Shown: piece by piece, positions 1 to 64,000 of the stretch
How the letters are laid out: every line of letters starts with the position of its first letter
How positions within the stretch are numbered: position 1 is the stretch's first letter
Origin: Alphaproteobacteria bacterium
Lineage (GTDB): Bacteria; Pseudomonadota; Alphaproteobacteria; GCA-2731375
Direction: 5' to 3'
Assembly (NCBI GenBank): GCA_029937535.1
Contig: JAPYPT010000001.1
Span: forward strand, 5,832 to 69,831
DNA length: 64,000 bases
The notes under the pieces: model-generated
Database searches by the model: none
The model's input: only the letters and a program-made list of their open reading frames with translations
Told to the model about the DNA's origin: nothing
Made by a program: the position numbers and the translations under genes

Positions 1-237
1 GTCATGCCCGTGCGGGAAAAATACTCGCAAAACATCGGCGTCTGGCAAACGGAGGCCGAAAACCCGAACGAAGTCTCTCATATGTGGGTTTACGATGACA
101 TGAACCAACGGGCCGAGGTGCGGGCGCAATTTGCCGCCGATCCCGAATGGCAGGCTTTCCTGAAGGAATACGGCGGACATCTCGAAGAGATGCAGAACAT
201 GTTGCTGATGCCGGCATCCTTTTCACCACGAAAATAG
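1..237 (+). CDS. NIPSNAP family protein (C-terminal part; 5' end lies outside the window)
   Basis: Frame-1 ORF ending at 237. Translation ...GVWQTEAENPNEVSHMWVYDDMNQRAEVRAQFAADPEWQAF... matches the conserved C-terminal block of the NIPSNAP/Dabb-like family. Confidence 0.5.
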   Translation, partial: VMPVREKYSQNIGVWQTEAENPNEVSHMWVYDDMNQRAEVRAQFAADPEWQAFLKEYGGHLEEMQNMLLMPASFSPRK

Positions 238-244
238 GCGTACC

Positions 245-1168
245 ATGACTGAATTTAAAGAGATCACCACCGGCCTGATGTTCCCCGAGGGACCCATCGC
301 CATGCCCGACGGCTCCGTCATCCTGGTGGAGATCGAACGCCAGACCCTGACCCGGGTGCACCCCGATGGGCGTCAGGAGATCATCGCAAAAATCGGCGGC
401 GGCCCCAACGGCGCGGCCATGGGGCCGGACGGCAAGGTCTATATCTGCAACAACGGCGGCTTCAACTGGGGCGTCGACGACGGGATCAATCATCCCACCG
501 CCCCGGCGGACGATTACACCTCCGGCCGCATCGAACGGGTCGATATAGAGACCGGAGAGGTCGAGCTGCTGTATGACTCCTGCGATGGCAGGCCGCTCTG
601 CGGACCCAACGATATCGTCTTCGATGCCAAGGGCAATTTCTGGTTCACCGATCTGGGCAAGAGCCGGGACTTCGACATGGACCGTGGCGCCGTCTATTAC
701 GCGCGCTCCGACGGCAGCCTGATCAAACGCGCCGCCGCCCCGCTGATGACCCCCAACGGAATCGGCCTCTCGCCCGATGACAGCCGTGTTTATGCGGCCG
801 AGACCGACCCCCGGCGCCTGATCGCCTGGGATATCGTCGGTGAAGGGGAACTGGCCACCAAACCCTGGCCCGCCGTGGGCTGGGGCGATGTCATCATGGC
901 CCCCGAGGGCGTCAAGCGTTTCGACAGCCTGGCCTTGGAAGCCAACGGCAATATCTGTGTCGCGACGCTATTGACGGGAGGCATCACCGTCGCCGCGCCC
1001 GAGGGCGGCGTCGTGGAATTCATCCCCCTGCCCGACATCATGACCACCAACATTTGTTTTGGCGGCCCGAATTTGCAGACGGCCTACATCACCCTCTCGG
1101 GCGCCGGGCGCCTGATCTCCATGGACTGGCCCCGCCCCGGCCTGCCGCTGCATTTCCTGAACAAGTAG
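245..1168 (+). CDS. SMP-30/gluconolactonase/LRE-like family protein
   Basis: 307-aa ORF. N-terminal 'GLMFPEGPIAMPDGSV' and repeated beta-propeller-like blocks (GPNGAAMGPDGKVY, TPNGIGLSPD) are typical of the SMP-30/gluconolactonase family. Confidence 0.6.
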   Translation: MTEFKEITTGLMFPEGPIAMPDGSVILVEIERQTLTRVHPDGRQEIIAKIGGGPNGAAMGPDGKVYICNNGGFNWGVDDGINHPTAPADDYTSGRIERVDIETGEVELLYDSCDGRPLCGPNDIVFDAKGNFWFTDLGKSRDFDMDRGAVYYARSDGSLIKRAAAPLMTPNGIGLSPDDSRVYAAETDPRRLIAWDIVGEGELATKPWPAVGWGDVIMAPEGVKRFDSLALEANGNICVATLLTGGITVAAPEGGVVEFIPLPDIMTTNICFGGPNLQTAYITLSGAGRLISMDWPRPGLPLHFLNK

Positions 1169-1201
1169 ACCTTTTGAAATTGGCGCGGGGGTAGGCCGCG
1201 G

Positions 1202-1984
1202 ATGCAAAAATGGATGCCGGACGGTTCAGCCACGCGGGCCCGGATTGGCGTGCTGACACCACATTTCGACGCGGTGCCGGAAAGTGAATTTCAGGCTTTG
1301 GCGCCCGCCGGAGTTTCCATTCATGCCGCCCGCGTCCCCTTGGGTATGGTTGGGGCCGATGGAGAGATTATTCCCAACGTCGATGCCGATATTGCACGGG
1401 CATTTGCCGAACAGCCCGCCGTTGACGACGCCGCCGCGCTGCTTTCAGCGGTGGAGCCAAAAGCCATCGTCTTCGCCTTTACCAGCAGCAGTTATATTTT
1501 GGGCGCGGCGGAAGATGAAAAACTAAAGCGCCGTCTGGAGAAACGCACCAATGATATTCCCGTAATCATTCAGTCCATGGCGTTGGTCACCGCCCTCCGG
1601 GCCCTTCATGTCAAGCGGATCGCGCTGATCCATCCGCCATGGTACTCCGATGACCTTGACGCCCTTGGCGCCGCCTATTTTCAAAGCCAGAGCCTGGATG
1701 TTTTGGCGCACGGGCAAGCGAAACTTCGTGAAGACTATGGGGATATGACACCCGAACGGATTTTCGATTGGGCGGTCGAGCACACACCAAATGACGCCGA
1801 GGCGGTGGTTATTGGCGGCGGCGGTTTCCGCGCGAGTGGCGCCATTGCCGCAATAGAAACAAGGCTGGACAGACCGGTATTAAGCGCAAATCAGGCCGCC
1901 TTCTGGCTTGCCTTGAGAACTTCAGGCCTTTCGGACAACCTCGACGGCTATGGGCGTATCTTCGAAGCACAGTTGGACGAATAG
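1202..1984 (+). CDS. Asp/Glu/hydantoin racemase superfamily protein (arylmalonate decarboxylase / maleate isomerase-like)
   Basis: 260-aa ORF. Overall similarity pattern to the maleate-isomerase/arylmalonate-decarboxylase branch of the Asp/Glu/hydantoin racemase fold. A paralog lies at 45017..45739. Confidence 0.45.
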   Translation: MQKWMPDGSATRARIGVLTPHFDAVPESEFQALAPAGVSIHAARVPLGMVGADGEIIPNVDADIARAFAEQPAVDDAAALLSAVEPKAIVFAFTSSSYILGAAEDEKLKRRLEKRTNDIPVIIQSMALVTALRALHVKRIALIHPPWYSDDLDALGAAYFQSQSLDVLAHGQAKLREDYGDMTPERIFDWAVEHTPNDAEAVVIGGGGFRASGAIAAIETRLDRPVLSANQAAFWLALRTSGLSDNLDGYGRIFEAQLDE

Positions 1985-2066
1985 GCTCCGTCCAGACCCA
2001 TGGAGCCCATGCCGCAGACGGCGACGGATTTGATCCGCCCCGTCACGCTGCCGTTCCCTATCCCCG

Positions 2067-2312
2067 CTATTCCATTCCCAGGGCGTGCTTGTAGGTATCG
2101 ATCAGGGCTTCCAGCTCCTGCTGGTCGGCGCTGTCCATTTTGCGCAGCTTGATAATCTGGCGCATCACCTTGGGGTCGAAACCAACCGACTTGGACTCGG
2201 CGTAGACCTCGCGGACGTCCGATGCCAGGGCCGCCTTCTCTTCCTCCAAGCGCTCGATCCGCTCGATAAACTGCCGCAACCGATCCGCCGCGATACCGCC
2301 TACTTCAACCAT
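2067..2312 (-). CDS. DUF2312 (UPF0335) family small protein
   Basis: 81-aa ORF 'MVEVGGIAADRLRQFIERIERLEEEKAALASDVREVYAESKSVGFD...'. This is a conserved alphaproteobacterial UPF0335 signature. Confidence 0.55.
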   Translation of the reverse strand: MVEVGGIAADRLRQFIERIERLEEEKAALASDVREVYAESKSVGFDPKVMRQIIKLRKMDSADQQELEALIDTYKHALGME

Positions 2313-2392
2313 GCAAAACTGCTCCCTAAATCAGATATTTTTGTTGAACCGCGCGGACCATAAACAAGCCCCGTCACGGACGCAATGAAAGC

Positions 2393-3679
2393 CTACTCCA
2401 CCGCCCCCCCGGCCGCTGTCGCATGGGGATTTCGCGGGTCCTGGGTCCAGTTCATATAGGGTTTGCCGTTGTCCACCGGGACCATTTCAATGCAGTTCTC
2501 CACTGGACAGACATGGGCGCACAAATTGCAGCCGACGCATTCGGCATCGATGGTGTCGAATATACGCGCCGGTCCCGTGCCACTGACCGATATGGCCTGA
2601 TGGGCGGTATCTTCACAGGCGATGTGACAGAGACCACACTTGATGCATTTGTCCTGATCGATGCGGGCCACCAATTCGGCGTTGATGTTCAAATCCTGCC
2701 AATCCACGAAATTCGGAATGGCCGCGCCGTGGAAATCGGAGATGCGGCCATAACCCTTGCCGTCCATCCAATTGTTCAGGCCATCGATCATGTCATCGAT
2801 GATCTTGAAACCATAGTGCATGACCCCGGTGCAGACCTGGACGCCGTCCGATCCCAGAGTGATGAATTCCGCCGCATCGCGCCAGGTCTCTATGCCGCCA
2901 ATGCCGGAAATCGCCATGCCGGCGCATTCCGGATCGCGGGCGATCTGGGCCACCAGATTGAGCGCGATAGGTTTCACCGCCGGGCCGCAATAGCCGCCAT
3001 GGCTGCCCTTGCCATCCACGGTAGGTGTTGGCGCCATGAGGTCGAGATCAACCGAAATGATCGAATTCACCGTGTTGATCAGCGCCACCGCATCGGCCCC
3101 GCCAGCCTTGGCCGCCCGCGCCGGGGCCAGGATGTTGGTGACGTTGGGGGTCAATTTCACGAACACCGGCATGCGGGTCATGGATTTGCACCAGCGGGTG
3201 ACCATTTCGACATATTCGGGCACCTGACCCACGGCGGCGCCCATGCCGCGTTCCGACATGCCGTGGGGACAGCCGAAGTTCAACTCCACGCCATCGGCGC
3301 CCGTGTCCTCCACCGCGCCGAGGATCTTCTTCCACGGCGCCTCCTCGCACGGCACCATGAGGGAAACCAGCACCGCCCGGTCCGGCCAGTCCCGCTTAAT
3401 TTGTTTGATCTCGGCCAGGTTCACGTCCAGGGGCCGGTCGGTAATCAACTCAATATTGTTGAAGCCCACCATGCGCTGGCCATTGACGGCCACCGCGCCA
3501 TAGCGGGAGGTGGTGTTGACGATGGGCGGGTCTTCGCCAAGGGTTTTCCAGACCACGCCGCCCCAACCCGCCTTGAAGGCGCGTTCGACATTGTAGGCTT
3601 TGTCCGTGGGCGGGGCGGAGGCGAGCCAGAACGGGTTCGGCGATTTGACGCCGGCGAAATCGCAACGCAGATCAGCCAT
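2393..3679 (-). CDS. preA: NAD-dependent dihydropyrimidine dehydrogenase subunit PreA (dihydroorotate-dehydrogenase-like TIM barrel plus 2x[4Fe-4S] ferredoxin tail)
   Basis: 428-aa ORF with the FMN/DHODH-like core and a C-terminal CIKCGLCHIACEDTAH...CVGCNLCAHVCPV ferredoxin motif. GGGGAG Shine-Dalgarno lies 9 nt upstream. Stop of the upstream preT lies 5 nt before the ATG. Confidence 0.8.
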   Translation of the reverse strand: MADLRCDFAGVKSPNPFWLASAPPTDKAYNVERAFKAGWGGVVWKTLGEDPPIVNTTSRYGAVAVNGQRMVGFNNIELITDRPLDVNLAEIKQIKRDWPDRAVLVSLMVPCEEAPWKKILGAVEDTGADGVELNFGCPHGMSERGMGAAVGQVPEYVEMVTRWCKSMTRMPVFVKLTPNVTNILAPARAAKAGGADAVALINTVNSIISVDLDLMAPTPTVDGKGSHGGYCGPAVKPIALNLVAQIARDPECAGMAISGIGGIETWRDAAEFITLGSDGVQVCTGVMHYGFKIIDDMIDGLNNWMDGKGYGRISDFHGAAIPNFVDWQDLNINAELVARIDQDKCIKCGLCHIACEDTAHQAISVSGTGPARIFDTIDAECVGCNLCAHVCPVENCIEMVPVDNGKPYMNWTQDPRNPHATAAGGAVE

Positions 3680-3683
3680 CTCT

Positions 3684-5039
3684 CTAGCTCCCCATATTCT
3701 TTAAATAATCGGCAATGGCCCCGGCCGCGACCTTGCCATCCTGCACCGCCTGCACCGTCAGGTCCTCGCCGGCCACGCAATCACCGCCCGCCCACACATC
3801 GGACAGGGAGGTCCGTCCGCTTTCATCCACGGCGATACGGCCAGCCGTCAGATCCGGGCCGTCCGCCGCCAGAGGCACGAAGGACTGGCCCACCGCCTTG
3901 AAGACCATGTCGCAGGGCATGGCCTGTTCGCCGCCCGTATCCACCAACGCGCCGTCCGCCGCCAGTTCAACGCCTTGGAACACGGCGGCCCGAACGCCGC
4001 CCTCGCCCTCCAGCCGCACGGGCCGCAACCAATGTTTGATCCGCACGCCATTGGTTTGGGCGAAGGCCTGTTCGTGTCCCGTGGCGCCCATTTGTTCCGG
4101 TCCGCGCCGGTAGACCATGGTCACGTCCTCGGCGCCCAGGCGTTTGGTTTGCACGGCAATATCGATGGCCGTGTTGCCGCCGCCAATGACCACAATGCGG
4201 CGGCCCACGGGCAGGGTGGTCAGATCATCGGCCTGCCGCAAGTCCGCAATGTAGTCGACGGCATTATGAACGCCGTCCAGTTCAGCGCCCGGCACATCGA
4301 GAGCCCGCACGCCGCCCTGCCCCAGGCCCAGGAACACGGCGTCAAAATCGTTGCGCAATTGCGCCAGGGTTAAGTCCCGGCCCAGGGCCTGGCCATAACG
4401 CATTTCGATACCGCCGATCGCGGTGATGAACGCAACTTCGTCCTGGGCAAAGTCGTCGGGCACTTTATAGGCGGCGATGCCGTATTCGTTCAGGCCGCCG
4501 GGTTTGGCGCGCCCCTCGAACACCGTAACGCTCGCGCCTTGGCGGGCCAGGGCATGGGCGCAGGCCAGGCCCGCCGGTCCCGCCCCCACCACGGCAACCG
4601 AACGGCCGGTATCGTCCGCGCGGTTGAAGGGATGCGGTCCCCCCCCGCCCAGATGATCGGTGGCGTGACGTTGCAACAAGCCAATTTCGACGGGGCGGTC
4701 GCCAACACCATTGCGCACGCAATCACCCTGGCAAAGAATTTCCGTCGGGCAGACGCGGGCGCAACTGCCCCCCATGATATTCTCTTCCAGGATGGTCCTG
4801 GCGGCGCCGGTGAGATTGCCCGTGGCGATAGCGCGGATAAATCCGGGGATATCAATGCCCGTGGGGCAGGCCCCGATACAGGGCGCATCGTAACAAAAAT
4901 AACAACGGCTGGCCTCGACCGCGGCGCCGGCCGCATCGAAGGGCCGATGCACGTCGGCAAAATTTTCGGCCAGCACCGCGCCGTTCAATCGCCCGGCCTG
5001 GATATCCGCCCCGTCCGTCATTCCAACCCCGCTCAACAA
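3684..5039 (-). CDS. preT: dihydropyrimidine dehydrogenase subunit PreT (glutamate-synthase small-subunit-like, FAD/NAD-binding)
   Basis: 451-aa ORF. N-terminal CYFCYDAPCIGACP Fe-S motif and two GxGxxG nucleotide-binding motifs (VAVVGAGPAGLACA; IVVIGGGNTAIDIA). Operonic with preA. Confidence 0.8.
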   Translation of the reverse strand: MLSGVGMTDGADIQAGRLNGAVLAENFADVHRPFDAAGAAVEASRCYFCYDAPCIGACPTGIDIPGFIRAIATGNLTGAARTILEENIMGGSCARVCPTEILCQGDCVRNGVGDRPVEIGLLQRHATDHLGGGGPHPFNRADDTGRSVAVVGAGPAGLACAHALARQGASVTVFEGRAKPGGLNEYGIAAYKVPDDFAQDEVAFITAIGGIEMRYGQALGRDLTLAQLRNDFDAVFLGLGQGGVRALDVPGAELDGVHNAVDYIADLRQADDLTTLPVGRRIVVIGGGNTAIDIAVQTKRLGAEDVTMVYRRGPEQMGATGHEQAFAQTNGVRIKHWLRPVRLEGEGGVRAAVFQGVELAADGALVDTGGEQAMPCDMVFKAVGQSFVPLAADGPDLTAGRIAVDESGRTSLSDVWAGGDCVAGEDLTVQAVQDGKVAAGAIADYLKNMGS

Positions 5040-5092
5040 TTTGTTCGATGGGTGAAAGTGTAACGAAAAGCGCCGGACTTTAGGTTGTTTTT

Positions 5093-5716
5093 TTAGGCTT
5101 CTTTTTTCCGGCCGATCCTGGGCTCCTCACCCTTGACCAGACGCCGGATGTTCTGGTGATGGCGGACGAAAACCAGCACCGCCATGAAGGCCGCCAGTTC
5201 CATGATTTGCCAATTGCCAAGCCAATAGGCATAGCCTGGACCCGCCAGGGCAGCGATCAGGGTGGCGAGAGAGGAAAACCGCAGCAGGCCAGCGACGGCC
5301 AACCAGGTCAGACAACACAACAGGCCCGCCGGCCAGTTAATCGCCAGCATGACGCCCAGGTAGGTCGCCATGCCCTTGCCGCCCTTGAATTTCAGCCAGA
5401 CCGGAAACAAATGGCCGATGAAGGCGCCGCCGCCCGCCAGGACAGCCGTGTCGGGCCCATACATATTCGCCAGCAATACCGCCGCCGCGCCCTTGCCGCC
5501 GTCCAGTATCAGGGTCAGGGCGGCCAGGCCTTTATTGCCCGTGCGCAGCACGTTGGTGGCGCCGATATTGCCCGAACCAATGGCGCGCACGTCGCCCAGG
5601 CCCGCCAAGCGGGTCAGCACCAGGCCGAAGGGGATGGAGCCCAGAAGATAGCCAAAGGCCGCCGCCGCCCAAAACGGCCAGATATAGGTTAAATCACCCA
5701 ATGGTGTCGGCATCAA
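5093..5716 (-). CDS. plsY: glycerol-3-phosphate acyltransferase PlsY
   Basis: 207-aa membrane ORF '[55 protein letters not shown]' is the PlsY signature. Overlaps the pyrC-like stop by 4 nt. Confidence 0.8.
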
Positions 5717-7017
5717 TTTCCGTCCCCGTCAGGATCGGAATATACCACCTTTCCCCCGACAATGGTGCGCCAAGCCCGGCCTTGGACGGGGCGGCCGTGA
5801 TAGGGCGTATTTTTCGATTTACTGTGGAATTGGTCTTCGTCGATGCGCCACGGCTTATGGGGATCGAACACCAATAAATCGGCCGGCGCGCCGGGCGACA
5901 GCTTGCCGCCGCGCAGGCCCAGCAATTCCGCCGGGCGCACGGTCATGGTGGCCAACAGATCCAGCAGGCTCATGTCACCGTTGTGATACAATTCCAGCGC
6001 CAGGGGCAGCATGGTTTCCAAACCGATGATGCCGGTCGCCGCCAATTCGAACGGCAGGCGTTTGGATTCCACATCCTGGGGATCGTGGCAGGAGCAGATG
6101 ATATCGATTGTGCCGTCCGCCAGGCCGGCCACCACCGCCCTGCGGTCCGCCTCCGCCCGCAGGGGCGGCGCGGTCTTGGCGAAACTGCGGTATTCCCCCA
6201 CCGCAACCTCGTTCAAGGCGAAGCTGTGCACGGCGGCGGCGGCGGTGACCTTCAAACCCCGTGCCTTGCCCCGCGCCATGGCCTCGATCGCCTGGTCGGT
6301 CGACAGGCAGGCGGCGTGATAACGCCCCCCCGTCATCTCCACCAGGCGCAAATCCCGTTCCACCATGATGGTTTCTGCCTGGGTTGGGATACCGGGCAGG
6401 CCCAGGCGCATGGCCACCTCGCCGGCATTCATCACGCCGCTGCCGGCCAGCCGTGGTTCCTCCGGATAGTGGCAGATCAGCAGATCAAAGGCGGAGGCAT
6501 AGCTAAGCACCCGACGCATCACCTGGGCATCGGCCACCACCCGGTCGGCATCGGTGAAGGCCACGGCGTCGGCCTCCGCCAACAACCCCAATTCCGCCAT
6601 CTGCTCGCCCTTGAGCCCCTTGGTGATGGCGGCCATGGGATGAATGCGCACCACGGCCTTATCGCGGGCCTGGCGTTTGATGTATTCCACCAGGGCCACG
6701 TCATCAATCACCGGCTCGGTATTCGGTTGCACGATGATGCAGGTAACGCCGCCCGCGGCGGCGGCTTCCGATGCCGAGGCCAGGGTTTCCTTATGCTCGG
6801 CGCCGGGCTCTCCGACAAAGACCCGCATGTCGATCAAACCGGGACACAGCACGCGGCCGCCGCAATCCACCACCTCCATGCCATTGGGGACGCCATTGGC
6901 GAACAGATCCGGGCCCAGATCGATGATCTGGCCGTCCTGGATCAACAGCGCGCCGGGACTGTCAAGACCGCTGGCCGGGTCGATCAGGCGGGCGTTGATG
7001 TAGGCGGCCGTGCTCAT
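5713..7017 (-). CDS. dihydroorotase-like protein, probably the non-catalytic PyrC' partner of aspartate carbamoyltransferase
   Basis: 434-aa amidohydrolase-fold ORF directly downstream of pyrB with a 4-nt overlap. The canonical 'PGxxDxHVH' zinc site reads 'PGLIDMRVF' and the 'TDHAPH' catalytic Asp region reads 'CSCHDPQD'. Confidence 0.65.
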
Positions 7018-7994
7018 GGTTTCATGTCCCCCGGCCCCACGGACGGTTGGTTCGAGGGCCGGCGGGAGAGCAGATCGAGCACCGCCATGCGCACCGCGAC
7101 GCCCATCTCCACCTGTTCGCGGATGACGCTGCGGTTGATGTCGTCGGCCAGTTCACTGTCGATTTCCACGCCCCGGTTCATGGGACCGGGGTGCATGATC
7201 AGGGCCTCGGGCTTGGCCTTTGCCAGCTTGCTCCGGTCCAGGCCGAAGAAATGGTAGTATTCCCGGGTCGAAGGCACATAGGCGCCGTTCATGCGTTCGT
7301 TTTGCAGGCGTAGCATCATTACGATGTCCACATCGGCCAGACCGGCCGCCATATCGTGAAAAACCTCCACCCCCATGCGGTCCATGGCGCCGGGCAGCAG
7401 GGTCGGCGGCGCGATGGCGCGGACGTGGGCGCCCATGATGTTCAACAGCATGATGTTGGAGCGGGCCACCCGGCTGTGCAGAATATCGCCGCAAATAGCC
7501 ACGGTCAGGCCATGCAGATGGCCCAACCGGCGGCGGATGGTCAGGGCATCCAGCAGGGCCTGGGTGGGATGTTCGTGGCTGCCGTCGCCGGCGTTGATGA
7601 CACTGCAATCCATCTTCTGGCTCAACAGGGCAACGGCGCCCGAATGGGGATGACGCACGACCAGGGCGTCGGGGTGCATGGCGTTCAAGGTGGCCGCCGT
7701 ATCGATCAGGGTTTCGCCCTTTTTGATGGCGGAGGCCGTCGCCGTCATATTGATGACATCGGCGCCCAGGCGCTTGCCGGCCAGTTCGAACGAGGTGCGG
7801 GTACGGGTCGAGGTTTCGAAAAACAGATTGATCTGGGTGCGGCCGCCCAGGATCGAGCGTTTCTTGTCGACCTGACGGTTCTGCGCCACGTAGTTGTCTG
7901 AAAGATCCAGGATTTCCGAAATATCGGAAGGTGATAGCCCCTCAATCCCAAGGAGGTGACGGTAGGGCAATGCACTCGAAGAAATATCGCTCAT
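7014..7994 (-). CDS. pyrB: aspartate carbamoyltransferase catalytic subunit
   Basis: Contains the STRTR carbamoyl-phosphate binding motif and HPxQ, with typical length. ATG at 7994. The ORF track's TTG start at 7997 lies one codon upstream in frame. Confidence 0.85.
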
Positions 7995-7999
7995 CAAAA

Positions 8000-8019
8000 G
8001 GCGATCTTATAGGATCGCC
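8000..8019 (-). promoter_or_regulatory. GC hairpin (GGCGATC-n6-GATCGCC) followed by UUUUG immediately 5' of the pyrB start codon; candidate attenuator
   Basis: On the minus strand the mRNA reads GGCGAUCCUAUAAGAUCGCC-UUUUG-AUG(pyrB). This is a terminator-like structure only 5 nt from the start codon. A 6-codon mini-ORF (MVLSTQ*) lies further upstream on the same strand. Confidence 0.3.
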
Positions 8020-8066
8020 CGTGCGCAAAAGCAACTGGCTTTGGCGTTTATTGTGTAGATAGGACC

Positions 8067-8732
8067 ATGACCATGAACCAAACCAACCCCGGCCGGCTCG
8101 ATCCGAATGGCCGCGTCATGATGATTTCCGGTGCCAACAGGGGCATTGGCGCCGCCATTGCCCACCGCCTGCGCCTGGAGGGCTATCATTTGAGCCTGGC
8201 GGCCCGCCGACCCGATGACATACCCGAAGCCCTTGGCGATGATTGCATGCATCATCCATTCGATGCGTTGGATCCCGAATCGCCCCGGATCTGGGCGGAC
8301 GCGACGGCGGCGCGATTTGGCCGCATCGACGGCCTGGTCAACAATGCCGGCACCGCCGCCGCCTTTGGCTTCGAAGACGGGGACGAGGCTGATTTGGACC
8401 GCATGTTAGAAGTGAACGTGAAAGCGCCCTACCGCCTGATCCGGGCCGCCCTGCCGCACCTTCGGGTATCGGGCAGCGGCCGCATCGTCACCATCACTTC
8501 GTTGGCCGGCATGCGGTTCAAGCGTGGCTCGCCGGGCTATGCCATCTCCAAATTCGCGGCCATGGGCTTGAGCTCGGCCGCGCGGTCCCTGCTGTGGGAA
8601 GACGGCATCCGGGTCACGGCGGTGGGCCCCGGCCCCGTCAATACCGACGTGGTGGCCATGGTCCTCGCCATGCCCAATAACGCCTCCGTCGCCGCCGTGC
8701 CCATCAATGCCGTGTATGAGCCGCTGCCGTGA
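8067..8732 (+). CDS. SDR family oxidoreductase
   Basis: SGANRGIG Rossmann motif, NNAG, and a YAISK catalytic Tyr/Lys pair. Confidence 0.6.
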   Translation: MTMNQTNPGRLDPNGRVMMISGANRGIGAAIAHRLRLEGYHLSLAARRPDDIPEALGDDCMHHPFDALDPESPRIWADATAARFGRIDGLVNNAGTAAAFGFEDGDEADLDRMLEVNVKAPYRLIRAALPHLRVSGSGRIVTITSLAGMRFKRGSPGYAISKFAAMGLSSAARSLLWEDGIRVTAVGPGPVNTDVVAMVLAMPNNASVAAVPINAVYEPLP

Positions 8733-9121
8733 CCGATCGCGCCCGAAACTGGTCCCTCATATTCGCCGGAATATCCGGTGCCCTTGCCGTGTTGATGGCC
8801 GCCGGCACCGCCCATGGACCGCCCGACAGTCTGGCGCCGGAGGATTTGGGACGTATCCAAACCGCCGTGCAATATCAGATCTGGCACGCCCTGGCCCTGC
8901 TGGGCACGGCCGCACTATCGGCCAAGGCGCCATCGAAACTGCTGGGGGCCGCCGCCGCGGGCTTCGCCATGGGTAGTGTGTTGTTTTGCGGTGGGTTGTA
9001 TCTGTTGGCGTTTTCAGGCTTGGCATTCCTTGCCTGGCCGGTGCCCCTGGGCGGTCTGGCCTTCACCGCCGGTTGGCTGGCATTGGCCGCTTACGGGTGG
9101 CGCTGGCGTATGGGTGAATGA
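8729..9121 (+). CDS. DUF423 family membrane protein
   Basis: 130-aa, 4-TM ORF with the conserved 'AGTAHG' motif. Overlaps the SDR stop by 4 nt. Confidence 0.5.
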   Translation: MTDRARNWSLIFAGISGALAVLMAAGTAHGPPDSLAPEDLGRIQTAVQYQIWHALALLGTAALSAKAPSKLLGAAAAGFAMGSVLFCGGLYLLAFSGLAFLAWPVPLGGLAFTAGWLALAAYGWRWRMGE

Positions 9122-9160
9122 AACTCCAGCGAGACATCGGGGCCTAAGCGGCATTGCCTG

Positions 9161-9328
9161 CTAGAAGCAACTGAACCGGGCCCACTGCATGGACAAAAAA
9201 TGCTCGATCAAGCCGTCCAGGAAAAATGACCAGACCGGTGTCATGGCCCCGCTCGACATGGCCACCACGACGATGCCGGCCAGGGCGCCGAAACCAACTA
9301 TCGCCAAGTTCGTGGTCTTGCTATCCAT
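9161..9328 (-). CDS. hypothetical small membrane protein (55 aa), not in the supplied ORF track
   Basis: Manual translation of the minus strand gives MDSKTTNLAIVGFGALAGIVVVAMSSGAMTPVWSFFLDGLIEHFLSMQWARFSCF*. This is one predicted TM helix in an otherwise gene-free 250-bp gap. Confidence 0.25.
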   Translation of the reverse strand: MDSKTTNLAIVGFGALAGIVVVAMSSGAMTPVWSFFLDGLIEHFLSMQWARFSCF

Positions 9329-9373
9329 GGTAATATCCTAACCGAATTTGCCTTTTAAATAAAGCTCGACCGC

Positions 9374-10213
9374 ATGCCTCTGGTTTCAATTCTCATGGCC
9401 GCCTACCGCGCCGATGACACTATTCCGGCGGCGGTGGCCAGCGTTCTCGGCCAAACCCACGTAAACTGGGAACTGCTGATCGCTTCCGATTGCGGCGCTG
9501 ATTATCTCGCTGTCTGCCGCGCGGGCGGCCTGCAAGATGGGCGCCTTCGCATGGTGGCGACGCCGTCCTTGGGATCGGGTCCGTCCGCCGCCCGCAATGC
9601 CGCCCTTGATGCGGCGAAGGGCGATTTTGTCACGGTCCTGGACGGCGATGATACCTGGCGGCCGGAGCGCCTGGCCGCCTTGCTGCCCCTGGCAACAGCT
9701 GCCGGACTGGCCTGCGACAATACCCGTGCGGTGGCGCCTGACGGCAGTCCGGTCGGAACCGCCTATCCGATTGACACATCGCCACGGGATATCGATGCCA
9801 TCACGATGATGGCCAGTGGCATGCCGCATTTTCCACTGTTCCGCCGGGACCTCGCGGGACCGGGCTACCGGCCGGAACTGCGCTTCGCCGAGGATGTGGT
9901 GTTCAACATGGAACTGATCGCCCGCGCCGGCGCCATGACGCTGCTGCCCCAACCCATGACCCACTATATCCAACGGCCCAACAGCGCCACGAATGCCGCG
10001 GACGCCTGGCGGCGGGCCGAAACCGCATATGCTCAGATCGACGACATGTTGCGGCAGGGCGCGGTAACAATACCCGCCGGCCAAGGGGCCGCCATTATCA
10101 ACGCCTTCGCGGAAAAACGTCGGCTGAATCTAGCCTATGGCGAGGCGGTGTTGGCTGGCGCGGCCACCACATTCCAGGCTTTTCTGGCGGCGCGGCAAAA
10201 GGACGCGGTTTAA
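9374..10213 (+). CDS. glycosyltransferase family 2 protein
   Basis: N-terminal 'VSILMAAYRADDTIPAAVASVLGQTHVNWELLIASDCGAD' and 'DGDDTW' (DxD) motifs are typical of GT2. Confidence 0.6.
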   Translation: MPLVSILMAAYRADDTIPAAVASVLGQTHVNWELLIASDCGADYLAVCRAGGLQDGRLRMVATPSLGSGPSAARNAALDAAKGDFVTVLDGDDTWRPERLAALLPLATAAGLACDNTRAVAPDGSPVGTAYPIDTSPRDIDAITMMASGMPHFPLFRRDLAGPGYRPELRFAEDVVFNMELIARAGAMTLLPQPMTHYIQRPNSATNAADAWRRAETAYAQIDDMLRQGAVTIPAGQGAAIINAFAEKRRLNLAYGEAVLAGAATTFQAFLAARQKDAV

Positions 10214-10386
10214 TCGTATGAAAAGCGCCATTAGGCCTTGGCAAAGTCCCAAATTTGGTGGAAGAATGGCGCCCGGTCGGTTTTACAGGCCGAGCAAACA
10301 TTTCTGCGAGCGCGCCCGTCCGACAGTGTTGCCCAGTCAAGCGGCGGCGGGAGCAATCGATTTTCATCCTAGGGAGGACAGTTGCA

Positions 10387-11715
10387 ATGAAGATATTGAG
10401 AAAGTCAGGCAGAGCGACGCTGCTGGCGACGGGACTAGCCGCCGCCCTCGGCGCGACGGCGGGCCTCGCCAATGCGGCCGAGACCGTGGTCATGGCGGTG
10501 CCGACATTTTTGACCGGCGCCGGTGCACCGGCCTTTGGCGTGCCGGCCCGCAATGGCGCCGAGATCATCATCGAGGCGATCAACAAGGGCAAACTGCCAG
10601 CACCGTATAATAACAGCGGCAAGGGCCTGGCCGGTCGTCAGATCCAGGCCTTGATCTACGACGAGTCCGGCGGCGGCGTTAAGCAAGTCGCCGAATTCCG
10701 CAACAAGGTTCAGAAACAGGGCGTGGACCTGTTCGTCGGCTATATTTCTTCCGGTACCTGCGCCGCCATCACCCCGGTGGCCGAGGAACTGAAGATGCTG
10801 ACGATCTTCCCGATTTGCGGCACACCGCGAATTTTTGAAGAGATCGACAAGAATCCAAAGTACGTCTTCCGCACCATGGGCCACGCGACGGCTGATGGCG
10901 TCGCCGAAGCGATGTACGTCAAGGCGAACATGCCCGACGTCAAGGGCTACACCGGGATTAACCAGAACTATGCCTGGGGTCAGGATTCCTGGCGCGATTT
11001 CGATCTGGCCATGAAACAGTTGATGCCGAACGTGCCGGTCTCCGAGAAGACCCAATGGCCAAAAATCTTCTCCGGCCAATACGGCGCGGAAATCTCGGCC
11101 CTGATGCTTTCGAAAGAGCCGCTGGTGCATTCCAGCTTGTGGGGCGGCGATCTGGAAGCCTTCATTTTCCAGGGTTCGGCGCGCGGTCTGTTCCGCAAGA
11201 AGAAGCTGCTGTTCTCGGTTGCCGATACTTCTGTCTACCGGCTTGGTAAAAAAGCCCCGGCCGGCGCCATTCTCGGCGCCCGTGGCCCCTACGGCATCTT
11301 TGCCGCCAATGTGGACACGCCGTTGAACAAATGGTTCCGCAAGGTCTATAGCGACCGCTACTCGACACCCCCCGTGGGTGGCTCGTATCAAGCCGCCCAG
11401 GGCGTTCTGGCGGCGAAGTATGCCTATGACAAGGCTGCCTCCATGAATGGCGGCAAGTTCCCTTCCAAGGATCAGGTCATAGCGGCGCTGGAGGGGGCGA
11501 CCTTTCAGGGCATCGCCGCAAAAGTCCACATGAACCGCTCGAACGGCCATCAGGCCGCCACCAAGCACATGATCGGCGTGCTGGCGTGGGACAAGGAAGC
11601 GGGCGGACCCATCATGACGAAGGTCCAGGAATTCGGACCTGACTGTGTCATGCCCCCCCCGGGCGTCAATGGCACGGAATGGCTGAAGGGCGGCATGAAG
11701 GGCGCCAAGTGCTAG
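10387..11715 (+). CDS. ABC transporter substrate-binding protein, Liv/branched-chain-amino-acid (Peripla_BP_6) type
   Basis: ATG at 10387 preceded by AGGGAGGA. Signal peptide MKILRKSGRATLLATGLAAALGATAGLANA. The longer ORF-track start at 10255 lacks an RBS. Confidence 0.7.
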   Translation: MKILRKSGRATLLATGLAAALGATAGLANAAETVVMAVPTFLTGAGAPAFGVPARNGAEIIIEAINKGKLPAPYNNSGKGLAGRQIQALIYDESGGGVKQVAEFRNKVQKQGVDLFVGYISSGTCAAITPVAEELKMLTIFPICGTPRIFEEIDKNPKYVFRTMGHATADGVAEAMYVKANMPDVKGYTGINQNYAWGQDSWRDFDLAMKQLMPNVPVSEKTQWPKIFSGQYGAEISALMLSKEPLVHSSLWGGDLEAFIFQGSARGLFRKKKLLFSVADTSVYRLGKKAPAGAILGARGPYGIFAANVDTPLNKWFRKVYSDRYSTPPVGGSYQAAQGVLAAKYAYDKAASMNGGKFPSKDQVIAALEGATFQGIAAKVHMNRSNGHQAATKHMIGVLAWDKEAGGPIMTKVQEFGPDCVMPPPGVNGTEWLKGGMKGAKC

Positions 11716-11726
11716 CATCTTACCAA

Positions 11727-11770
11727 CCGGGGGCGCCCTATCAGGCGCCCCCGGATCTTATTTGTTTATG
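11727..11770 (+). terminator. intrinsic terminator/attenuator after the substrate-binding-protein gene
   Basis: CCGGGGGCGCCC-tatca-GGGCGCCCCCGG hairpin followed by a T-rich tract (atcttatttgttt), between the SBP and permease genes. Confidence 0.45.
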
Positions 11771-11795
11771 ATATTTCCAAAATAGCGAGCCTACT

Positions 11796-12692
11796 GTGCA
11801 AGAACTGATCGTCATCCTGATCGACGGTTTGGTTTTTTCATCCTACCTGTTCATGGTCTCCGTTGGGTTGACCGTGATCTTTGGCGTGATGAAAATATTG
11901 AATGTTGCTCATGGATCATTTTACGCCTTTGGCGCCTATATGTCGGCAACCCTAATCGGTGCCTATTACAATACCGATTTGCCGGAATTTGGCGGCTTCC
12001 TGGCCATTTTCTTGGCGGCACTGATCATCGGCGTGTTCTTCGGTATCGTCCTTGAGCGGGGTCTGCTGCGTTTCCTGTATCATCGGGACGAGCATATTAT
12101 CGTACTGGCGACGTTCGCCATGTTCCTGGTGCTAGAAGATGTCCTGATGATGATCTGGGGCACCGATCCCTATTACGCCTATGAGCCCATGGCGCTGCTG
12201 GGGGCCGTGGATATCGTGGAACTGACCTTTGACGTCTACAGCCTTACCTTGATCGGTCTGGCAGTCATCGTCGGCCTGGGATTGTGGCTTGGCCTGACCA
12301 GGACCAAATGGGGCAAGTTGCTGCTGGCGGTTATTTTTGACCGGGAGATCAGCCAGGCCATGGGCATAAACGTGACCGTCGTCTTCACGGTGACATTCGT
12401 TGTCGGCGCCATAATGGGGGCCTTGGGCGGGGCCTATATCGCACCCACCATCTCCGTGTCACCCGGCATCGGGGTAGAGGTCATCGTATTATCCTTCGCT
12501 GTCGTAGTGATCGGCGGCATGGGCTCCATTCCCGGTGCCATGATCGGCGCCTTGCTGGTTGGCATCAGCCGGGCCGCGGCCGTGCATAAATTCCCAGAGA
12601 TTGAATTATTCGTGATCTACGCCATCATGGCCCTCGTTCTGGCAATCCGGCCAGAAGGCCTGTTCGCGCCCGCGCAAGCCAGGAAAATCTGA
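11796..12692 (+). CDS. branched-chain amino acid ABC transporter permease (LivH-like)
   Basis: 298-aa polytopic membrane ORF with typical LivH family organisation. Confidence 0.75.
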   Translation: MQELIVILIDGLVFSSYLFMVSVGLTVIFGVMKILNVAHGSFYAFGAYMSATLIGAYYNTDLPEFGGFLAIFLAALIIGVFFGIVLERGLLRFLYHRDEHIIVLATFAMFLVLEDVLMMIWGTDPYYAYEPMALLGAVDIVELTFDVYSLTLIGLAVIVGLGLWLGLTRTKWGKLLLAVIFDREISQAMGINVTVVFTVTFVVGAIMGALGGAYIAPTISVSPGIGVEVIVLSFAVVVIGGMGSIPGAMIGALLVGISRAAAVHKFPEIELFVIYAIMALVLAIRPEGLFAPAQARKI

Positions 12693-13648
12693 TGCGGTAT
12701 ATAGACAAGACCGTCGTCGGCCTGACCATCGCCTTTCTGGTGTTATTTATCGCCGATTTTTTCATGGCGGAATGGGTGCGCTTCATCGGCCTGCAAAGCC
12801 TGGCCCGTGGCGCCGTCGCCTTGGGCCTTTTAGTGCTATGGCGCACCGGCCTGGTATCATTCGGGCATGCGCTGTACTTCGGCTTCGGCGCCTATGCCGC
12901 CGCCATGTTGACCTTGATCGGCTATCACGACGCCTTTCTATTGGTCTTCGCCGGCACCCTGGCAGCAGGCGTCCTGGCCTATCTGCTGGGCTTTTTGCTG
13001 CGCCGCTATAGGGCAATATTTTTTGCCCTGCTGAACATGGCCTTTTCCATGATCCTGTACGGCGTCATTGTAAAGACCGAAGAGCTGGGCAGCACCGATG
13101 GCTTCTCGGTCCTCACGCCGACATTCCTCGGCTACGCGCCCCAGGGCGAAGCCGTGCAGACGACATTGTTCATCTTCACCCTGGTCTTTACCTATATCAT
13201 CACCGTTGGTGTGCATTTGTACATGAAGACCACCCTGGGCGGCATGTCCATGGCGGTGCGGGAGAACGAGATCAGGGTCGAATATCTTGGCTATTCAGCC
13301 GAGAAGGTGATCCATGTAAAATACGTCTTCTCGGGTCTGGTCGCCGGTTTCGGCGGCGCCATAATGGCCCTTGCCATTGGCCAGGTTGACCCCGATTCCA
13401 TGGCCAACTGGACGGTTTCGGGCGAATTCGTCTTCATCACCATTCTTTCCGGCATTGGCAACGTGGGCGCGACCTATATCGGCGCTCTGGTGTTCGAGTT
13501 GATCCGCACCTATGCCTTTGAATATGCACCGCAGTTTTGGCAGTTTATATTGGGCGGCAGCCTGTTGGCGATCATCATGTTTCTGCCGGACGGCATCTGG
13601 TCCCTGTTCTCGCGCCTGCGCCGCTCGGAAAAGGCGCCCTCTCCATGA
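12692..13648 (+). CDS. branched-chain amino acid ABC transporter permease (LivM-like)
   Basis: 318-aa membrane ORF. Start overlaps the LivH-like stop (ATGA). Confidence 0.75.
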   Translation: MRYIDKTVVGLTIAFLVLFIADFFMAEWVRFIGLQSLARGAVALGLLVLWRTGLVSFGHALYFGFGAYAAAMLTLIGYHDAFLLVFAGTLAAGVLAYLLGFLLRRYRAIFFALLNMAFSMILYGVIVKTEELGSTDGFSVLTPTFLGYAPQGEAVQTTLFIFTLVFTYIITVGVHLYMKTTLGGMSMAVRENEIRVEYLGYSAEKVIHVKYVFSGLVAGFGGAIMALAIGQVDPDSMANWTVSGEFVFITILSGIGNVGATYIGALVFELIRTYAFEYAPQFWQFILGGSLLAIIMFLPDGIWSLFSRLRRSEKAPSP

Positions 13649-14475
13649 CGATTGTATTGGAGGTTCGCGACCTGCAGAAAACCTTTGGCGCCGTGGTCGC
13701 CGCCAAGGATATCAACGTCACCGTCAATGAACATGAAATCATCGGCATCATCGGCGCCAATGGGGCCGGCAAGACCACGTTCGTGAACATGGTCACCGGT
13801 TATTTAAAGCCGACATCGGGCCAAATAGAATTTGCCGGCCGCAGCATCATGGGGTTGCCGCCGCGGGATATTACCACGCTGGGCATTTCCCGGTCGTTTC
13901 AGATACCCCAGGTCTTCCTCTCCGAATCCGTGTTCGACAATCTTTTGATGGCCTATGCCATTACCGAGGCAACCGGGCTGGGCCTGCTCTCGCCCCTTCT
14001 GAACGATGCCCGCGCCGCCCGGGTGGACAGCCACCTGGAGCGCTATCAAATCGCGCAATACCGCAACGCTCTTGCCTCGACCCTGCCACAGGGCGTCCGC
14101 AAGCTGCTGGATATTGCCATGGCGGCGGTCAGCAAACCGACCATCCTGATGCTCGATGAGCCAACCTCCGGCATCTCGGTCGAAGAGAAATTCGGCCTGA
14201 TGGACATCATCATGGAGGCCCTGCGCCAGGACCAGACGACGGTGCTGTTCATCGAACATGATATGGAAATCGTCGAACGCTATGTTTCCCGCGTCCTGGC
14301 GTTTTACCAGGGCGAGATCATTTGCGACGCCCCAACGGCGGAGGCTCTGGTTGACCCGGGCGTCCGTGAATTCGTCATCGGCGAGGAATATCACCGTACC
14401 CGGACCGGCAGCGAGAATGCGGGCGAGAATGCGGGCGAGAATGCGGGCGAGAATGGGGGCGGCGAGGATGCTTAA
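13645..14475 (+). CDS. ABC transporter ATP-binding protein (LivG-like) with a C-terminal ENAG-repeat tail
   Basis: ATG at 13645 (MTIVLEVRDLQKTFG...), Walker A GANGAGKTT, LSGG-type signature. The C-terminus is ...GSENAGENAGENAGENGGGEDA. Confidence 0.75.
   Translation: MTIVLEVRDLQKTFGAVVAAKDINVTVNEHEIIGIIGANGAGKTTFVNMVTGYLKPTSGQIEFAGRSIMGLPPRDITTLGISRSFQIPQVFLSESVFDNLLMAYAITEATGLGLLSPLLNDARAARVDSHLERYQIAQYRNALASTLPQGVRKLLDIAMAAVSKPTILMLDEPTSGISVEEKFGLMDIIMEALRQDQTTVLFIEHDMEIVERYVSRVLAFYQGEIICDAPTAEALVDPGVREFVIGEEYHRTRTGSENAGENAGENAGENGGGEDA
14410..14460. repeat. in-frame tandem 12-nt repeat (gcgggcgagaat x3-4)
   Basis: Direct reading of 'gcgagaatgcgggcgagaatgcgggcgagaatgcgggcgagaatggggg'. It encodes (ENAG)n at the LivG-like C-terminus and overlaps the LivF-like start. 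Confidence 0.6.
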
Positions 14476-15112
14476 AGTCAGCGGACTGGACGTCAATATC
14501 GGCACCACGCCAATCTTGCGTAACCTGGCCTTGGAAGTACCGGCCGGCACCATGTGTGGACTGATCGGCCGTAACGGCGCCGGCAAGACGACCTTTCTGC
14601 GCGCCGTCATGGGCGCGTTAAAGGCACAAGCCGGCGAGGTCATGTTCGAACACCATGATTTGTTGAAAACCCAACCCCACAAACGCGCCCATATGGGTAT
14701 TGGCTTCATGCCGGAAGACCGCCGTCTGGTGCCGGCCCTCACGGCGGAGGAGAATATCTTGTTGCCGGTCTGGGCCACGGGCATGGAAGAATGGCGGGAC
14801 CGTCTGGATTGGATTTACGGCCTGATGCCGGAAGTGGCTGAATTCCGTAGCCGCGGCTCCATGGAATTGTCCGGTGGGCAGCAAAAATTCGTGGCCTTCG
14901 CCCGCGCTCTGATGGTCGGCACGCGCCTCTTGCTGCTGGACGAACCCAGCGAGGGCATCGCGCCGATTTTTGCCCAGCGCATGAGCGAAATCATGAAAAG
15001 CCTGAAGGACGAGGGTGAATCGGTGCTTGTCGCCGAGTCCAACGATATCCATATCGCCGGATTGCTGGACCGCGCATTCGTGATCGAACGCGGCAGCATC
15101 GTCGCGGGGTGA
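14468..15112 (+). CDS. ABC transporter ATP-binding protein (LivF-like)
   Basis: ATG at 14468 (MLKVSGLDVNIG...), Walker A GRNGAGKTT, LSGGQQ signature. The ORF-track start at 14258 is an out-of-frame read of the previous gene's 3' end. Confidence 0.75.
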   Translation: MLKVSGLDVNIGTTPILRNLALEVPAGTMCGLIGRNGAGKTTFLRAVMGALKAQAGEVMFEHHDLLKTQPHKRAHMGIGFMPEDRRLVPALTAEENILLPVWATGMEEWRDRLDWIYGLMPEVAEFRSRGSMELSGGQQKFVAFARALMVGTRLLLLDEPSEGIAPIFAQRMSEIMKSLKDEGESVLVAESNDIHIAGLLDRAFVIERGSIVAG

Positions 15113-16158
15113 GCCGAATGACCACGGCCGATCAGCCCGATTTGCCCGATTCAGTTGCCGACGCCGCCGCCCTGGAAGATTTGCTGTCGCGGCCCAGCCA
15201 GGCCTTGATCGACGATCTGGCCGCCTTGGACGGGGATTTCATCATATTGGGCGTGGGCGGCAAGGTTGGCCCCTGCCTCGCCCGCATGGCCAAGCGCGCG
15301 GCGCCCCATAAGCGCGTCGTCGGGGTAGCCCGGTTTTCCGATGCGGGTATTAAGCGCCGCCTCGAGGATTGGGGCATCGAAACCATTGTTTGTGATCTGT
15401 TGGATAGGCGGGCCGTCGCCGAACTGCCGAAACTGCCCAACGTCATCTATATGGCTGGCAAGAAGTTCGGCACCACCGGGGGGGAGCCTTTTACCTGGGC
15501 CATGAATGCTCATGTCCCGGCCCTGGTGGGCGAGGCTTTCGCACGGTCGCGGATCGTGGCATTTTCGACCCTGTGCGTATATCCCTTCACGGATGTAACG
15601 GGCCCCTTGTGCAACGAAGATACGCCCCCCGTTCCGATCGGCGAATATGCCAATTCCTGTGTCGCGCGGGAGCGTACATTTCAATATTTTTCTCAACGCC
15701 ACGGCACGCCGGGCCGCTTGATCCGCCTGAACTACGCCATCGATCTACGCTATGGCGTGCTTTTTGACATCGCCAACTGGGTCTACAACGGCCAGCCAAT
15801 CGATCTGCGCGCCGGGCATGCCAATGTCATTTGGCAAGGCGACGTGAATGCCCAGGTATTGCGGGCCCTGCATCATTGCGAAACCCCGTCCCGGCCCCTC
15901 AACGTGGGCGGCCCGGAACAGCTCAGCGTGCGGGCGCTGGCGCATGCGTTTGGGAAACGCTTTGGTCTCAAGCCAAAATTCGTGAACCGGGAAAGCGGCC
16001 GGGGCTGGCACAACGATACCTCGCTAGCCGCCAAGCTGTTCGGTTATCCGGAGGTACCCCTGTCACGCATGGTGGATTGGACAGTGGACTGGATTGAACG
16101 GGACCAACCGCACTATAATCTGCCCACCCATTACGAGGCCCGCGACGGCTCATTCTAG
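15109..16158 (+). CDS. NAD-dependent epimerase/dehydratase family protein (extended SDR)
   Basis: GVGGKVG Rossmann motif. Overlaps the LivF-like stop by 4 nt, so same operon. Confidence 0.55.
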   Translation: MSRMTTADQPDLPDSVADAAALEDLLSRPSQALIDDLAALDGDFIILGVGGKVGPCLARMAKRAAPHKRVVGVARFSDAGIKRRLEDWGIETIVCDLLDRRAVAELPKLPNVIYMAGKKFGTTGGEPFTWAMNAHVPALVGEAFARSRIVAFSTLCVYPFTDVTGPLCNEDTPPVPIGEYANSCVARERTFQYFSQRHGTPGRLIRLNYAIDLRYGVLFDIANWVYNGQPIDLRAGHANVIWQGDVNAQVLRALHHCETPSRPLNVGGPEQLSVRALAHAFGKRFGLKPKFVNRESGRGWHNDTSLAAKLFGYPEVPLSRMVDWTVDWIERDQPHYNLPTHYEARDGSF

Positions 16159-16177
16159 AACGTGCAGGAGACATGAC

Positions 16178-17137
16178 ATGAGCGTATTTGACACCCGGCC
16201 GATCGACGGCGTGATACCGGCCACCTTGCTGGCATTCGACACCGGGATGGAGATCGATGAAACGGCCTCGCGCCGTCATCTGCGCGATGTCGCCGCCACC
16301 GACGGATTGACCGCGATCACCGTCAATGGCCACGCCTCGGAGGTTCATGCCTGCACCTTCGACGAACAGCAACGCATTCTGGAATTCTGCCTGGAGGAGT
16401 TGGGCGACCGCCTGCCTCTGATCAACGGCATCTATGCGGACGGCAGCCTGGAGGCCGCGCGCCTGGCCCGAATGGCCGAGGCAAGCGGCGCCCAGGCGCT
16501 TTTGATCTTTCCGCCCAACAGCATGATCATGGGCGGGCAACTGCGCCCCGAAATGGCCATCACCCATTTCAAAACCATAGCGGACGCCACCGATCTGCCG
16601 CTGATTGCTTTCCAATACCCCCAGGTCAGCGGCCAGGGCTATCCATTCGAAACTTTGTTGCGGTTGATTGAGGCGGTGCCCTCGATCAAGGCCATCAAGG
16701 ACTGGTCGAACGACGCCATGCTGCATGAGAAGCATATCCGCAGCCTGCAATCGGGCGCCGGCGGGCGGCCGATCACCGTGCTCACCACCCATTCGTCCTG
16801 GCTGATGGCGTCGTTGAGCATGGGCGCCAATGGCCTGCTGTCCGGTGCGGGCAGTGTCATCCCGGAATTGCAGGTGGCCCTGTTCCAGGCCGTAAAAGCC
16901 GGTGATTTACCGGCTGCACAAGCCATAAATGACCGCATCTATCCCTTGTCCCAGGTTTTCTACACGCCGCCCTTCCTGGATATGCACAACCGCATGAAGG
17001 AATGTTTGGTGTTGCTGGGCCGCCAGGACCGGGCCGTGGTGCGGCCACCGCTGATGAAGCTGCCGGACGACGAAATCAAACGCCTGGGCCAGGCACTGGA
17101 TGCCGCGGGTTTGCTGAGCCGCGCGGCGGCGGCGTAA
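16178..17137 (+). CDS. dihydrodipicolinate synthase/N-acetylneuraminate lyase (DapA) family aldolase
   Basis: ATG at 16178 (MSVFDTRPIDGVIPATLLAF...). Class-I aldolase TIM-barrel family pattern. Last gene of the transporter operon. Confidence 0.6.
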   Translation: MSVFDTRPIDGVIPATLLAFDTGMEIDETASRRHLRDVAATDGLTAITVNGHASEVHACTFDEQQRILEFCLEELGDRLPLINGIYADGSLEAARLARMAEASGAQALLIFPPNSMIMGGQLRPEMAITHFKTIADATDLPLIAFQYPQVSGQGYPFETLLRLIEAVPSIKAIKDWSNDAMLHEKHIRSLQSGAGGRPITVLTTHSSWLMASLSMGANGLLSGAGSVIPELQVALFQAVKAGDLPAAQAINDRIYPLSQVFYTPPFLDMHNRMKECLVLLGRQDRAVVRPPLMKLPDDEIKRLGQALDAAGLLSRAAAA

Positions 17138-17145
17138 TAAACAAC

Positions 17146-17592
17146 CTATGCAGTGGCGATATATTGCCGCATGGCGGCGGCTTCGGTTTCAATTTCCTCT
17201 ATGCGGAATTTGACGACATCGCCAATTGAGATGATGCCCAACAACTGATTGTCCCGCATCACCGGCAAATGCCGGATCCGGCGCTCCGTCATGACCGCCA
17301 TGATGGTGTCGATATCATCCCCCGGCGCGCAGAAAACCACGTCCCGGGTCATCAATTCAGCCACGCCGGTCTCCAGACAGCGGGGGCCCATGTCGGCCAG
17401 GCCGCGGACGATATCCCGTTCCGAAAGCACCCCTCTGACAAAGCCATCCTCATCGCGCACCAGGATTGCGCCGATCCGGTTTTCACTCAGAATACTGGCC
17501 GCCAGGCCAATGGTTTCGTTGATCGTGACCGATATAACGTCATTACCCTTTAGGGCAAGAATTCGCTCTACATGCATACCAATCTCCAACAT
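17146..17592 (-). CDS. CBS-pair domain protein
   Basis: 148 aa with two CBS repeats (…VISVTINETIGLAASIL…, …TRDVVFCAPGDDIDTIMAVMTERRIRHLPV…). Confidence 0.65.
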   Translation of the reverse strand: MLEIGMHVERILALKGNDVISVTINETIGLAASILSENRIGAILVRDEDGFVRGVLSERDIVRGLADMGPRCLETGVAELMTRDVVFCAPGDDIDTIMAVMTERRIRHLPVMRDNQLLGIISIGDVVKFRIEEIETEAAAMRQYIATA

Positions 17593-17842
17593 CAGCTTTT
17601 CTTATGATAACTCGATACTTTACATAATACATAGTGCGGCAAATGCAAATTATGCGCAAGTATGTTCATATGCAACGATTTTTATGTATCAGGGGGCACA
17701 TGACGGGTACCGCGGCAAAAATAGAGAAAACGAACTATTAATCACTCCCCGCCATTATCAATCCTAGCCAAAGGTCCTATCGGGTCTTTTGAGGAGATGT
17801 CAGCCATGCCCCTGGCAGGGCCTTATTACGGAACACAGACCG

Positions 17843-18910
17843 ATGAGCATGAACAGCGAGCCGATCGTGATGGATTTGGAAGCACTTCCAGAGGGCCCGG
17901 CCCTTGATGAAGTGGACTTTAGTGACGACGACGACGCTGAAAGCCGGCGGGACCTATCACATAGTGAATATGATTCATTGGAAGAAGCCGTCATGCAGAC
18001 GGCGCGGGGGCGGACATTCTTGCGGGAACATGCCCGGCGCAACCGGGCCATAGCCTCGGACCTGGTTTTACGGGCGCTGGACGAGCAACGCTCCTATTTG
18101 CGGAGCCAGGAGATAAAGCAGCCAACTGATATTCTGGCGGCCGAGCTGCAAGACATGAGCGACGCCATAAAACATACACGGCGCGATATCGCGGCGATCA
18201 AGCCCGAGGATGGGGCAAACAATCGCATCATGGCGGCGACAGAGGATTTGGACGCCATCGTTACGGCAACGGAGCGGGCCACAAATGATATTCTGACGGC
18301 CGCGGAACGCATTCAGGAAACCTGTGAAACCCTGCGCGAAGATGGTTCGGCGGCCAACCTGCTGGATGCCTTGGAAGAGGACATCACGAACATCTTCCTG
18401 GCGTGCTCGTTCCAGGACATCACTGGCCAACGCACCACCAAGGTGGTCAACGCCCTGCACTATCTGGAGCAGCGGGTCGGCGCGATGATCCAGATTTGGG
18501 GTTCCGAATCCCTGCGCAATGGCGCCGAGAGCGATTTTGGCTCCGTCATGACGGATGAAGACCATCCCGAATCCGGTCTGTTGAATGGCCCGCAATTGGA
18601 AGGCCAGGGCGTGGACCAGGATGACATCGATCAACTTTTGAATGGCGACATCGAACAAGTTAAGGCCGAGGCGGACGTGGCTGTCGAATTCGCCGGTGAA
18701 GACGATCCAACGGATGGCATTGAATTCGATGCCGTGCCGGCGGCCGCGGACGAGACGGCGGATGAGGCGGCGGATGAAGAACCGCCCGCCGATGAGATGT
18801 TTGCCGCGGCCAGCGATGGAGGTGATCTGGAAATCGACGATGAGGACGTATTTGCCGGCCTGTCGGAAGAGGCCGACGCCGATACCATCGACGCCATATT
18901 CGACTCGTAA
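17843..18910 (+). CDS. cheZ: CheZ-like chemotaxis phosphatase with acidic C-terminal tail
   Basis: The block 'SFQDITGQRTTKVVNALHYLEQRV' carries the CheZ catalytic D…Q signature (E. coli 'DFQDLTGQ'). 'LLNGPQ' is also shared with CheZ. The C-terminus is strongly acidic. Start chosen at ATG 17843 (MSMNSEP...). Confidence 0.55.
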   Translation: MSMNSEPIVMDLEALPEGPALDEVDFSDDDDAESRRDLSHSEYDSLEEAVMQTARGRTFLREHARRNRAIASDLVLRALDEQRSYLRSQEIKQPTDILAAELQDMSDAIKHTRRDIAAIKPEDGANNRIMAATEDLDAIVTATERATNDILTAAERIQETCETLREDGSAANLLDALEEDITNIFLACSFQDITGQRTTKVVNALHYLEQRVGAMIQIWGSESLRNGAESDFGSVMTDEDHPESGLLNGPQLEGQGVDQDDIDQLLNGDIEQVKAEADVAVEFAGEDDPTDGIEFDAVPAAADETADEAADEEPPADEMFAAASDGGDLEIDDEDVFAGLSEEADADTIDAIFDS

Positions 18911-18925
18911 ACAAATACCCTAATC

Positions 18926-18940
18926 TGGCGGCCGGCCGCC
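18926..18940. terminator. short GC palindrome (ggcggccggccgcc) between the convergent cheZ-like and glutaredoxin-like genes
   Basis: Perfect 14-nt palindrome in the 37-bp convergent gap. Possible bidirectional terminator, but no clear U-tract. Confidence 0.2.
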
Positions 18941-18947
18941 TTGAACT

Positions 18948-19208
18948 TCAATCAAGACCCAGCAATTCATCTACTTTTTCCGGACCAAGGTCGAGGCCGT
19001 ACAACAGCACGTCACCGACCTGCAGGACCGGGGAGGAGCGGATATTGCGGCTTTCAATGAAAGCGGCGGCGTCCTCGTCCATCATCAGATCCTTGGCCAC
19101 GAAATCCACATCATGGGCCCGCAAATAGCCCTTTAGCTGTTCACAGGGCGGGCAGAACGGCGTGGAATAAACGATTACTGATTTACCGGCCACCCTACGC
19201 GCCCCCAT
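18948..19208 (-). CDS. glutaredoxin-like protein (CPPC active site)
   Basis: 86 aa, 'VIVYSTPFCPPCEQLKGYL' thioredoxin-fold redox motif. 5' end overlaps the upstream selenoprotein ORF by 14 nt. Confidence 0.6.
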   Translation of the reverse strand: MGARRVAGKSVIVYSTPFCPPCEQLKGYLRAHDVDFVAKDLMMDEDAAAFIESRNIRSSPVLQVGDVLLYGLDLGPEKVDELLGLD

Positions 19209-20076
19209 CTTCCTTCAACTTGCGGTACAGGGCCTTTTTTTCCAGCCAGGCATTCTTGATCTCTTCCGTCTGCCAGGGTTGTTCCTGGGTGAAGACCTTT
19301 GTCTTCCAGTCCTCCCCCTTGGACCACTTAAAGGGCGTTTGATTGGTGGTTCGCGGCGCCGTGGCGCTCTCAAATAAATCCAAGGCCATGGCGACAATTT
19401 GGCGCTGCTGATCCTCGTTGCCAGGCTCGCCACACGGATTGCCCAAGGGGAAATCCGTAAACAACAGGCGCGGCACGCCGCATGTCTCGACAATATCGCG
19501 GGCGGCGGCGGCGACAACCGTTGGGATGCCGTTTTCTTCCAGGTAACGGGCGACCAGACTCACGGTCTGGTGGCAAACCGGTCAGACCGGCACGAGGAGT
19601 GCTATATCCACCCCCTCATCACGGCATGCCGCCAGCACCGCCGGTGCATCCGTGCCTAGGGTTTTGTTCTGAGAATAGGCATTGTAAACACCGTAGGCCG
19701 CCGGCGCCAGGCTGCCGATGTGCCCCGACGCCTGCAATTCCTGCAACCGGGTTATGGGGAAATAGCTATTCACGTCGTCCAACGTCGTGGCGTTCATGTC
19801 ATAGCTATGGGTCCGGCTATAAAGTTCCTCCAACGGCGTATCGGTCGCCACGGCGTAAACGTTGGCGGCTTCCCCCCGCTCCAACGGCAGGCGCTGGTCG
19901 TCCCAGGCGCGCGAGGCGATCTCGGATGTGGAGATCAAGGCCAGCCGGCTCTCCGCCACCGGCTTTGTCAGCGGCGTGAAGGGCACATCATCGAATTGCG
20001 CCCATCGATAGGGCTTATCGTAGCCTTGGGTCTTATAATAGGCCGTGGTTTTATCGATATAACGGACGTAACTCAA
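19195..20076 (-). CDS. GrdB/PrdB-family (glycine/betaine/D-proline reductase protein-B-like) putative selenoprotein; in-frame UGA at 19582-19584 read as Sec
   Basis: ORF-track entries 19582..20076 and 19195..19563 are in one frame, separated only by TGA plus 6 sense codons. Read-through gives ...ALLVPV-U-PVCHQTVSLVARYL..., a Sec-x-x-Cys motif. The N-terminal half resembles PrdB/GrdB (PFTPLTKPVAESRLALISTSEIA). A SECIS-like hairpin lies 10 nt 3' of the UGA. Confidence 0.5.
19553..19571 (-). other. SECIS-like stem-loop (ACCAGAC-CGUGA-GUCUGGU) 10 nt downstream of the in-frame UGA
   Basis: Read directly on the minus strand. 7-bp perfect stem with a 5-nt loop, at the spacing expected for a bacterial selenocysteine insertion element. 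Confidence 0.4.
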
Positions 20077-20154
20077 AACGCGGTCCTCCCACTAATACCT
20101 ACCCATTAGAGCACATATGAACCGCGCGGCGCCAGCAGCGGCGTTTGGAAATAC

Positions 20155-22020
20155 TTATTCCGCGGCATCCTTGGCCAGAAACCCACCCGATTGCCGTGAC
20201 CACAATTCGGCGTACAGGCCGCCACGCTTGAGCAGTGTTTCATGATTGCCCTCTTCCACGATACGGCCCCGGTCCATGACGATCAGGCGGTCCATGGCCG
20301 CGATGGTGGAGAGGCGATGGGCAATGGCGATCACGGTCTTGCCGGCCATCAGGGTCTGAAAATTTTCCTGTATCGCCGCTTCCACTTCCGAATCCAGGGC
20401 CGAAGTCGCCTCGTCCAATATCAAGATTGGCGCATCCTTCAAAAGCACACGGGCGATGGCGATACGCTGGCGCTGGCCGCCCGACAGCTTAACGCCGCGT
20501 TCCCCCACATGGGCTTCCAGGCCGCGCCGTCCCTGGCCATCTTCAAGTTCCAGAATGAAATCATCGGCCTTCGCCGCCCGTGCCGCGGCCCAGACCTGCG
20601 CCTCGCTGGCACCGGGTTTGGAATATGCGATATTGTCAAACACCGAACGGTGCAGCAGCGAGGTATCTTGCGTCACCATGGCGATCTGGGCCCGCAGGCT
20701 ATCCTGAGTGACGGTGGAAATGTCCTGACCGTCGATCAGGATGCGCCCGTCTTCCAGGTCGTAGAACCGTAGCAACAGGCTGACCAGGGTGGATTTTCCC
20801 GCACCCGAGCGCCCGACGATGCCGACCTTTTCGCCGGGGCTGATTGCCAGATCCAGGCCGCCGATCACCCCCTGCTCCACATCCGCCCGCGCCTTGCCGT
20901 AGTTGAAATTGATATGGTCGTAGAGGATGCCGCCCGCCTCCACCGCCAACTCGACGGCATCGGGGCTATCGTCAATGGCCCGCTCCCGGGCAATGGTTTC
21001 CACGCCGTCCATGACCACGCCGACATTCTCGAAGACATTGGATACTTCCCACATGATCCATTGAGACATGCCTTGCAGGCGCAAAACCAGCCCCGTGGCG
21101 AGTGCGATGGCGCCGGCACCCACCGCATCCACGTGCCACAGCCAAATCGACATGCCGGCAATGGAGAAAATCAACATGGCATTCAGCAGATTCAGGGTCA
21201 CGGTCAGCAGAGTGGAGAGCCGCATTTGAGCGTGCACCGGGTCCAGGAACGCCTGCATCCCCTCCCGGGCGTAACCGTCTTCATAAGCCGCATGGGCAAA
21301 CATCTTCACGGTGCCAATGTTGGTATAGCTGTCCACCACGCGGCCCGTGACCACCGACCGCGCCTCGGCCTGGGCCTTTGACCAATCCCGCAGCCGGGGC
21401 ACGAAATAGCGCATGGCGACAAGATAACCCATGAGCCAGATGAGCATGGGCGCCGTCAGCCGCAAATCGGAACTGGCGAACAGCACCACGGCGGCGGTGA
21501 AATAGACCACCACATAAAGCAGCACCTCGGTCAGCTTCATGACGATGTCACGCACGGCAAGGGCCGTTTGCATCATCTTCGCGGCCACCCGGCCGGCGAA
21601 ATCGTCCTGATAGAACTCCATGCTCTGGCGCAGCAGATAACGGTGCGCCTGCCAACGCGTGCGCATGGCGAAATTCCCCAGCAGCCCTTGGTGGGAGACC
21701 GCTTCATAAAAGAACTTCAGGACCGGCAGGATCAACAGCACTACCGCCGCCATGATGATCAATTGCCCGCCGTGATCGTCCCAAAATGTCTGCCGCTCGG
21801 AGATCGCCAGCCAGTCCACCAACCGGCCAAGAAAGGCGAACAGGGTCACTTCCAACAACGCGATCACGGTTGCGAACAGGGCCGAGGTTGCCAGCAGACG
21901 CCAAAACGGCTTGGCGTAATGCAGGGTAAAGGCGACAAGGGTTGCGGGTGGCATTTCCGGCTGCTCGATGGGCAGCGGATCGGTCACTCTTTCCAACCAG
22001 CCAAAAAATCTGCTGATCAC
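20155..22020 (-). CDS. ABC transporter, fused permease/ATP-binding protein (MsbA-like exporter)
   Basis: 6-TM domain followed by an NBD with Walker A GRSGAGKST, LSGGQRQR and a Walker B DEATSALD. Start placed at GTG 22020 (VISRFFGWLERV...) with GGAGAG 9 nt upstream. The ORF-track start at 22137 would overlap the upstream gene. Confidence 0.7.
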   Translation of the reverse strand: MISRFFGWLERVTDPLPIEQPEMPPATLVAFTLHYAKPFWRLLATSALFATVIALLEVTLFAFLGRLVDWLAISERQTFWDDHGGQLIIMAAVVLLILPVLKFFYEAVSHQGLLGNFAMRTRWQAHRYLLRQSMEFYQDDFAGRVAAKMMQTALAVRDIVMKLTEVLLYVVVYFTAAVVLFASSDLRLTAPMLIWLMGYLVAMRYFVPRLRDWSKAQAEARSVVTGRVVDSYTNIGTVKMFAHAAYEDGYAREGMQAFLDPVHAQMRLSTLLTVTLNLLNAMLIFSIAGMSIWLWHVDAVGAGAIALATGLVLRLQGMSQWIMWEVSNVFENVGVVMDGVETIARERAIDDSPDAVELAVEAGGILYDHINFNYGKARADVEQGVIGGLDLAISPGEKVGIVGRSGAGKSTLVSLLLRFYDLEDGRILIDGQDISTVTQDSLRAQIAMVTQDTSLLHRSVFDNIAYSKPGASEAQVWAAARAAKADDFILELEDGQGRRGLEAHVGERGVKLSGGQRQRIAIARVLLKDAPILILDEATSALDSEVEAAIQENFQTLMAGKTVIAIAHRLSTIAAMDRLIVMDRGRIVEEGNHETLLKRGGLYAELWSRQSGGFLAKDAAE

Positions 22021-22105
22021 GGCAAAACTCTCCAGGGACTTGGGCGGCTGTTCAGGGACGTGGCAATCTACTCTAACTGGTCCCCGGACGGCAAATGTGC
22101 AAGGG

Positions 22106-22750
22106 CTAGTCCTCGGCCCCCGCCGCCACGCCGGCATTGAAGCGGGTATCGGCCTGGCGGAACACCTTTCGGGTGTTATCCATGTCCCAGGGCTCCTCGA
22201 TCAGGGTTTCGTGGTCCCATTGGCTGCGCGGCCGCGGTGGATTAAAGAAATCGCCGCCATAGACATGCAGGGCCGGCGTCAGCTTACGGATCGGATTGGA
22301 CACGGAATGCACGATGTCGGGGCCCATGGTCACGGCCTGCCCGACGCCAAGACTGTCCGCGCCCGCGGCCTCCAACGCCGGACCATCGGGGTCATCCAGA
22401 CGGCGCCAAAACATATTATCCTCCCGCCCGCCATAAATACCGATGACCGCGAACATATTATGGTTGTGGGGCAGCAGGGTCATGTAGGGCGCCCAAACAA
22501 AGTTAATCACGGTCAGCTCGGCCGACTGATACAGGGGATAGACACCCGCCTGTTCGGGCTCCCCCAATTCGGCGATGATGGCGGAGGGATCTGCAACCGC
22601 TTCCAGCACGGCTTCGCGAATGGCCTTCTGTCCCTCGCCAACGACGGATTTACAGGTTTCAATAAAGCGATCCTTCTGAAACACCCAAGCATCCTTCCAA
22701 ATCTGAACAAGGCGGATTAAGCGCCGAATCAAGATATTCAGCTTAACCAT
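22106..22750 (-). CDS. cupin-fold (double-stranded beta-helix) protein of unknown function
   Basis: ATG at 22750 preceded by GGAGAGGG. His-rich 'LPHNHNMFAVIGIYGG' motif typical of metal-binding cupins. Confidence 0.4.
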   Translation of the reverse strand: MVKLNILIRRLIRLVQIWKDAWVFQKDRFIETCKSVVGEGQKAIREAVLEAVADPSAIIAELGEPEQAGVYPLYQSAELTVINFVWAPYMTLLPHNHNMFAVIGIYGGREDNMFWRRLDDPDGPALEAAGADSLGVGQAVTMGPDIVHSVSNPIRKLTPALHVYGGDFFNPPRPRSQWDHETLIEEPWDMDNTRKVFRQADTRFNAGVAAGAED

Positions 22751-23597
22751 CCCTCTCCAGACGCGCCATGGCGGCAAGCCCGGCGCGGTAGTTGGGATAG
22801 CGCAGCCGGACGCCCAGTTCTTCCTTGATACGGTCGTTGCGGACCCGTTTGTTGTCGCCGTAAAAGCTGGCCGCCATGGCGCTTAAACCCGCCTGCTCAA
22901 AAGGAATTTCAGGTGGCGGCGTCCGGCCCAAAAGTGCCGCCGCATGGGCGATTACATCTTGCGGCGGGGCGGCTTCATCATCGCAGACATTGTATATGGC
23001 GCTGGGGTTGGGCCGGTCGATGGAAGCTGCCAAAACCATTGCCAGGTCATCCACATGAATGCGCGAGAAGACATGGCCTTCCTTGACGATGCGCCGGGCC
23101 TTACCCTGGGAGAGGTTCACGAGGGCATTGCGGCCGGGGCCGTAAATGCCGGCGAGGCGGAATATATGCATCGCCGGATTATACTGCCCGGCCCAATCCA
23201 ACCAGGCCTCTTCCGCCGCGACCCGTGCCTTGCCCCTTTTTTGGCGGGGCGCGGTGGGCGTGGCTTCATCCACCCACCCACCGCCATGGTCGCCATAGAC
23301 CCCGGTGGTCGAGAGATAACCCAGCCAGCGGAGATCGGGCAGATTGGCAATATCAACGCCATGGCAGGCTAATACCGGGTCGCCCGCGTCGTCAGGTGGA
23401 ATTGAAAGCAACAGGTGTGTGGTCCCAGCCAGATGGCGGCCCGGGTCGGCCAAGCGTTGAGCCCGGCTAAACGGGATCATCCCCCCCTCCCCGTCCCGGC
23501 TGGTGCCAGCGAACGTCCACTTCGGCCCCGCGAGGCGCCGGATCAACGCTTGGGCGGTGAACCCCATGCCGAAGCAGAACAGTTTTTCCTTTGCCAT
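22743..23597 (-). CDS. NAD(P)-dependent epimerase/SDR family oxidoreductase
   Basis: 284 aa, N-terminal 'KLFCFGMGFTAQALIRRL' Rossmann-like motif. Atypical-SDR family pattern. Confidence 0.5.
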   Translation of the reverse strand: MAKEKLFCFGMGFTAQALIRRLAGPKWTFAGTSRDGEGGMIPFSRAQRLADPGRHLAGTTHLLLSIPPDDAGDPVLACHGVDIANLPDLRWLGYLSTTGVYGDHGGGWVDEATPTAPRQKRGKARVAAEEAWLDWAGQYNPAMHIFRLAGIYGPGRNALVNLSQGKARRIVKEGHVFSRIHVDDLAMVLAASIDRPNPSAIYNVCDDEAAPPQDVIAHAAALLGRTPPPEIPFEQAGLSAMAASFYGDNKRVRNDRIKEELGVRLRYPNYRAGLAAMARLERDG

Positions 23598-23641
23598 CGT
23601 CGCTCAACCCACTATCGGCACCGGCGGCGGATCCATGAATA

Positions 23642-23733
23642 GGGGTACACGTAACAAGTACATGTCCCCATATTCACCCCGACCATGGACACGGGCGGAG
23701 TAATTTGGGGACATGTACTTGTTACGTGTACCC
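23642..23733. repeat. 28-bp perfect inverted repeat (ggggtacacgtaacaagtacatgtcccc) with a 35-nt spacer
   Basis: Arms at 23642-23670 and 23706-23733 are exact reverse complements over 28 nt. Lies between the queG 3' end and the SDR 5' end. Confidence 0.6.
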
Positions 23734-23751
23734 AAATTACGGCCCGGACTA

Positions 23752-24918
23752 TCACGAATGCGCCGAGCCGGAAATCACCGCGGACCATTCCGCCCGGACA
23801 GCCGCGTCGTCTTCGCCGTCGAGATGGCTCGTGGCCAGATCCGCCACCGCATTCCCGCCGCGCAATTGTGCCAGGGCCCAGACTGCCATGGCGCGGACCA
23901 GGGGCGAGGGATCGCGCAGCAGCGGCTCAACCAGCGCCGACAGGTGATCATCACGGCTGTTGCCGGCCGCAATCAGGACATTGCGCAAGAACCGGTCCCG
24001 TCCCAGACGCTTGACCGGCGTGCCCGCGAAAAGGCGGCGGAAGGCGTCATCATCCAATTTTAACAGCGCGGATAAATCGGCCATTTCAAGCGCCGGCCGG
24101 GGCGCCATGGTGGCCTCGTTCTGAGTGACGGCAAACTTGTTCCAGGGACAGACCGCCAGGCAATCGTCGCAGCCAAAGATGCGGTTGCCCATGGGCCGAC
24201 GGAATTCCGGGGCGATATGGCCTTGATGCTCGATACTCAAATACGACAGACAGCGCCGGGCATCCAGTTGATAAGGCGCTGGGAACGCCTGTGTGGGGCA
24301 AATATCCAGACATTGCCGGCAGGCCCCGCAATGGTCCGCCTCCCCCTCATCGGGCGGCAGGATCAGGGTGGTGAAAATGCTGCCCAGAAACAGCCAGGAA
24401 CCAAATTCCCGGCTGACCAGATTGCTATGCTTGCCCTGCCAACCCAGACTGGCGGCCTGGGCCAGGGGTTTTTCCATCACCGGGGCGGTATCCACAAAGA
24501 CCTTCAACTCGCCACCCGCCTGGGCCAACAGCCACCGCGCCACGGCCTTCAGACGCTTTTTCACCACCACATGGTAATCCTTGCGTTCGGCATAGACCGA
24601 GATATTGCCCCTGCCCGTCTGGCCCAAACGCATCATCGGATCCTCGCCGGGGCCATAATTCAGACCCAGCATGATAATCGAACGGGCGCCGGGCCATAGG
24701 GCATTGGGGTGGCGGCGGCGATCCAGCTTTTCCACCAGCCATTCCATATCGCCATGGCGCCCCATGGCCAGGAATTGCTGCAACCGCCCGCCGGCTTCGG
24801 GAATAGCCTCCGGGCCGGTAATGCCAATGGTATCGAAACCGGCGGTGCGGGCCTCGCGGCGCAACGCGGCGGCCAGCGCCGCGTTGTTTTCGGAAAGCTT
24901 AGAAGTCGAGGTCGGCAT
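23752..24918 (-). CDS. queG: epoxyqueuosine reductase
   Basis: Two 4Fe-4S motifs (CGACRQCLDICP; CDDCLAVCPWN) plus C-terminal HEAT-like repeats, matching QueG. ATG at 24918 (MPTSTSKLSENNAALAAALRREARTAGFDTIG...). Confidence 0.8.
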   Translation of the reverse strand: MPTSTSKLSENNAALAAALRREARTAGFDTIGITGPEAIPEAGGRLQQFLAMGRHGDMEWLVEKLDRRRHPNALWPGARSIIMLGLNYGPGEDPMMRLGQTGRGNISVYAERKDYHVVVKKRLKAVARWLLAQAGGELKVFVDTAPVMEKPLAQAASLGWQGKHSNLVSREFGSWLFLGSIFTTLILPPDEGEADHCGACRQCLDICPTQAFPAPYQLDARRCLSYLSIEHQGHIAPEFRRPMGNRIFGCDDCLAVCPWNKFAVTQNEATMAPRPALEMADLSALLKLDDDAFRRLFAGTPVKRLGRDRFLRNVLIAAGNSRDDHLSALVEPLLRDPSPLVRAMAVWALAQLRGGNAVADLATSHLDGEDDAAVRAEWSAVISGSAHS

Positions 24919-25567
24919 AATGTCGCGGCGGCGGCAGACCGGGCATATGATCCGCCAGGATAGCGCGGAAAGAGGGACGCGATTTGACCCGGGCATACCA
25001 TTCCTTGGCGCCCGGATATTGATCCCACGGCACATCGCCCAGGTAATCCAGGCAGGACAGGTGCGCCGCTGCCGTGATATCGGCCAGGGAAAACACCTCG
25101 CCGGCGATATAATTCCGCCGCTCCACCAGATATCCGATGTAGTCCATGTGATAGCCGATATTTTCCCGTCCCGCCCGGATCAGGTCGGAGCGCGGCTCGC
25201 CCATGCCCATGAAACGTTTCAACAGCTTTTCCCGCAACAAAAGGTCCGAAACTTCGTTAAAAAACTTGCCGTCGAACCAGGCAATCAAGCGGCGGCATTC
25301 CGCCCGCTCCAAGGGTTCCCGGCCCAGCAAGTTGGGTTCCGGCTGGCAATCCTCCAGATACTCGACGATCGCCTGGCTATCGGCCAGAATGGTGCCGTCG
25401 GGTTCGGACAGCACCGGAACCTGGCCGGCCGGGTTCAGGGCCAGGAATTCGGGACGCCGGTCCCAATATTTCTCCACCACCAGTTCCACCTCAAGGCCTT
25501 TTTCGAACAAGGCGATACGAACCTTGCGGGAAAACGGCGATAGCCAGAAATGATATAGAATGCGCAT
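24899..25567 (-). CDS. glutathione S-transferase family protein
   Basis: 222 aa. N-terminal thioredoxin-like GST domain (MRILYHFWLSPFSRKVRIAL...) and C-terminal helical domain. Confidence 0.7.
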   Translation of the reverse strand: MRILYHFWLSPFSRKVRIALFEKGLEVELVVEKYWDRRPEFLALNPAGQVPVLSEPDGTILADSQAIVEYLEDCQPEPNLLGREPLERAECRRLIAWFDGKFFNEVSDLLLREKLLKRFMGMGEPRSDLIRAGRENIGYHMDYIGYLVERRNYIAGEVFSLADITAAAHLSCLDYLGDVPWDQYPGAKEWYARVKSRPSFRAILADHMPGLPPPRHYADLDF

Positions 25568-25683
25568 GTGCTTAGTTTAGCGGTTGGAGATGCCTCCACA
25601 TAGCATGCTCTAGAGTATTTCCGAATTGGAAATGCCCCGCTTCTTGAGAATAGAGCAATTTTTCCAATCACTTAGAATCACGT

Positions 25684-25852
25684 CATGATTCACAATCATA
25701 CTACACAACACACGGCCATATTATCGTCATTGCCGGGCTCGACCCGGCAATCCAGGGCAACAAACTCAGTTGATTGCGGCTCTGGATCCCCGGGTCTTCG
25801 CTTCGTTACGGCCGGGGATGACGGTATGTCGTGTAGTGTGATTCACATTTGA
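25684..25852. repeat. composite palindromic intergenic element: outer ~19-nt imperfect inverted repeats enclosing REP-like hairpins (cgtcattgccgggctcgacccggcaatcc; gatccccgg...ccggggatgacg)
   Basis: Read directly. 'atcatactacacaacacac' versus the reverse complement of 'gtatgtcgtgtagtgtgat' matches 16/19. The inner hairpin repeat is shared with 52473-52500. Confidence 0.5.
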
Positions 25853-25863
25853 CCGGAATTGCT

Positions 25864-26853
25864 CTACCCCATCGTGACCACGGCCTTGCCGATCACCTTG
25901 CGGTCCAGCAATAATTGCATGCCCTCGACCGCCCGCTCCAGGGGCACCACGTGGGAAACATGGGGGTGTAATTTGCCGCCGTTGGCCAGGCCGAGCAGAT
26001 CTTTATCCATTCTGGCGCCGCCTTCGGGATCGTTGCGGCGGAATTCACCGGCCCGGCAACCGATGATCGACAAACCTTTAATCAGGGCATAATTGGCCGA
26101 CAACGTCGGGATCCGCCCGGAGGTAAAGCCGACGACGACCAATCGTCCATGCCAGGCCATGCAGCGCAGGGATTGATCGAACACATCGCCGCCCACGGAA
26201 TCATAGACCACATCGACACCACGCCCGCCGGTGATTTCCTTGACCTGATCCCGAAACTCGCCATTCCGGTAGTTGATGACATGATCGGCGCCGTAGTCCC
26301 GCGCCACCGCCAGCTTGGTGTCATCACCGCCCGTGGCGATGATCTTGGCGCCGTGCAATTTGGCAAGTTCCACCGCCGCCAGACCGACGCCGCCCGTGGC
26401 GCTGTGGATCAGGGCCCATTCACCGGCCTTCAATTGCCCGCGGTGCAACAAACAATGATAGGCGGTGTTGTATCCAACCCGGAACGCGGCCGCCGTGATA
26501 TCGTCAAATTTCTCGGGCGTCGGCAGCACGGCGCGGGCATCGACCACGGCCTGTTCGGCGAACCCTCCCGGCCGGACGCCCGCCATGACCCGGTCGCCCA
26601 GGGCGACGTTCCCGACACTTTCGCCAACCTCGATCACCTCGCCGGCGGTTTCAAAGCCGGCGATAAAAGGCAAGGGCGGTTTGTGCTGATAGCTGCCTTC
26701 AACGGTCAGAATATCGGCGAAATTAATGCCCGTGGCATTGACCTTCAACCGCACCTGACCGGCGCCCAGGTCCGGTTCTGGCACATCCTCCAAACGCAAA
26801 ACCGACAGCGGCCCCAGCTCCCGGCAAACAATGGCTTTCATGTTTTTCCCCAA
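25864..26853 (-). CDS. NADPH:quinone oxidoreductase / zinc-type alcohol dehydrogenase family (Qor-like)
   Basis: 329-aa MDR-family ORF with a GGVG nucleotide-binding loop (HSATGGVGLAAVELAK). Confidence 0.7.
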   Translation of the reverse strand: MGKNMKAIVCRELGPLSVLRLEDVPEPDLGAGQVRLKVNATGINFADILTVEGSYQHKPPLPFIAGFETAGEVIEVGESVGNVALGDRVMAGVRPGGFAEQAVVDARAVLPTPEKFDDITAAAFRVGYNTAYHCLLHRGQLKAGEWALIHSATGGVGLAAVELAKLHGAKIIATGGDDTKLAVARDYGADHVINYRNGEFRDQVKEITGGRGVDVVYDSVGGDVFDQSLRCMAWHGRLVVVGFTSGRIPTLSANYALIKGLSIIGCRAGEFRRNDPEGGARMDKDLLGLANGGKLHPHVSHVVPLERAVEGMQLLLDRKVIGKAVVTMG

Positions 26854-26859
26854 AAATTT

Positions 26860-27369
26860 CTATAGCGTCATCGGTAGTTCGACCAGCGGCGTCGGGCCGC
26901 CTTCATAGAAACCCGGCCCCATGGCCTCGACCGCCCCCACCAGCCGGCCATCCAAGCCCATCACGCGATCAGCCAATGCAACGATCCGGCCGTTTGGCTT
27001 GGCATGGGGGGCGGCCTGACGCAGGGCCGCCGCGGCTTCCATCTCGCGGCCGGGATTGTAGTGACAGAGTATGCTTAACGCCGCCGCCGTGGAGCGGCTG
27101 ACCCCGGCATAGCAATGCACGAACATCGCGCCTTGGCGGTCCCATTTTTCGGCAAATTCCAGGAACGTTCGCACATGCGCCTCGGTCGGCTCGATATCAC
27201 CGGCATAGGGCGCCGGAAAATCATCAACTTCGATATGCAAATGCCGGGCGGGATCGATGCCCTGGGGCGTTTGGGGCACGCCCTCTATGCCCAGTAACGA
27301 AAGGACATGGGTCGCGCCCATTTCCGCCGCCCTTGCTTCCATGGTGCGCCAAGAGGAGATGTATATCAC
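26860..27369 (-). CDS. tyrosine/dual-specificity phosphatase-like protein
   Basis: CX5R P-loop 'VHCYAGVSRST'. Confidence 0.5.
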   Translation of the reverse strand: MIYISSWRTMEARAAEMGATHVLSLLGIEGVPQTPQGIDPARHLHIEVDDFPAPYAGDIEPTEAHVRTFLEFAEKWDRQGAMFVHCYAGVSRSTAAALSILCHYNPGREMEAAAALRQAAPHAKPNGRIVALADRVMGLDGRLVGAVEAMGPGFYEGGPTPLVELPMTL

Positions 27370-27464
27370 GCTTCAAACCTTCCGATTTTCACTATGCCGC
27401 TTAGAGTTTCTTAATCAAGCGCCGCTATGCTCAACCAATTGTAGCCACCCATGAGGAGTATAAC

Positions 27465-27626
27465 GATGTCAGGGATCGTCGAACATTACCAAGGTCTGGC
27501 GCAAAATCTAATCGAAACCCTCGGCTACGAACAGGCCGTGCAGGTGGCCCAGCAATACGCCTGGTACGGCGTGGTGGAAGAACTTCATCGCTTGAGCGGT
27601 GAATACGGCCACACCATACATTAAAG
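27465..27626 (+). CDS. hypothetical small protein (53 aa), not in the ORF track
   Basis: ATG at 27465 with GAGGAG 6 nt upstream. Translation MSGIVEHYQGLAQNLIETLGYEQAVQVAQQYAWYGVVEELHRLSGEYGHTIH*. Confidence 0.25.
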
Positions 27627-27730
27627 CTCTAGCATCGGGGCATTGACCCCAGCCTAAAATATTGATCAGACACAGGGCCGCCGCATCATGGCGCGCCAAG
27701 CAATCCAAATTACCGGAAATAAGTCTGAAT

Positions 27731-28156
27731 TCAGACGATCAGTTCGTGGGGCCGGACCGGCCCGAGAATTTTAGCTGCATCGTCGCTGGCTAGGACATAG
27801 GCCTCGCTCACATCCGCATGCTTTTGACGCATGGCCTTGGATCTGTCAGGCAGCCCTTCCTGAGCAATCTGCTGTGCCAGAAACGGCACGGAAGGCTGTG
27901 GTTGCCGGGTACGGATGGCCGGTTCAACCGCCGCCCTGTTGGTGACCGGCAAATCAACCACATTCGTCTGTGCGCCGCGCAGGCTCTCGGCACCGGCTTG
28001 GTCGTAGCCGCCGTGCCCTTTTGCCGCGAACTGGGTGCTTTGCTGAGATGCGGTTCGTTGATCAGCGGCGCGTAGGGACGGTCGAACAGGCGCGACCTCG
28101 CCCTGGCCATAAGCCAAGCGGGCGTACACCGATGCCACTGTTCCTATACTCGTCAA
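27731..28156 (-). CDS. hypothetical protein
   Basis: 141-aa ORF without recognisable motifs. Codon usage is consistent with its neighbours. Confidence 0.3.
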   Translation of the reverse strand: MTSIGTVASVYARLAYGQGEVAPVRPSLRAADQRTASQQSTQFAAKGHGGYDQAGAESLRGAQTNVVDLPVTNRAAVEPAIRTRQPQPSVPFLAQQIAQEGLPDRSKAMRQKHADVSEAYVLASDDAAKILGPVRPHELIV

Positions 28157-28285
28157 GACTCAACCACAAATTTGCCACGCAGAACCGCCTCGGAGTTCCC
28201 TCCGAAGATATATGTCTCGGACTAGAGCAGAATTTCGGTAATTTGTCAAGATATCCGGACTTGCGTCACCGATATACTTGCAAAT

Positions 28286-28840
28286 CTAGGCGGCCTGCAC
28301 ACCACGGCGTTGATCCCAGGCCCGCAGCCACCAGATGAGGGGAATAGCCAGCAACACCACCCATGCCTTGCCGATGATCTGCCCGTCCAGGAAATTCAGG
28401 CTGCCAAAAGCCAGTTGCAGGAACAATACGCTGTCAATGACCAGCCCGACCAGGCCCGAGGCGACGACGGCCAGAACCAGGCGGCGGCGCTGCAACGGGG
28501 TATAGACCGCGAAATCGGCCAACTCGGACAACAGAAAGGCGATGCCGGAAGCCAATACCAAAGCAGGCGGGGCCAGAAAGGCGGAAAGCGCCGCGCCGGC
28601 CAGGATCGCCCCAATAGCCCATTTCGCGCCTAGGCGCCGTTGCACCAGATCCCGCAATACCAAGGCCAGACCGATCAAGGGAACGCCGCTTGGCGCCATG
28701 ATGCCCGGCGCCACGGGGATCAAACAGGGTGAATTGGGCGGGCAAACCGTGCCCGCATGGCCCAACAGCCAATTCGCCGCCGGAATACACAGGGCAAATG
28801 CGGCAAGATAGACATAGCCTTCGATACGTGTGTTTTGCAT
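28286..28840 (-). CDS. queuosine-precursor transporter (YhhQ/DUF165, VUT family) membrane protein
   Basis: The blocks LRDLVQRRLG, SELADFAVYTPLQRRR and GLVIDSVLFLQLAF align with conserved YhhQ motifs (TDLTVRIFG; ILDVHVFNRLRQ; NVSDTLAFFFIAF). Confidence 0.5.
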   Translation of the reverse strand: MQNTRIEGYVYLAAFALCIPAANWLLGHAGTVCPPNSPCLIPVAPGIMAPSGVPLIGLALVLRDLVQRRLGAKWAIGAILAGAALSAFLAPPALVLASGIAFLLSELADFAVYTPLQRRRLVLAVVASGLVGLVIDSVLFLQLAFGSLNFLDGQIIGKAWVVLLAIPLIWWLRAWDQRRGVQAA

Positions 28841-28886
28841 AACGCCTCAACTCTCTCGAACATTTCGGACCCGATGCCTAAACGAT

Positions 28887-28928
28887 CGAGAGGCAAAAGA
28901 AAAGGGCCGCCGGAATTTCCGGCGGCCC
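28887..28928 (-). terminator. intrinsic terminator of the minus-strand Liv-type operon
   Basis: GGGCCGCCGG-aatt-CCGGCGGCCC hairpin, followed on the minus strand by UUUUCUUUUG, just 3' of the SBP gene end at 28955. Confidence 0.5.
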
Positions 28929-28954
28929 AATGGTATTCGCAAGAAACGTTGTTG

Positions 28955-30172
28955 TTACTCGCTGGAAGTTTCGGCGCTGATGACCGGGCCGAAACGAACA
29001 TTGCCCTTGCCGTCAAAACGCACCATCTGCATCTGCTCGACCGGATAGAAATCGTCCGGGCCGGTGTTGGCGACGATACCGGGAAGGGTCCCGCGGACGC
29101 GGAACTTCTTGAATGAAGCCGCCATTTTCATGATGTTGTCACGGCTGAGATCATTACCCGCTCTTTCGAGGACGTTGATCATCAGGCTGCAAACCGCCCA
29201 GCCATAGACATTAAAGGCATTGTTGATGTCGCCCTTGGGATAATACTTGGTCATGAAGGCGCGCCATTCCTTGATCTCCGCATCGTCCTTCCACTCCGGA
29301 TCGTTGGGATCCTTCAGATAGGTCACGGAGATGATGCCCTTGGACTTTTCCAGGCCCGCGGGTTTGTAGGTTGACGCGATGGTCGCCGCAACATCGTTCA
29401 ACAGATGCGTCGGCTTCCAGCCAATGGCGTCCATTTTCTTGATCGCCTGGGCGGCGAACTTCGGAATGGAGATATTAACCAGCACATCCGCGCCGCTGTT
29501 TTTCAAGCTGATGATCTGGCTGGCCACGGTCGGATCGGTAACTTCGTAACTTGCTTCCTTGACCACCTGTTGCTTGTATTTGTCACCCATGGCGTCCTTG
29601 ACGCCGATGACATAGTCCTTGCCGTAGTCGTCGTTTTGGTAAAGAACCGCGACTTTGGAGGTGGGATGGTTCTGCAAAATATAGTTGCCGAAAATCCGGC
29701 CGATGGTCTGATAGTTCGGCTGGAACCCCATGGTCCATGGGAATTTTTTAGGCTGACCCCATTTCGTGGCGCCGGTGGCAACGAATAGATGCGGCACCTT
29801 TTTCTTGTTCATGTATTTGTGAATGGCCGAATTGGTCGGCGTGCCAAGGGTCTGGAAGGTCAACGCCACCTTGTCTTTTTCGACCAATTTACGGATCTGT
29901 TCCTTGGTCTTCGGCGGGCTGTAGCCGTCATCATAGGTGATAAAGTTGATCTTGCGGCCGTTGATGCCGCCTTCCGCGTTGACCTGATTGAAGCAGGCGG
30001 AAATCGACTTGCCAATCGTCGAGTAGACCGAAGCCGGGCCACTGTATGGATTGGTGTTACCGATTTTGATTTCCGTGTCCGTGACGCCGGGGGCATTGCC
30101 CGCGGCGGCGACTCCCACACCAGCCACGAAAGCCACCGCGGCCCCCGTTGTCAGTTTGAACATCTTTCCCAT
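28955..30172 (-). CDS. ABC transporter substrate-binding protein, Liv/branched-chain-amino-acid type
   Basis: ATG at 30172 (MGKMFKLTTGAAVAFVAGVGVAAAG..., signal peptide). Peripla_BP_6-like pattern. Confidence 0.7.
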   Translation of the reverse strand: MGKMFKLTTGAAVAFVAGVGVAAAGNAPGVTDTEIKIGNTNPYSGPASVYSTIGKSISACFNQVNAEGGINGRKINFITYDDGYSPPKTKEQIRKLVEKDKVALTFQTLGTPTNSAIHKYMNKKKVPHLFVATGATKWGQPKKFPWTMGFQPNYQTIGRIFGNYILQNHPTSKVAVLYQNDDYGKDYVIGVKDAMGDKYKQQVVKEASYEVTDPTVASQIISLKNSGADVLVNISIPKFAAQAIKKMDAIGWKPTHLLNDVAATIASTYKPAGLEKSKGIISVTYLKDPNDPEWKDDAEIKEWRAFMTKYYPKGDINNAFNVYGWAVCSLMINVLERAGNDLSRDNIMKMAASFKKFRVRGTLPGIVANTGPDDFYPVEQMQMVRFDGKGNVRFGPVISAETSSE

Positions 30173-30262
30173 CGTGCTCTCCTTGTTTTCTAAGTTAACG
30201 TCTTCAGCATAGTACCGCTTGTCCCAGCAACTCAAGTCACGGGGCCGCGGTATCTGGTTTAT

Positions 30263-31330
30263 TTATCGCGCCAACCGCCGCAAATTCCGCTTTACGAAGC
30301 CGGCGACGCCCATTGGCATTATGTAAACCACAATAATCATGGCCGCGCCAAACGAAATCCAAACAAGTGCCTTCGAAGCAGGATCGCCGCCGAAGAAGAA
30401 GTCGACAGCCATTTCCGAAAAATTTGGTACGTACAAAATAAAGGCGCCACCGATAATTGCCGCGGGGATGGAGGCGATCCCGCCGATGACCATCCCGATC
30501 AACAGCAATATGGCAAAAATGAAGGTAAAGCTTTCCGGTGCAATGAATTCAACCACGATGGCGGATAACGCACCCGCCACGCCACAATAAATGCCACTGA
30601 CGCCGAAAGTCACGGATTTGTAGAGGGACAGGTTGATGCCCATTGTGCTGGCCGCGATGGGATTGTCGCGGATCGCGATCATGGCCCGGCCGGTCCGTCC
30701 CCTGACAAGATTCCAGGCCGCGATAAACAACAGGACGCCAAAGAACAGACTGAAATAGTACCACCATTGATCATTGCTCAGGAAGGCGATCGGCGAATCC
30801 GGTTTTAACAGATCAAGCCCCTGCACGCCGCCTGTAAATGGTTCGAAATGTTCGTACTTCAGCAATTGCGGTGCTGCAACGGCCAGGGCAAAAGTCGCCA
30901 ATGCCAGGTACAAACCTTCCAGCCGCAAGGCCGGCAGGCCGAACAAGAACCCGGCGGCGAAGCAGACTATTCCGGCGGGAACGATGGTAAGATAGTAAGG
31001 AACTTCCCACTGATCCATCATGATCCCGGCCGTATAGGCACCGATCGCCATGAAGGCGCTATGGCCAAGCGAGAACTGGCCGGTGAAACCGGTCAGCAGA
31101 TTAAGTCCCAGCACCGCGATCGACAGATACAAAACCTGCGTTAGCTGGAAAACACCAAAGCCTTCCATATAAAATGGCAAGAAAAGAGCCAGGGCTAATC
31201 CGATGAGGATCGAAACGCGGCGGATCCACGGCAAACTGACGCCAAAGACGCGCAACCGGTCCGCCGGGTTGGCGCGTCGTGGCGCCCCACCGCTTTTCAT
31301 CTCGGTATCGGGTAACGTAGAAGTTGTCAT
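30263..31330 (-). CDS. branched-chain amino acid ABC transporter permease (LivM-like)
   Basis: 355-aa membrane ORF. Start overlaps the upstream permease stop. Confidence 0.7.
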   Translation of the reverse strand: MTTSTLPDTEMKSGGAPRRANPADRLRVFGVSLPWIRRVSILIGLALALFLPFYMEGFGVFQLTQVLYLSIAVLGLNLLTGFTGQFSLGHSAFMAIGAYTAGIMMDQWEVPYYLTIVPAGIVCFAAGFLFGLPALRLEGLYLALATFALAVAAPQLLKYEHFEPFTGGVQGLDLLKPDSPIAFLSNDQWWYYFSLFFGVLLFIAAWNLVRGRTGRAMIAIRDNPIAASTMGINLSLYKSVTFGVSGIYCGVAGALSAIVVEFIAPESFTFIFAILLLIGMVIGGIASIPAAIIGGAFILYVPNFSEMAVDFFFGGDPASKALVWISFGAAMIIVVYIMPMGVAGFVKRNLRRLAR

Positions 31331-31332
31331 GA

Positions 31333-32217
31333 CTAAACCCTTTGCACCACTACGCGCCCAAACATTCCCGAGGGCCTAAAGATAAGAATTGTGACAATCA
31401 CGACCAGCGCGACGGTCAGCTTCAATTCACTGCCGATGAACATGCCGGCGACGGGCTCGATGACCCCCATCATGAAGCCGCCGAGGACGGCGCCGCCGGG
31501 GCTGGTCAAGCCGCCGACCACGGCGCCCGCGAAGCCATAGAGAAGAATGCCCAGCATCATGTTGGGTTCCAGATAGACCACCGGCGCGATCATCATGCCG
31601 CCCACGGCGCCAATCGCCGCCGCCAGGCCCCAGCCAAGGGCCAGCATCATACCGACGCTGATGCCCACCAGGCGGGCCGAATCCGGCGCCGCCGCCGCGG
31701 CCCGCATGGCCAGACCGACAGGGGTAAAGCGGAAGAACAGAAAGATCAGGCCCAGCATGATCAGGACGACGGCCATCATACCCAGATCATGCGGTCCGAT
31801 TAATGTCGTATCGAACGGCAGCCTCTCGGGAAATGGGCTGGGGAATTCCCGGATGGTGAATTCCCAAATATAACCCGCCCCGGCATTGAATATTTGAAAC
31901 AACGCGATGAAGACCACGATATGGGTAAAGACCGGCGCGTTGCGCAGCGGCGCGAATATGATGCGTTCGATGGCCATGCCGCCGATAAACGACAATGCGA
32001 TACAGACAAAAAACGCGACCCAGTAATTGGCCCCCCAGTCGATCATCTGCCAGGTAATGAAGGCCGAGAACATGGCCATTTCACCCTGGGCGAAATTGAA
32101 ATGATCAATGGCTTGATAGATCATCACCACCGACAAGGCGATGCAGGCATAAATGGCGCCCGTGGCCAAGCCGCCCAGGACTTGTTGTACTAACTCAACC
32201 ATGGAAATATCTGGCAT
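31333..32217 (-). CDS. branched-chain amino acid ABC transporter permease (LivH-like)
   Basis: 294-aa membrane ORF. Confidence 0.7.
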   Translation of the reverse strand: MPDISMVELVQQVLGGLATGAIYACIALSVVMIYQAIDHFNFAQGEMAMFSAFITWQMIDWGANYWVAFFVCIALSFIGGMAIERIIFAPLRNAPVFTHIVVFIALFQIFNAGAGYIWEFTIREFPSPFPERLPFDTTLIGPHDLGMMAVVLIMLGLIFLFFRFTPVGLAMRAAAAAPDSARLVGISVGMMLALGWGLAAAIGAVGGMMIAPVVYLEPNMMLGILLYGFAGAVVGGLTSPGGAVLGGFMMGVIEPVAGMFIGSELKLTVALVVIVTILIFRPSGMFGRVVVQRV

Positions 32218-32242
32218 ATCCGTTCACTCGCCCCGTCGTTTG

Positions 32243-32953
32243 TCAGTAACCAAGATAAGACTGCCGGACCGTCTCGTCCGAGCTGATTTCTTCGGACGTG
32301 CCCGAAATCACAACCCGGCCGGTCTCAAGCAAATAGGCGTGATCCGCCAGGTTCAACGCCAAGTTCGCATTCTGCTCAACCAGCAGCATGGAGACGCCTT
32401 CCTCCTGATTAATGACACGCAAAATTTCAAATAATTCCTGCACGATCAGCGGCGCCAGGCCAAACGAAGGTTCGTCCAGCAACATCAACCGCGGGCGCAA
32501 CATCAAGGCCCGGCCGACCGCCAGCATCTGCTGCTCGCCGCCCGACAGGGTACCGGCCTGTTGATTGCGCCGTTCCTTCAAACGGGGAAAATAACCGTAG
32601 ACCCGCTCCATATCCTCGGCCACGGCACCTGCATCCCGCCGGGAGTAGGCGCCAAGCCTGAGGTTATCTTCCGTGCTGACGCGGACAAAGGTGCCCCGGC
32701 CTTCCGGCACGTGGGCGACGCCGTATCGCACTATCTTTTCGGTCTTTTTTCCCGCGATCGATTCGCCATCGAAACTGACTTGACCGTTTGTCTTTACCAT
32801 GCCGCAGATCGCCCGCAAGGTGGTTGTCTTGCCGGCCCCATTGGCGCCCAGAATTGTTGTGATCCCGCCTTGCTCCAGCGAGAAACTGATGCCATGCAAG
32901 GCCTGAATGGGCCCGTAAAAAGCCTCAAGATTGGCTACATCCAAAAATGCCAT
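32243..32953 (-). CDS. ABC transporter ATP-binding protein (LivF-like)
   Basis: Walker A GANGAGKTT, LSGGEQQ signature. Confidence 0.75.
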   Translation of the reverse strand: MAFLDVANLEAFYGPIQALHGISFSLEQGGITTILGANGAGKTTTLRAICGMVKTNGQVSFDGESIAGKKTEKIVRYGVAHVPEGRGTFVRVSTEDNLRLGAYSRRDAGAVAEDMERVYGYFPRLKERRNQQAGTLSGGEQQMLAVGRALMLRPRLMLLDEPSFGLAPLIVQELFEILRVINQEEGVSMLLVEQNANLALNLADHAYLLETGRVVISGTSEEISSDETVRQSYLGY

Positions 32954-33762
32954 CAGTCAGTCGTCCCCAGATAGGCCCGAATAACCTCCGGGTTTTGCTG
33001 CACTTCGGCCGGTGTTCCTTCGCCGATCTTGCGGCCAAAGTCGATTGCCACGACGACATCGGATACCGCCATGACCAAACTCATGTGATGTTCCACCAGC
33101 AGCACGGTAATATTGCGGTCATGGCCGATCTGCCGCAGCGTATCGGCCAGTTCCTCGACCTCGTCATGGTTCAAACCACCGGCCGGTTCATCAAGCAGCA
33201 ACAGCTTCGGTTTGCTGGCGATCGCCCGGGCCAGTTCGACGCGCTTTTGAATGCCGAACGGCAGGCCGCCCACGGGATCGTAGGCGTGATCGCCCAGTTG
33301 CAGATACTCGATCAATTCCCATGCGATATCCTGCAGCATGCTTTCCTCGCGGCCGACCCAGGGCAGCCTCAGGGCATTGGACAGGAAATCGCTTTTGCTG
33401 CGCGAATGACAGCCGATCATGATGTTGTCGAGTACCGACATGGTCGCGAACAGCGCCAGATTCTGAAAGGTCCGGCCAATACCCAGATTGGCAATCTGGT
33501 AAGGCACGGTATTCAGGATGGTCTGGCCTTCGAACAGGATATCGCCCGAATTGGGGATATAGAGCCGGCTAAGACAGTTGAACAATGTTGTCTTGCCGGC
33601 ACCGTTCGGTCCGATCAGACCCAGTATGGCGCCTTCGGGTACATCGAAGCTGACACCGTCGAGTGCAATGATACCGCCGAAATGCACGGCGACATCCTTC
33701 ACTTGCAGTATCGGGCGACCGGAGGAAGACGCCTCCGTGGCGTTGGCTGAAACTTGGCTCAT
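32953..33762 (-). CDS. ABC transporter ATP-binding protein (LivG-like)
   Basis: Walker A GPNGAGKTT, LLLDEP Walker B. Confidence 0.75.
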   Translation of the reverse strand: MSQVSANATEASSSGRPILQVKDVAVHFGGIIALDGVSFDVPEGAILGLIGPNGAGKTTLFNCLSRLYIPNSGDILFEGQTILNTVPYQIANLGIGRTFQNLALFATMSVLDNIMIGCHSRSKSDFLSNALRLPWVGREESMLQDIAWELIEYLQLGDHAYDPVGGLPFGIQKRVELARAIASKPKLLLLDEPAGGLNHDEVEELADTLRQIGHDRNITVLLVEHHMSLVMAVSDVVVAIDFGRKIGEGTPAEVQQNPEVIRAYLGTTD

Positions 33763-34063
33763 TTTATGAATACATACCGAAACGGCACCAAACGATGCCT
33801 GGGAATAGGCCCATGGGCCTCTGGCAATTCATCTACTAGTCCTCCCGTCGACACCTTGGCGGCGCCTGATACTGTTGGAGCGCAATATGCGTCAGCTTGT
33901 CACGGGACGCAAAGAATATTTTTGTTACAGAGTTTTAACGGCATGATGATTCGAAGATAATCGCGATACACACCAACGACTTGGCACCGGTCTCCCGCCT
34001 TTCGTTACAATGTCTTGAACCCACCGGGTGCAAATCCGGACCGCGATGGGCTATATCTTTACC

Positions 34064-36403
34064 ATGTCCGATCCCTTCGATTTAGAACAAATGGCGCCGG
34101 TGAGCGCCGACGGCCCCGGTACTGGTTCCAGCGGCGGCCCCGGCGGTGGCACCGGCGGTGACGTAGCGCCACCGCCCGGCTATATTTCGCAGCTCAATCC
34201 GGAGCAACGCGCGGCGGTGGAGGCGGTGGCGGGCCCGGTCCTGGTTCTGGCCGGCGCCGGCACCGGCAAGACCCGGGTGCTGACCACCCGTCTGGCCCAT
34301 ATTTTGCACCAGCGCCTGGCCTTTCCCAGCCAGCTTTTGGTGGTGACTTTTACCAACAAGGCAGCCCGCGAGATGGCCGATCGCACGGCGGAACTGGTGG
34401 GCCGGGCCGTCGAAGGTCTATGGCTGGGTACCTTCCATTCCATCGGTGTCCGCCTGTTGCGCCGTCATGGCGAACTGGTCGGCTTGAAAAGCAACTTCAC
34501 CATCCTGGACACGGATGATCAGCTGCGCCTGTTGAAACAGTTGATCGAGGCCGAACAACTCGACCCCAAGCGCTGGCCCGCGCGGCTTCTAGCGGCCTCC
34601 ATCGACCGTTGGAAAGACCGCGGCCTGATCCCCTCGAAAGTGCCGCCGGGCGAAGGGGAAAACTTCGCCAACGGCAAGGGGGTTGTTCTGTACAAGGCCT
34701 ATCAGGAACGTTTGAAAGTCCTGAATGCCTGCGATTTTGGCGATCTGCTGCTGCATTGCCTGACCATCTTCGCCGAACATGGAGATGTCCTGGCCAGCTA
34801 TCAAAAACAGTTCCGCTATATCCTGGTCGATGAGTACCAGGATACCAACGTCTCGCAATATCTGTTGCTGCGCCTGCTGGCCCAGGGCCACCGTAATATC
34901 TGTTGCGTCGGCGATGACGATCAATCGATCTATTCCTGGCGCGGCGCCGAGGTCGGCAACATTCTACGCTTCGAGAAGGATTTTCCCGGCGCCAAGGTTA
35001 TCCGCCTGGAGTGCAATTACCGCTCCACGCCGCATATCCTGGGCGCCGCCGCCGGCCTGATCGACAAGAATGAAGGCCGCCTGGGCAAGACCCTATGGAC
35101 GGAACTGAACAGCGGCGAAAAAGTCCAGGTCCACGGCCTGTGGGATGGCGCCGAGGAAGCCCGTGACGTGGGCGAGCAGGTCGAGGATTTGCAGCGCCGG
35201 GAACAATCCCTCAATGAAATGGCCATCCTGGTCCGCGCTTCGTTCCAAACCCGGGAGTTCGAGGAGCGATTCCTAACCCTGGGCGTGCCCTACCGCCTGA
35301 TCGGCGGCACGCGGTTCTATGAGCGGGCGGAAATCCGTGACGCGGTCGCTTATCTGCGCGTGCTGGCGCAACCCGATGACGACCTGGCTTTCGAGCGGAT
35401 CGTCAATACGCCCAAGCGGGGCCTGGGCAACGCAACCCTGCAATTGCTGCATCAAGCCGCCCGCGACATGGCCATTCCGCTGACCCGCGCCGCCCGCGCC
35501 ATGGTTGGCGGCGATGATCTGAAGGCCCGGGCCCGGAATAGCCTGACCAAATTGCTGGATGATTTCGACCGCTGGCGCGGCCTTATCGATGGCATGCCGC
35601 CCGGAGAGTTGACCGAAGTCATTCTGGAGGAAAGCGGTTACACCGACATGTGGCAGGCCAGCAAGGACGCCAAGGCGCCGAGCAAACTGGAAAACCTCAA
35701 GGAACTGATTGTGGCCCTGGAACCGTTCGACAAACTGGGCGGCTTTTTGGAGCATGTCAGCCTTGTCATGGATGTGGAAATGGCCCAGGCCGAGGACGCG
35801 GTCAATATCCTGACCCTGCATGGCTCCAAGGGTTTGGAATTCAACACGGTGTTCCTGCCCGGCTGGGAAGACGGGCTGTTTCCCCACCAGCGCGCCCTGG
35901 ATGAAAACGGCCTGGCCGCCCTGGAGGAGGAGCGGCGCCTGGCCTATGTGGGCCTGACGCGGGCCCGCCAACGGGCGATCATAAGTTTCGCCGCGAACCG
36001 CCAGGTCTTTGGCCAGTGGAAAGTTTCCCCGCCCAGCCGTTTCGTGGCGGAACTGCCCCCCGAACATATCGAGACGGAGATGGAGCCCGGATTATATGCG
36101 GGCGGCGGCGAGCCGGTCTTGGAAATGGCGGCGCCGGGCGCCTTCACGTTCACTGACAGCCCGTCCTCGACCCGCATGCGGCGCGCGCCCGCCGCCGCCC
36201 CGCCGCCCAGCTATATTCAGGGCCAGGCGGAGCAGATCATCACCTCCGACCCAGCCGTATCGGATTACGCCATCGGCGAGCGCGTGTTCCATCAGAAATT
36301 CGGCTATGGCCTGATCGAGGATATCGAAGGCAACAAGCTGTCCATCGCCTTTGACAAGGCGGGCGCGAAGAAAGTCATCGACAGTTTCGTGCAGCCTGCC
36401 TGA
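34064..36403 (+). CDS. uvrD: ATP-dependent DNA helicase UvrD/Rep family (DNA helicase II)
   Basis: Gly-rich N-terminal linker, then LNPEQRAAVEA, Walker A AGAGTGKT, DEYQDTN and helicase motifs V-VI. ATG at 34064. An alternative in-frame start lies at 34028. Confidence 0.8.
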   Translation: MSDPFDLEQMAPVSADGPGTGSSGGPGGGTGGDVAPPPGYISQLNPEQRAAVEAVAGPVLVLAGAGTGKTRVLTTRLAHILHQRLAFPSQLLVVTFTNKAAREMADRTAELVGRAVEGLWLGTFHSIGVRLLRRHGELVGLKSNFTILDTDDQLRLLKQLIEAEQLDPKRWPARLLAASIDRWKDRGLIPSKVPPGEGENFANGKGVVLYKAYQERLKVLNACDFGDLLLHCLTIFAEHGDVLASYQKQFRYILVDEYQDTNVSQYLLLRLLAQGHRNICCVGDDDQSIYSWRGAEVGNILRFEKDFPGAKVIRLECNYRSTPHILGAAAGLIDKNEGRLGKTLWTELNSGEKVQVHGLWDGAEEARDVGEQVEDLQRREQSLNEMAILVRASFQTREFEERFLTLGVPYRLIGGTRFYERAEIRDAVAYLRVLAQPDDDLAFERIVNTPKRGLGNATLQLLHQAARDMAIPLTRAARAMVGGDDLKARARNSLTKLLDDFDRWRGLIDGMPPGELTEVILEESGYTDMWQASKDAKAPSKLENLKELIVALEPFDKLGGFLEHVSLVMDVEMAQAEDAVNILTLHGSKGLEFNTVFLPGWEDGLFPHQRALDENGLAALEEERRLAYVGLTRARQRAIISFAANRQVFGQWKVSPPSRFVAELPPEHIETEMEPGLYAGGGEPVLEMAAPGAFTFTDSPSSTRMRRAPAAAPPPSYIQGQAEQIITSDPAVSDYAIGERVFHQKFGYGLIEDIEGNKLSIAFDKAGAKKVIDSFVQPA

Positions 36404-36410
36404 TGACCGC

Positions 36411-37298
36411 ATGACGACAACCGGCATTTGGCAGGCGGTGGTGATCGTGCCGCCGCCGCTGGCCCCGGCCTTCGAGGAGGCATTGGAAGCGGCATCGGAG
36501 GCGGGGGCACTGGCTTGTTCCAGATTTGAAACCACCCCCGGCGGGCCCTGGTCGATCCAGGTGCTGTTGCAAGGACCGGTGGATAAAAAGGCGCTCGAGA
36601 CCCGCCTTGCCCTGGCCGCCGCCGCCCTGGACGTGCCGGCGCCGATCCTCAGTCTGAGCCCGGTTCCGGAACAGGATTGGGTTACCGCCTCGTACCGGGC
36701 CCAGCCGCCCGTTCAGGCGGGACGTTTTTTTGTCCATGGCGCCCATGACCGGGGCACGGCGCCGGGTGGCGCCATCACCCTGGAAGTGGACGCCGGCCGC
36801 GCCTTCGGCAATGGCCGCCATGAAACCACATATGGCTGTCTGCTAGCGCTCGATCACCTTGCCAAGACACGACGGTATCGCCAGCCCCTGGATCTGGGCT
36901 GCGGCGCCGGGGTGCTAGCCCTGGCCATGGCGCGGCTTTGGCGCGTGCCCGTCGTTGCCACCGACATCGATCCCTGGGCCGTCGCCGTGGCCCGCGATAA
37001 CGCCCGGCGCAATCATCTTCACCCCTGGGTCCGGCCCTTGCTGTCCGACGGCTTCGCCCATCCCAATCTTGCTGCCGGCGCGCCCTATGACCTGATCATG
37101 GCCAACATTCTGGCCCGCCCGCTGCAACGCCTGGCCCCGGCCATCGCCCAGCACCTGGCGCCAGGCGGCCGGGTGGTGCTGTCGGGTTTGCTGGCAAAAC
37201 AGGACGCCCAGGTCCGCGCCGCCTATATGGCTCAAGGCCTTTATCTGCGTCGGCGCAGGCTCTTGGGCGAATGGCTGACCTTGGAATTGACCAGGTGA
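36411..37298 (+). CDS. prmA: ribosomal protein L11 methyltransferase
   Basis: LDLGCGAGVLALA SAM-binding motif I and typical PrmA length. ATG at 36411 overlaps the uvrD stop region. Confidence 0.75.
   Translation: MTTTGIWQAVVIVPPPLAPAFEEALEAASEAGALACSRFETTPGGPWSIQVLLQGPVDKKALETRLALAAAALDVPAPILSLSPVPEQDWVTASYRAQPPVQAGRFFVHGAHDRGTAPGGAITLEVDAGRAFGNGRHETTYGCLLALDHLAKTRRYRQPLDLGCGAGVLALAMARLWRVPVVATDIDPWAVAVARDNARRNHLHPWVRPLLSDGFAHPNLAAGAPYDLIMANILARPLQRLAPAIAQHLAPGGRVVLSGLLAKQDAQVRAAYMAQGLYLRRRRLLGEWLTLELTR
37197..37298. repeat. direct repeat copy A (last ~33 codons of prmA)
   Basis: About 90% identical to 38122-38222. Copy A is the in-gene prmA terminus. Confidence 0.6.
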
Positions 37299-37331
37299 AC
37301 CAGCCGCCGAAAGCAATCCTGCAGCGGTGAG

Positions 37332-37889
37332 TTGGGATCGAAACTGGCCTATAGTAGGGTAGCGTCCCCTTTGTTTCTGCATAAAGGACATCACAACAAA
37401 AGGACCCAAAAATTGTCTGACGACGAGAAAGCAACACCGGTTGGCTTGTTCAATTACGCTCATACGTATGCAGCATCTGCTGCTGCATTATCAGCCGCGG
37501 AAGTTAAGGCGACTCACTGGAACGCGCCAGTGTATTTTCTCTACTTCCATGCAATCGAGCTGTATCTAAAAGCATTTCTATTAGCCCAAGGTGTCACTCT
37601 TGGTGAGCTGAAGGGGAAGTACGTCCACAGCATACGCAAGCTCGCTGAGAAGGCTGAGGAGCATCGGCTTGATATCATGGCTCAGTATAAAGGGGCAATC
37701 GAGCTCATAGACAAGACCGACAACGTGATCTCATCCCGATACCTCCGTGTGGGGGCCCATACGCGGTTGCCCTTCTCTGTCTTCGACAACTTCTGCCGGT
37801 CCCTCCATCAGCAGATCGAGCCCACGGTCTATGACCCAACCGGCATCACGCGCCGTCCCGAGCTATGGCCAAAGCCTCCACTTCTTTGA
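37332..37889 (+). CDS. hypothetical protein in low-GC insertion (possible HEPN-like Rx4-6H motif)
   Basis: 185-aa ORF with markedly lower GC than its surroundings. Contains 'HAIELYLKAFLLAQG' and 'SRYLRVGAHTR' (R-x6-H). No confident family assignment. Confidence 0.35.
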   Translation: MGSKLAYSRVASPLFLHKGHHNKRTQKLSDDEKATPVGLFNYAHTYAASAAALSAAEVKATHWNAPVYFLYFHAIELYLKAFLLAQGVTLGELKGKYVHSIRKLAEKAEEHRLDIMAQYKGAIELIDKTDNVISSRYLRVGAHTRLPFSVFDNFCRSLHQQIEPTVYDPTGITRRPELWPKPPLL

Positions 37890-38099
37890 AAACTACGAAA
37901 TTAACCCCAGATTTAAGGGGACGCTACCCTTCCAGGTTTTCCAGGTTTAAGGGGACGCTGGGTCTATTGATAAAGTCGCTATTTCTGGTCGTTCGAGTAT
38001 GCAGACCGGATTTCGGCAAAATGTGGTAGGGATAAATGGAGGGACATAATGATAAAGGGGGCGCTACCTTTTTAAAAAAAAGGACGCTACCCTTATCAG
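37353..38099. mobile_element. ~750-bp low-GC insertion bounded by inverted copies of a 16-nt motif (AAGGGGACGCTACCCT) with 3 further subterminal copies; no transposase or integrase
   Basis: Left end 37356-37371 is an inverted copy. Further copies lie at 37913, 37948, 38050 and 38081 (direct copies; 37948 and 38050 are partial or variant). The whole lies between the duplicated prmA tails. Confidence 0.35.
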
Positions 38100-38121
38100 G
38101 TCGCTATTGGCCAGTCGGCGA

Positions 38122-38222
38122 ACCAGGACGCCCAGGTCCGCGCCGCCTACCGGGCCCAAGGCCTCTATCTGCGTCGGCGCGGGCGCTGGGGCGAATGGCT
38201 GACCTTGGAGTTGTCCAGGTAA
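38122..38222. repeat. direct repeat copy B (diverged duplicate of prmA 3' end, frame and stop preserved)
   Basis: Encodes QDAQVRAAYRAQGLYLRRRGRWGEWLTLELSR* versus the prmA end KQDAQVRAAYMAQGLYLRRRRLLGEWLTLELTR*. Confidence 0.6.
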
Positions 38223-38243
38223 GCCATTCGCCCGGCTCAACGC

Positions 38244-39056
38244 CTAGAGTGGTGAGTTCTTGTCGAAATTGGGCTCGCGTTTTTCCAGGAACGAGGCTAG
38301 GCCTTCTTTTGCTTCCGGGCCCTTGAAGCCGAGCATTTCGAGGGCCAGGGAATTCTCGAACGTGGGCATGGCCATCCGGTACCAATTGTTCAGGGCCAGC
38401 TTGGTCCAGCGAATGGCGCTGGGCGCGCCATTGACGAGGGTTATGGCGATCGCTTCCGACTTGGCGGTCAATTCATCATCTTCCGTACACAGGGAAAACA
38501 ACCCCATGCGCTCGGCCTCTTCGCCGAATACAGGTTCGTTGGTCAGCAGATGGTATTTGGCCTTGGCCATGCCGGCCAGGATGACCCAGTTGATGCAGGC
38601 CACATCTCCGGCGGCCACGCCCAGGCGCACATGGCCGTCGAGCACACGGGCGGATTTGGCGATGATCGAGATATCGGCCAGAAGTGCCGCCACCAGGCCC
38701 GCGCCCACGGCGACGCCGTTGACGGCGGAAATGATCGGCTTGGAACAATTGATGATGTTGTAGACCAGGTCGCGGGCCTCTTTCCAGGCGCCGATCGTAT
38801 CGTTCCAGTTCTCGATATTGTTCTGGATCATGCTGAAGTCGCCGCCCGAGGAGAACGCCTTGCCCTTGGCGGCCAGAATGACGCAGCTGATATCCGGGTC
38901 CTCGTCGATGTCCCGCCAAATATACGTCAATTGTCGGTGACCTTGGGAATCCAGTGAATTATAGGTCTCTGGCTTATTGAAGGTGATGCGCAGAACGCGC
39001 TCGCTGGGGCTGTCATATTCAAAGGCGGGAAATTTCTCTGCGTAACGTTCAATCAT
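38244..39056 (-). CDS. enoyl-CoA hydratase/isomerase (crotonase) family protein
   Basis: ATG at 39056 (MIERYAEKFPAFEYD...). Crotonase-fold motif pattern (…AAKGKAFSSGGDF…). Confidence 0.7.
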   Translation of the reverse strand: MIERYAEKFPAFEYDSPSERVLRITFNKPETYNSLDSQGHRQLTYIWRDIDEDPDISCVILAAKGKAFSSGGDFSMIQNNIENWNDTIGAWKEARDLVYNIINCSKPIISAVNGVAVGAGLVAALLADISIIAKSARVLDGHVRLGVAAGDVACINWVILAGMAKAKYHLLTNEPVFGEEAERMGLFSLCTEDDELTAKSEAIAITLVNGAPSAIRWTKLALNNWYRMAMPTFENSLALEMLGFKGPEAKEGLASFLEKREPNFDKNSPL

Positions 39057-39288
39057 CGGATACTCCTCCTTGGCGGTCCGTGCCGGTGTCGTGCCCGTCA
39101 AGAGCACATGCAAGCAATGGATAAGCCTTGCCTCGACCGTTGGGTCAAGTCCCAGGGATGCGGCATTTTGCTCTCCCCCTAGGGCAATAAGTGGTTGTGT
39201 CCGTCGGCATAGGTCTATTATATATCGCTGGCGTGGCGCACGGGACGAAGAAACCGGCCACTAAGTTGTACCCTGGGGGGGTTATGGT

Positions 39289-40281
39289 TTGACGCGGCTG
39301 TTAGAGATTGAGGACCTGCGGGTTCAGTTCTTCACTTCGGAAGGTATTGTCCGCGCCGTCGATGGTATCACCTATCATGTGGACGCTGGCGAGACAGTTG
39401 CGATTGTCGGTGAATCCGGTTCCGGCAAATCGGTCTCGGCTCTCTCCATCCTGCGTCTGGTCCCCGATCCTCCGGGCAAGATCATGGGCGGCAAGGTCAA
39501 ATTCAACGGCGAGGATCTGCTGCAAATCGACGATATCGCTATCCGGCGGGTCCGCGGACGGGATATCGGCATGGTGTTTCAGGAACCCATGACGTCCCTG
39601 AATCCGGTGCTTTCGATCGGCCGGCAATTGACCGAGACCCTGGAACAGCATTTATCCTCCAATAAAGTCGAGGCCCATGCCCGGGCCATCGAATTGCTGG
39701 GTCTGGTCGGCATCTCCGAGCCCGAGCGCCGGCTGAAGCAATATCCCCATCACCTATCGGGCGGCATGCGCCAGCGGGTAATGATTGCCATGTCCCTGGC
39801 CTGCAATCCGAAACTGATCATCGCGGATGAGCCGACCACGGCGCTGGATGTCACAATTCAGGCGCAGATTCTGGAGTTGATGAAGGATCTGACCCGGCAC
39901 ATGGGCGTCGCCTTGATCATTATTACCCACAATCTGGGCGTCGTCGCGCGCTATGCCGATCGGGTCAATGTGATGTACGCCGGGCGCATTGTTGAAAGCG
40001 GCGTGGCCGAAGACATCTACCACCGGCCCCGCCATCCCTATACCCGCGGCCTGCTACGTTCCGTGCCGCGCCTGGATCAACCGCGCGGCGAGCGCTTGGA
40101 ACCAATTTTCGGTCAACCCCCCGACATGACGCAACTGGATGACGGCTGTGCCTTTCGGCCGCGCTGTCCCTTCGCGGTTGGGCGTTGCGAACATGAACGG
40201 CCGGATTTGGAAGCGGTTGGGCCCGGCCATGAATCGGCTTGCTGGCAGCGGGACGAACTGGACAAGGGGGTGGCGGCCTGA
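39289..40281 (+). CDS. peptide/nickel ABC transporter ATP-binding protein (DppD/OppD-like)
   Basis: TTG start with a G-run RBS. Walker [17 protein letters not shown] signature, C-terminal oligopeptide-transporter extension. Confidence 0.75.
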
Positions 40282-41288
40282 TGACGATGCCGGAAACACA
40301 GACTGAAATGGCCGAGCCACTAATCCAGGTCCGCGACCTGAAGATGCATTTCCCGGTCACTGACGGCATCTTGGTCCAGCGGACCGTTGCCCACGTCAAG
40401 GCCGTCGACGGCATCAGTTTCGATATCATGCCGGGCGAGACCTTGGGGCTTGTCGGCGAGTCGGGCTGCGGCAAATCCACGACGGGGCGTTGCATCCTGC
40501 AATTGGAAAAACCTACCGACGGTCAAATCCTGTTCCACGGCGACGACTTGGGTAGCATGGGGCGGGCCGATCTTGTGGCCATGCGGCGCAAGATCCAGGT
40601 TATTTTTCAGGATCCCTTCAGCTCTTTGAACCCGCGCATGAAAATTGGCGATATTATTGGCGAACCCTTGGCGGTGCACGGCATTGAAAGCAATTCGGCC
40701 GACCGTAACAAACGAGTCGCGGAATTGCTGACGGTTTGCGGGCTGAGCCCGAAAATGGCGGATCGATATCCCCATGAGATGTCCGGTGGCCAACGCCAAC
40801 GCGTGGGTATAGCGCGCGCCCTGTCCATGAAGCCGGAATTTATTATTTGCGACGAAGCCGTTTCCGCCCTGGATGTCTCGATCCAGGCCCAGGTCATCAA
40901 TTTGCTGGAGGACCTGCGCGAGGAGTTTGACCTTACATATCTATTCATCGCCCATGATTTGAGCGTGGTGCGCCATCTGTGCCACCGGGTGGCGGTGATG
41001 TATCTGGGCAAGATTGTCGAATTGGCCCCTTGTGATGAGTTGTTCGATAATCCGACCCATCCCTACACCCGCGCCCTGCTGGACGCGGTGCCGGTACCGG
41101 ACCCAACGATCGAGGCGGGGCGTGAACATCGCCTGGTGAAGGGGGAAATACCCTCTCCCATCAATCCGCCGTCGGGTTGTGTATTTCACCCCCGCTGTCC
41201 TATTGCTCTCGACAAATGTGCCGGTCCGGTGCCAGAATTGAGGGAATTGCGGCCCGGCCACTTCGTGGCCTGTCCGGAGGTATCTTGA
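40281..41288 (+). CDS. peptide ABC transporter ATP-binding protein (DppF/OppF-like)
   Basis: ATG at 40281 overlapping the previous stop (TGATG). Walker [18 protein letters not shown]. Confidence 0.75.
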
Positions 41289-41392
41289 GTACAAGCGTTC
41301 AGAGGAATTGCGCCGCCAAAACTTAACCCGCGGCGTATCAATTGCCGGCGAAAAATTCATAAATGTGCCGGCACAAAAGGGAGGCATTAACA

Positions 41393-43006
41393 ATGCGACA
41401 TAAAGGCTTGAAAAAAGCCGCCATGGTGGGACTTGGTGCGGCAATCGGTGCCGGCTTTGCTCTCGGCGCGGTGGCTGAAACGCCCAAACGGGGCGGTATT
41501 TTGAACATCGTGGTTGGCAGTAAGATCCCGTCCTATGACGGGCATCGGGAAAATACCTTCGGCATGATCCATCCGATCCGGCCGTTCTATTCCCTGCTGA
41601 TCCGCATCAACCCCGACAACCCGTCCTCGCCGACGGATTTTGTTTGCGACCTGTGTGAAGGCTCGGTGCCAAATCCGACCGACGACGGCAAGAACTATGT
41701 CTTCAAGATCCGCAAGGGCGTGAAATTTCACAACGGCGCATCCTTGTCATCGCAAGACATCAAGGCGACATTCGACAAGATCGTCTTCCCCCCAAAGGGC
41801 ACGCCGTCCGCGCGCAAGGCCTTCTTCAAGATGGTGGATACGATTACCGCGCCGGATGACACCACCCTGATCTTCAAGTTGAAGTATGCGTCCTCCGGCT
41901 TCATTCCGGCCGTGGCGACGCCGTTCAATTTCGTCTATTCCAAGGCCGATTTGGACAAGCATGGTTACGAATGGCATACCAAGAACATCAACGGCTCGGG
42001 CGCCTTCACGTTCGTGCAGCATCAGCCTGGCGCCTTTGTTGAAGGCAAGCGTTATGCCGGCTACCACCATGCGGGCAAACCCTACCTTGATGGCTACAAA
42101 GCCATCGCGGCGCCGAAAATGGCGATCCGTTTGCAGGCCATCCGCGGCGGCCGGGCCGATATCGAATTCCGCGGTTTCCCGCCGAAGGCCCGCGACGATC
42201 TGGTCAAGGCCCTGGGTGACAAGATCACGGTGCAGGAAAGTGATTGGAACTGCGCCCTGTTCTTCACCGCCAACCATACCCGCAAGCCGTTCGACGATGC
42301 GCGGGTGCGACGGGCCATTTCCCTGGCCGTGGATCGCTGGTCGGGATCGAAGTATCTCTCCCGCATCGCCATCGTGAAGGCCGTGGGCGGCATCGTCTAC
42401 CCCAGCCATCCCTTGGCCGCGACCCCGGCCGAATTGGAATCGATTGCCGGCTTCGGACGCGACATCAAGGCCAACCGGGCGGAAGCCAGGCGGCTGTTGA
42501 AGGAAGCGGGTCAGGAAAATCTGTCGTTTACCTTGTTGAACCGTGGCGTTGACCAGCCCTACAAAGTGGTTGGCACCTGGTTGATCGGTCAATGGAAAAA
42601 AGCCGGCATCACGGTAAAACAGGACGTCAAGCCGACCGGTCCGTTCCTGGACAGTCTGCGCAAGAAGAAGGATTTCGATGTTTCCATCGATTTCAACTGC
42701 CAGTCCGTCATCAACCCGGTTGTCGATGCTTCCAAGTTCCTGGGCAGCGCCGGCAACAACTATGGCTCGTACGATGATCCCGTATTGGAAAAAATGTTCG
42801 ACGCCATGAACCGCGAAGGCGACCCGAAGAAAGTGCGCAGCATGATGCGCGCCTACGAAAAACGGGTGCTGGATGAGGAGGCCCACATGGCCTTGACCAT
42901 GTGGTGGTACAAGATCAATCCTCATCGCTCTTATGTGAAGGGTTGGAAGATCGCCCCGTCTCATTATTTGAATCAGTCCTTGGATCAGGTCTGGTTGGAT
43001 AAGTAA
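41393..43006 (+). CDS. ABC transporter substrate-binding protein, family 5 (DppA/OppA-like)
   Basis: ATG at 41393 after AAAGGGAGG. Signal peptide MRHKGLKKAAMVGLGAAIGAGFALGAVA. Confidence 0.75.
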   Translation: MRHKGLKKAAMVGLGAAIGAGFALGAVAETPKRGGILNIVVGSKIPSYDGHRENTFGMIHPIRPFYSLLIRINPDNPSSPTDFVCDLCEGSVPNPTDDGKNYVFKIRKGVKFHNGASLSSQDIKATFDKIVFPPKGTPSARKAFFKMVDTITAPDDTTLIFKLKYASSGFIPAVATPFNFVYSKADLDKHGYEWHTKNINGSGAFTFVQHQPGAFVEGKRYAGYHHAGKPYLDGYKAIAAPKMAIRLQAIRGGRADIEFRGFPPKARDDLVKALGDKITVQESDWNCALFFTANHTRKPFDDARVRRAISLAVDRWSGSKYLSRIAIVKAVGGIVYPSHPLAATPAELESIAGFGRDIKANRAEARRLLKEAGQENLSFTLLNRGVDQPYKVVGTWLIGQWKKAGITVKQDVKPTGPFLDSLRKKKDFDVSIDFNCQSVINPVVDASKFLGSAGNNYGSYDDPVLEKMFDAMNREGDPKKVRSMMRAYEKRVLDEEAHMALTMWWYKINPHRSYVKGWKIAPSHYLNQSLDQVWLDK

Positions 43007-43031
43007 GTCTGGGTTTTGTTTCGGTGCACAT

Positions 43032-43078
43032 GGCCCGCCCCGCCGAATGCGGCGTGGCGGGCCGCATCGGAGTTTTTG
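43032..43078 (+). terminator. intrinsic terminator/attenuator after the SBP gene
   Basis: GGCCCGCCCCGCC-gaatg-CGGCGTGGCGGGCC hairpin followed by gcatcggagTTTTTg. Confidence 0.4.
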
Positions 43079-43113
43079 AAATTACGCCAAAATTAATATA
43101 AGGCCTAAGCCAC

Positions 43114-44085
43114 GTGTATAAATACATCATCACCCGGCTACTTCTGGCGGTCCCGACCTTGTTGGGCGCCGCCCTGCTGGTGTTTATACTTCTGCGCGCG
43201 GTGCCGGGCGATATTTGCGAGATCAAATTGGGCGGCACGGGTTTGTACGTCGACCCGGCGGAAATCAAGCTCTGCCAAGACAAGGTCGGCCTGAACGACC
43301 CCATGCACGTGCAGTTCTATGATTTCGTCACCTCGTATCTGACCTTTGATCTGGGCGAGTCCATGTGGACCGGGCGGCCCATCAGTTATGAAATTGGCTT
43401 GCGCTTTCAACTTTCATTGCAAGTCGCCATCATGGCGACCCTGGTCGCCATTCTGATTGCCATACCCTTGGGCACCATATCGGCGATCAGACAGAATACC
43501 TGGATCGATTATTTCGTCCGAACCTTCGCCATTGCCGGCATCGCCATACCTTCGTTCTTCCTTGGCATTATGATCATTCTCGGTCTGCTGATCGCCACTC
43601 AGGCCTGGTTCGGCGAGCCGTGGATGCCGCCGATCGAGTATGTTTCGCCGCTGGAAGACCCTTTAGCGAATATGTCGCAGCTCATTTGGCCGGCGGTGGC
43701 AACCGGTTATCGCTATTCCGCCGTGGCCACGCGCATGACGCGCTCCGCCCTGCTGGAAGTCCTACGCGAGGACTATGTTCGTACGGCACGGGCCAAGGGG
43801 TTGATGGAGAAAATCATCATCAACCGTCACGCCTTGAAAAATGCCATGTTGCCCGTGGTCACCATTATTACTCTGGAATTCGCCTTCCTCATGGGCGGCC
43901 TGGTGGTCACCGAGCAGGTCTTTAACCTGAATGGCTTGGGTAATCTGTTCGTTGAATCCGTGCTCAATCACGACTTCACGATGACCCAACAGTTGGTCAT
44001 GCTCGTGGTGTTGATTTTCGTCATAACCAATCTGGTGACCGACGTTCTTTATGCGTGGCTGGATCCGCGCATTCGCTACAGTTAG
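43114..44085 (+). CDS. peptide ABC transporter permease (DppB-like)
   Basis: 323-aa, 6-TM ORF with the EAA-like loop region typical of DppB/OppB. Confidence 0.75.
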   Translation: MYKYIITRLLLAVPTLLGAALLVFILLRAVPGDICEIKLGGTGLYVDPAEIKLCQDKVGLNDPMHVQFYDFVTSYLTFDLGESMWTGRPISYEIGLRFQLSLQVAIMATLVAILIAIPLGTISAIRQNTWIDYFVRTFAIAGIAIPSFFLGIMIILGLLIATQAWFGEPWMPPIEYVSPLEDPLANMSQLIWPAVATGYRYSAVATRMTRSALLEVLREDYVRTARAKGLMEKIIINRHALKNAMLPVVTIITLEFAFLMGGLVVTEQVFNLNGLGNLFVESVLNHDFTMTQQLVMLVVLIFVITNLVTDVLYAWLDPRIRYS

Positions 44086-44100
44086 GATGATGAGGCAAGG

Positions 44101-45000
44101 ATGACCGTATCTGACCTTCCCGGCTCTGGATCGCTTGAGGAACTGGGCGTCCAAAATTCCTGGACCTCTACCGCCTGGAGCCTGATACGCCGCCAACCCC
44201 TGGGCGCGGCCGGGCTGTTCATTGTTTTGGTAATGATCTTCATGGCCGTTTTCGCCGAGGTCATCACGCCTTTTGATCCGGAGGAAAACAACTTCGAATT
44301 CATGCTGACCCCGCCCGGCGCGGATTTCTGGCTGGGTACCGACCAGTTTGGCCGGGATCAGTTGACCCGCATTATTTTCGGCGCACGCACCGCCCTGTAC
44401 GTCGGTTTCACCGCCGCCTTTGTCGGCGCCTTCTCGGGCCTGGTCCTGGGCGTCGCCTCGGCCTATTTCGGCGGCTGGTTTGATCTGTTGTTCCAGCGGG
44501 TGATGGATGTCTTCATGGCCTTCCCGCTGATTATTCTGGCCCTGGCCGTGGTCTCCATCCTGGGCCCGAACATCAACAACGTGATCATCGCCATCACCAT
44601 ACCATTTATTCCTCAATGCGCCCGCGTGGTGCGCTCATCCGCCCTGGCGATCCGGGAAATTCCTTACGTGGATGCGGCCCGCGCACTTGGTTTCAGCCAC
44701 CGGCGGATAATTCTGCGCCACATGGCGCCCAACGTCATGGCGCCGTTTCTGATCATGCTGACGACATTCGTCGGCCAGGCCATTCTGCTGGAAGCCTCGC
44801 TCTCCTACCTTGGCCTTGGCGTACAAGAGCCGACCCCCGCCTGGGGCCTGATGCTGCAGGGCGGCGCGGAAGAATATGCCGAAAGCGCGCCCTGGGTGGC
44901 GATCTTCCCGGGCCTGGCAATTTCCCTCGCCGTGTTTGCCTTCAACATGTTCGGCGATGCGCTGCGCGACGTGCTCGACCCCAAATTGCGCTCACGCTGA
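44101..45000 (+). CDS. peptide ABC transporter permease (DppC-like)
   Basis: 299-aa membrane ORF with the BPD_transp_1 pattern. Confidence 0.75.
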   Translation: MTVSDLPGSGSLEELGVQNSWTSTAWSLIRRQPLGAAGLFIVLVMIFMAVFAEVITPFDPEENNFEFMLTPPGADFWLGTDQFGRDQLTRIIFGARTALYVGFTAAFVGAFSGLVLGVASAYFGGWFDLLFQRVMDVFMAFPLIILALAVVSILGPNINNVIIAITIPFIPQCARVVRSSALAIREIPYVDAARALGFSHRRIILRHMAPNVMAPFLIMLTTFVGQAILLEASLSYLGLGVQEPTPAWGLMLQGGAEEYAESAPWVAIFPGLAISLAVFAFNMFGDALRDVLDPKLRSR

Positions 45001-45016
45001 ATAGCGTCAAACAGAC

Positions 45017-45739
45017 ATGACTGAACGCACGATCCTGGGCATGTTGACGCCCTCATCGAACACCGTGCTGGAGCCGACCACCACCGCCATGCTGGACGGC
45101 CTGGACGGGGTCACGGCCCATTTCAGCCGCTTCAAGGTGACCGAAATAACCTTATCCGAACATGGCTTGGCGCAGTTCGATCATGGCAAATTCCTGGCCG
45201 CGGCCGAGCTTTTGGCGGATGCCAAGTGCCATGCCATCGCCTGGAACGGCACCTCCGCCGGCTGGCTGGGTTTTGCCAACGACGAGGCTTTGTGCGCCCG
45301 CATCATGAAAGGTACCGGCGCGCCGGCCACCACCTCGATCCTGGCCAACAATGACCTGTTCCGCCGCCATGGCGTGAAAAAGTTCGGCCTGGTCACGCCC
45401 TACACCGGCGACGTCCAGGCCCGCATCCTCGATAATTACGGCGCCGCCGGGTTCGACTGCATGGCGGAGCGGCATTTGGGTATCTCCGACAATTACTCAT
45501 TTTCGGAAATCAGCCAGGACCAGGTCGAGGCCATGTGCCGCGAGGTCGCGGCGGAGGGCGCGGAGGCCATCTCCATCATCTGCACCAACATGCGCGGCGC
45601 CGCCCTGGCGGCCAAACTGGAAGACGAATTGGGCATCACCATCTACGACAGCATTTCCGTCGTCATCCTGCGCGCCCTCGAACTGGCCGGCCTCGATCCC
45701 GCCCGCCTGCAAGGATGGGGCCGCATTTTCAACGCCTGA
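45017..45739 (+). CDS. Asp/Glu/hydantoin racemase superfamily protein (arylmalonate decarboxylase/maleate isomerase-like)
   Basis: 240 aa. Lies 16 nt downstream of dppC-like. Paralog of 1202..1984. Confidence 0.5.
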   Translation: MTERTILGMLTPSSNTVLEPTTTAMLDGLDGVTAHFSRFKVTEITLSEHGLAQFDHGKFLAAAELLADAKCHAIAWNGTSAGWLGFANDEALCARIMKGTGAPATTSILANNDLFRRHGVKKFGLVTPYTGDVQARILDNYGAAGFDCMAERHLGISDNYSFSEISQDQVEAMCREVAAEGAEAISIICTNMRGAALAAKLEDELGITIYDSISVVILRALELAGLDPARLQGWGRIFNA

Positions 45740-45860
45740 TTCTTAATATGGTGACGTAGTAATTAATTTACTCATTGTTTTAATTTTATTATTTTATAAC
45801 AGTAACTTAATTAATTACTACGTCACCGTATTAATTACTACGTCACCGTATTAAGATTCT
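45740..45860. repeat. AT-rich (~25% GC) palindromic element: 27-nt terminal inverted repeats (cttaatatggtgacgtagtaattaatt), AT core, and a 20-nt tandem duplication (ttactacgtcaccgtattaa x2)
   Basis: Read directly. Sits exactly in the 141-bp gap between the convergent racemase-family and pepN stops. GC is far below the ~62% window average. Confidence 0.5.
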
Positions 45861-45880
45861 GCGTTCTGGAAGACGGGTCT

Positions 45881-48547
45881 CTATTTGTCATCGGCGGCCA
45901 GGGATTTGGAGACGATCTCGAAGACGTCCGGCGACAGGCCATCCGTGGCCAGGATGCGGGATAGTTCACCACGCATGAGGGCGGCGCGGTCATCACCGTA
46001 GCGGCGCCAGCGGCCAAGCTGGGTGGCCAGGCGGGCGGCGACCTGCGGGTTGATGGGATCCAATTGCAGGACCCGGTCCGCCAGAAAACGGTAGCCGCCG
46101 CCGTCGGGGGCGTGAAACCGATAGGGATTGGCGGCGCAAAAGGCCGAGATCAGGGCCCGCACCTTATTCGGCTGCTTAATGGAAAACACCGGGTGGTCCA
46201 TCAATTTGATGACCTGCTCAAGGGTATCCGCCCGGGACGATGCGGCCTGCAGGGACAGCCATTTATCGATCACCAACGGATCATCCCTGAAGTCGTCGTG
46301 GAAGGCGGCCAGGGCCTCATGCCGCTCGCTCTCCGCCGCCTCGTCGCCCGCCCGGTCGTTCAAGGCCGAAAGTGCCGCCATGCGGTCGGTCATATTGTCC
46401 GCGGCCCGGAATTGCGTGCCGGCCAGGGCCCGGCAGCGCGGATCGTCGAGCAGGGAAAGGTAGGATAGTGCCAGGTTCTTCAGGGCCCGCCGACCGGCGG
46501 ATGCGGCGTCCGGATTGTAGGGCACATTGGCGCGGTTGGCATCATAGACGCCGAGCAACCCATCGCGCAGGGTCCGGGCAATGGCCGCCCGCATCCGCTC
46601 CCGCGCCGCATGAATGGCGGCCGGGTCCGCCGTCGCCATCTGTTCGGCCAAATAGGCCTCGCTGGGCAGCTGACAGGCGAGCGCGATGAAGGCCGGGTCC
46701 AAGTCCTCATCACTCAAGGTCCCGCCGAGCGCCGCAACAAACTCCTCGTCCACATCCACGGCCCGTCCGGCGGCAATCCCCTCCGCCATATCAACCAGCA
46801 GGGTCGTGGCGTACTGCTGCCCCGCTTCCCAGCGATTGAACGGATCACTGTCATGGGCCATCAAAAACCCAGGCCCCGCCGCGCCCAATTCCTGACGCAC
46901 CCGGATCGGCGCGGAGAAGCCACGGTTTATGGAGGGCACGGGCGCCGAGGGAATATCTTCGAACCGGATCACCGTGTCACTGTCGGTCAATTCGACGATC
47001 TTTGTGGTGGTGCCGTTGGTATCCAGCGCCATGTCCCGCCCGGCCCCGTCCAGCAAGCCAACGGCCACGGGAATACGCATGGGCTGCTTGGCCACGCCAT
47101 CCGGGGTGGCCGGCAAGCTCTGGCTCAGGCTGAGTTCGTAGACTTCCGCGCCGGCATCATAGGTACCCGAGACATGGACCTCGGGCGTGCCCGCCTGGCT
47201 GTACCAGAGCCTGAACTGCCCCAAATCGGCGCCGTTGGCGTCCGCCATTGCCCCGAGGAAGTCATCACAGGTCACCGCCTGGCCGTCGTGGCGCTTAAAG
47301 TAGAGATCCATGCCCTTGCGGAAACCGGCCTCGCCCAACAGGGTCTGGTACATACCGATCACCTCGGCGCCTTTTTCATAGACCGTGGCGGTATAGAAAT
47401 TGTTGATTTCGATATAGCTGGCGGGGCGCACGGGATGGGCCAGGGGGCCCGCGTCCTCGGGAAATTGCGCCGCGCGCAGGGCGCGGACATCCTTGATCCG
47501 CTGTACGGACGGCGAACGCATGTCGGCTGAAAATTGCTGGTCGCGAAATACCGTCAAACCTTCCTTCAGACTCAATTGAAACCAGTCCCGGCAGGTCACC
47601 CGGTTGCCAGTCCAGTTGTGGAAATATTCGTGCGCCACGATCGCCTCGATATTGGCATGGTCGTCGTCGGTGGCGGTTTCCGGGTTGGCCAGAACATATT
47701 TCGCATTGAACACATTCAGGGACTTATTCTCCATGGCGCCCATGTTGAAATCGTTGATGGCGACGATGTTGAACAGATCCAGGTCGTACTCCAGGCCGTA
47801 TTTCTCCTCATCCCAGCGCATGGCCCGTTGCAGGGCCCCCATGGCGTAGGCGCAGCGGTCCTCGTTGCCGGGGTCGGTGTAGATCCGCAGCGCAACCGCC
47901 CGGCCCGACTGGGTGATGAATTCATCCGCCAGCCAGCTCAAATCGCCCGCGACAAGGGCGAACAAATATGACGGTTTGGGAAACGGATCATCCCAAACGG
48001 CAAAATGCCGGCCATCGGGCAATTCACCCGCCTCGACCAGATTGCCGTTCGATAGCAGAACCGGACAGGCAGCCTTTTCGGCCCGGATGGTGACGCGGTA
48101 GGTTGTCATGACGTCCGGGCGGTCGGGAAAATAGGTGATCCGGCGAAAGCCCTCGGCTTCGCATTGAGTGCAGAATATCCCGCTGGATTGATACAGCCCC
48201 TCCAGCTTGGTATTGGCCGCCGGCGCGATTTTCGTCACCACCGACAAATCGAATGCATCCGGGGCATCCGGCAGGCTCAACCCGGCATCATCCAGCACAT
48301 AAGCGCCGGCGGCCAGGGCGGTCCCATCAAGGGTCAGGGATACAAGTTCCAAATCCTCGCCGTCCAGGCGCAACGCCGCCGCACCCGGCTGAACCGCCTC
48401 GTGGGCCGGGTTACGGCGCAACGTCATGCGGGTCAGGACCTCGGTTTTATCCGGGTGCAGGTCAAACTCCAGCTCGACCCCTTCAACCAGAAAGGCCGGG
48501 GGCTGGTAGTCGCTCAGATGGATCGCTTGGGGGGTGCTTTTTGTCAT
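45881..48547 (-). CDS. pepN: aminopeptidase N
   Basis: 888 aa, HEYFHNWTGNRV (HExxH…E) M1 zinc motif and GAMEN exopeptidase motif. Confidence 0.85.
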   Translation of the reverse strand: MTKSTPQAIHLSDYQPPAFLVEGVELEFDLHPDKTEVLTRMTLRRNPAHEAVQPGAAALRLDGEDLELVSLTLDGTALAAGAYVLDDAGLSLPDAPDAFDLSVVTKIAPAANTKLEGLYQSSGIFCTQCEAEGFRRITYFPDRPDVMTTYRVTIRAEKAACPVLLSNGNLVEAGELPDGRHFAVWDDPFPKPSYLFALVAGDLSWLADEFITQSGRAVALRIYTDPGNEDRCAYAMGALQRAMRWDEEKYGLEYDLDLFNIVAINDFNMGAMENKSLNVFNAKYVLANPETATDDDHANIEAIVAHEYFHNWTGNRVTCRDWFQLSLKEGLTVFRDQQFSADMRSPSVQRIKDVRALRAAQFPEDAGPLAHPVRPASYIEINNFYTATVYEKGAEVIGMYQTLLGEAGFRKGMDLYFKRHDGQAVTCDDFLGAMADANGADLGQFRLWYSQAGTPEVHVSGTYDAGAEVYELSLSQSLPATPDGVAKQPMRIPVAVGLLDGAGRDMALDTNGTTTKIVELTDSDTVIRFEDIPSAPVPSINRGFSAPIRVRQELGAAGPGFLMAHDSDPFNRWEAGQQYATTLLVDMAEGIAAGRAVDVDEEFVAALGGTLSDEDLDPAFIALACQLPSEAYLAEQMATADPAAIHAARERMRAAIARTLRDGLLGVYDANRANVPYNPDAASAGRRALKNLALSYLSLLDDPRCRALAGTQFRAADNMTDRMAALSALNDRAGDEAAESERHEALAAFHDDFRDDPLVIDKWLSLQAASSRADTLEQVIKLMDHPVFSIKQPNKVRALISAFCAANPYRFHAPDGGGYRFLADRVLQLDPINPQVAARLATQLGRWRRYGDDRAALMRGELSRILATDGLSPDVFEIVSKSLAADDK

Positions 48548-48583
48548 GCCTCTGCTTGCCCGGTTCGAAGGGGAATTTCAAGG

Positions 48584-48619
48584 CCGGAATTAAGACCGGA
48601 GTTAAGACCGGAGTTAACG
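48584..48619. repeat. three tandem 12-mers (ccggaattaaga / ccggagttaaga / ccggagttaacg) in the pepN / paralog divergent promoter
   Basis: Read directly, about one helical turn apart. Followed by an AT-rich stretch, a GAGGGAGG RBS and the ATG at 48678. Confidence 0.55.
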
Positions 48620-48677
48620 GCTTGGTCACTATATTTTTTAATAATTAGCTGCTGGATTTATTGCGAGGGAGGGCCTT

Positions 48678-49670
48678 ATGGCCGTCAATGATTTTGCCTG
48701 CCATTTGGACGTTTTCGAGGGCATGGAGCCATTTTCCGGATTTGTGGAAAATGGCTTTCTGGTTGACTTCGTCGGCCAGCGCACGGATGCGACGTTCCGT
48801 TCCATCTGGGGTGTCGATCCCCATGCCACGGGTGGCCGTGAAATGGCGACCGCCATGCCGGCGCTGTCGGACGGCGAAGACTGGTTTGAATTCTATAACT
48901 GGGTGGCGGCGGCGAGAGAAGCGCGCGGATCTTATGTGATGATGACCCTGGGATCTTGTTATGGCGCCCAGGCGGTGGGCAGTTATCTTGCCCTCCAAGC
49001 CTTGAACCCCATGCCGGCAAAGCTGGTCGCCGTGGACGGCGTGCCGGAAAATATGGAGATGACCCGCAAGCAGTTTCGCGACAACGGCATCAACCCGAAC
49101 GACCATTGGATGATCGAGGCGGCCATGAGCGGCGATAACAAGCCGGTGCTGTTTCCCATCGGCGCGCCGGGCTCGGGCACGCAGAACTGCGTTTTGACCA
49201 ATAGCGGCGCCAACCGCATGGCGATTCTTGATCTGGCCAAAAAAGCCGGCGCCACGGAACGGCTGGCCCAAAGCCTGCTGATGCGCAACAGCACCGACCT
49301 GACCATCGATCTGGCGCCGGGCACGGAATATGATTTCTCGGGCGAGATTACCTTTGTCTCCGCCCTGACCTTGATGGATTTGCTGGCGCCCTTCGAACGG
49401 GTGGATTTCGTGGAAGCCGACCTGCAGCAATCGGAAAGCGTGGTCTTTCCGCCGGCGATGGATGTTCTGACCAAGAAAGTCCGCCGCGTTCTGTTGGGCA
49501 CGCACGGGCAAAGCACCCACGACCGAATGGAAAAATTGTTCCGCGATCGCGGCTGGGACATCGTTTTCAGTTACGCACCGGAGCAAACCTACGAAACACC
49601 CCATGCCACGTTCGAGATGAACGACGGCGTCATCACCGCCGTCAATCCGGCCGTGGCCTACCGCAGTTGA
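48678..49670 (+). CDS. hypothetical protein, tandem paralog A (FkbM-family methyltransferase-like)
   Basis: 330 aa. 'LVAVDGVPENMEMTRKQFRDNGI' and 'VDFVEADLQQSESVVF' resemble FkbM-family blocks (EPnpenfelL; idllKiDvEGaE). Low confidence. Confidence 0.35.
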   Translation: MAVNDFACHLDVFEGMEPFSGFVENGFLVDFVGQRTDATFRSIWGVDPHATGGREMATAMPALSDGEDWFEFYNWVAAAREARGSYVMMTLGSCYGAQAVGSYLALQALNPMPAKLVAVDGVPENMEMTRKQFRDNGINPNDHWMIEAAMSGDNKPVLFPIGAPGSGTQNCVLTNSGANRMAILDLAKKAGATERLAQSLLMRNSTDLTIDLAPGTEYDFSGEITFVSALTLMDLLAPFERVDFVEADLQQSESVVFPPAMDVLTKKVRRVLLGTHGQSTHDRMEKLFRDRGWDIVFSYAPEQTYETPHATFEMNDGVITAVNPAVAYRS

Positions 49671-49704
49671 GCCCGGCGGCGGCAGGCTTCACAGGGAAAA
49701 CACA

Positions 49705-50697
49705 ATGGCAGTCAATGACCTGACACCTTTTCTGGACACTTTCGATGGCATGGAGCCGTTTGCGGGCTATGTGGACAAGGGATTTTTTGTCGATTTCATC
49801 GGCCAGCGGACAGACGCCAACTTCAGGGTGATTTGGGGCGCCGAACCGGACAAAGCGGGCGATTGCCAGACCATGACCCGCCTGCCAAGCCTGTCCGATG
49901 GCGAAGGCTGGTTTGAAACCTTCAACTGGGTCGCGGCCGCCCGGGAAGCCCGCGGTTCCTATACCATGATGACCCTGGGTTCATGCTACGGCGGCCAGGC
50001 GGTCGGAAGCTATCTGACCCTGCGGGCCCTGAACCCCATGCCGGCCATGCTGGTGGCGGTCGACGGGGTGCCGGAAAACATGGAAATGACCCGCAAACAG
50101 TTTCGCAACAACGGCATCGATCCCAACGAACATTGGCTGATCGATGCAGCCATGAGCGCCAACAACGACCCCGTGCTCTTTCCCATTGGAGCGCCTGGAC
50201 TGGGCGCACAAAGTTGCACGCAGTCCAACAGCCGCGCGGCCCGCATGACGATCCTGGACATGGCCAAGCACAACGGCACCCTGGAACATCTGGCGCAAAG
50301 CCTGTTGCTGCGCAACAGCACCGGCGTGACCGTCAATTTGGAAGAAGGCACGGATTTCGAAGCCCCGGCCGAGATCTCCTTTGTCTCGGCCGTGACCTTG
50401 AAAGACCTGCTGACACCCTTTGCCAGGGTCGACTATGTGGAAGCGGATTTGCAGGAATCGGAAGGACTGGTGTTCCCGCCCGCCATGGATCTGCTCACCA
50501 AAAAGGTACGGCGGGTCCATTTGGGCACCCACAGCGACCTGACCCACGAAGTTTTGGAAGGACAATTCCGCGAGCGCGGCTGGGATATATTGTTCAGTTA
50601 CAAACCACGGCAAACCTATGAGACGCCCCACGCCACGTTCGAGATGAGCGACGGTGTCCTGACAGCCGTCAATCCGGCCATGGCCTACGCCAGTTGA
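49705..50697 (+). CDS. hypothetical protein, tandem paralog B (about 70% aa identity to A)
   Basis: Exactly 330 aa and co-linear with paralog A, with the same candidate motifs (VDYVEADLQESEGLVF). Confidence 0.35.
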   Translation: MAVNDLTPFLDTFDGMEPFAGYVDKGFFVDFIGQRTDANFRVIWGAEPDKAGDCQTMTRLPSLSDGEGWFETFNWVAAAREARGSYTMMTLGSCYGGQAVGSYLTLRALNPMPAMLVAVDGVPENMEMTRKQFRNNGIDPNEHWLIDAAMSANNDPVLFPIGAPGLGAQSCTQSNSRAARMTILDMAKHNGTLEHLAQSLLLRNSTGVTVNLEEGTDFEAPAEISFVSAVTLKDLLTPFARVDYVEADLQESEGLVFPPAMDLLTKKVRRVHLGTHSDLTHEVLEGQFRERGWDILFSYKPRQTYETPHATFEMSDGVLTAVNPAMAYAS

Positions 50698-50735
50698 ACA
50701 CAGCGGCGGCCGCATAGGCGCCCAATAGGACGACG

Positions 50736-51455
50736 TCAGCGTATTAAAAAATCCAGAATCCAGGTCCGGACCGCTGCCTCGTTGGTGTCACGGGCGAGGC
50801 TATGGAGAGCCCTGTCCGCGACATCCCGGCCGATCACCTCACGCCGGATTTCATAGAGATCGGCGGCGAAGTCCTTGGTCATCTCGGGATGATTTTGGAT
50901 GGAGAGCACATTTGCGCCGATGGTCATCACGCCGATGGGGCAGAAATCACTGCCGCCCAGAACCGTCGCGCCAGGTGGGGGCGCCATCACCTGATCCTGG
51001 TGGGAGGCGAGCAGATCCAGTTGCCGGACGGGCGGCATGATACCGTCGGCTTGATCCATTAAAGCATGGCGGTGCACGCCGACGCCCCAGCCGTGGGCCT
51101 TTTCAACCCTGCCGCCAAAGGCCTGGCCGATCAATTGATGGCCGAAACAGATCCCGACCACGGGCCGGGTTTCAGACGCCGCGCGGGCAAACGCCTCCAG
51201 CTGGGCGATCCAGTCATCGCCGTCATAGACGCCGGCCGCGCTGCCGGTGATCAGCCAGCCGTCGCAATCATCGCCCGCATCCGGGAACTCACCGTCATAG
51301 CAACGATAGGGGCGCAGGATGGGCCCGTCGCCGCCGGGCGATAGGAAGCGTTGGAAAGATTGTGTGAAGGTAGTTAAATGAGCGTGAAAGGTCTCCGCCA
51401 CCGCGCCGCCTTCCAGAACACCGATGGTCTTGCTGTCGGCGGGCGCCGGGGTCAT
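50736..51455 (-). CDS. class I glutamine amidotransferase-like protein
   Basis: GICFGHQ nucleophile-elbow motif plus a downstream His. Overlaps the upstream enoyl-CoA hydratase stop by 4 nt. Confidence 0.6.
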   Translation of the reverse strand: MTPAPADSKTIGVLEGGAVAETFHAHLTTFTQSFQRFLSPGGDGPILRPYRCYDGEFPDAGDDCDGWLITGSAAGVYDGDDWIAQLEAFARAASETRPVVGICFGHQLIGQAFGGRVEKAHGWGVGVHRHALMDQADGIMPPVRQLDLLASHQDQVMAPPPGATVLGGSDFCPIGVMTIGANVLSIQNHPEMTKDFAADLYEIRREVIGRDVADRALHSLARDTNEAAVRTWILDFLIR

Positions 51456-52372
51456 TCGGGGTCGATCAGGTTGCCTTCATCGTCGCGGATTTCCGGGCCG
51501 TTGACCCGCGCCCGGCCGTCGCCGAAATTGGCGTCCCGGCCATCGAGGGCGGCCTTCAGCCCGTGTTCCCTGGCAACTTGCCGGAACGAACGGGTGCCAA
51601 GCGCGAGATGGGCGCGGGCATCGTTTTCCGCCGCCATGCGCTGCAGGGTCCGCGCACCCATCAACTCCAGACCCATATTGACGATACGCTTGTTGGCGGT
51701 CAGCAAATCGGGATCGATCATGGCCATGCGGTCGGCCAGCCCCTCAACCTCGGCCTCGAGAGCATCAAGGGGCACCGCTTTCATAACCAGGCCAATCTGC
51801 GCCGCCTCCGCCCCCGTGACCGTATCGCCGGTCAGAACCAGGCGTTTGGCCCATTGCGGGCCGCAATGGTAGACCCACATCTGGTTCGGCAACGACCCTA
51901 GATCGCGGGCGGGCGGAAAGCCGATCACCGCATCCTCCGCCGCGATGACCATGTCGCACAACAAGGCGATATCCGTGCCACCGGCCAGGCAATGGCCATG
52001 CACCTGGGCAAGCACGGGTTTATGCATATCGAACAGCACCATGCGCAGACGCTGGCTGTATTCCAGGCGCCAGATATCGTCATCAATGGTCGGATCGGCA
52101 TAGATACCGCCCTCGCGGTAGGTCCGCCCCGGCCGGCCCCCCGCAGGCGGGTTGTTCAGACCCGGCGTCAGGTCGTAGCCGGCGGAGAAGGCCTTGCCGG
52201 CGCCGCGCAGAATGATGCTGTGCACATCCTTGTCGTTGTCGGCCTCCCACAGGGCGGCATTCAGCTCCTCCAAAAGCGGTATGGAGAGGGCATTGCGCTT
52301 GGCCGGCCGGTTCAAGGTGATGCGGGCGCGGCCATCAACGGCCTCGTAGATAATATGCTCGGGGTCTTTCAT
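51452..52372 (-). CDS. enoyl-CoA hydratase/isomerase family protein
   Basis: 306 aa, crotonase-fold 'ILRGAGKAFSAGYDL'. Confidence 0.7.
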   Translation of the reverse strand: MKDPEHIIYEAVDGRARITLNRPAKRNALSIPLLEELNAALWEADNDKDVHSIILRGAGKAFSAGYDLTPGLNNPPAGGRPGRTYREGGIYADPTIDDDIWRLEYSQRLRMVLFDMHKPVLAQVHGHCLAGGTDIALLCDMVIAAEDAVIGFPPARDLGSLPNQMWVYHCGPQWAKRLVLTGDTVTGAEAAQIGLVMKAVPLDALEAEVEGLADRMAMIDPDLLTANKRIVNMGLELMGARTLQRMAAENDARAHLALGTRSFRQVAREHGLKAALDGRDANFGDGRARVNGPEIRDDEGNLIDPE

Positions 52373-52432
52373 GGGTCTTTCTTACATAAAATTTTTCGCA
52401 TGATTTTTATTAAAGTTTGGTCGTGGCTCTGG

Positions 52433-52500
52433 ATGCCCGGATCAAGTCCGGGCATGACGAAGCGGCCCTTTCGTCATTGCCGGGCTTGACCCGGCAATCC
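52433..52500. repeat. pair of REP-like hairpins in opposite orientation (atgcccggatcaagtccgggcat; gtcattgccgggcttgacccggcaatcc)
   Basis: Read directly. The second hairpin is near-identical to 25725-25753. Confidence 0.5.
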
Positions 52501-52531
52501 ATCGCGCAGCTTGGTACCGCACGGTCGAAAC

Positions 52532-53005
52532 CTAGGCCTGGCCCCGGCGTCTAACCGGGCGCATGACCTTCAACAACCAGAATATGACGCAGAAAACACC
52601 CGTCAGAATGACCAGGGCGACCACCGCCGCCAAGCGTGCCCCGAAGGCGCCATCCAGGGTATAGCCGGGCCCAAGCAAATAAACGCAGAGGATCTGCACC
52701 GCCTGCAAGGTTGCCCCGGCGCTGAACAGAATAGCGATAAAAGTGGAGCCGCGCAGGGAGGTCAAGACCATGCTTTCGACGCTGCGCTCCCTCACGATAT
52801 GGGTGTGATAGGCGCGCCAGTGATAACCGCAAAAGCCGGCGATGCCGACAATGACCACGGCCCAGAGAATTGAGTTTTCATAGCTCAAGCCATTCAGGAT
52901 CAGATTGAACAGATCCTCGAACGGTTGATAGAAATACAAAAATATCAGAACGACGATATAGATTATGAACCCCACCAAGGTCCAAAACCATTGCCAACCA
53001 CTCAT
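52532..53005 (-). CDS. hypothetical membrane protein
   Basis: 157 aa with about 4 predicted TM helices. No recognisable family. Confidence 0.35.
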   Translation of the reverse strand: MSGWQWFWTLVGFIIYIVVLIFLYFYQPFEDLFNLILNGLSYENSILWAVVIVGIAGFCGYHWRAYHTHIVRERSVESMVLTSLRGSTFIAILFSAGATLQAVQILCVYLLGPGYTLDGAFGARLAAVVALVILTGVFCVIFWLLKVMRPVRRRGQA

Positions 53006-53070
53006 ATGCCGTCCCCTTCGACCTTCATTGTTGCCGCTATTTTAACCCCGTCTACGCGGTGGCGAAAGGC

Positions 53071-53886
53071 CTACTGTGGCGATTTAAAGCCATTCCCGAT
53101 GATCTGCCCGAAGATAACCATTTCCGGACTGGTACGCCGGTAGGTATCAAGGGCCGCGAGCACGGCCGGGCGGTCATCAAATACCGGAACATAGCCACCC
53201 TGGCAGGCCGGTAATGCGGCGAATAAATCCGTCACTGCCGCGTCGATCCCCCGCAGCAAGGCCGCCCGGGCCGTTGCCATTTCCGGTGCCTGGGCCATCG
53301 GCGCCAGGGCTTCGTCAAGATGAGACAAAAGAGCCGGCCAACGAGCCAGGATCCGATACAGGCCCGGCACGAACGGCGTGCCATCCACATCCGTGCCCAG
53401 GCGCAGCAGCGCCCCTCGGGTGCCGTCGTCAGCCGTATCAACGTCGATCATTCCTGGCAACACGGGCAAGGCGGCGGGCGGTGTCCAATCATCCGCCGGC
53501 CATCCGGGACCGCTGGGCTGTTGATCCTGCAACAGGCAGCGCAACAAGCCGGCAAACATTAGATTGACCGGCGCCACCCGGACAAAACCGGCGCAAACAT
53601 CACGAATCGTCTGAACATCACCGGGGTCGAGACCGAGATCCGCCGCCGCCATTGGCGTCAGTTCGGGCAGATCCAGATCAGCCGCCACGCGCCACCCGGC
53701 GGTCTGCGCAGCGCCGGACTGAAAGGCAGGGGCCAGCGCCGACCAGGACCATTCCAGCCAGCCCGGCCGCGTCGCCAGATGACGTTGCAGGGAAGAAACA
53801 TAGGGCACGGCCCAGAGCCGGCGGATTTCACCATAGATCCCGGCAATTGTCCCCGTGGCCGCATCCTCGGGCAGTTCCGCCAGCAT
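53071..53886 (-). CDS. DehI-family (halocarboxylic-acid-dehalogenase-I-like) protein
   Basis: The N-terminal block 'AATGTIAGIYGEIRRLWAVPYVSSLQRHLATRPGWLEWSWSALAP' resembles the conserved DehI-family N-terminus. Start is translationally coupled (TAATG) to the cyclase stop. Confidence 0.4.
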   Translation of the reverse strand: MLAELPEDAATGTIAGIYGEIRRLWAVPYVSSLQRHLATRPGWLEWSWSALAPAFQSGAAQTAGWRVAADLDLPELTPMAAADLGLDPGDVQTIRDVCAGFVRVAPVNLMFAGLLRCLLQDQQPSGPGWPADDWTPPAALPVLPGMIDVDTADDGTRGALLRLGTDVDGTPFVPGLYRILARWPALLSHLDEALAPMAQAPEMATARAALLRGIDAAVTDLFAALPACQGGYVPVFDDRPAVLAALDTYRRTSPEMVIFGQIIGNGFKSPQ

Positions 53887-55662
53887 TTACCCCTCCGGCA
53901 TCCCGGCCCGGCGCAGACCCTCGGCAAAACGTTTGGCGTCGACTTCAAAGGCAAACGGCACAGCCTGTACGCATGCCTTAACGGTCATGCCCGGCGCCAT
54001 ACGGTCAAAATTCTCGTAGGCGGCGCGGGCCGCATCAAGATCACCCAGCATTCCCAGAACAGCAGCCAAGAATCGATGCCCGGTCGGAAAATTTGGGTTT
54101 TCATGTAACGCCTTTTCCGCCCACATGCGGGCTTCATCATACCGTTCATCGTTAAAATGCGGAATGCCGGCCACAACGAGATACATCGGCAGCAAGGGGT
54201 CCTTTGGGCTGAGCTGTATGGCCTTTTGCAAAAGCTCGAGACCTTCATCGTAGTTATGCGTGTAAACTAACACGACCCCCAAAGTACCCAAGGCTTGAGA
54301 GTAGTTCGGATTTAGGCTGACAGCAGTGCGCAGGCGTTGCGTGGAGTCTTCATGCCGCTTTAGCACCAACAGGCCGGCCCCCAACTGGGCATGGGCAAAT
54401 TCATCCTCCCGGTCCAGGTTGACGGCCCTTTGGGCCATTTCCAAAGTCATGGTACGCGAATCCGTTGGTGGCCGCCGCCAGTTATATAAGGCATCGAGTA
54501 GATAGGTCGCTGATAGCGCGGCGTGAATTCTTGCATTTTCGGGATCGACATCCAGCGCCCCGGCAAGCAGATTTTCAGCTTTGCCGTTATCCTTTTCAGT
54601 GAATTTTGAGCCATGCCAATTGGCGCGCGCGATCTTTTCCCAAATGCCTAGCTCCGGAACGCTCTTGCGCCGAACGCGCGCCACTTCCGCTGCCGCCAGT
54701 TCCGGTCCCATGGCCATGGCGACACGTTCTGTAATCTCGTCCTGAACGGCGAAGATATCATCCAGCTCGCGGTCATATCGTTCGGCCCAGATATGATTGG
54801 AGGTGGCCGCATCGATCAACTGGGCCGTGATCCGCACCCGGTTGCCGGCCCGGCGCACGCTGCCTTCGATGACGTACTGAACACCTAGTTCGCCGGCCAC
54901 TTGCTTGATGTCGACCGCTTGGCCCTTATAGGTGAAGGAGGAGTTCCGCGCGATGACGAAGAACTGGTGGAAACGTGACAGGGCGGTGATGATGTCCTCG
55001 GCCATGCCGTCGGAGAAATACTCCTGCTCGGGATCGCCCGACATGTTGTCAAACGGGAGAACAGCAAGGGAAGGTTTGTCAGACAACGGCTGCGTTTTGC
55101 CGCCAAACGATTCAGACGCGGCCACGTTGGATGACTGGGACTGCAACCAGCGCCAAACCCGCACGGGTTGGTCAATGTTTTTCAGCGATTGTTCGCCTGT
55201 ATCCTCGAATTTGGCCTCGAGACGCGCACGAACATCTTCATGCACCCGGCCTGAAACGGCCACACCGCCCGGCGCGGCGATTTCCTGCAATCTCGCGGCA
55301 AGGTTTACGCCGTCACCCAGGATGTCGTCGCCCTCAATGATCACATCACCAAGATTGACACCAATGCGGAAGATGATCCGCTGGTCCAGATCGACGTTTT
55401 CGTTTCGCGCGGCCATACCCCGCTGAACCTTGATGGCGCATTCCGTGGCCTCGACAACTGAGGGAAATTCCAACAACAAACCGTCGCCCATGGTCTTGAC
55501 GATGCGGCCGCCATGTTCCGCGATCAATCCATCAACCAATTCCCCCCGGTGGGCGCGCAGGTCTGCCAGGGTGCCCACCTCATCCACGCCCATAAGGCGG
55601 GAATAGCCGACCACATCGGCGGATACGATCGCCGCCAGCCTACGTTGTGTTCGCTCCGTCAT
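53887..55662 (-). CDS. adenylate/guanylate cyclase (class III CHD) with TolB-like and TPR-repeat regions
   Basis: N-terminal '[18 protein letters not shown]...GDGLLLEF...[28 protein letters not shown]' cyclase domain, central TolB-like domain, C-terminal TPR repeats. Confidence 0.7.
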
Positions 55663-55693
55663 GGGGTAGGTTCACCGACGACTGCCGGGCACA

Positions 55694-56935
55694 TCACGGC
55701 TCATCCGTCCCATTCCTCTTCCGCGCCTCTTCCAGAGCGCTTTCCCAGGCGGCTTCGGTGGCGATCTCCCGCGTCCAGGGGCGCATGACGGAGGCGGCCT
55801 GGGCATCGCGTAGGTACCGCTCCAGGGGGAATTGTTTCAGCAGGGCGCGCCCGCCGCAGACCCGGATGGCTTCCTGCGCCACCTCGACCACGGTGCGCTG
55901 CACCATGACATGGGCGGCACGGGCCCGTTGTCGGATTTCATGGGTTGGCGGCAATTTAGCCTCGGACACGGAGCGGAGATAGAGCGCCCGCGCCGCCTCG
56001 ACCTTGAACATCATGTCGGCGATGGAGTTACCCATCACCGGCCCGATGGGTCCTTTCGACGGCGCGCCGTCGGCCCCGCCGGTCAGGTAGTCGAGGGTAT
56101 AGGCATAGGCCGCCTGCATGACGCCGAGGAAGGTCGCGGAAAACAGCAACGGCCCATGGGCGGAGTTCAAATAGAGCCCGCCAAAGACGCCGGGGGGTAG
56201 GATTTCACCGTCGTCGGGGACAAAGACGTCCTTCAATACCATGTTGCGGCTGACCGTGGCCCGCATGCCGATGCTGTCCCAATCGCCCGAAAAGGTCACG
56301 CCGTCCGCATCGCGGGGGACCTTGAGATAGAGCGTGCGTTCAATAAAGGCGCCATCGACGTTGAGGATCGCGGGTGTCGCGAAATAGGGCGCCGCGTCCG
56401 AGAGCGAGACAAAGAACTTCCACCCGTTCAGGCGATAGCCGCCGTCCACCTTATCGGCGATGGTGCCGAAGCGGCGGCCGCCGACGGTGAAAATCTTGTC
56501 CGTCTCGCCTTCCTCGACCGGCTCGCTGTGGGGCTGTCCGTAGTAGACGCCCTTTTCGACAACCTCGCGGAAATTGATCGCCCGTAACTCCCCATGGCGA
56601 GCGCGTTTCTCCTCGCTCATCTCGTGGGCATCGGCCATCTCGCCCATCATCAGCATGGTCAGGCAATGCATGTTGTAGGTCAGCGCGGTCGAGGCGTTGC
56701 CTTGCGCGAGTTGTTCGGAAACCAGGCAGTAGGTTTCCAGATCGGCGCCAAGCCCGCCGTACTCCTCGGGCACGCAGAGCCCGAGGAAACCCGCATCACG
56801 CAGATCGTCGTAATCCTCGAACGGAAAGCGGGCGGCGCGGTCATACTCGGCGGCGCGCGGTGCGAAACAATCCATGGCCAGTTCGCGCGCCTTATGGATC
56901 AATTCCACTTGGCGCGGTGTCGGCTGCATGTCCAT
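55694..56935 (-). CDS. acyl-CoA dehydrogenase family protein
   Basis: 413 aa with the three-domain ACAD pattern and a C-terminal catalytic-base region. Confidence 0.75.
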   Translation of the reverse strand: MDMQPTPRQVELIHKARELAMDCFAPRAAEYDRAARFPFEDYDDLRDAGFLGLCVPEEYGGLGADLETYCLVSEQLAQGNASTALTYNMHCLTMLMMGEMADAHEMSEEKRARHGELRAINFREVVEKGVYYGQPHSEPVEEGETDKIFTVGGRRFGTIADKVDGGYRLNGWKFFVSLSDAAPYFATPAILNVDGAFIERTLYLKVPRDADGVTFSGDWDSIGMRATVSRNMVLKDVFVPDDGEILPPGVFGGLYLNSAHGPLLFSATFLGVMQAAYAYTLDYLTGGADGAPSKGPIGPVMGNSIADMMFKVEAARALYLRSVSEAKLPPTHEIRQRARAAHVMVQRTVVEVAQEAIRVCGGRALLKQFPLERYLRDAQAASVMRPWTREIATEAAWESALEEARKRNGTDEP

Positions 56936-56985
56936 CCAGCTACTCTCCCTGGAACACTAATTGAGTGTCGTCCCGCAACGTCGGC

Positions 56986-57129
56986 CTAATGCTGATGGGC
57001 CGGCATCCGGCGCCAACGGCGGAACAAGGCCAATAGGTTGCAATAGGCCAGGATACGGCCCAACTCCTGTTGCCGCCGGTCTCTGGCGGCGTGGACTTCC
57101 GGCTGAAACTCGTAAATCGCGTTACACAT
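56986..57129 (-). CDS. hypothetical 47-aa protein (not in the ORF track)
   Basis: ATG at 57129 with GGGAGG 7 nt upstream. Translation MCNAIYEFQPEVHAARDRRQQELGRILAYCNLLALFRRWRRMPAHQH*. Confidence 0.2.
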   Translation of the reverse strand: MCNAIYEFQPEVHAARDRRQQELGRILAYCNLLALFRRWRRMPAHQH

Positions 57130-57152
57130 GATCAACCTCCCTTATTTGCCTC

Positions 57153-58571
57153 TTAAACCGTCAATGGCGGCCGGCGCAAATGCCACTCCGTGGCCTGTTC
57201 GAAGGCATCCGCCACTTGCAGCAACTGCGGCTCCTCGAACCAAGCGCCCATGAGCTGCAAACCGATGGGCAGGCCGTCCTCCGTGAAGCCGCAGGGCAGG
57301 GTTATGGCGGGTTGCCCCGTGAAACAGGCCAGGCGCGTCAACTGCCCCAACACCCGCCAGCCAATAACCTCCTTTTCGCCCACCACAATGGTGCCGGTCT
57401 CGATGGGCACGGGCGGGATCACCGTCGTCGGCATGGCCAGAATGGGGGTTTGCGCCAATACGCCGGCCATTTCCTCCCGCACCCTGGTCTGGGTTTGCCG
57501 GGAACGGATATAATCAATGGCCGTCAGATCCTTGCCCAGGCCCAGACGCTCCCTGACATCGGGCGACAGATCATCGGCATTATCGCGCAAATGACCTTCA
57601 TGGACCGACAGGGACTCCGCCATGGCCATGGCGTTCCAGCCCTGCACGGCATCGCGGTTAAAGGGCAACGATACGTCCTCCACCACGGCGCCCAGTTCCT
57701 CTAGCATGGCGAGGGCGGCCTGAACCGCTTGCTCGATCTCCGGGTGCAGGCGTTCAAAATAGAATTCCCGGGGCACGCCGATGCGCAGGCCGTCCAACGG
57801 CTGGCCCAACAGGGCGGTGTAATCGCCAACCCTGGCCTGGGCGGTGGAGGGATCGTCAGGGTCCGCGCCCGCGATGGCGCCCAGCACCAGGGCGGCATCA
57901 CGCACCGTGCGCGTCAAGGGCCCGCCGTGATCCAGGCTTTCGCACAAGGTATAGATGCCGGCGCGGGAGGCCAGGCCGTAGGTTTGTTTCAAGCCGACCA
58001 CGCCGCACATGGCGCCGGGAATGCGGATCGAGCCGCCCGTGTCACTACCCAAGGTGGCCATGGCCAGGGCCGCTGAGGTAGCGCAGCCGGAACCGGAGGA
58101 GGAGCCGCCCGAGACATAATCGGGGTTCCACGGGTTACGCGCCGTGCCGACGTTGGGATTGATGCCCGTGGGACCAAAGGCGAATTCGTGCAGGTTCAAC
58201 ATGCCCAGCATGATGGCGCCCGCATCGCGCAGGCGGGCCACGGAGGTAGCATCGGAATTGGCCACGCCTTCGGACAGGATTTTCGAACCGCAGGTGCGTT
58301 CCATGCCGGCGACCTGGAACAGATCCTTAACCGCCATGGGAATGCCGTGCAGGGGGCCGCGGTAGGCGCCTGCCGCGATCTCCCGCTCCGCCTCTTTCGC
58401 GGCGGCCAGCGCGGCATCGGGGTAGAGCGATATATAGGCGTTCAAATCAGGGTTCAGCGCCTCGATCCGGGCCAACTGGCTCTCCATTACCTCGACGGGC
58501 GAAACCTCGCGCCCCGCGATCAAGGGTGCGAGGGCGGCGATATCCATCAATGCCAGGTCGGGATTGCTCAT
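57153..58571 (-). CDS. amidase (amidase-signature family; GatA-like)
   Basis: ATG at 58571 (MSNPDLALMDIAALAPLIAG...). GGSSSGSG signature and a K…S…S catalytic triad context. The start overlaps the upstream membrane-protein stop (ATGA). Confidence 0.75.
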   Translation of the reverse strand: MSNPDLALMDIAALAPLIAGREVSPVEVMESQLARIEALNPDLNAYISLYPDAALAAAKEAEREIAAGAYRGPLHGIPMAVKDLFQVAGMERTCGSKILSEGVANSDATSVARLRDAGAIMLGMLNLHEFAFGPTGINPNVGTARNPWNPDYVSGGSSSGSGCATSAALAMATLGSDTGGSIRIPGAMCGVVGLKQTYGLASRAGIYTLCESLDHGGPLTRTVRDAALVLGAIAGADPDDPSTAQARVGDYTALLGQPLDGLRIGVPREFYFERLHPEIEQAVQAALAMLEELGAVVEDVSLPFNRDAVQGWNAMAMAESLSVHEGHLRDNADDLSPDVRERLGLGKDLTAIDYIRSRQTQTRVREEMAGVLAQTPILAMPTTVIPPVPIETGTIVVGEKEVIGWRVLGQLTRLACFTGQPAITLPCGFTEDGLPIGLQLMGAWFEEPQLLQVADAFEQATEWHLRRPPLTV

Positions 58572-59641
58572 ATATCTGTCTCCGGTACCGCGATAATCAG
58601 TAAAATGCCGTAGATGGCCACAAAGAGTGCATCCTTGATGGCGCCCAGGCCTTGCTTGTTCTCGCCGCCCTGAAGCAACAGCACGATAATCTCCAGAACA
58701 AAGGCGATAATGGCCAAAAAGAAGAACGGCCAGATAGAGCTCCACCAGGTCAACTCCGCCGGCATCTGCACGCCCTGAATGGCGCGCCAGATCAACAGCA
58801 GGATCGGCAATGCGACCAGGTAAAGTTGGGCCGCCAGAAAGCGGAAGCGGGTCAGGGTCCGGTCCAGAATCCAAAAGATCAGGAAAAACAGCGCCACATA
58901 GAGCATATCCCAGAACATCACGGCATAGGCCTCGCCGCCGCCATATTGCCGCAAATTAAGGAAGCCCATGATCAGCAGGAAGGTCACGGCGTCGCACAAC
59001 AGCCATTCACGGAAGTTCTCCGCCGGGCTCTTCACATTCCAGCCCCGCGCCGCCTTGTCGAACAACAACACCAGGGCAACCGCCAGGGCGGCGGGATAGA
59101 TCAGGTGCTGGACCACGAAATACTGATCCGCCAAGGGCAGATAGATCCAGTTCAACAACAAAAACGCGACGAACAGCGCCAACAGCCCCAACAGGCGCAC
59201 GCCGACGGAGGTCGGTTGCGATGCCGGCCCCGTTTCCTCGACAGCCGCGGCCGCCCGCGGTTCCAGGCTCACATCGGCGGGTGGGGCGGCCGTACCTTGG
59301 CGTGCCGTATGAACGACCAGGTAGATCACGAAGCCGACCAAACCCAGACCGGCGACCACGAGCATGATGACGAAAAAGGCGATGGCGCGGCTATCGGCCC
59401 GCCAATCCGCCGCCTGGCCCAGCAGGCCGTCCGTGGAGAACTGCCAAACGGCGAGGATAATGACGACCAGCAAAAGCAGCGCGGCCAAAAGGTATTGATA
59501 CCAACGCCCCGTGAGACTACCGGCAAATGATCCCCGCGATTGGGCCACCGCCCGCCCGATCAGGAAAATCAAAAACGCCAAAACGCCGACAATGGCGATG
59601 GCGGCCATGACTTCTAAAAATACAACTGAACGACTATCCAC
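58568..59641 (-). CDS. hypothetical polytopic membrane protein
   Basis: 357 aa with about 9 predicted TM helices. No recognised family. Translationally coupled to the amidase. Confidence 0.45.
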   Translation of the reverse strand: MDSRSVVFLEVMAAIAIVGVLAFLIFLIGRAVAQSRGSFAGSLTGRWYQYLLAALLLLVVIILAVWQFSTDGLLGQAADWRADSRAIAFFVIMLVVAGLGLVGFVIYLVVHTARQGTAAPPADVSLEPRAAAAVEETGPASQPTSVGVRLLGLLALFVAFLLLNWIYLPLADQYFVVQHLIYPAALAVALVLLFDKAARGWNVKSPAENFREWLLCDAVTFLLIMGFLNLRQYGGGEAYAVMFWDMLYVALFFLIFWILDRTLTRFRFLAAQLYLVALPILLLIWRAIQGVQMPAELTWWSSIWPFFFLAIIAFVLEIIVLLLQGGENKQGLGAIKDALFVAIYGILLIIAVPETDI

Positions 59642-59678
59642 CTTACGCCCCGTGCCCCCTCACCTTAAATAACGTTAA

Positions 59679-60314
59679 CTAAGTTTCGTTTCGCCCACGC
59701 ACGGTCTCAAGATAGTCCAAGACATCATCCAAGGTCACCACATCGGCGTAGCGCCGGCCCACGTCCAACAGATTGGCCTGATGGGGCCCTTCCTCTACAT
59801 CGCCAACGCAATCTTCCGGAACGGCGACACGGAAGCCATAGGAAAAGGCATCAATGACGGATGCCCGAATACAGCCGGAGGTATTGCAGCCCACCACAAT
59901 CACCGTGTCCACCCGCTCCTTGATAAAAAACTGCGTGATCGCGGTCTGGAAAAAAATTGACGGACCGGTCTTGCAAAAGACCACATCATAATCCTTGTCA
60001 TAAATGCGCGGTTCCAATTCCGTGCAGGGATGGCCGTGGTGAAATTCCTCCAACACCGTTGGGATTTTCCAATAAGGTGCATCACGACGGGAGGAATAGG
60101 CAGTGTAGCACGTCGCCACCGGCACATTGGCCGCGCGGGCCACCTCCAGCATGCGGGCGGTATTTTCCACCGCGCGTTCCACCAGGGGCCGGCCGCCGAG
60201 GGTGTATTGCGGGTCGGTGAAGCCGGTCTGGAAATCCACCACCGCGATGCCCGGACGCTCGCCAAAACCGATTTTGTGGGCGCCAAAGCCGATGTCTTCG
60301 TAGTTGTCCGTCAT
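59679..60314 (-). CDS. isochorismatase-family cysteine hydrolase (N-carbamoylsarcosine-amidase / RutB / biuret-hydrolase-like)
   Basis: D…K…C triad context (IAVVDFQ; VVFCKT; VIVVGCNTSGCIRAS). Confidence 0.65.
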   Translation of the reverse strand: MTDNYEDIGFGAHKIGFGERPGIAVVDFQTGFTDPQYTLGGRPLVERAVENTARMLEVARAANVPVATCYTAYSSRRDAPYWKIPTVLEEFHHGHPCTELEPRIYDKDYDVVFCKTGPSIFFQTAITQFFIKERVDTVIVVGCNTSGCIRASVIDAFSYGFRVAVPEDCVGDVEEGPHQANLLDVGRRYADVVTLDDVLDYLETVRGRNET

Positions 60315-60327
60315 GGCACAAGCTTTC

Positions 60328-61065
60328 CTAGCCTTGTAATATCACGCTAAAGCGATCCTTGAAGGCCTGGCGCAGCTGCTCAAAGCGAACACCAACTCGG
60401 ATCACCGAGTAATCTCGAAAATCTATGATAGTCGAGGAACGGCCCTGATGGTTAGCATATTGCGACAGGCCGTAATCAAAGGCGATATCGGCGGCCTCGC
60501 GCACCGCCGCATCAATATCGCCCAGGCGGTATTTGCTGCCCGTCAGCGACAAATTGGCCGAAGAGCCGAATACCGGCATTTGCCTGGCCCAGGCCTGGCG
60601 GGCAATCTCGTCATGCATTTGTCCGGCGTTCAATAGCATATCCAGGGTGCCGGCCTTGGACGAGGATTGCAGCACAAAGGGATCGACCTTGGCCAAAAAC
60701 GGATGGTCCTCGCGAAACGGCGCCACCACCGAGAACGGCAGCCCGACCGCCGTCACCATCTCCTCCACCATTGTATGCTGTTCGTCCGCCAACTTGTGCA
60801 GCGCCGCCGATATTGTGTAATTCGCGAACATGCCGCTGGGCTTTTCGTAAGACCGCTGCTTGGCATCAAAAATACGGCGAATGCCCTGGGGTGTCGCCGC
60901 CAAAATCGCATAGGCCACATCCAGGGGCGCAAGGGCGACCCCGCCGTCCGCCAGCGCGTCCAGCAAGGCCGCGACATCGGCCGACAGTTGCGCGGACGCA
61001 ACAGGGTCTTTTGTGCGCCGCTCATCAGGCGATGCCGGTTCAAGCGGCGTTTCAGCCTCGATCAT
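60328..61065 (-). CDS. YrdC/YciO/Sua5-domain protein (L-threonylcarbamoyladenylate-synthase family)
   Basis: The blocks 'VALAPLDVAYAILAAT' and 'FGSSANLSLTGSKY' match the YrdC fold. ATG at 61065 (MIEAETPL...). Confidence 0.55.
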   Translation of the reverse strand: MIEAETPLEPASPDERRTKDPVASAQLSADVAALLDALADGGVALAPLDVAYAILAATPQGIRRIFDAKQRSYEKPSGMFANYTISAALHKLADEQHTMVEEMVTAVGLPFSVVAPFREDHPFLAKVDPFVLQSSSKAGTLDMLLNAGQMHDEIARQAWARQMPVFGSSANLSLTGSKYRLGDIDAAVREAADIAFDYGLSQYANHQGRSSTIIDFRDYSVIRVGVRFEQLRQAFKDRFSVILQG

Positions 61066-61066
61066 A

Positions 61067-61708
61067 TCACTTCGTGCCGTACAGGCGGTCGCCCGCATCG
61101 CCCAGGCCCGGCAGGATATAACCGATATCGCTCAATTGCCGGTCGATGGCGGCGGTTAGGATCGGCACATCCGGGTGGGCGGTGGAAAATGCCTCGATCC
61201 CTTCAGGCGCGGCCACCAGGGCAACGAATTTCATGCGCCGGGCGCCAGCTTCCTTCAGACGGGTCACGGCGGCGACAGCGGAATTGCCCGTGGCCAGCAT
61301 GGGATCCACCACGATGACCTGTCGCTCGCCAATGGAAGGAGGCAATTTGAGGTAGTACTCCACCGCCTCCAAGGTATCATGGTCCCGGTACATGCCGATG
61401 TGGCCCACCCGCGCCGAGGGGATCAAATCCAGCATTCCCTCCAGCAAACCATTGCCCGCGCGCAAAATGGAAACCAGGCACAATTTTTTGCCATCCAGAA
61501 CCGGGGCTTCCATGGCCTCCAATGGTGTTTCGATTCGGATCTGTTTCAAGGCCAGATCGCGGGTCGCCTCGAAGGCCAGCAGCAGGGAAATTTCGCCCAG
61601 CAACTGGCGGAATTCCGCCGTCGATGTTTCGGTTCGCCGCAGCAAGGTCAATTTATGCTGGATCAACGGATGATCCGCCACTGTCACATTTGGTGCCGCC
61701 ATGGTCAC
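61067..61708 (-). CDS. upp: uracil phosphoribosyltransferase
   Basis: 213 aa with the PRPP-binding '[14 protein letters not shown]' motif and typical Upp length. Confidence 0.85.
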
Positions 61709-61880
61709 AGCCCTCCGATTTTGTTGTCTGTCAGTTTAACCGGAGGGCCCGAAATGAACATAGCCCCTTCACGGTAATTAATGCCAATCCGTGCAAGCCA
61801 GTATTAATTTTGATATTTTACGGCGGTTCCGTAGAGTTACGGCAATTTCACTCACGCAGTCGTTTTTTCGGAAGAACACA

Positions 61881-62774
61881 ATGCCAGAAACAACAGGGCG
61901 GCCGGAGACCCCGAACGCCAGGCCGGATTTGTTCCGCGGACCGGTGTTCAGGATAGATGCGACCCTGAAGACGAGCGTCGTCGTGCTGCGGAAAAACTTC
62001 CTATGGTTCACAATGTTGGCAATATTGTTTTCCGCCCCCATGGCATTGAATGAGGTCCATAACCTTCTCAAGACGTTGAAGGGTGACACCGCCTATTCCG
62101 GCTTTACCGTCAGTCTGTACCGCGGTCTGTTTGATTGGTTATTCAAATACTTTCTGATTGGCATATTGGCCTATCGGATATTCATGGATCTCGAGGGCCG
62201 GGCCTCGAACATAGGCGAAACCCTGAAGCATGCCCTGGCCCGCGCCTTCCCTCTGTTGTGCCTTGGCGTCGCCTACGGCGGTATTGTCCTGGCGCCGGCT
62301 CTGGTCATTGTTTTTTATCCCGAACTCTATGGGGCTTTCTTCATCCTGATCATTCCAAGCGCCTACATCGCCGTCATCTTCTTCGCCGCCATGCCGGTCG
62401 CAATTATTGAAAAGGCCGGGCTGGTGGAATGTTTCGGCAGAAGTGCCGCGCTGACCAAGGGGTTTCGCTGGAAAATCTCCGGCCTGATCATCCTTATCAT
62501 TCTTCTGCACACGGTTTGGACTGTTTTGGTCAAACTGCTGTTTGAGTTCGTTGTCATTGATTTTGACGCCGTCTATTGGGCCACGTTCGCCGCCATCTTT
62601 GCCGTGAATACAGTCATCACGGCCTATTTCGCCGTTGTCGTGACCGTTGCAGGAGGCCGCGACCACCGGCGAAGTTGGCGATGGCCGTATTTTTGTCCTG
62701 GATATTTTTCGCAGTATTCAAATCCGATCGGGCAAGGTCGATGCCGAGCATGCCGCGCTATGAAGCGCGGCTGA
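61881..62774 (+). CDS. hypothetical membrane protein
   Basis: ATG at 61881 (MPETTGRPETPNAR...) with about 6 TM helices. No family recognised. Confidence 0.4.
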   Translation: MPETTGRPETPNARPDLFRGPVFRIDATLKTSVVVLRKNFLWFTMLAILFSAPMALNEVHNLLKTLKGDTAYSGFTVSLYRGLFDWLFKYFLIGILAYRIFMDLEGRASNIGETLKHALARAFPLLCLGVAYGGIVLAPALVIVFYPELYGAFFILIIPSAYIAVIFFAAMPVAIIEKAGLVECFGRSAALTKGFRWKISGLIILIILLHTVWTVLVKLLFEFVVIDFDAVYWATFAAIFAVNTVITAYFAVVVTVAGGRDHRRSWRWPYFCPGYFSQYSNPIGQGRCRACRAMKRG

Positions 62775-62787
62775 ATTAGGCGTAAAA

Positions 62788-63546
62788 TTATCCGCGCCCG
62801 ACAAACGGCATCTGGGTCGCCATCACGGTCAGGAACTGCACATTGGCGTCGGGCGGCAGGCTGGCCATGTAGACCACGGCGCGGGAGACGTTATCCACAT
62901 CCATCAGCGGTTCCGGCTTGATCGAGCCATCGGCCTGGGGCACGCCGTCCGACATGCGGGCGGCCATGGGCGTCAGAGCGTTGCCGATGTCCAATTGGCC
63001 GCACGCGATATTGTATTTTCGGCCATCCAGAGAGGTCGATTTGGTCAGGCCCGTCACGGCGTGCTTGGTCGAGGTATAGGGCGCCGAATTGGGCCTTGGC
63101 GCATGGGCCGAGATGGAACCGTTGTTGATGATGCGCCCACCCATGGGGTCCTGGGCCTTCATCACCTTGAAGGCTTCTTGCGTGCACAGAAAAACCCCGG
63201 TCAGGTTGACGTTGACCACTTTCTGCCACTGCTCGAACGGCAAATCCTCGATATTCACCGGCGGCGCGCCGGCGCCGGCGTTGTTGAACAATAAATCCAG
63301 GCGGCCAAAGGCCTTCGTCGTGGCGGCAAACAGGGCCGCGCAGGCGGCGGGATCGGAGACATCCGTCGGCACGGCGATGGTGCGCGCGCCATCATCCCCC
63401 GCCTCGGCGATGGTCTCTTGCAATGCATCCTCCCGCCGGCCCGCCAAGGCCACCGAATAGCCTTCCGCCAACAGCGCCACGGCGGCGCCACGGCCAACGC
63501 CCGAACCCGCGCCCGTAACGATGGCAACCTTGCCCTCTCCACTCAT
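62788..63546 (-). CDS. SDR family oxidoreductase
   Basis: ATG at 63546 ([20 protein letters not shown]...). NNAG motif and a YTSTK catalytic pair. Confidence 0.65.
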
Positions 63547-63632
63547 GATCCTCGCCCTTTCCATCTAAATATGTTGGCAGCGAACGTAGTCCGCGCGGCC
63601 CCCCATAATCAACTCTGTATTCGCCGCCAAGG

Positions 63633-63995
63633 CTATTTGGCCGGCCGATAGTCGTCCGGGAAATACTCTTTCACGAACTCGCTGTCCTGAGTGTAGGTGT
63701 AACACGTATTCAGCATGCCTTCGCCCAGGCTGCGCGGCCGGTCCTGCGCGGCCTCCCGGGCGGCGCCGGCCGGCGCCCGTTCGGTCCACATGGCCTGCAT
63801 GGCCGTGGTCGCCATTTGCGCCAGCATCTCGACCAGGTGGGTACAGCCCCGCCCATGCCCGACCCGTTGACGGACCATGCGGTTCCACCCCGGTCCGATC
63901 TTCAGCCCGGCCAGATTTTCAAAATTCGGCGCCACCAGATGACAGATGCCATGGGCGCCCACGTCCAGCTTCGCCTCCGCCGATTGCACCACCAT
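63633..63995 (-). CDS. hypothetical protein (possibly DUF2889-like); 5' end may lie beyond the window
   Basis: 120-aa ORF with a Cys/His-containing 'GICHLV…GRGCTHLVEML' region. Weak family assignment. Confidence 0.25.
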   Translation of the reverse strand: MVVQSAEAKLDVGAHGICHLVAPNFENLAGLKIGPGWNRMVRQRVGHGRGCTHLVEMLAQMATTAMQAMWTERAPAGAAREAAQDRPRSLGEGMLNTCYTYTQDSEFVKEYFPDDYRPAK

Positions 63996-64000
63996 GGTTT

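Follow-up and report, generated by a model that had tools for sequence, protein, structure and literature searches.

Evidence for an orphan GrdB/PrdB-superfamily selenoprotein encoded beside a glutaredoxin-like protein

Introduction

The closest described relatives of the gene analyzed here encode selenocysteine (Sec)-containing protein B components. PrdB of D-proline reductase (TIGR04483) is represented in Clostridium sticklandii and C. difficile. GrdB, GrdF, and GrdH (PF07355, TIGR01917/01918) are two-part proteins of ~430 residues. A published review gives the redox motif as UxxC for PrdB and UxxCxxC for GrdB.

Related selenoproteins also occur outside the Clostridia. Under the name "PrdB, UxxC", they were the third most abundant selenoprotein family of the Sargasso Sea in 2005 (Zhang, Fomenko and Gladyshev; PMC1088965), and the marine PrdB family was catalogued in the GOS survey (Zhang and Gladyshev 2008; PMC2398784). 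As described there, the family has a UxxC motif, an affinity for pfam07355, many more Sec than Cys forms in aquatic metagenomes, and non-clostridial hosts. Both papers treat it as proline reductase; their text, as far as available, does not mention the lack of PrdA (0 occurrences) or a pairing with a glutaredoxin (Grx), which the operon list of a 2026 review likewise omits. In the JGI and NCBI pipelines, proteins of the present family are already labeled PrdB or GrdB-family. A literature search yielded no functional study of, or experiment on, any member of the orphan clade described below. The papers on fluoroacetate (Synergistota) and on the mlp cluster deal with other systems.

Results

Reading frame

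The window, i.e., the whole 64-kb stretch of GC-rich DNA that was analyzed, contains the following features at the locus.

19195..20076, minus strand: PrdB-like selenoprotein gene of 293 codons, including one UGA predicted to be read through; TTG start at 20076..20074, TAG stop at 19197..19195
20085..20090, minus strand: Shine-Dalgarno-like GGGAGG, 8 nt 5' of the TTG start, as read from the sequence
19582..19584, minus strand: in-frame UGA, assigned to selenocysteine U165, the first residue of U-P-V-C, from conservation, Cys alternation, and PrdB alignment
19550..19574, minus strand: putative SECIS hairpin with a core 7-bp stem (19571..19565 / 19559..19553), the apical loop CGUGA (19564..19560), and an optional two-pair extension
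18948..19208, minus strand: glutaredoxin-like partner gene with a C-P-P-C site (Pfam Glutaredoxin, 42.7 bits); probable true start GTG at 19193 (81 aa)

The minus-strand frame from 20076 to 19195 has a single interruption, the TGA at 19584..19582, with which the ORF 20076..19582 terminates. Six sense codons (CCG GTT TGC CAC CAG ACC) lie between this TGA and the GTG at 19563, the listed start of the second ORF. The read-through product has the sequence ...LLVPV-U-PVCHQT... around the Sec (in longer form, ...LLVPV-U-PVCHQTVSLVAR). Re-reading the DNA gave the same coordinates, the same single frame split by a TGA, and the same six sense codons as a preliminary description of the locus, and translation reproduced its 293-residue product with a Sec-x-x-Cys motif. 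The homologs start with an equivalent M-x-x-V-R-Y-I-D-K, matching the TTG start. A promoter and terminator scan of positions 18800-20300 revealed nothing beyond shuffled expectation.

In this GC-rich window, 35 same-frame TGA-split ORF pairs passed a GC3 filter. Only the PrdB-like pair had both a family match across the TGA (TIGR04483, residues 33-251) and cross-species conservation. The other 34 pairs were rejected as selenoproteins, since each consists of shadow frames, rich in Arg, Pro, and Ser, that overlie real genes. Sec decoding thus gains no backing from a second selenoprotein in the window. ARAGORN detected no tRNA-Sec or other tRNA in the 64 kb, which also lack selA, selB, selC, and selD.

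Conservation of the UGA codon

A total of 1379 homologs of the PrdB-like protein were found. At the position of U165, the codon was TGA in 154 of the 159 classified related loci, distributed over many phyla, and TGC or TGT in 5; among species-representative genome loci, it was TGA in 76 of 80. Cys occupies this position in 91 full-length protein homologs, whose frames are continuous. The preliminary description had proposed that orthologs would distinguish a Sec codon, through a conserved UGA or Cys, from a pseudogene, through a genuine frame disruption. The orthologs spoke for the former: none was disrupted, and the site keeps either TGA or Cys. In comparisons with the four closest relatives, codon differences that are synonymous only outnumbered those that alter the amino acid, both before and after the UGA. 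Downstream of it, the respective counts were 32:14, 41:22, 38:24, and 45:22, a pattern that indicates purifying selection on the segment 3' of the TGA.

SECIS hairpin

The hairpin ACCAGAC-CGUGA-GUCUGGU, at 19571..19553, begins 10 nt 3' of the UGA and places its apical loop 17 nt past it. A 1x1 internal loop followed by two G-C pairs extends the structure to 19574..19550. Bacterial SECIS elements have been described as stem-loops whose apical loop is small and includes a G (PMC1088965), a description that the CGUGA loop fits.

The 7-bp stem and 5-nt loop were as previously described, and the energy model that had been suggested as a check yielded little. Specifically, the fold energy of the single sequence was unremarkable (z = -1.48), and the free energies of Sec and Cys forms did not separate (-11.4 vs -11.5 kcal/mol, with DNA for only five Cys forms, as a Cys-seeded metagenome scan yielded almost exclusively TGA forms). 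Since stability was uninformative, support for the hairpin was drawn from codon and pair conservation instead. In an alignment of 76 distinct sequences, the core stem was paired in 95.7% of cells, compared with 20-32% in slid controls, and one stem pair covaried (columns 30-46: C-G in 56, U-A in 14). Codons +5 to +9 were CAG/ACC/GTG/AGT/CTG in 135-145 of 148 Sec forms, whereas neighboring fourfold-degenerate codons varied. The five Cys-form DNAs carry ATC and AGC/TCC among the hairpin codons. Similarly, residue +7 was Val in every Sec form and I, V, T, A, M, or L in Cys forms. These patterns indicate that the hairpin is under RNA-level constraint in Sec forms and that this constraint is relaxed in Cys forms.

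Rfam contained no SECIS match for the whole window at the gathering threshold, and a search of 19480-19640 at E <= 10 returned only chance snoRNA matches; this null is uninformative regarding bacterial elements.

The locus combines the features by which bacterial selenoproteins are recognized: a frame uninterrupted apart from the UGA with homology on both sides, Cys homologs together with UGA conservation, and a small-loop SECIS. The UGA persists across phyla, only Cys codons replace it, and an RNA-constrained hairpin lies 3' of it; on this sequence evidence, the TGA at 19584..19582 is a genuine Sec codon and the gene a real selenoprotein gene.

Relationship to PrdB and GrdB

The window protein matched TIGR04483 (PrdB) with 112.8 bits over residues 33-251, below the 300-bit equivalog cutoff. 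The reference sequence used for comparison, which we take to be PrdB, scored 433 bits against TIGR04483, above the curated cutoff. The window protein was 32% identical to it over 201 residues, with an hhalign probability of 99.7%. In this alignment, U165-P-V-C168 fell on the U-G-T-C of PrdB, with U165 on the Sec of the UxxC motif, the outcome that the preliminary description had made a test of its assignment. The two proteins are homologous over ~200 residues and share the Sec in U-x-x-C-H, the helix that follows the UxxC, and an (E)xGIPT(V/I) strand. The window protein differs from PrdB in having ~30 additional N-terminal and ~40 additional C-terminal residues.

Likeness to GrdB was more limited. 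The Pfam GRDB score was marginal (22.2 bits vs a cutoff of 22) and covered residues 12-141 only, while TIGR01917 and TIGR01918 scored 33.5 and 33.2 bits, below their cutoffs of 602 and 65.45. The match was to the C-terminal half of GrdB, GrdF, and GrdH, including the Sec region (profile positions ~195-425). In contrast to these ~430-residue proteins, the window protein has only 293 residues, and its motif, U-x-x-C-H-Q (UPVCHQT), lacks the second Cys of U-x-x-C-x-x-C. Thus, the GrdB/PrdB likeness noted in the preliminary description holds but is not confined to the N-terminal half: the whole protein corresponds to PrdB and to the C-terminal half of GrdB.

The partner genes of the known reductases were absent. 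The 64-kb window encodes no PrdA, GrdE, GrdA, or GrdC (including PF09338 and PF04723), extending to PrdA an absence already noted for the three Grd proteins, and no PrdA/GrdE-like cluster occurs within about 6-8 kb of any of 81 related loci. Unlike PrdB, the window protein has no nearby prdA, prdC, or prdDEF and is adjoined by a Grx gene instead; grdA, grdE/I, and grdC/D are missing from the window and from the neighborhood clusters of related loci. The hosts of such orphans are Alpha-, Beta-, and Gammaproteobacteria, Rokubacteria, and others, which, unlike the hosts of PrdB, are not Stickland fermenters. Based on the score of 113 vs 300 bits and the lack of PrdA, GrdE, GrdA, and GrdC in the window or beside related loci, the window protein appears to be neither a D-proline nor a glycine reductase and to belong to an orphan clade of the GrdB/PrdB superfamily.

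Glutaredoxin-like partner

The partner protein matched PF00462 (42.7 bits vs a cutoff of 22.9) and has the site V-Y-S-T-P-F-C-P-P-C. It resembles Grx-like UxxC selenoproteins and small redoxins of the YruB/NrdH type in fold (PF00462), length (~81 residues), and C-x-P-C site. It is distinguished from these families by scores beneath their curated cutoffs (YruB, 53 vs 88.6; NrdH, 26 vs 85.8), and the Grx3 and Uxx-star cutoffs were likewise not reached. In six loci, the Grx-like partner is itself a selenoprotein with U-x-P-C.

An ATG start at 19208 would create a 14-nt overlap with the PrdB-like gene. However, an in-frame GTG at 19193, 1 nt past the stop, gives an 81-residue protein whose length and spacing match those of the four closest orthologs. 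The tight coupling of the genes is therefore not in doubt, but the 14-nt overlap of the preliminary description, which requires the ATG start, is uncertain.

The pairing with a CPPC Grx pointed out in that description proved to be conserved synteny in the window's clade, in which the Grx-like gene is the sole conserved neighbor (56 of 75 loci). Of the 34 most similar genome loci, 26 carry it directly 3' of the PrdB-like gene, as do 60 of the full set of 163. Only one of 47 distant family members adjoins such a gene, so the pairing is not universal. The 4-nt gene overlaps of a Cys-form operon in Bordetella lend further support to the partnership. The partner was present at 56 of the 75 loci with the clade's C-terminal motif and 2 of the 72 without it; this association is confounded by shared ancestry. 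The length of the C-terminal tail was not predictive of Grx adjacency (p = 0.13). Relaxing the Pfam threshold to E <= 10 gave no match for a 214-residue neighbor.

Structure and proposed mechanism

A family-profile sequence search of the PDB gave nothing below E = 0.3, and no PrdB or GrdB structure was found there. Structure was predicted for a natural Cys-form homolog that is 66% identical to the window protein. The model (pLDDT 88.9) has a strand at 158-162, C165xxC168, and a helix at 166-181. Taken with the alignment, this prediction locates U165 and C168 in a Rossmann-like core, within the loop that connects a beta-strand to a helix N-terminus; the catalytic U-x-x-C of PrdB occupies the equivalent position.

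By analogy with established bacterial Sec decoding, SelB with Sec-tRNA(Sec) would recognize the hairpin, and Sec would be inserted in place of termination. Sec165 would then act as the attacking nucleophile, and Cys168 would resolve it to form a selenenylsulfide. The tightly linked, probably translationally coupled C-P-P-C protein may re-reduce this selenenylsulfide, taking the role of PrdC/NADH or thioredoxin in clostridial systems; we infer this redox link from synteny. The enzyme seems not to need a pyruvoyl subunit encoded next to it.

Discussion

Overall, we consider it probable that the product of the locus is a genuine selenoprotein of 293 residues from an orphan GrdB/PrdB clade, with hairpin-decoded Sec165 working with Cys168 and re-reduced by the Grx-like protein, and that it is something other than a proline or glycine reductase. 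The best surviving alternative, which we regard as unlikely, is a redox protein of general thiol/selenol function (a reductase of disulfides, peroxides, or the like within a Grx-linked antioxidant relay) as opposed to a substrate-specific C-X bond reductase of the Grd/Prd kind. Its UxxC at a helix N-terminus is redoxin-like, its only conserved partner is a redoxin, the pyruvoyl subunit is missing, and a 2006 survey flagged the "proline reductase" family as homologous to thiol-based oxidoreductases. However, ~37 residues are invariant well beyond the redox motif, many of them aromatic or charged (including Y6, Y13, Y14, Y23, W25, D93, D101, R177, E180, D194, E197, and R203), which suggests a defined ligand site. 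The clear homology to substrate-specific protein B components and the recurrence of catabolic neighbors also argue against such a general role: a family III CoA-transferase adjoins in 26 of 163 loci, and acyl-CoA dehydrogenase and enoyl-CoA hydratase also recur.

Still less probable is a true D-proline (or glycine/betaine-type) reductase PrdB with the genes for its pyruvoyl (PrdA/GrdE) and electron-transfer proteins at other sites in the genome and the Grx as an incidental neighbor. PrdB is the best family match, the U falls on its Sec, surveys and pipelines use its label, and the visible genome comprises 64 kb. Against this stand the sub-cutoff score, the terminal extensions foreign to PrdB, the missing PrdA/GrdE-like cluster near 81 loci and in the window, and a conserved Grx adjacency in which the Grx active site itself alternates between Sec and Cys.

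That the TGA is a true stop, due to a pseudogene, a sequencing error, or separate 164- and 122-residue genes, is effectively refuted: gene callers do divide the gene there into two hypothetical proteins and no Sec machinery is seen in the window, but the identical codon splits 154 loci of many phyla and six independent same-strain contigs, the Cys forms run uninterrupted, the half after the TGA shows purifying selection, the GTG "start" of the second ORF sits inside the hairpin loop, and frozen synonymous sites are restricted to TGA forms.

For the preferred reading, a Grx-reduced orphan selenoprotein, the repeated presence of a family III CoA-transferase is a weak hint that the substrate could be a small carboxylic acid or an acyl-CoA compound. 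A more specific proposal, which we advance tentatively and hold to be rather doubtful, is that the PrdB-like protein and the Grx together constitute a two-protein selenol/thiol reductase that is complete in itself, i.e., a Grd/Prd module that lacks the pyruvoyl subunit and acts on a non-amino-acid substrate in aerobic or facultative bacteria. Given the CoA-transferase, that substrate would possibly be a carboxylate handled as its CoA ester. If correct, this proposal would give the Grd/Prd enzyme family a non-Stickland role and, in Rokubacteria/Methylomirabilota, make both partners selenoproteins.

The preliminary description overstated the implied novelty of the locus, as this non-clostridial selenoprotein family has been catalogued since 2005-2008 and pipelines already name its members. 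From its match to the published descriptions, we infer that the window gene belongs to the Sargasso/GOS "PrdB" family; it is one further member of a selenoprotein family that has been tallied in ocean metagenomes over the past two decades. The value for annotation is that callers split the gene and that pipelines recognizing the family report a proline or glycine reductase, an activity unsupported here. This family, which ranks among the most abundant bacterial selenoproteins, occurs without the partner by which the function in its name is defined, and a conserved redoxin accompanies it instead. In the cultivable Bordetella bronchiseptica, the Cys form is encoded in a three-gene operon with 4-nt overlaps, which makes the function experimentally approachable without Sec insertion.

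Reading frame of the PrdB-like gene

Reading the minus strand across 18700-20300 and translating 20076..19195 bore out the preliminary description of two same-frame ORFs split by a TGA. The residues flanking the UGA are LLVPV-U-PVCHQTVSLVARYLEENGIPTV, and the gene comprises the following features.

GGGAGG, minus strand: 8 nt 5' of the TTG start
5' part of the ORF, minus strand: 164 codons, TTG start included, up to the TGA at 19584..19582
3' part of the ORF, minus strand: 128 further same-frame codons after the TGA, to a TAG stop at 19197..19195

A whole-window scan revealed that such pairs are frequent, 35 passing a simple coding-bias (GC3) filter. The split alone thus proves nothing, and the case for selenocysteine (Sec) rests on other evidence. 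The other 34 pairs were all Arg/Pro/Ser-rich shadow frames over real genes, and the scan yielded no second plausible TGA-split gene in the window. By themselves, TGA-split ORF pairs are weak evidence of a selenoprotein in GC-rich DNA.

Evidence for selenocysteine

Four independent lines agree in predicting that the UGA is a selenocysteine codon. In family-model searches, the match to TIGR04483 (PrdB) crossed the stop, spanning residues 33-251 (112.8 bits). A collection of 5.8 billion proteins contained 1379 homologs. All 91 full-length, motif-bearing homologs had Cys at the U position (PV-C-PVC-HQT), and approximately 30 distinct cluster representatives at 68-84% identity to the query stopped precisely at ...L(V/T)PV. 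The U165 codon was TGA in 76 and TGC in 4 of 80 species-representative genome loci and, with 80 metagenome loci added, TGA in 154 of 159 classified loci; because of how the loci were ranked, these figures are skewed and do not estimate population frequencies. Orthologs thus retain UGA or Cys, as the preliminary description had anticipated for a selenoprotein. Their hosts were Alpha-, Beta-, Gamma- and Deltaproteobacteria, Myxococcota, Chloroflexi, Actinomycetota, Rokubacteria/Methylomirabilota, Binatia and Spirochaetes.

Purifying selection acts on the half of the gene 3' of the UGA: in comparisons with the four closest relatives, synonymous-only versus amino-acid-changing codon differences there numbered 32:14, 41:22, 38:24 and 45:22, an excess at least as strong as that 5' of the UGA. 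Pfam calls across the whole window included no SelA, SelB or SelD, and the window contains no tRNA genes.

The hairpin downstream of the UGA

The predicted 7-bp stem and 5-nt loop were recovered ten nt after the UGA (ACCAGAC-CGUGA-GUCUGGU, 19571..19553, minus strand) as part of the region's minimum-energy fold. Bacterial SECIS elements are described (PMC1088965) as stem-loops that follow the UGA directly and carry a G in a small apical loop, and the geometry here agrees. The hairpin falls within the codons for the conserved peptide H-Q-T-V-S-L-V, and pairing by itself might therefore merely reflect the protein sequence. Synonymous sites were used to tell RNA constraint from protein constraint, comparing loci with TGA (Sec forms) and with a Cys codon (Cys forms) at position 165.

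Codon usage after the UGA in 148 distinct Sec forms and 5 Cys-form DNA sequences
Codon +5, Gln: Sec forms CAG 145; Cys forms CAG 5
Codon +6, Thr: Sec forms ACC 140; Cys forms ACC 4, ACG 1
Codon +7, Val (Sec) or Ile (Cys): Sec forms GTG 141, GTC 7; Cys forms ATC 5
Codon +8, Ser: Sec forms AGT 135, GGT 9 (stem bases kept); Cys forms AGC 4, TCC 1
Codon +9, Leu: Sec forms CTG 142; Cys forms CTG 4, CTC 1

At the flanking 4-fold codons Pro+1, Val+2 and Arg+12, Sec forms used all synonyms freely. Residue +7 was Val in all Sec forms and Ile (63), Val (17), Thr (5), Ala (3), Met (2) or Leu (1) among 91 Cys forms. Across 76 distinct sequences, the 7-bp stem was paired in 95.7% of cells versus 20-32% with the 3' arm slid. 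The third base of His+4 covaried with the first base of codon +10 (C-G in 56, U-A in 14); most stem pairs were invariant, hence uninformative on covariation. None of 500 shuffles reached the hairpin's covariation score, with the caveat that the sequences are related by descent. Neither the single-sequence fold z-score (-1.48) nor the folding energy (-11.4 kcal/mol for Sec versus -11.5 kcal/mol for Cys) was discriminating, and no Rfam SECIS model matched. As judged from these alignments, the SECIS signal is one of sequence and codon constraint, not of stability.

One Cys form, L169:711-1592 (encoding protein P0001), has a TGT codon, yet its hairpin sequence is still entirely that of the Sec forms (CAC CAG ACC GTG AGT CTG GTT), which suggests either that Sec was converted to Cys very recently or that a base was miscalled. 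Directly 5' of it, the gene at 286-615 encodes an Rdx/SelW-like protein (PF10262).

Relation to PrdB and GrdB

The reference sequence, which we take to be Clostridioides difficile PrdB, matched TIGR04483 along the whole model at 433 bits (cutoff 300). The window protein shared 32% identity with it over 201 residues (hhalign probability 99.7%), and U165 aligned with the Sec that opens the single CxxC-type motif in PrdB (PrdB LTAG-U-GTCH versus LVPV-U-PVCH in the window protein). The window protein differs in having approximately 30 extra N-terminal and 40 extra C-terminal residues. It fell short of the curated cutoffs for PrdB (113 versus 300 bits), GrdB (33.5 versus 602 bits) and a broader subfamily model (33.2 versus 65.45), and barely reached Pfam GRDB (22.2 versus 22). 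A 2026 review gives the motifs as UxxC for PrdB and UxxCxxC for GrdB; unlike GrdB, the window protein lacks a second Cys further downstream and is thus PrdB-like.

In a confident AlphaFold2 model (pLDDT 88.9, pTM 0.89) of P0001, the closest natural Cys form (66% identical), C165-x-x-C168 sits between strand 158-162 and the N-terminal end of helix 166-181. No solved structure related to the family was found by sequence, nor any specifically by fold.

The glutaredoxin-like partner

The proposed coupling to a glutaredoxin (Grx)-like gene held insofar as this ORF lies immediately downstream; the 14-nt overlap implied by ATG 19208 is probably not real. An in-frame GTG at 19193, 1 nt past the PrdB-like stop, gives 81 residues. 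Because this spacing and length match those of the four closest orthologs, GTG 19193 is probably the start.

When every ORF lying up to 6 kb away was clustered for 81 loci, the Grx-like gene emerged as the sole conserved neighbor. Of the 34 loci closest in similarity to the window, 26 carried it directly downstream, all four Cys-form loci among them, versus 1 of 47 more distant loci. It was adjacent in 58 of the 147 loci whose flanking DNA was long enough. Adjacency tracked the PrdB-like C-terminal motif W-x3-K-x2-Y-[RK] (56 of 75 loci with the motif versus 2 of 72 without), a correlation confounded by shared ancestry.

The Grx-like active site is C-x-P-C. Six Rokubacteria/Methylomirabilota-type loci (L024, L032, L036, L039, L122, L125) have an in-frame TGA in place of the first Cys (TP[LF]-U-[RG]PC-E), and an invariant CCUGCGGUCCGCAGG element follows approximately 27 nt downstream. 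Together with the PrdB-like gene, such a Grx would form an operon of two selenoproteins, an arrangement missing from the operon list of the 2026 review.

In Bordetella bronchiseptica (L167/L168, e.g. CP019934.1; 6001-8365), a cultivable host, the Cys form is the first of three genes joined by 4-nt overlaps, in the order PrdB-like, Grx and family III CoA-transferase. Next to this unit are pertussis-toxin (ptx) and type IV secretion genes, and the vicinity also contains a second CoA-transferase, a rhodanese and TctC-type binding proteins. In five alphaproteobacterial loci (L019, L020, L029, L033, L066), a 344-residue O-methyltransferase (PF00891 plus dimerisation domain) replaces Grx directly after the PrdB-like gene; in alphaproteobacterial L014, the same type is nearby on the opposite strand.

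Proposed function and previous reports

Beyond the established recoding signals, catalytic-site correspondence with PrdB and conserved redoxin linkage, Prd/Grd chemistry and redoxin biology suggest a mechanism. Sec165 would attack a substrate or oxidant, Cys168 would resolve the adduct to a selenenylsulfide, and Grx would re-reduce the protein. Betaine-type protein B systems reportedly have a non-proprotein partner, so a pyruvoyl group is not universal in the GrdB/PrdB superfamily. A reading that we offer tentatively, and regard as somewhat doubtful, is that the PrdB-like protein and Grx form a pyruvoyl-independent reductase system whose role lies outside Stickland fermentation. A CoA-transferase recurred near the PrdB-like gene in 26 of 163 loci, a weak hint to the substrate.

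In the Sargasso Sea, "Proline reductase PrdB, UxxC" ranked third in abundance among selenoprotein families (42 Sec and 1 Cys sequences; PMC1088965), and 235 Sec and 110 Cys sequences were reported from GOS (PMC2398784). "Proline reductase" selenoproteins were listed in 2006 for Anaeromyxobacter and Geobacter uraniireducens (PMC1794560), and JGI and NCBI name members of this family PrdB or GrdB-family proteins. A non-clostridial PrdB-like selenoprotein is thus expected: the one initially described is real, but its oddity was overstated, the family having been catalogued since 2005. The overall observation was confirmed, with the conserved TGA/Cys, hairpin constraint and PrdB alignment supporting a selenoprotein, and the window gene is a further member of a known family whose common name, proline reductase PrdB, is probably a misnomer. 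The literature searched, of incomplete coverage, provisionally contained no remark on missing PrdA in this family, no description of the Grx pairing or double-selenoprotein version, and no functional work on this clade.

Genomic context

The source DNA is a set of metagenome contigs, and the closest named relative is a Rhodospirillaceae MAG (85% identical). Pfam analysis (public gene calls for approximately 9.6-30 kb, our own scans of the remainder) found only housekeeping and catabolic genes; PrdA/GrdE, GrdA and GrdC/D are absent from the whole window, as initially described for GrdA, GrdC and GrdE. Among 163 loci, the window's ABC exporter recurred in 7, and CheZ did so only in near-identical relatives.

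A 214-residue ORF (22106-22750, minus strand) had no Pfam match even at E <= 10. Its product is homologous to a protein, likewise of 214 residues, encoded near the Bordetella operon (31% over 139 aa, E = 5e-13), and homologs occur in 6 of 163 loci (Alpha- and Betaproteobacteria, Rokubacteria). A shared pattern, P-H-x-H ... H, is suggestive of a cupin. Two adjacent, clearly paralogous 330-residue ORFs lie at 48678-49670 and 49705-50697 (plus strand); the first had no Pfam match at E <= 1e-5, and both start MAVND...F(E/D)GMEPF.

Follow-up and report, generated by a model that had tools for sequence, protein, structure and literature searches.

A low-GC islet with a predicted HEPN-fold gene between two diverged copies of the prmA/enoyl-CoA hydratase junction of an alphaproteobacterial genome

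Genomic islands can integrate in the 3' end of a protein-coding gene and rebuild the gene end, as in the case of ICESt1 at fda and SGI1 at trmE. Elements of the ICESt1/SGI1 type carry short identical repeats (about 18-27 bp) together with their own integrase. CIMEs (cis-mobilizable elements) and other decayed integrative elements keep attL and attR but lost their integration and transfer genes, according to the account of Pavlovic et al. (2004) that is given in PMC5704250, while partial tRNAs have been described as traces of old integrations (10.1101/2020.12.28.424599). Y1 enzymes define a further group of systems, where the TIRYT (PMC3733652), the group-1 RAYTs (PMC5581495) and the TnpA-Y1 subclass 2.1 (PMC6006769) are one and the same. 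The locus described here lies in a 64-kb stretch of alphaproteobacterial DNA (the window), in which a short foreign segment stands between prmA and a convergent enoyl-CoA hydratase gene (ECH), flanked by two copies of the junction of both genes.

The inserted segment and the duplicated junction

The following features make up the locus:
36411..37298, plus strand: prmA, ribosomal protein L11 methyltransferase, 295 aa (Pfam PrmA, E 1e-51)
37193..37350, plus strand: left junction copy, with the functional 3' end and stop of prmA, the spacer and a dead ECH 3' fragment
37351..38116, no strand: inserted low-GC segment, 766 bp, GC 0.50, missing in related genomes
38117..38275, plus strand: right junction copy, with a displaced prmA 3' fragment, spacer and the functional ECH 3' end
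38189..38233, no strand: stem-loop across the displaced prmA stop, 17-nt arms, 94% complementary
38244..39056, minus strand: ECH, enoyl-CoA hydratase/isomerase, 270 aa, convergent (Pfam ECH_1, E 3e-42)

The length of prmA is backed by homologues of 295 aa and by the gene calls in L002 and L003. These two contigs and L015, coming from three separate sequencing runs, match the window at 100% and all carry the insert, L002 covering both junctions (window positions 37100-38350); therefore, the structure is no assembly artefact. The ECH protein shares 88-94% amino acid identity with the products of the syntenic genes of relatives. In five contigs from three related lineages (L007-L011), which keep the gene order uvrD-prmA/ECH-ABC, the prmA and ECH stop codons are 51-121 bp apart, so that the empty-site comparison proposed by the first-pass annotation was passed and, in a sample where two lineages have the segment and three lack it, the segment is an insertion and not ancestral DNA.

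The low GC that had been noticed between the repeats is in fact the lowest of the window, since the insert (0.50, compared with 0.60 for the whole window) lies below all 633 sampled windows of 766 bp. The same annotation had described a single orphan ORF and neither integrase nor transposase. One credible ORF was found, with 121 homologues; it encodes the HEPN protein treated below and is the only ORF with homologues, and no recombinase domain was detected in the insert by ORF, domain and family searches. A tRNA/tmRNA search of the window was also negative.

The reported duplication of the prmA C-terminus, with frame and stop kept, is real, but its length is about 158 bp instead of the 105 nt first given, as it takes in the prmA 3' end, a 22-bp spacer and the last 10 or so codons of the convergent ECH gene. 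A repeat search paired 37193-37350 with 38117-38275 at about 80% identity over the whole length, with a first block of 116 nt (37193-37308 versus 38117-38232, 86%) and, past a one-base indel, a second one of 33 nt (37318-37350 versus 38243-38275, 73%). The last 35 or so prmA codons lie inside the left copy. Over the last 33 codons (37197-37298 versus 38121-38222) 90 of the 102 bases are identical (88%), and both copies translate in frame to the stop, the left one ending in ...GEWLTLELTR and the right one in ...GEWLTLELSR. The 12 coding differences are evenly spread over the codon positions (3/4/5), as expected under neutral decay of one copy. The displaced prmA fragment of the right copy is non-functional, yet its frame and stop are intact, while in the left copy the ECH stop has been lost (CTGCAG in place of CTAGAG).

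Spacer and hairpin are common to both copies and cannot be aligned with the outgroup spacers, which indicates that the duplication was made from the lineage's own junction. The stem-loop of the right copy, with a folding energy of -21.2 kcal/mol (z -7.9) compared with -8.8 (z -2.3) for its left counterpart, probably represents the original terminator that serves prmA and ECH from both directions, and it has decayed in the left copy. An Rfam search of 37000-38500 returned a sub-threshold miRNA match on this hairpin and nothing else, and a promoter/terminator scan stayed at chance level. A candidate third, decayed prmA copy at 37960-38054 was rejected as not significant. When compared with the empty-site relatives, the two junction copies form a mosaic, which fits gene conversion or old divergence; these relatives, with a PrmA identity of only 75-77%, are too diverged for the crossover point to be mapped.

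The closest relative, L122 (amino acid identity of 93.7% for ECH, 92.1% for ABC and 92.8% for UvrD), is an independent MAG whose left junction lies at the same position and whose right junction is homologous, although its insertion contains a 75-aa ORF and a truncated Y1 gene in place of the HEPN gene, of which it holds no remnant. Identity at 4-fold degenerate sites between window and L122 is 0.71-0.75, comparable to the divergence between the two junction copies, and from these comparisons the insertion seems to be old and not recent, dating from about the time when the lineages of the window and L122 separated.

The HEPN gene and its relatives

The sole credible gene of the insert is the following:
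37413..37889, plus strand: gene of a predicted HEPN-fold protein, 158 aa, TTG start (121 homologues, AF2/fold match)

The TTG at 37413 was taken as the start in view of the homologue lengths. The protein matches Pfam HEPN (PF05168) with 16.8 bits, under the cut-off of 22, and its homologues bear the name HEPN in the source databases. The AF2 model (pLDDT 88, pTM 0.86) is all-helical, and its top Foldseek matches are HEPN domains, with a TM of 0.61-0.66 for 4nqf (PDB); the predicted structure is the four-helix up-and-down HEPN fold. Residues R109, H35, H46, E49, K53 and H72 are conserved in the family. In 32 aligned members, R109 of the Rx4-6H motif is invariant and the His variable, the window protein having R-x6-H (RYLRVGAH). 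Known HEPN proteins (4nqf, HEPN-MNT toxins, the HEPN domains of Csm6) share the helical fold and provide the best PDB matches, whereas the sub-threshold Pfam score and the non-conserved His set the family of the islet gene apart. Moreover, unlike HEPN-MNT modules, the unit has no partner MNT or antitoxin gene. By analogy, the protein presumably has an RNase-type defence or toxin function. PADLOC gave a weak PDC-S19 match only, NCBIfam and PHROGs no match, and 50,697 cultured-phage records no match to the protein, while two distant matches each were obtained from IMG/VR and from a plasmid collection.

In other Alphaproteobacteria, the gene is repeatedly the sole gene of units of 0.9-1.2 kb between direct repeats of tRNA 3' halves, as in the first four of the following units:
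L136: tRNA-Thr, repeat of 48 nt (100%), unit of 1017 bp, sole ORF
L165: tRNA-Thr, repeat of 58 nt, sole ORF
L183: tRNA-Thr, repeat of 50 nt (100%), sole ORF
L001: tRNA-Pro, repeat of 34 nt (97%), sole ORF, tandem array
L135: tRNA-like repeat of 50 nt, unit of 1231 bp with YopX and HEPN (not single-gene)

Direct repeats flank 11 of the 71 testable HEPN loci and inverted repeats one of the 71; the tRNA-half repeats (34-58 nt) begin in the anticodon loop. The L135 unit is part of a larger island that also carries genes for a relaxase, AlpA and restriction-modification, and at L221 the HEPN gene is the last of a block with the phage genes RusA-like and YopX, 105 bp from a tRNA-Thr. The units share no non-coding DNA, only the ORF being alignable, and the 16-nt motif of the window is absent from other HEPN islets, save for isolated, chance-like matches to its 9-mer core in six loci. 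The family is thus a candidate retained defence or toxin gene, either a recurrent lone survivor or a passenger of att-bounded units of about 1 kb.

Hairpin repeats and Y1 transposases

The insert contains several copies of a 16-nt motif:
37356..37371, minus strand: hairpin repeat AAGGGGACGCTACCCT, exact, inverted (TIRYT/RAYT-associated family)
37915..37930, plus strand: hairpin repeat AAGGGGACGCTACCCT, exact
37949..37959, plus strand: partial hairpin repeat, 11 nt, AAGGGGACGCT only
38055..38070, plus strand: hairpin repeat, 2 mismatches
38078..38093, plus strand: hairpin repeat, 2 mismatches

These copies, including the inverted one, had been correctly noticed in the first-pass annotation, with coordinates off by 2-5 bases. 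Their interpretation as the ends of the element did not hold: the motif is a widespread hairpin repeat of the known group-1 RAYT/TIRYT-associated family, flanking Y1 genes, and is no integrase site. Within the 64-kb window it is confined to the insert, AAGGGGACGCTACCCT having 4 matches at up to 3 mismatches compared with 0.36 expected (0 of 100 shuffles reached 4). The inverted copies at 37356 and 38078 are 5 and 23 bp away from the long repeat, and hairpin copies adjoin both junctions in window and L122 alike.

The proposed search for other copies was run over many genomes and yielded about 100 stretches with the motif: at least two full copies occur in 100 of the 119 stretches fetched, while the other 19 have one full 12-mer, some random matches being due to a scan pattern with a shortened first half. 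The consensus of 290 instances is AAAGGGGACGCTACCCTTT, with the hairpin AAAGGG-GACGCTA-CCCTTT, and the motif is found on several contigs per MAG (e.g. about 13 for QPIL01 and 7 for CAZIUB01). Two isolated single matches in IMG/VR, with no further copies, were treated as chance. At 13 loci the order is motif (+), a gene of about 228 aa, motif (-), at 718-766 bp, and Y1 genes stand between arrays at 13-16 loci outside the window. The gene of about 228 aa belongs to Pfam Y1_Tnp (E 1e-15); the Y1 proteins show the motifs NHVH and Y(V/T)ERNP, agree in length with subclass 2.1 as described, and score 60.8 with NCBIfam REP_Tyr_transpos, below the cut-off of 80. No Y1 homologue or remnant was found in the insert or in the rest of the window. 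Elsewhere, arrays also adjoin small accessory genes such as the HigB and BrnT toxins; a cassette rule for genes between outward-facing arrays was rejected, the contents being mixed (PCMT, KilA-N, BrnT, HigB, DDE remnant). Long flanking duplications were looked for around motif clusters at other loci and none was found, the window alone having one, so that the duplication is no property of the repeat family.

As in TIRtrons/TIRYT (Di Nocera et al. 2013, PMC3733652), the motif stands inverted around Y1_Tnp genes of about 228 aa, recurs as dimers and clusters at several places in a genome and contains a stretch, GGGGACGC, which agrees with the GGGGWSAS of the literature in 7 of its 8 positions. 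Unlike TIRtrons, the window has no Y1 gene, and its copies face outward around the HEPN gene. The texts consulted on TIRYT/group-1 RAYT mention neither arrays of 2-6 direct copies nor a 19-nt hairpin that is conserved over its full length in different phyla. With the classical REP/REPIN-RAYT systems (groups 2 and 3) the motif shares the short extragenic hairpins, often in inverted pairs, and the Y1 HuH enzyme. Nevertheless, these systems are defined by GT(A/G)G at the 5' foot of a palindrome of 20-40 nt, whereas here GTAG lies within the stem/loop (GGGTAGCG) of a 19-21-nt hairpin, the stem is only 6-7 bp and the Y1 protein falls below the REP_Tyr_transpos cut-off. The terminal inverted repeats with short target-site duplication of IS elements and MITEs are not seen either, as there is no short duplication. 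This underlines a concern for annotation, as the inverted or subterminal repeats of an islet may stem from an unrelated repeat/transposase system (group-1 RAYT/TIRYT). Furthermore, a 19-nt hairpin kept across many phyla is a concrete substrate for the study of poorly understood enzymes.

Origin of the islet and its place among known elements

We give about an even chance to the islet being what is left of a decayed integrative element, probably a phage-like one, with Campbell-type entry and later colonisation by hairpin repeats. The element would have entered at the prmA/ECH junction by a single reciprocal crossover between the chromosome and a circular DNA bearing a copy of the same junction. 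Such an event would have duplicated about 158 bp or more and left both convergent genes with a complete 3' end, the left copy completing prmA and the right one ECH. Deletions would since have removed the recombinase and all other parts of the element except an att-proximal HEPN cargo gene, while hairpin repeats, which IS200-like Y1 transposases of the TIRYT/group-1 RAYT type spread or at least accompany, may have colonised the non-essential DNA of the islet; since the split from L122, the cargo between the junctions would have turned over. The original proposal of a decayed or non-autonomous element thus fits the presence of the HEPN family in att-type tRNA islets, once the motif is no longer regarded as its ends. 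No integrase targeting the prmA 3' end, which had been suggested as a check, was found anywhere searched, and the prmA C-terminus has no match in the 50,697 phage records. Against decay of an integrative element, the repeat (158 bp, about 80-88%) is far longer and more diverged than the tRNA-linked ones (34-58 nt, 96-100%). Moreover, as L122 has no HEPN trace and the window no Y1 trace, the HEPN gene may not be the original cargo, and the repeat copies beside both junctions in both genomes could be taken as element ends.

This last point leads to a Y1-transposase (TIRtron) origin, which we consider rather unlikely. A TIRYT gene with hairpin arrays as functional ends would have been the original insert, the duplication dating from that event or from a local rearrangement, and the HEPN gene would later have replaced the transposase gene. 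The truncated Y1 gene of L122 between the same junctions, the hairpin copies abutting both junctions in the two genomes, and the arrays found around Y1 genes and next to small accessory genes elsewhere agree with it. Nevertheless, a long duplication flanks the motif cluster of the window alone, IS200/IS605-type Y1 transposition is established to proceed without target duplication (background in PMC6006769), the outward order of the window copies (- ... +) is the reverse of that at Y1 genes, and the other HEPN units have att-type tRNA repeats and no motif.

RecA-dependent Campbell integration of a circularised fragment from a close relative, carrying the junction and foreign DNA, would have needed no dedicated recombinase at any time. 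With at least 158 bp, the repeat has sufficient length for RecA; the junction of this clade itself is the source of both copies, and no integrase was found for the prmA site. This route is nonetheless quite unlikely, since the tRNA halves of 34-58 nt from the anticodon loop, between which the HEPN family lies elsewhere, are a tyrosine-integrase signature, and since direct repeats make single-crossover integrants unstable as long as they are not fixed, whereas the present one has persisted since about the L122 split. It is also improbable that the HEPN unit with its two repeats is a non-autonomous element (a mini-CIME or satellite) that is active to this day, excising and integrating by means of an integrase supplied in trans. 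The single-gene architecture recurs at at least 5 different target genes, and tandem arrays exist in L001 and L135; however, different targets imply different attP sites and integrases, repeated decay with a terminal gene (as in L221) being simpler, the window repeats are 12-20% diverged, and the insert is present in all three same-species assemblies.

The same array-bounded junctions with entirely different cargo in window and L122 gave rise to the highly speculative idea that hairpin arrays and the Y1 (TIRYT) enzyme form a cassette-exchange system swapping genes between arrays; if true, gene swapping by a 'domesticated' HuH transposase would add a new route by which genes are replaced. Finally, the readings that the segment is ancestral and disappeared from the relatives, or that it stems from misassembly, are effectively refuted in spite of the small number of lineages sampled. 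The flanking duplication points to a gain, as do the extreme GC and the foreign origin of the gene family; over the junctions, three independent assemblies agree at 100%, and the MAG of L122 is independent of them.

Regarded as the remnant of an integrative element, the islet can be compared with three known kinds. Like the degenerate tRNA-linked remnants of tycheposon islands (10.1101/2020.12.28.424599), the HEPN relatives stand between a tRNA and a partial 3'-half copy, some of them in stacks of the kind that repeated integration and decay should produce; the window copy differs in lying at a protein-coding gene, and the hosts are Alphaproteobacteria without tycheposon hallmark genes. With CIMEs (PMC5704250), the islet shares foreign DNA between direct repeats holding the 3' end of the target gene, empty sites in relatives, an element-side copy which keeps the target gene intact, tandem arrays at related loci (L001, L135) and the lack of integrase and transfer genes. 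It departs from them in its size (about 0.77 kb with one gene), in having no known parent ICE, IME or phage for the prmA site, and in its atypically long and diverged repeat, which spans the ends of two convergent genes and not a short identical core. ICESt1 and SGI1 show the same duplication of a gene 3' end with the functional end supplied from the element side, whereas the repeat of the islet is about 158 bp and diverged, and the islet carries no integrase. In this context, the prmA 3' end is a possible new integration site among protein genes, and an unusual one, since a single duplication preserves the 3' ends of both convergent genes.

An inserted segment between prmA and the enoyl-CoA hydratase gene

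The segment between prmA and the convergent enoyl-CoA hydratase (ECH) gene is an insertion. A PrmA homologue search yielded five contigs from three related lineages (L007/L008, L009/L010 and L011), all with the gene order UvrD-like helicase, prmA, convergent ECH, oligopeptide ABC transporter, and in each of them the segment is absent, the stop codons of prmA and ECH lying 51–121 bp apart. Moreover, its GC content is 0.50 versus 0.60 for the window, below that of every one of 633 sampled windows of equal length. The first-pass annotation, which had described a low-GC islet that lacks an integrase and rebuilds the prmA end, and had suggested comparison with empty sites, was right in these respects. 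The features concerned are as follows.

36411-37298, plus strand, prmA
37193-37350, left copy of the junction duplication, ending prmA
37351-38116, insert, 766 bp
38117-38275, right copy of the junction duplication, ending ECH
38244-39056, minus strand, ECH gene, convergent to prmA

The repeat search in the window gave a direct repeat of 116 nt (37193-37308 and 38117-38232, 86% identity), extended by a further 33 nt (37318-37350 and 38243-38275, 73%), which represents about 158 bp in total and extends from the prmA 3' end across a 22-bp spacer into the final codons of the convergent ECH. Over the final 33 prmA codons and the stop, the copies agree at 90 of 102 bases, and both reach a stop codon in frame. 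The ECH fragment of the left copy is dead, having lost its stop codon. The duplication had been annotated as some 105 nt of prmA; its frame and stop are indeed kept, but it is longer and reaches the ECH tail. An assembly artefact is ruled out and the structure is real, since contigs of three different sequencing runs of the same species (L002, L003 and L015) are 100% identical to the window here, L002 covering both junctions.

The nearest sampled relative, MAG OC6_4000m_MAG_82 (L122), was found through the motif scan described below. Its proteins are close to those of the window (ECH 93.7% amino acid identity, ABC protein 92.1%, UvrD 92.8%), but its PrmA is only 69% identical. An insertion occupies the same place between prmA and ECH: the left junction copy breaks off at the same point of the ECH tail, with two inverted hairpin copies after it, the right junctions of the two genomes are homologous, and the prmA fragment upstream of ECH is more decayed and partly deleted. 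The cargo consists of a 75-aa ORF, one hairpin copy, a truncated Y1 transposase gene (residues 73-222, the HuH part being lost) and two further hairpin copies, and no trace of the HEPN gene was found in this insertion. Both genomes have, in both copies, a 22-bp spacer specific to the clade, to which outgroup spacers could not be aligned, and a stem-loop that spans the prmA stop. In the window, the right copy forms a strong stem-loop (-21.2 kcal/mol, z -7.9) and that of the left copy is broken; L122 carries a compensatory change (AA:TT to GC:GC). This two-base change (window 38189-38233, GGGCGAATGG / CCATTCGCCC; L122 about 1602-1647, GGGCGGCTGG / CCAGCCGCCC) turns a conserved PrmA Glu into Gly. 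In addition, the functional prmA of both genomes has lost an Arg conserved in outgroups (YRAQG to YMAQG or YLAQG), a residue that survives in the window's displaced, non-functional copy (37224-37229 versus 38148-38153; L122 about 1553-1558).

Between the two window copies there are 12 coding differences, which fall 3/4/5 across the codon positions, a pattern that neutral drift of one copy would produce. Since their amount is comparable to the neutral divergence accumulated along the branch of the window after it split from L122 (window–L122 identity at 4-fold sites 0.71–0.75), these comparisons favour one old event in the common ancestor, after which the cargo would have turned over. Recurrent integration at the prmA/ECH site is a possible alternative to such a single event, as is gene conversion between the junction copies.

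The HEPN gene and its repeat-bounded units

For the islet ORF, a TTG start at 37413 and a product of 158 aa are supported by the length of its homologues (about 150–166 aa) and the L015 gene call. NCBIfam and PHROGs searches gave no match, PADLOC gave one weak match, and the Pfam HEPN match was sub-threshold (16.8 bits, cut-off 22). The family is real, as indicated by 121 homologues at E up to 0.001 and by the invariant residues H35, H46, E49, K53, H72, R109 and G114. The AlphaFold model built with 32 sequences is confident (pLDDT 88, pTM 0.86) and all-helical, and in the PDB it most closely resembles HEPN domains (4nqf, TM 0.61–0.66, then sacsin HEPN, HEPN-MNT and Csm6), so the predicted structure has a HEPN fold. 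The canonical Rx4-6H His is present in the window protein but not conserved across the family, and therefore an RNase function is putative, by analogy.

Among the 71 HEPN loci with enough flanking sequence, a flanking repeat of at least 18 nt was direct in 11 and inverted in one, and repeat-bounded HEPN units recur.

Table. Examples of repeat-bounded HEPN units
L136, Halocynthiibacter: tRNA-Thr(TGT); repeat 48 nt, 100%, from anticodon loop to 3' end; unit 1017 bp; HEPN only
L165, metagenome: tRNA-Thr(TGT); repeat 58 nt, 96.6%; unit 951 bp; HEPN only
L183, metagenome: tRNA-Thr(CGT); repeat 50 nt, 100%; unit 1129 bp; HEPN only
L001, metagenome, protein 76% identical: tRNA-Pro(CGG); repeat 34 nt, 97%; unit 917 bp; HEPN only
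L135, Tabrizicola: tRNA-like 3' half; repeat 50 nt, 98%; unit 1231 bp; YopX and HEPN

None of the repeat-bounded units encodes a recombinase gene, and at the DNA level the ORF is their sole shared part. The L135 unit belongs to a larger island that also carries Fic, relaxase-like, MobC/NikA, AlpA and restriction-modification genes. In L001, a third tRNA fragment farther upstream makes a tandem array: tRNA-Pro-derived segments (1184-1228, 2202-2235 and the intact gene, 3119-3195, within 1184-3195) bound two small units in a stack, of which one carries the HEPN gene and the other a 105-aa ORF of unknown function. The Logan contig L221 (1-5669) carries a phage-like block (RusA-like resolvase, YopX and many small ORFs) with the HEPN homologue as its last gene, and an intact tRNA-Thr(TGT) follows 105 bp after it, at the contig end. 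Autonomous elements of this type may have given rise to the mini-islets. The simplest reading of these contexts is that the HEPN gene is the att-proximal terminal gene of temperate-phage-like integrative elements. A different arrangement was observed in L176 (306-3222), where a 114-nt structured repeat recurs at 938, 1663, 2487 (a 57-nt part) and 3109, a 22-nt piece lies at 306, the spacing is 620–820 bp and a HEPN-family ORF (2017-2448) is found between two copies; this resembles a cassette array.

Hairpin repeats and Y1 transposases

The 16-nt motif is confined to the insert within the window, where 0.36 matches would be expected by chance:

37356, minus strand, exact
37915, plus strand, exact
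37949, partial motif of 11 nt
38055, plus strand, two mismatches
38078, plus strand, two mismatches

A scan of 185,579 species genomes for two motif cores at most 31 bp apart gave at least 119 stretches. Among the matches listed, 100 of 119 stretches held at least two full 12-mers, often on several contigs per genome and often at contig ends; the hosts listed were mostly proteobacterial MAGs, together with Planctomycetota, Verrucomicrobiota, Cyanobacteria, Acidobacteriota, Nitrospirota and Myxococcota. The consensus of 290 instances, AAAGGGGACGCTACCCTTT, is a hairpin with a 6–7-bp stem and a 7-nt loop, found in arrays of 2–6 direct repeats, often with an inverted copy 27–66 or about 720–766 bp away. 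In the scan hits (L016-L134), conservation covers the entire 19-nt hairpin, AAAGGG-GACGCTA-CCCTTT, beyond the short core, from Proteobacteria to Planctomycetota, Verrucomicrobiota, Cyanobacteria, Acidobacteriota and Nitrospirota, typically as 2–6 direct copies 17–45 bp apart. Type II toxin-antitoxin genes (HigB/HigA-like, BrnT) directly adjoin the arrays in several unrelated genomes (L101:1661-2266, L061:2684-3265, L099:314-907, L092:714-1004).

In at least 13 loci the interval of about 720 bp between hairpins is filled, in either orientation, by a gene of about 228 aa whose product is a Pfam Y1_Tnp (IS200-like) protein (E 1e-15), scoring 60.8 bits, under the cut-off of 80, with the NCBIfam REP-associated tyrosine transposase model. 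In length and in its NHVH and Y(V/T)ERNP motifs, this protein agrees with TnpA-Y1 subclass 2.1 (PMC6006769), which corresponds both to the group-1 RAYTs of Bertels (PMC5581495) and to what Di Nocera et al. call TIRYTs. TIRs beside TIRYTs have GGGGWSAS in common and form dimers or clusters (PMC3733652); GGGGACGC of the motif matches this at 7 of 8 positions, and like REP sequences the hairpin repeats populate extragenic DNA. The motif belongs to the TIRYT-associated repeat family.

No Y1 homologue was found in the 64-kb window. The motif was not found in other HEPN loci, save one 9-mer core match in each of six, which looks like chance, and no long flanking duplication was found around the other motif clusters surveyed. 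The islet's integration site is therefore not this motif. Thus, of the first-pass interpretation, the inserted islet stands, but the motif copies as element ends are not supported.

Origin of the islet and related remnants

A single reciprocal crossover leaves an insert between two copies of its target, each gene with a full end. As this is the arrangement in the window, such a crossover is proposed between the chromosome and a circle bearing the same prmA/ECH segment. The likeliest catalyst would be a site-specific recombinase of a since-deleted element, given the analogous tRNA-linked HEPN units; RecA acting on about 160–215 bp of homology is the main alternative. With a site-specific recombinase, as the left repeat would lie inside a target gene kept by selection, any internal deletion would leave the target gene, the HEPN gene and a displaced 3' fragment. 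This layout is seen at tRNAs and, in the window, with a protein gene as target. The hairpin repeats would have colonised the islet later, together with a Y1 gene surviving only as the L122 fragment; cassette exchange between hairpin arrays by a Y1 enzyme is very improbable.

Remnants keeping their att repeats after loss of the machinery are already known: CIMEs retain attL and attR, integration and transfer genes being lost (PMC5704250), and partial tRNAs scattered in islands are interpreted as traces of older integrations (10.1101/2020.12.28.424599). The feature is most likely a CIME-like remnant of an integrative element, with TIRYT-associated repeats, less usual among such remnants for its long, diverged duplication preserving two convergent gene ends and for prmA as the target.

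Follow-up and report, generated by a model that had tools for sequence, protein, structure and literature searches.

A YrdC-like protein distinct from TsaC is paired with an isochorismatase-like hydrolase in a candidate ureide- or amide-processing locus of Alphaproteobacteria

A gene for a YrdC-like protein and a gene for an isochorismatase-like cysteine hydrolase lie side by side in the 64-kb stretch of alphaproteobacterial DNA analysed here (the window), and together they form a conserved unit that recurs in distant relatives. A second conserved unit comprises a polytopic membrane protein (MEMB) and a 157-aa membrane protein (mem157), often joined by a translationally coupled amidase, and upp is a lineage-specific addition to the cluster. 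The most interesting part is the YrdC-like protein, a predicted ATP-dependent adenylate-forming enzyme distinct from TsaC. We propose, with the probabilities evenly balanced, that the locus represents a pared-down, marine-lineage form of an island that is widespread in Alphaproteobacteria and that takes up and hydrolyses or salvages a cyclic ureide or amide.

Results

The cluster is encoded on the minus strand and comprises upp (61067..61708), the YrdC-like gene (60328..61065), the isochorismatase-like gene (59679..60314), the gene for MEMB (58568..59641) and a gene for an amidase-signature amidase (57153..58571). In line with the sequence-only reading, which had described five tightly packed, co-directional genes, all five ORFs were recovered with intergenic gaps of 1, 13, 37 and -4 nt; the -4 nt marks the overlap of the MEMB stop with the amidase start (ATGA). 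However, the limits given there, 57153-61708, are too narrow: the run continues past the amidase with seven further minus-strand ORFs down to 50736, separated by gaps of at most 159 nt. These are a doubtful 47-aa ORF (56986..57129), which is preceded by a GGGAGG ribosome-binding site and called in NCBI records; a lineage-specific insert (53887..56935) of two genes with Pfam matches, acyl-CoA-dehydrogenase-like (55694-56935) and adenylate-cyclase/TPR (53887-55662); a gene for a DehI-like protein (cluster c29; 53071..53886) with a weak PF10778 match of 26 bits; the gene for mem157 (52532..53005), which has no Pfam match and is the conserved partner of MEMB; and an enoyl-CoA hydratase family gene (51452-52372; Pfam ECH_1, 139 bits) that overlaps by 4 nt with a class-I glutamine-amidotransferase-like gene (50736-51455; Pfam GATase, 52 bits).

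The upp product, a uracil phosphoribosyltransferase, matches Pfam UPRTase with 253 bits and exceeds both equivalog cut-offs (NF001097, 281.3 versus 114 bits; TIGR01091, 269.7 versus 208.35 bits). We place its start at GTG 61708, and NCBI records place it at ATG 61702.

The YrdC-like protein matches PF01300 with 35 bits and reaches 34.7 bits with the TsaC/Sua5 equivalog TIGR00057, the cut-off of which is 123.2 bits; it is no TsaC equivalog. The sequence-only reading had considered the objection that the gene is the sole tsaC ortholog. The catalytic tetrad of TsaC/Sua5 is KxR/SxN (PMC10321239). The corresponding residues K69, R71, S169 and N171 are invariant among 36 family sequences, and in alignments they correspond to the KxR and SAN of MTH1692 and TsaC2. 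In contrast, the PTETVYG motif of TsaC/Sua5 is replaced by P47-L48-D49-V50-A51-Y52-A53 (PLDVAYA), of which L48, D49, A51 and Y52 are invariant in the same 36 sequences. T33 of Pa-Sua5, the threonine-binding Thr of PTETVYG, has no counterpart in the YrdC-like protein.

The AF2 model of the YrdC-like protein (pLDDT 94) has its best fold matches in Sua5, TsaC2 and smu.1377c (TM 0.66-0.69). A profile of the family yielded only 701 matches at E<=1e-3 among 1.84 billion representative proteins, and the large TsaC/Sua5 family was not retrieved. Moreover, members of the family lie in tandem in regulated catabolic operons and on a secondary replicon of Variovorax; these paralogues and contexts speak against a role as the sole, essential TsaC. 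Judged by sequence, the protein belongs to a small, distinct and sharply separated branch of PF01300, and TsaC was rejected as an assignment on the basis of the missed cut-off, the replaced threonine motif and the rarity of the family.

The isochorismatase-like hydrolase matches PF00857 with 104.9 bits (gathering cut-off 27), and D27, K115 and C148 align with the catalytic triad of the family, that is, with the VVD, K and TSGC motifs of 26st and 4l07. Its closest solved relative is the N-carbamoylsarcosine amidohydrolase 26st (9e-40), further ones being 4l07 (9e-35), 3ot4/3uao (4e-32) and 1nba (2e-27), with maleamate amidases almost as close as N-carbamoylsarcosine amidases. These similarities place it in the N-carbamoylsarcosine/maleamate amidase branch. 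Among the families named before, N-carbamoylsarcosine amidase remains a candidate, whereas BiuH (28.7 bits, cut-off 370) and RutB (20.8 bits, cut-off 378) were rejected; biuret hydrolase structures match with E values of 1e-4 to 6e-7.

The amidase matches PF01425 with 386.7 bits and contains the motifs AVK82DL, GGS157SSGS and DTGGS181IR, including the Lys/cis-Ser/Ser residues K82, S157 and S181, the spacing of which matches GatA. Its best PDB match is GatA 4wj3 (4e-90). It scores below every NCBIfam cut-off, including those of the AtzE (334.8/461 and 322.4/425.75 bits), allophanate hydrolase (254.3/487 and 224.3/511 bits) and GatA (318.9/481 bits) models. The protein is GatA/AtzE-like and belongs to no named equivalog.

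MEMB matches neither Pfam nor NCBIfam, and its fold resembles none that is known. Hydropathy analysis and the AF2 model predict 10 helices instead of the nine reported before, and the GTG start is backed by an N-terminus, MDxRSxxFLEVM, conserved in 38 homologues. The suggestion that MEMB is the transporter finds no support, as no match to known transporter families was detected by sequence or by the fold of the AF2 model, and relatives have an ABC importer alongside.

The gene neighbourhoods of 63 species-level genome loci and 80 metagenome loci were compared, all carriers in the genome scan being MAGs. In a marine, Rhodospirillaceae-like clade, the YrdC-like gene is immediately preceded by upp in 19/19 genome loci and in 10/10 readable metagenome loci. 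Since this junction is kept while the gene upstream of upp varies in at least eight ways, the arrangement goes beyond chance. In distant loci, upp adjacency was not found (0/44 genome and 0/52 metagenome loci); upp is also joined to the cluster in one more distant lineage (L075, L093), with an ICL/PEP-mutase gene between upp and the YrdC-like gene. The YrdC-like gene is directly followed by the isochorismatase in 36 of the 63 genome loci and in 38 of 60 readable metagenome loci, and this adjacency persists in distant loci (29/44 and 35/49, respectively). The identities of the two proteins co-vary (52-94%), and synteny holds down to 51% identity. Within the marine clade, the isochorismatase is absent from 12 of the 19 loci, and in the closest relative (L007) it is reduced to a deleted remnant. 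The sequence-only reading was right in treating these genes as a unit and not as a chance neighbourhood, as seen from the constant upp-yrdC junction and the distantly kept pair, but conservation does not extend to the order of all five genes, given the missing upp in distant loci and the missing isochorismatase in close relatives.

These data also bear on the notion that a housekeeping upp, the tsaC of the cell and a gatA-like amidase merely happen to lie together. The full equivalog status of upp, GatA as the best solved relative of the amidase and the intact KxR/SxN tetrad would agree with it. Nevertheless, the TsaC and GatA models are missed (34.7 versus 123 and 319 versus 481 bits), the threonine motif is lost, the YrdC-like family is not universal, its tandem paralogues occur in catabolic operons and on a secondary replicon, and synteny is kept at low identity. 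Coincidence is largely refuted and hardly credible.

The second unit is likewise traceable. The amidase comes after MEMB in 17/19 marine loci; one soil locus has this order too, with an identical 4-nt overlap. In both marine and soil loci, mem157 adjoins MEMB or lies close to it. A further arrangement of the MEMB family is isochorismatase - HyuA - HyuB - MEMB - (amidase) - 159-aa protein - amidohydrolase - SBP - permeases. Downstream, the DehI-like, mem157, enoyl-CoA hydratase and class-I GATase genes keep their synteny with the cluster in relatives: the DehI-like gene comes after the amidase in 11/19 marine loci, and the hydratase and GATase-like genes are syntenic in 13-14/19. The 47-aa ORF was found in the nearest relative L007 only (89%), and the insert that separates the amidase from the DehI-like gene is confined to the window's own contigs and L007.

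In fuller versions of the island, both units are accompanied by a true dihydropyrimidinase, by ATP-dependent hydantoinase A/B, by an enzyme of the ICL/PEP-mutase family and by an ABC importer that is PotD-like. Among 46 distant genome loci, HyuA occurs in 23, HyuB in 21, PrpD in 18, ICL in 18, CoA-transferase in 16 and dihydropyrimidinase in 13. The units are bridged in L075, L092 and L093, which have the order (upp) - ICL - YrdC - ISOCH - ISOCH2 - MEMB - mem157 - dihydropyrimidinase - ABC. The carbamoyl, ureide or cyclic-amide theme proposed earlier is reasonable because relatives adjoin a bona fide dihydropyrimidinase (TIGR02033 in an NCBIfam label check, 599 bits, cut-off 393), hydantoinase A/B and further amidases. 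The 64-kb window itself contains no dihydropyrimidinase, HyuA/B or matching ABC importer.

With upp at hand, a pyrimidine-specific pathway could be envisaged, in which dihydropyrimidinase opens the ring, the isochorismatase or the amidase replaces beta-ureidopropionase, and Upp salvages uracil at a branch point. The upp junction of the marine clade, its recurrence in L075 and L093 and the island dihydropyrimidinase speak for it, and RutB, an isochorismatase-family ureidoacrylate amidohydrolase, offers a precedent. We nonetheless hold this reading to be rather unlikely, as a dihydropyrimidine dehydrogenase was not seen, the 44 + 52 distant loci that retain the YrdC-hydrolase pair lack upp, similarity to RutB is negligible, the window is devoid of dihydropyrimidinase, and the ICL, PrpD, HyuAB and CoA modules do not suit beta-alanine as end product.

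The order HyuA-HyuB-YrdC-ISOCH recurs in nine loci (L037, L039, L045, L054, L055, L100, L104, L117 and L121), reminiscent of the established creatinine route via N-methylhydantoin and N-carbamoylsarcosine (PMC4417704). Here, HyuA/B would make an N-carbamoyl amino acid, the isochorismatase would act as an N-carbamoylsarcosine-type amidase, in keeping with its best solved relative, and the YrdC-like protein would be accessory. Such a pathway is quite unlikely: HyuA/B is not found nearby in the window and the marine clade, no sarcosine-oxidising genes were seen, the island HyuA/B proteins are caprolactamase-like and score far below named cut-offs, and maleamate amidases are nearly as close to the hydrolase.

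The genes that accompany the module in soil loci (PrpD, CoA-transferase, Ich-like and HMG-CoA-lyase) point to the chemistry of organic acids and not of ureides. The YrdC-like enzyme would then adenylate the carboxylate of a branched di-/tricarboxylic acid, and the amide hydrolases would only feed the pathway. Many loci have PrpD or ICL adjacent to YrdC, modules for itaconate-like CoA-transferase, Ich and HMG-CoA-lyase are close by, and a Variovorax locus reads ICL - YrdC - YrdC - CoA ligase - LeuCD-like. However, the window's cluster contains no PrpD, ICL, CoA-transferase, Ich or HMG-CoA-lyase gene, and known YrdC-fold chemistry acts on carbamates, not on plain carboxylates, which leaves this reading unlikely.

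Discussion

According to the island reading that we prefer, the compound would be of the dihydropyrimidine, hydantoin or imide type. Ring opening, encoded elsewhere in the genome or lost, would yield N-carbamoyl or amide intermediates, which the cysteine hydrolase and/or the amidase would break down, releasing NH3 (+CO2). The YrdC-like enzyme keeps the ATP/PPi-binding tetrad without the threonine site of TsaC, and the intermediate that it adenylates would be a carbamate or carboxylate distinct from N-carboxy-threonine; the most economical candidate would be the N-carboxy product of its partner hydrolase. In the marine clade, upp may have been recruited, tying the pathway to uracil salvage. Against the proposal stands the window's lack of the ring-opening and import genes of the island, as does the company of the module in soil loci. 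Much of the marine clade can do without the isochorismatase, which weakens any obligate coupling of the YrdC-like protein and the hydrolase. Likewise, a hydrolytic pathway has no obvious need for ATP on a spontaneously decarboxylating carbamate.

A bolder version, which we regard as decidedly improbable, holds that the YrdC-like protein and the cysteine hydrolase form a new two-enzyme carbamoyl machine, and that MEMB, mem157 and the amidase form a new membrane module. The hydrolase would make or consume a thiocarbamate or N-carboxy intermediate, which the YrdC-like enzyme would interconvert with carbamoyl-adenylate. If true, the machine would couple the cleavage or formation of a ureido group to ATP; with dihydropyrimidinase and Upp, the marine clade could run a non-canonical route that links N-carbamoyl compounds with uracil and UMP, and the second unit would represent a membrane-associated module for amide processing or transport.

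Several known systems resemble parts of the locus. TsaC/Sua5 has the fold, the ATP-binding tetrad and the C-terminal STIxD/RxG motifs in common with the YrdC-like protein at 16-20% identity, but is universal and translation-related, whereas the YrdC-like protein is rare and occurs in a catabolic context. TsaC2 adenylates N-carboxy-threonine, as the titles of its structures state. YrdC-like domains convert carbamate and ATP to carbamoyl-AMP, and HypF passes the carbamoyl group on to a cysteine thiol (PMC6022934). The domains of HypF and TobZ/NodU carbamoyltransferases adenylate carbamate with the same fold. In the present case, the YrdC-like protein has a cysteine hydrolase as partner, a Kae1-like transfer domain or gene is lacking, and fold similarity (TM ~0.55) is lower than to Sua5. 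The YciO subgroup of PF01300 adjoins rnm (RNase AM) and has a conserved basic surface patch (PMC12506659), whereas none of the 63 + 80 loci has an rnm-type neighbour; the neighbours are hydrolases and catabolic genes.

The hydrolase resembles N-carbamoylsarcosine amidase and maleamate amidohydrolase (NicF/Ami), its best solved relatives, with which the D-K-C triad aligns; it reaches no equivalog model, so its substrate class is predicted by sequence proximity, and the partner genes of the creatinine and nicotinate pathways are absent from the window. AtzE/AtzG and GatCAB have the amidase-signature fold with Ser-cisSer-Lys motifs, and AtzE and GatA are the best-scoring named families for the amidase. 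In contrast to them, the amidase lacks a small conserved GatC/AtzG-like partner, the 47-aa ORF not being conserved, and is translationally coupled to a polytopic membrane protein.

Finally, hydantoin-utilisation (hyu) and reductive pyrimidine (Pyd) clusters resemble the relatives of the locus, in which dihydropyrimidinase, hydantoinase A/B, carbamoyl/amide hydrolases and an importer occur together. In the island, decarbamoylation would fall to isochorismatase-like or amidase-signature enzymes instead of the usual enzyme types. A dihydropyrimidine dehydrogenase was not seen, and the island adds the YrdC-like enzyme, the ICL/PEP-mutase enzyme and two unannotated membrane proteins.

Layout of the Cluster and Its Flanks

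Reading the window confirmed five ORFs on the minus strand, as the sequence-only reading had described: upp (61067–61708), a YrdC-like gene (60328–61065), an isochorismatase-like cysteine hydrolase gene (59679–60314), the gene of a polytopic membrane protein (MEMB, 58568–59641) and an amidase gene (57153–58571). The first is a full upp equivalog (NF001097, 281 bits, cut-off 114; TIGR01091, 270 bits, cut-off 208) and the second matches PF01300 weakly (35 bits), while the third and fifth match PF00857 (105 bits) and PF01425 (387 bits), respectively. The intergenic distances of 1, 13, 37 and -4 nt bear out the reported tight spacing; however, the five-gene operon does not hold as an evolutionary unit, but joins two conserved modules with a clade-specific upp and an isochorismatase gene undergoing loss.

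Moreover, the co-directional minus-strand run extends beyond the amidase gene with gaps of at most 159 nt, comprising in order a 47-aa ORF, an acyl-CoA-dehydrogenase-like gene, an adenylate-cyclase/TPR gene, a DehI-like gene, the gene of a 157-aa membrane protein (mem157, 52532–53005), an enoyl-CoA hydratase gene and a class-I GATase-like gene. Contigs from several NCBI metagenome assemblies, GCA_029936015.1 among them, match the window. A promoter and terminator scan of positions 50000–62500 yielded counts no higher than the shuffled expectation.

NCBI records annotate the 47-aa ORF (56986–57129, minus strand), which starts 23 nt past the amidase stop behind a strong GGGAGG ribosome-binding site. 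Since its conservation extends no further than the nearest relative, locus L007 (89%), an AtzG/GatC-like amidase partner was rejected. Likewise, the insert between the amidase and DehI-like genes (53887–56935, minus strand), made up of the acyl-CoA-dehydrogenase-like gene and the adenylate-cyclase/TolB_N/TPR gene, is restricted to the lineage of the window and L007; no nucleotide separates the cyclase gene stop from the start that follows. Upstream of upp lies a divergent multi-helix membrane protein gene (61791–62774, plus strand) with a weak GPDPase_memb match (17 bits), which is conserved in L007 (71%) and in a further related locus, L033 (38%). Just outside the cluster, two tandem 330-aa ORFs (48678–49670 and 49705–50697, plus strand) with 70% mutual identity and no Pfam match form an unannotated duplicated family.

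Conservation of the Gene Neighbourhood

A scan in which each species was represented by a single genome, with the YrdC-like protein as query, gave 65 loci; all come from MAGs and most from Alphaproteobacteria. Window proteins were placed on these loci by tblastn and all flanking ORFs were clustered. In a marine Rhodospirillaceae-like clade (n = 19, YrdC identity 77–93%), upp lies directly upstream of the YrdC-like gene at 19/19 loci, and this junction is invariant although at least 8 different arrangements occur upstream of upp. The amidase gene is likewise present at all 19 loci and MEMB at 18, the two being adjacent at 17, whereas the isochorismatase gene is found at just 7/19. In the closest relative, L007 (93% YrdC identity), it is reduced to its 5′- and 3′-ends at positions 5809–6150 with about 500 nt deleted internally, and this remnant indicates that the isochorismatase gene was lost recently.

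Among the 44 distant genome loci (YrdC identity 51–73%), upp adjacency was not observed, and the isochorismatase gene follows immediately after the YrdC-like gene at 29. An independent sample of 80 metagenome loci agrees with the genome loci: at a YrdC identity of at least 77%, upp is adjacent in 10/10 cases and the isochorismatase gene comes next in 3/11, and below 77% the corresponding counts are 0/52 and 35/49.

A Larger Island in Relatives

The distant YrdC–hydrolase pairs recur together with further genes. Across 46 genome loci these encode hydantoinase A (HyuA, 23) and hydantoinase B (HyuB, 21), MmgE/PrpD and an ICL/PEP-mutase-family enzyme (18 each), a family-III CoA-transferase (16) and a dihydropyrimidinase (13), in addition to a PotD-like ABC importer, GntR regulators, TRAP transporters and HMG-CoA-lyase-like and Ich-like genes. 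The island dihydropyrimidinase exceeds its NCBIfam equivalog cut-off (599 versus 393); HyuA and HyuB are caprolactamase-like and fall under theirs.

Three related loci (L075, L093 and L092) bridge both contexts in the order (upp), ICL/PEP-mutase, YrdC, isochorismatase, second isochorismatase, MEMB, mem157, dihydropyrimidinase and ABC importer; L075 and L093, whose YrdC identity is 66%, again show the link to upp. The order retained in the marine clade is MEMB, amidase, (DehI-like), mem157, enoyl-CoA hydratase, GATase, (4Fe-4S protein), dihydropyrimidinase and substrate-binding protein. Within the 64 kb of the window, dihydropyrimidinase, HyuA/HyuB and an island-type ABC importer are absent. 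Elsewhere in the window, at 41363–45739 on the plus strand, lies an Opp/Dpp-type ABC system with an Asp/Glu/hydantoin-racemase/arylmalonate-decarboxylase-like gene (45017–45739) after it, and a JGI soil contig carries a similar Amdase-like gene near the MEMB island.

Hydrolases and Membrane Protein

The isochorismatase-like protein is nearest to N-carbamoylsarcosine amidohydrolases (26st, 9e-40; 1nba, 2e-27) and maleamate amidases (4l07, 9e-35; 3ot4/3uao, 4e-32), with an aligned Asp-Lys-Cys triad (D27, K115, C148); it is remote from the biuret hydrolase and RutB families that had been considered. The amidase carries the signature motif residues K82, S157 and S181. It scores under every named NCBIfam cut-off; its best solved relative is GatA.

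For MEMB, hydropathy and an AF2 model indicate 10 helices instead of the nine counted before, and the N-terminus conserved among 38 homologues supports a longer GTG start. Pfam and NCBIfam searches with MEMB gave no match, nor did Pfam for any of the 38 members; Foldseek against the PDB was likewise negative, and fold searches overall produced no convincing match. The family comprises 474 homologues, none annotated, with the context isochorismatase, HyuA, HyuB, MEMB, [amidase], 159-aa membrane protein, amidohydrolase (opposite strand), substrate-binding protein and two permeases, in which the 4-nt MEMB–amidase overlap recurs. Since many charged and Trp residues but no His or Cys are invariant, a transporter or channel would fit better than a redox protein.

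The YrdC-like Protein

With 34.7 bits versus a cut-off of 123.2, the YrdC-like gene does not qualify as a TsaC equivalog. An approximate E. coli TsaC sequence used as tblastn query did not match it at all; the sole weak match, inside an ABC ATPase gene, is spurious. In a family alignment of 36 members from Alpha- and Gammaproteobacteria and Acidobacteriota (mean column identity 62%), K69-x-R71 and S169-x-N171, the ATP-binding tetrad of TsaC/Sua5 (PMC10321239), are invariant in 36/36. When the profile is aligned with T. maritima TsaC2, the KxR, SAN and STIxD motifs align, and PTETVYG, which contains the threonine-binding Thr, is replaced by PLDVAYA. Among 1.84 billion representatives, the family profile retrieves no more than 701 proteins at E ≤ 1e-3 (67 at E ≤ 1e-30), and the branch is therefore small and sharply set apart from the universal TsaC/Sua5 family.

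Some catabolic operons under LysR or GntR control contain tandem YrdC-like paralogues. The cultured Aquibium sp. A9E412 carries two YrdC-like genes in a row, followed by TRAP and isochorismatase genes, and complete carriers include OZ252290.1 and CBDDPY010000002.1. At locus L074, on a secondary replicon of Variovorax paradoxus VAI-C (CP063167.1, 878100–879594), two such paralogues with 34–38% identity to the window protein have an ICL/PEP-mutase gene and TctC binding proteins on one side and a CoA ligase plus LeuCD-like dehydratase genes on the other; this cultured carrier would allow work on the family. A PLSDB plasmid search returned one distant match only, on this Variovorax chromid, which is not an orthologue context. 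Among longer family representatives we observed one fusion to a TENA/THI-4/PqqC/haem-oxygenase-like domain (P0347, 446 aa) and what seem to be read-throughs out of neighbouring PrpD and HMGL genes, and no fusion to isochorismatase.

Discussion

Taken together, the best-supported model is that the window locus would be a reduced derivative of a cyclic-ureide or cyclic-amide catabolic or salvage island, and the carbamoyl, ureide or amide-processing theme proposed earlier is reasonable. The YrdC-like enzyme would adenylate, at the expense of ATP, a carbamate or carboxylate intermediate not derived from threonine; this is plausibly the N-carboxy compound that the partner hydrolase produces. What we propose for the substrate, for which way the YrdC reaction runs and for what the membrane pair does is inference.

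The YrdC-like branch has kept its ATP site, altered its substrate site and become tied to amide/ureide hydrolases in catabolic islands, and thus offers a concrete starting point for testing a new YrdC-fold activity. As the island is present in soil MAGs as well as in marine Alphaproteobacteria of deep waters and oxygen-minimum zones, and holds two membrane-protein families without any annotation, it may represent an unrecognised way of recycling the organic nitrogen of cyclic ureides or amides. Oxygen-minimum-zone and deep-ocean sites that contributed MAGs are Saanich Inlet, ETNP and the Black Sea. The window in itself gives a more modest result, namely a reduced island derivative with signs of ongoing gene loss. 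In the literature on YrdC with isochorismatase or hydantoinase, on carbamoylsarcosine and N-methylhydantoin clusters and on YrdC with catabolic amidohydrolases, we found no description of the module.

PF01300 (TsaC/Sua5/YciO/YrdC) is a classic example of a family whose paralogues are wrongly annotated as tRNA t6A enzymes, and the records of this branch examined here routinely bear the label 'tRNA A37 threonylcarbamoyladenosine synthetase subunit TsaC/SUA5/YrdC'. The AF2 model of the YrdC-like protein (pLDDT 94) folds like the catalytic domains of Sua5 and TsaC2 and like the uncharacterised S. mutans smu.1377c (TM 0.66–0.69, identity 16–20%), whereas HypF YrdC-like domains fit less well. In known YrdC-fold chemistry carbamates are adenylated (PMC6022934), and the titles of TsaC2 structures name N-carboxy-L-threonine.
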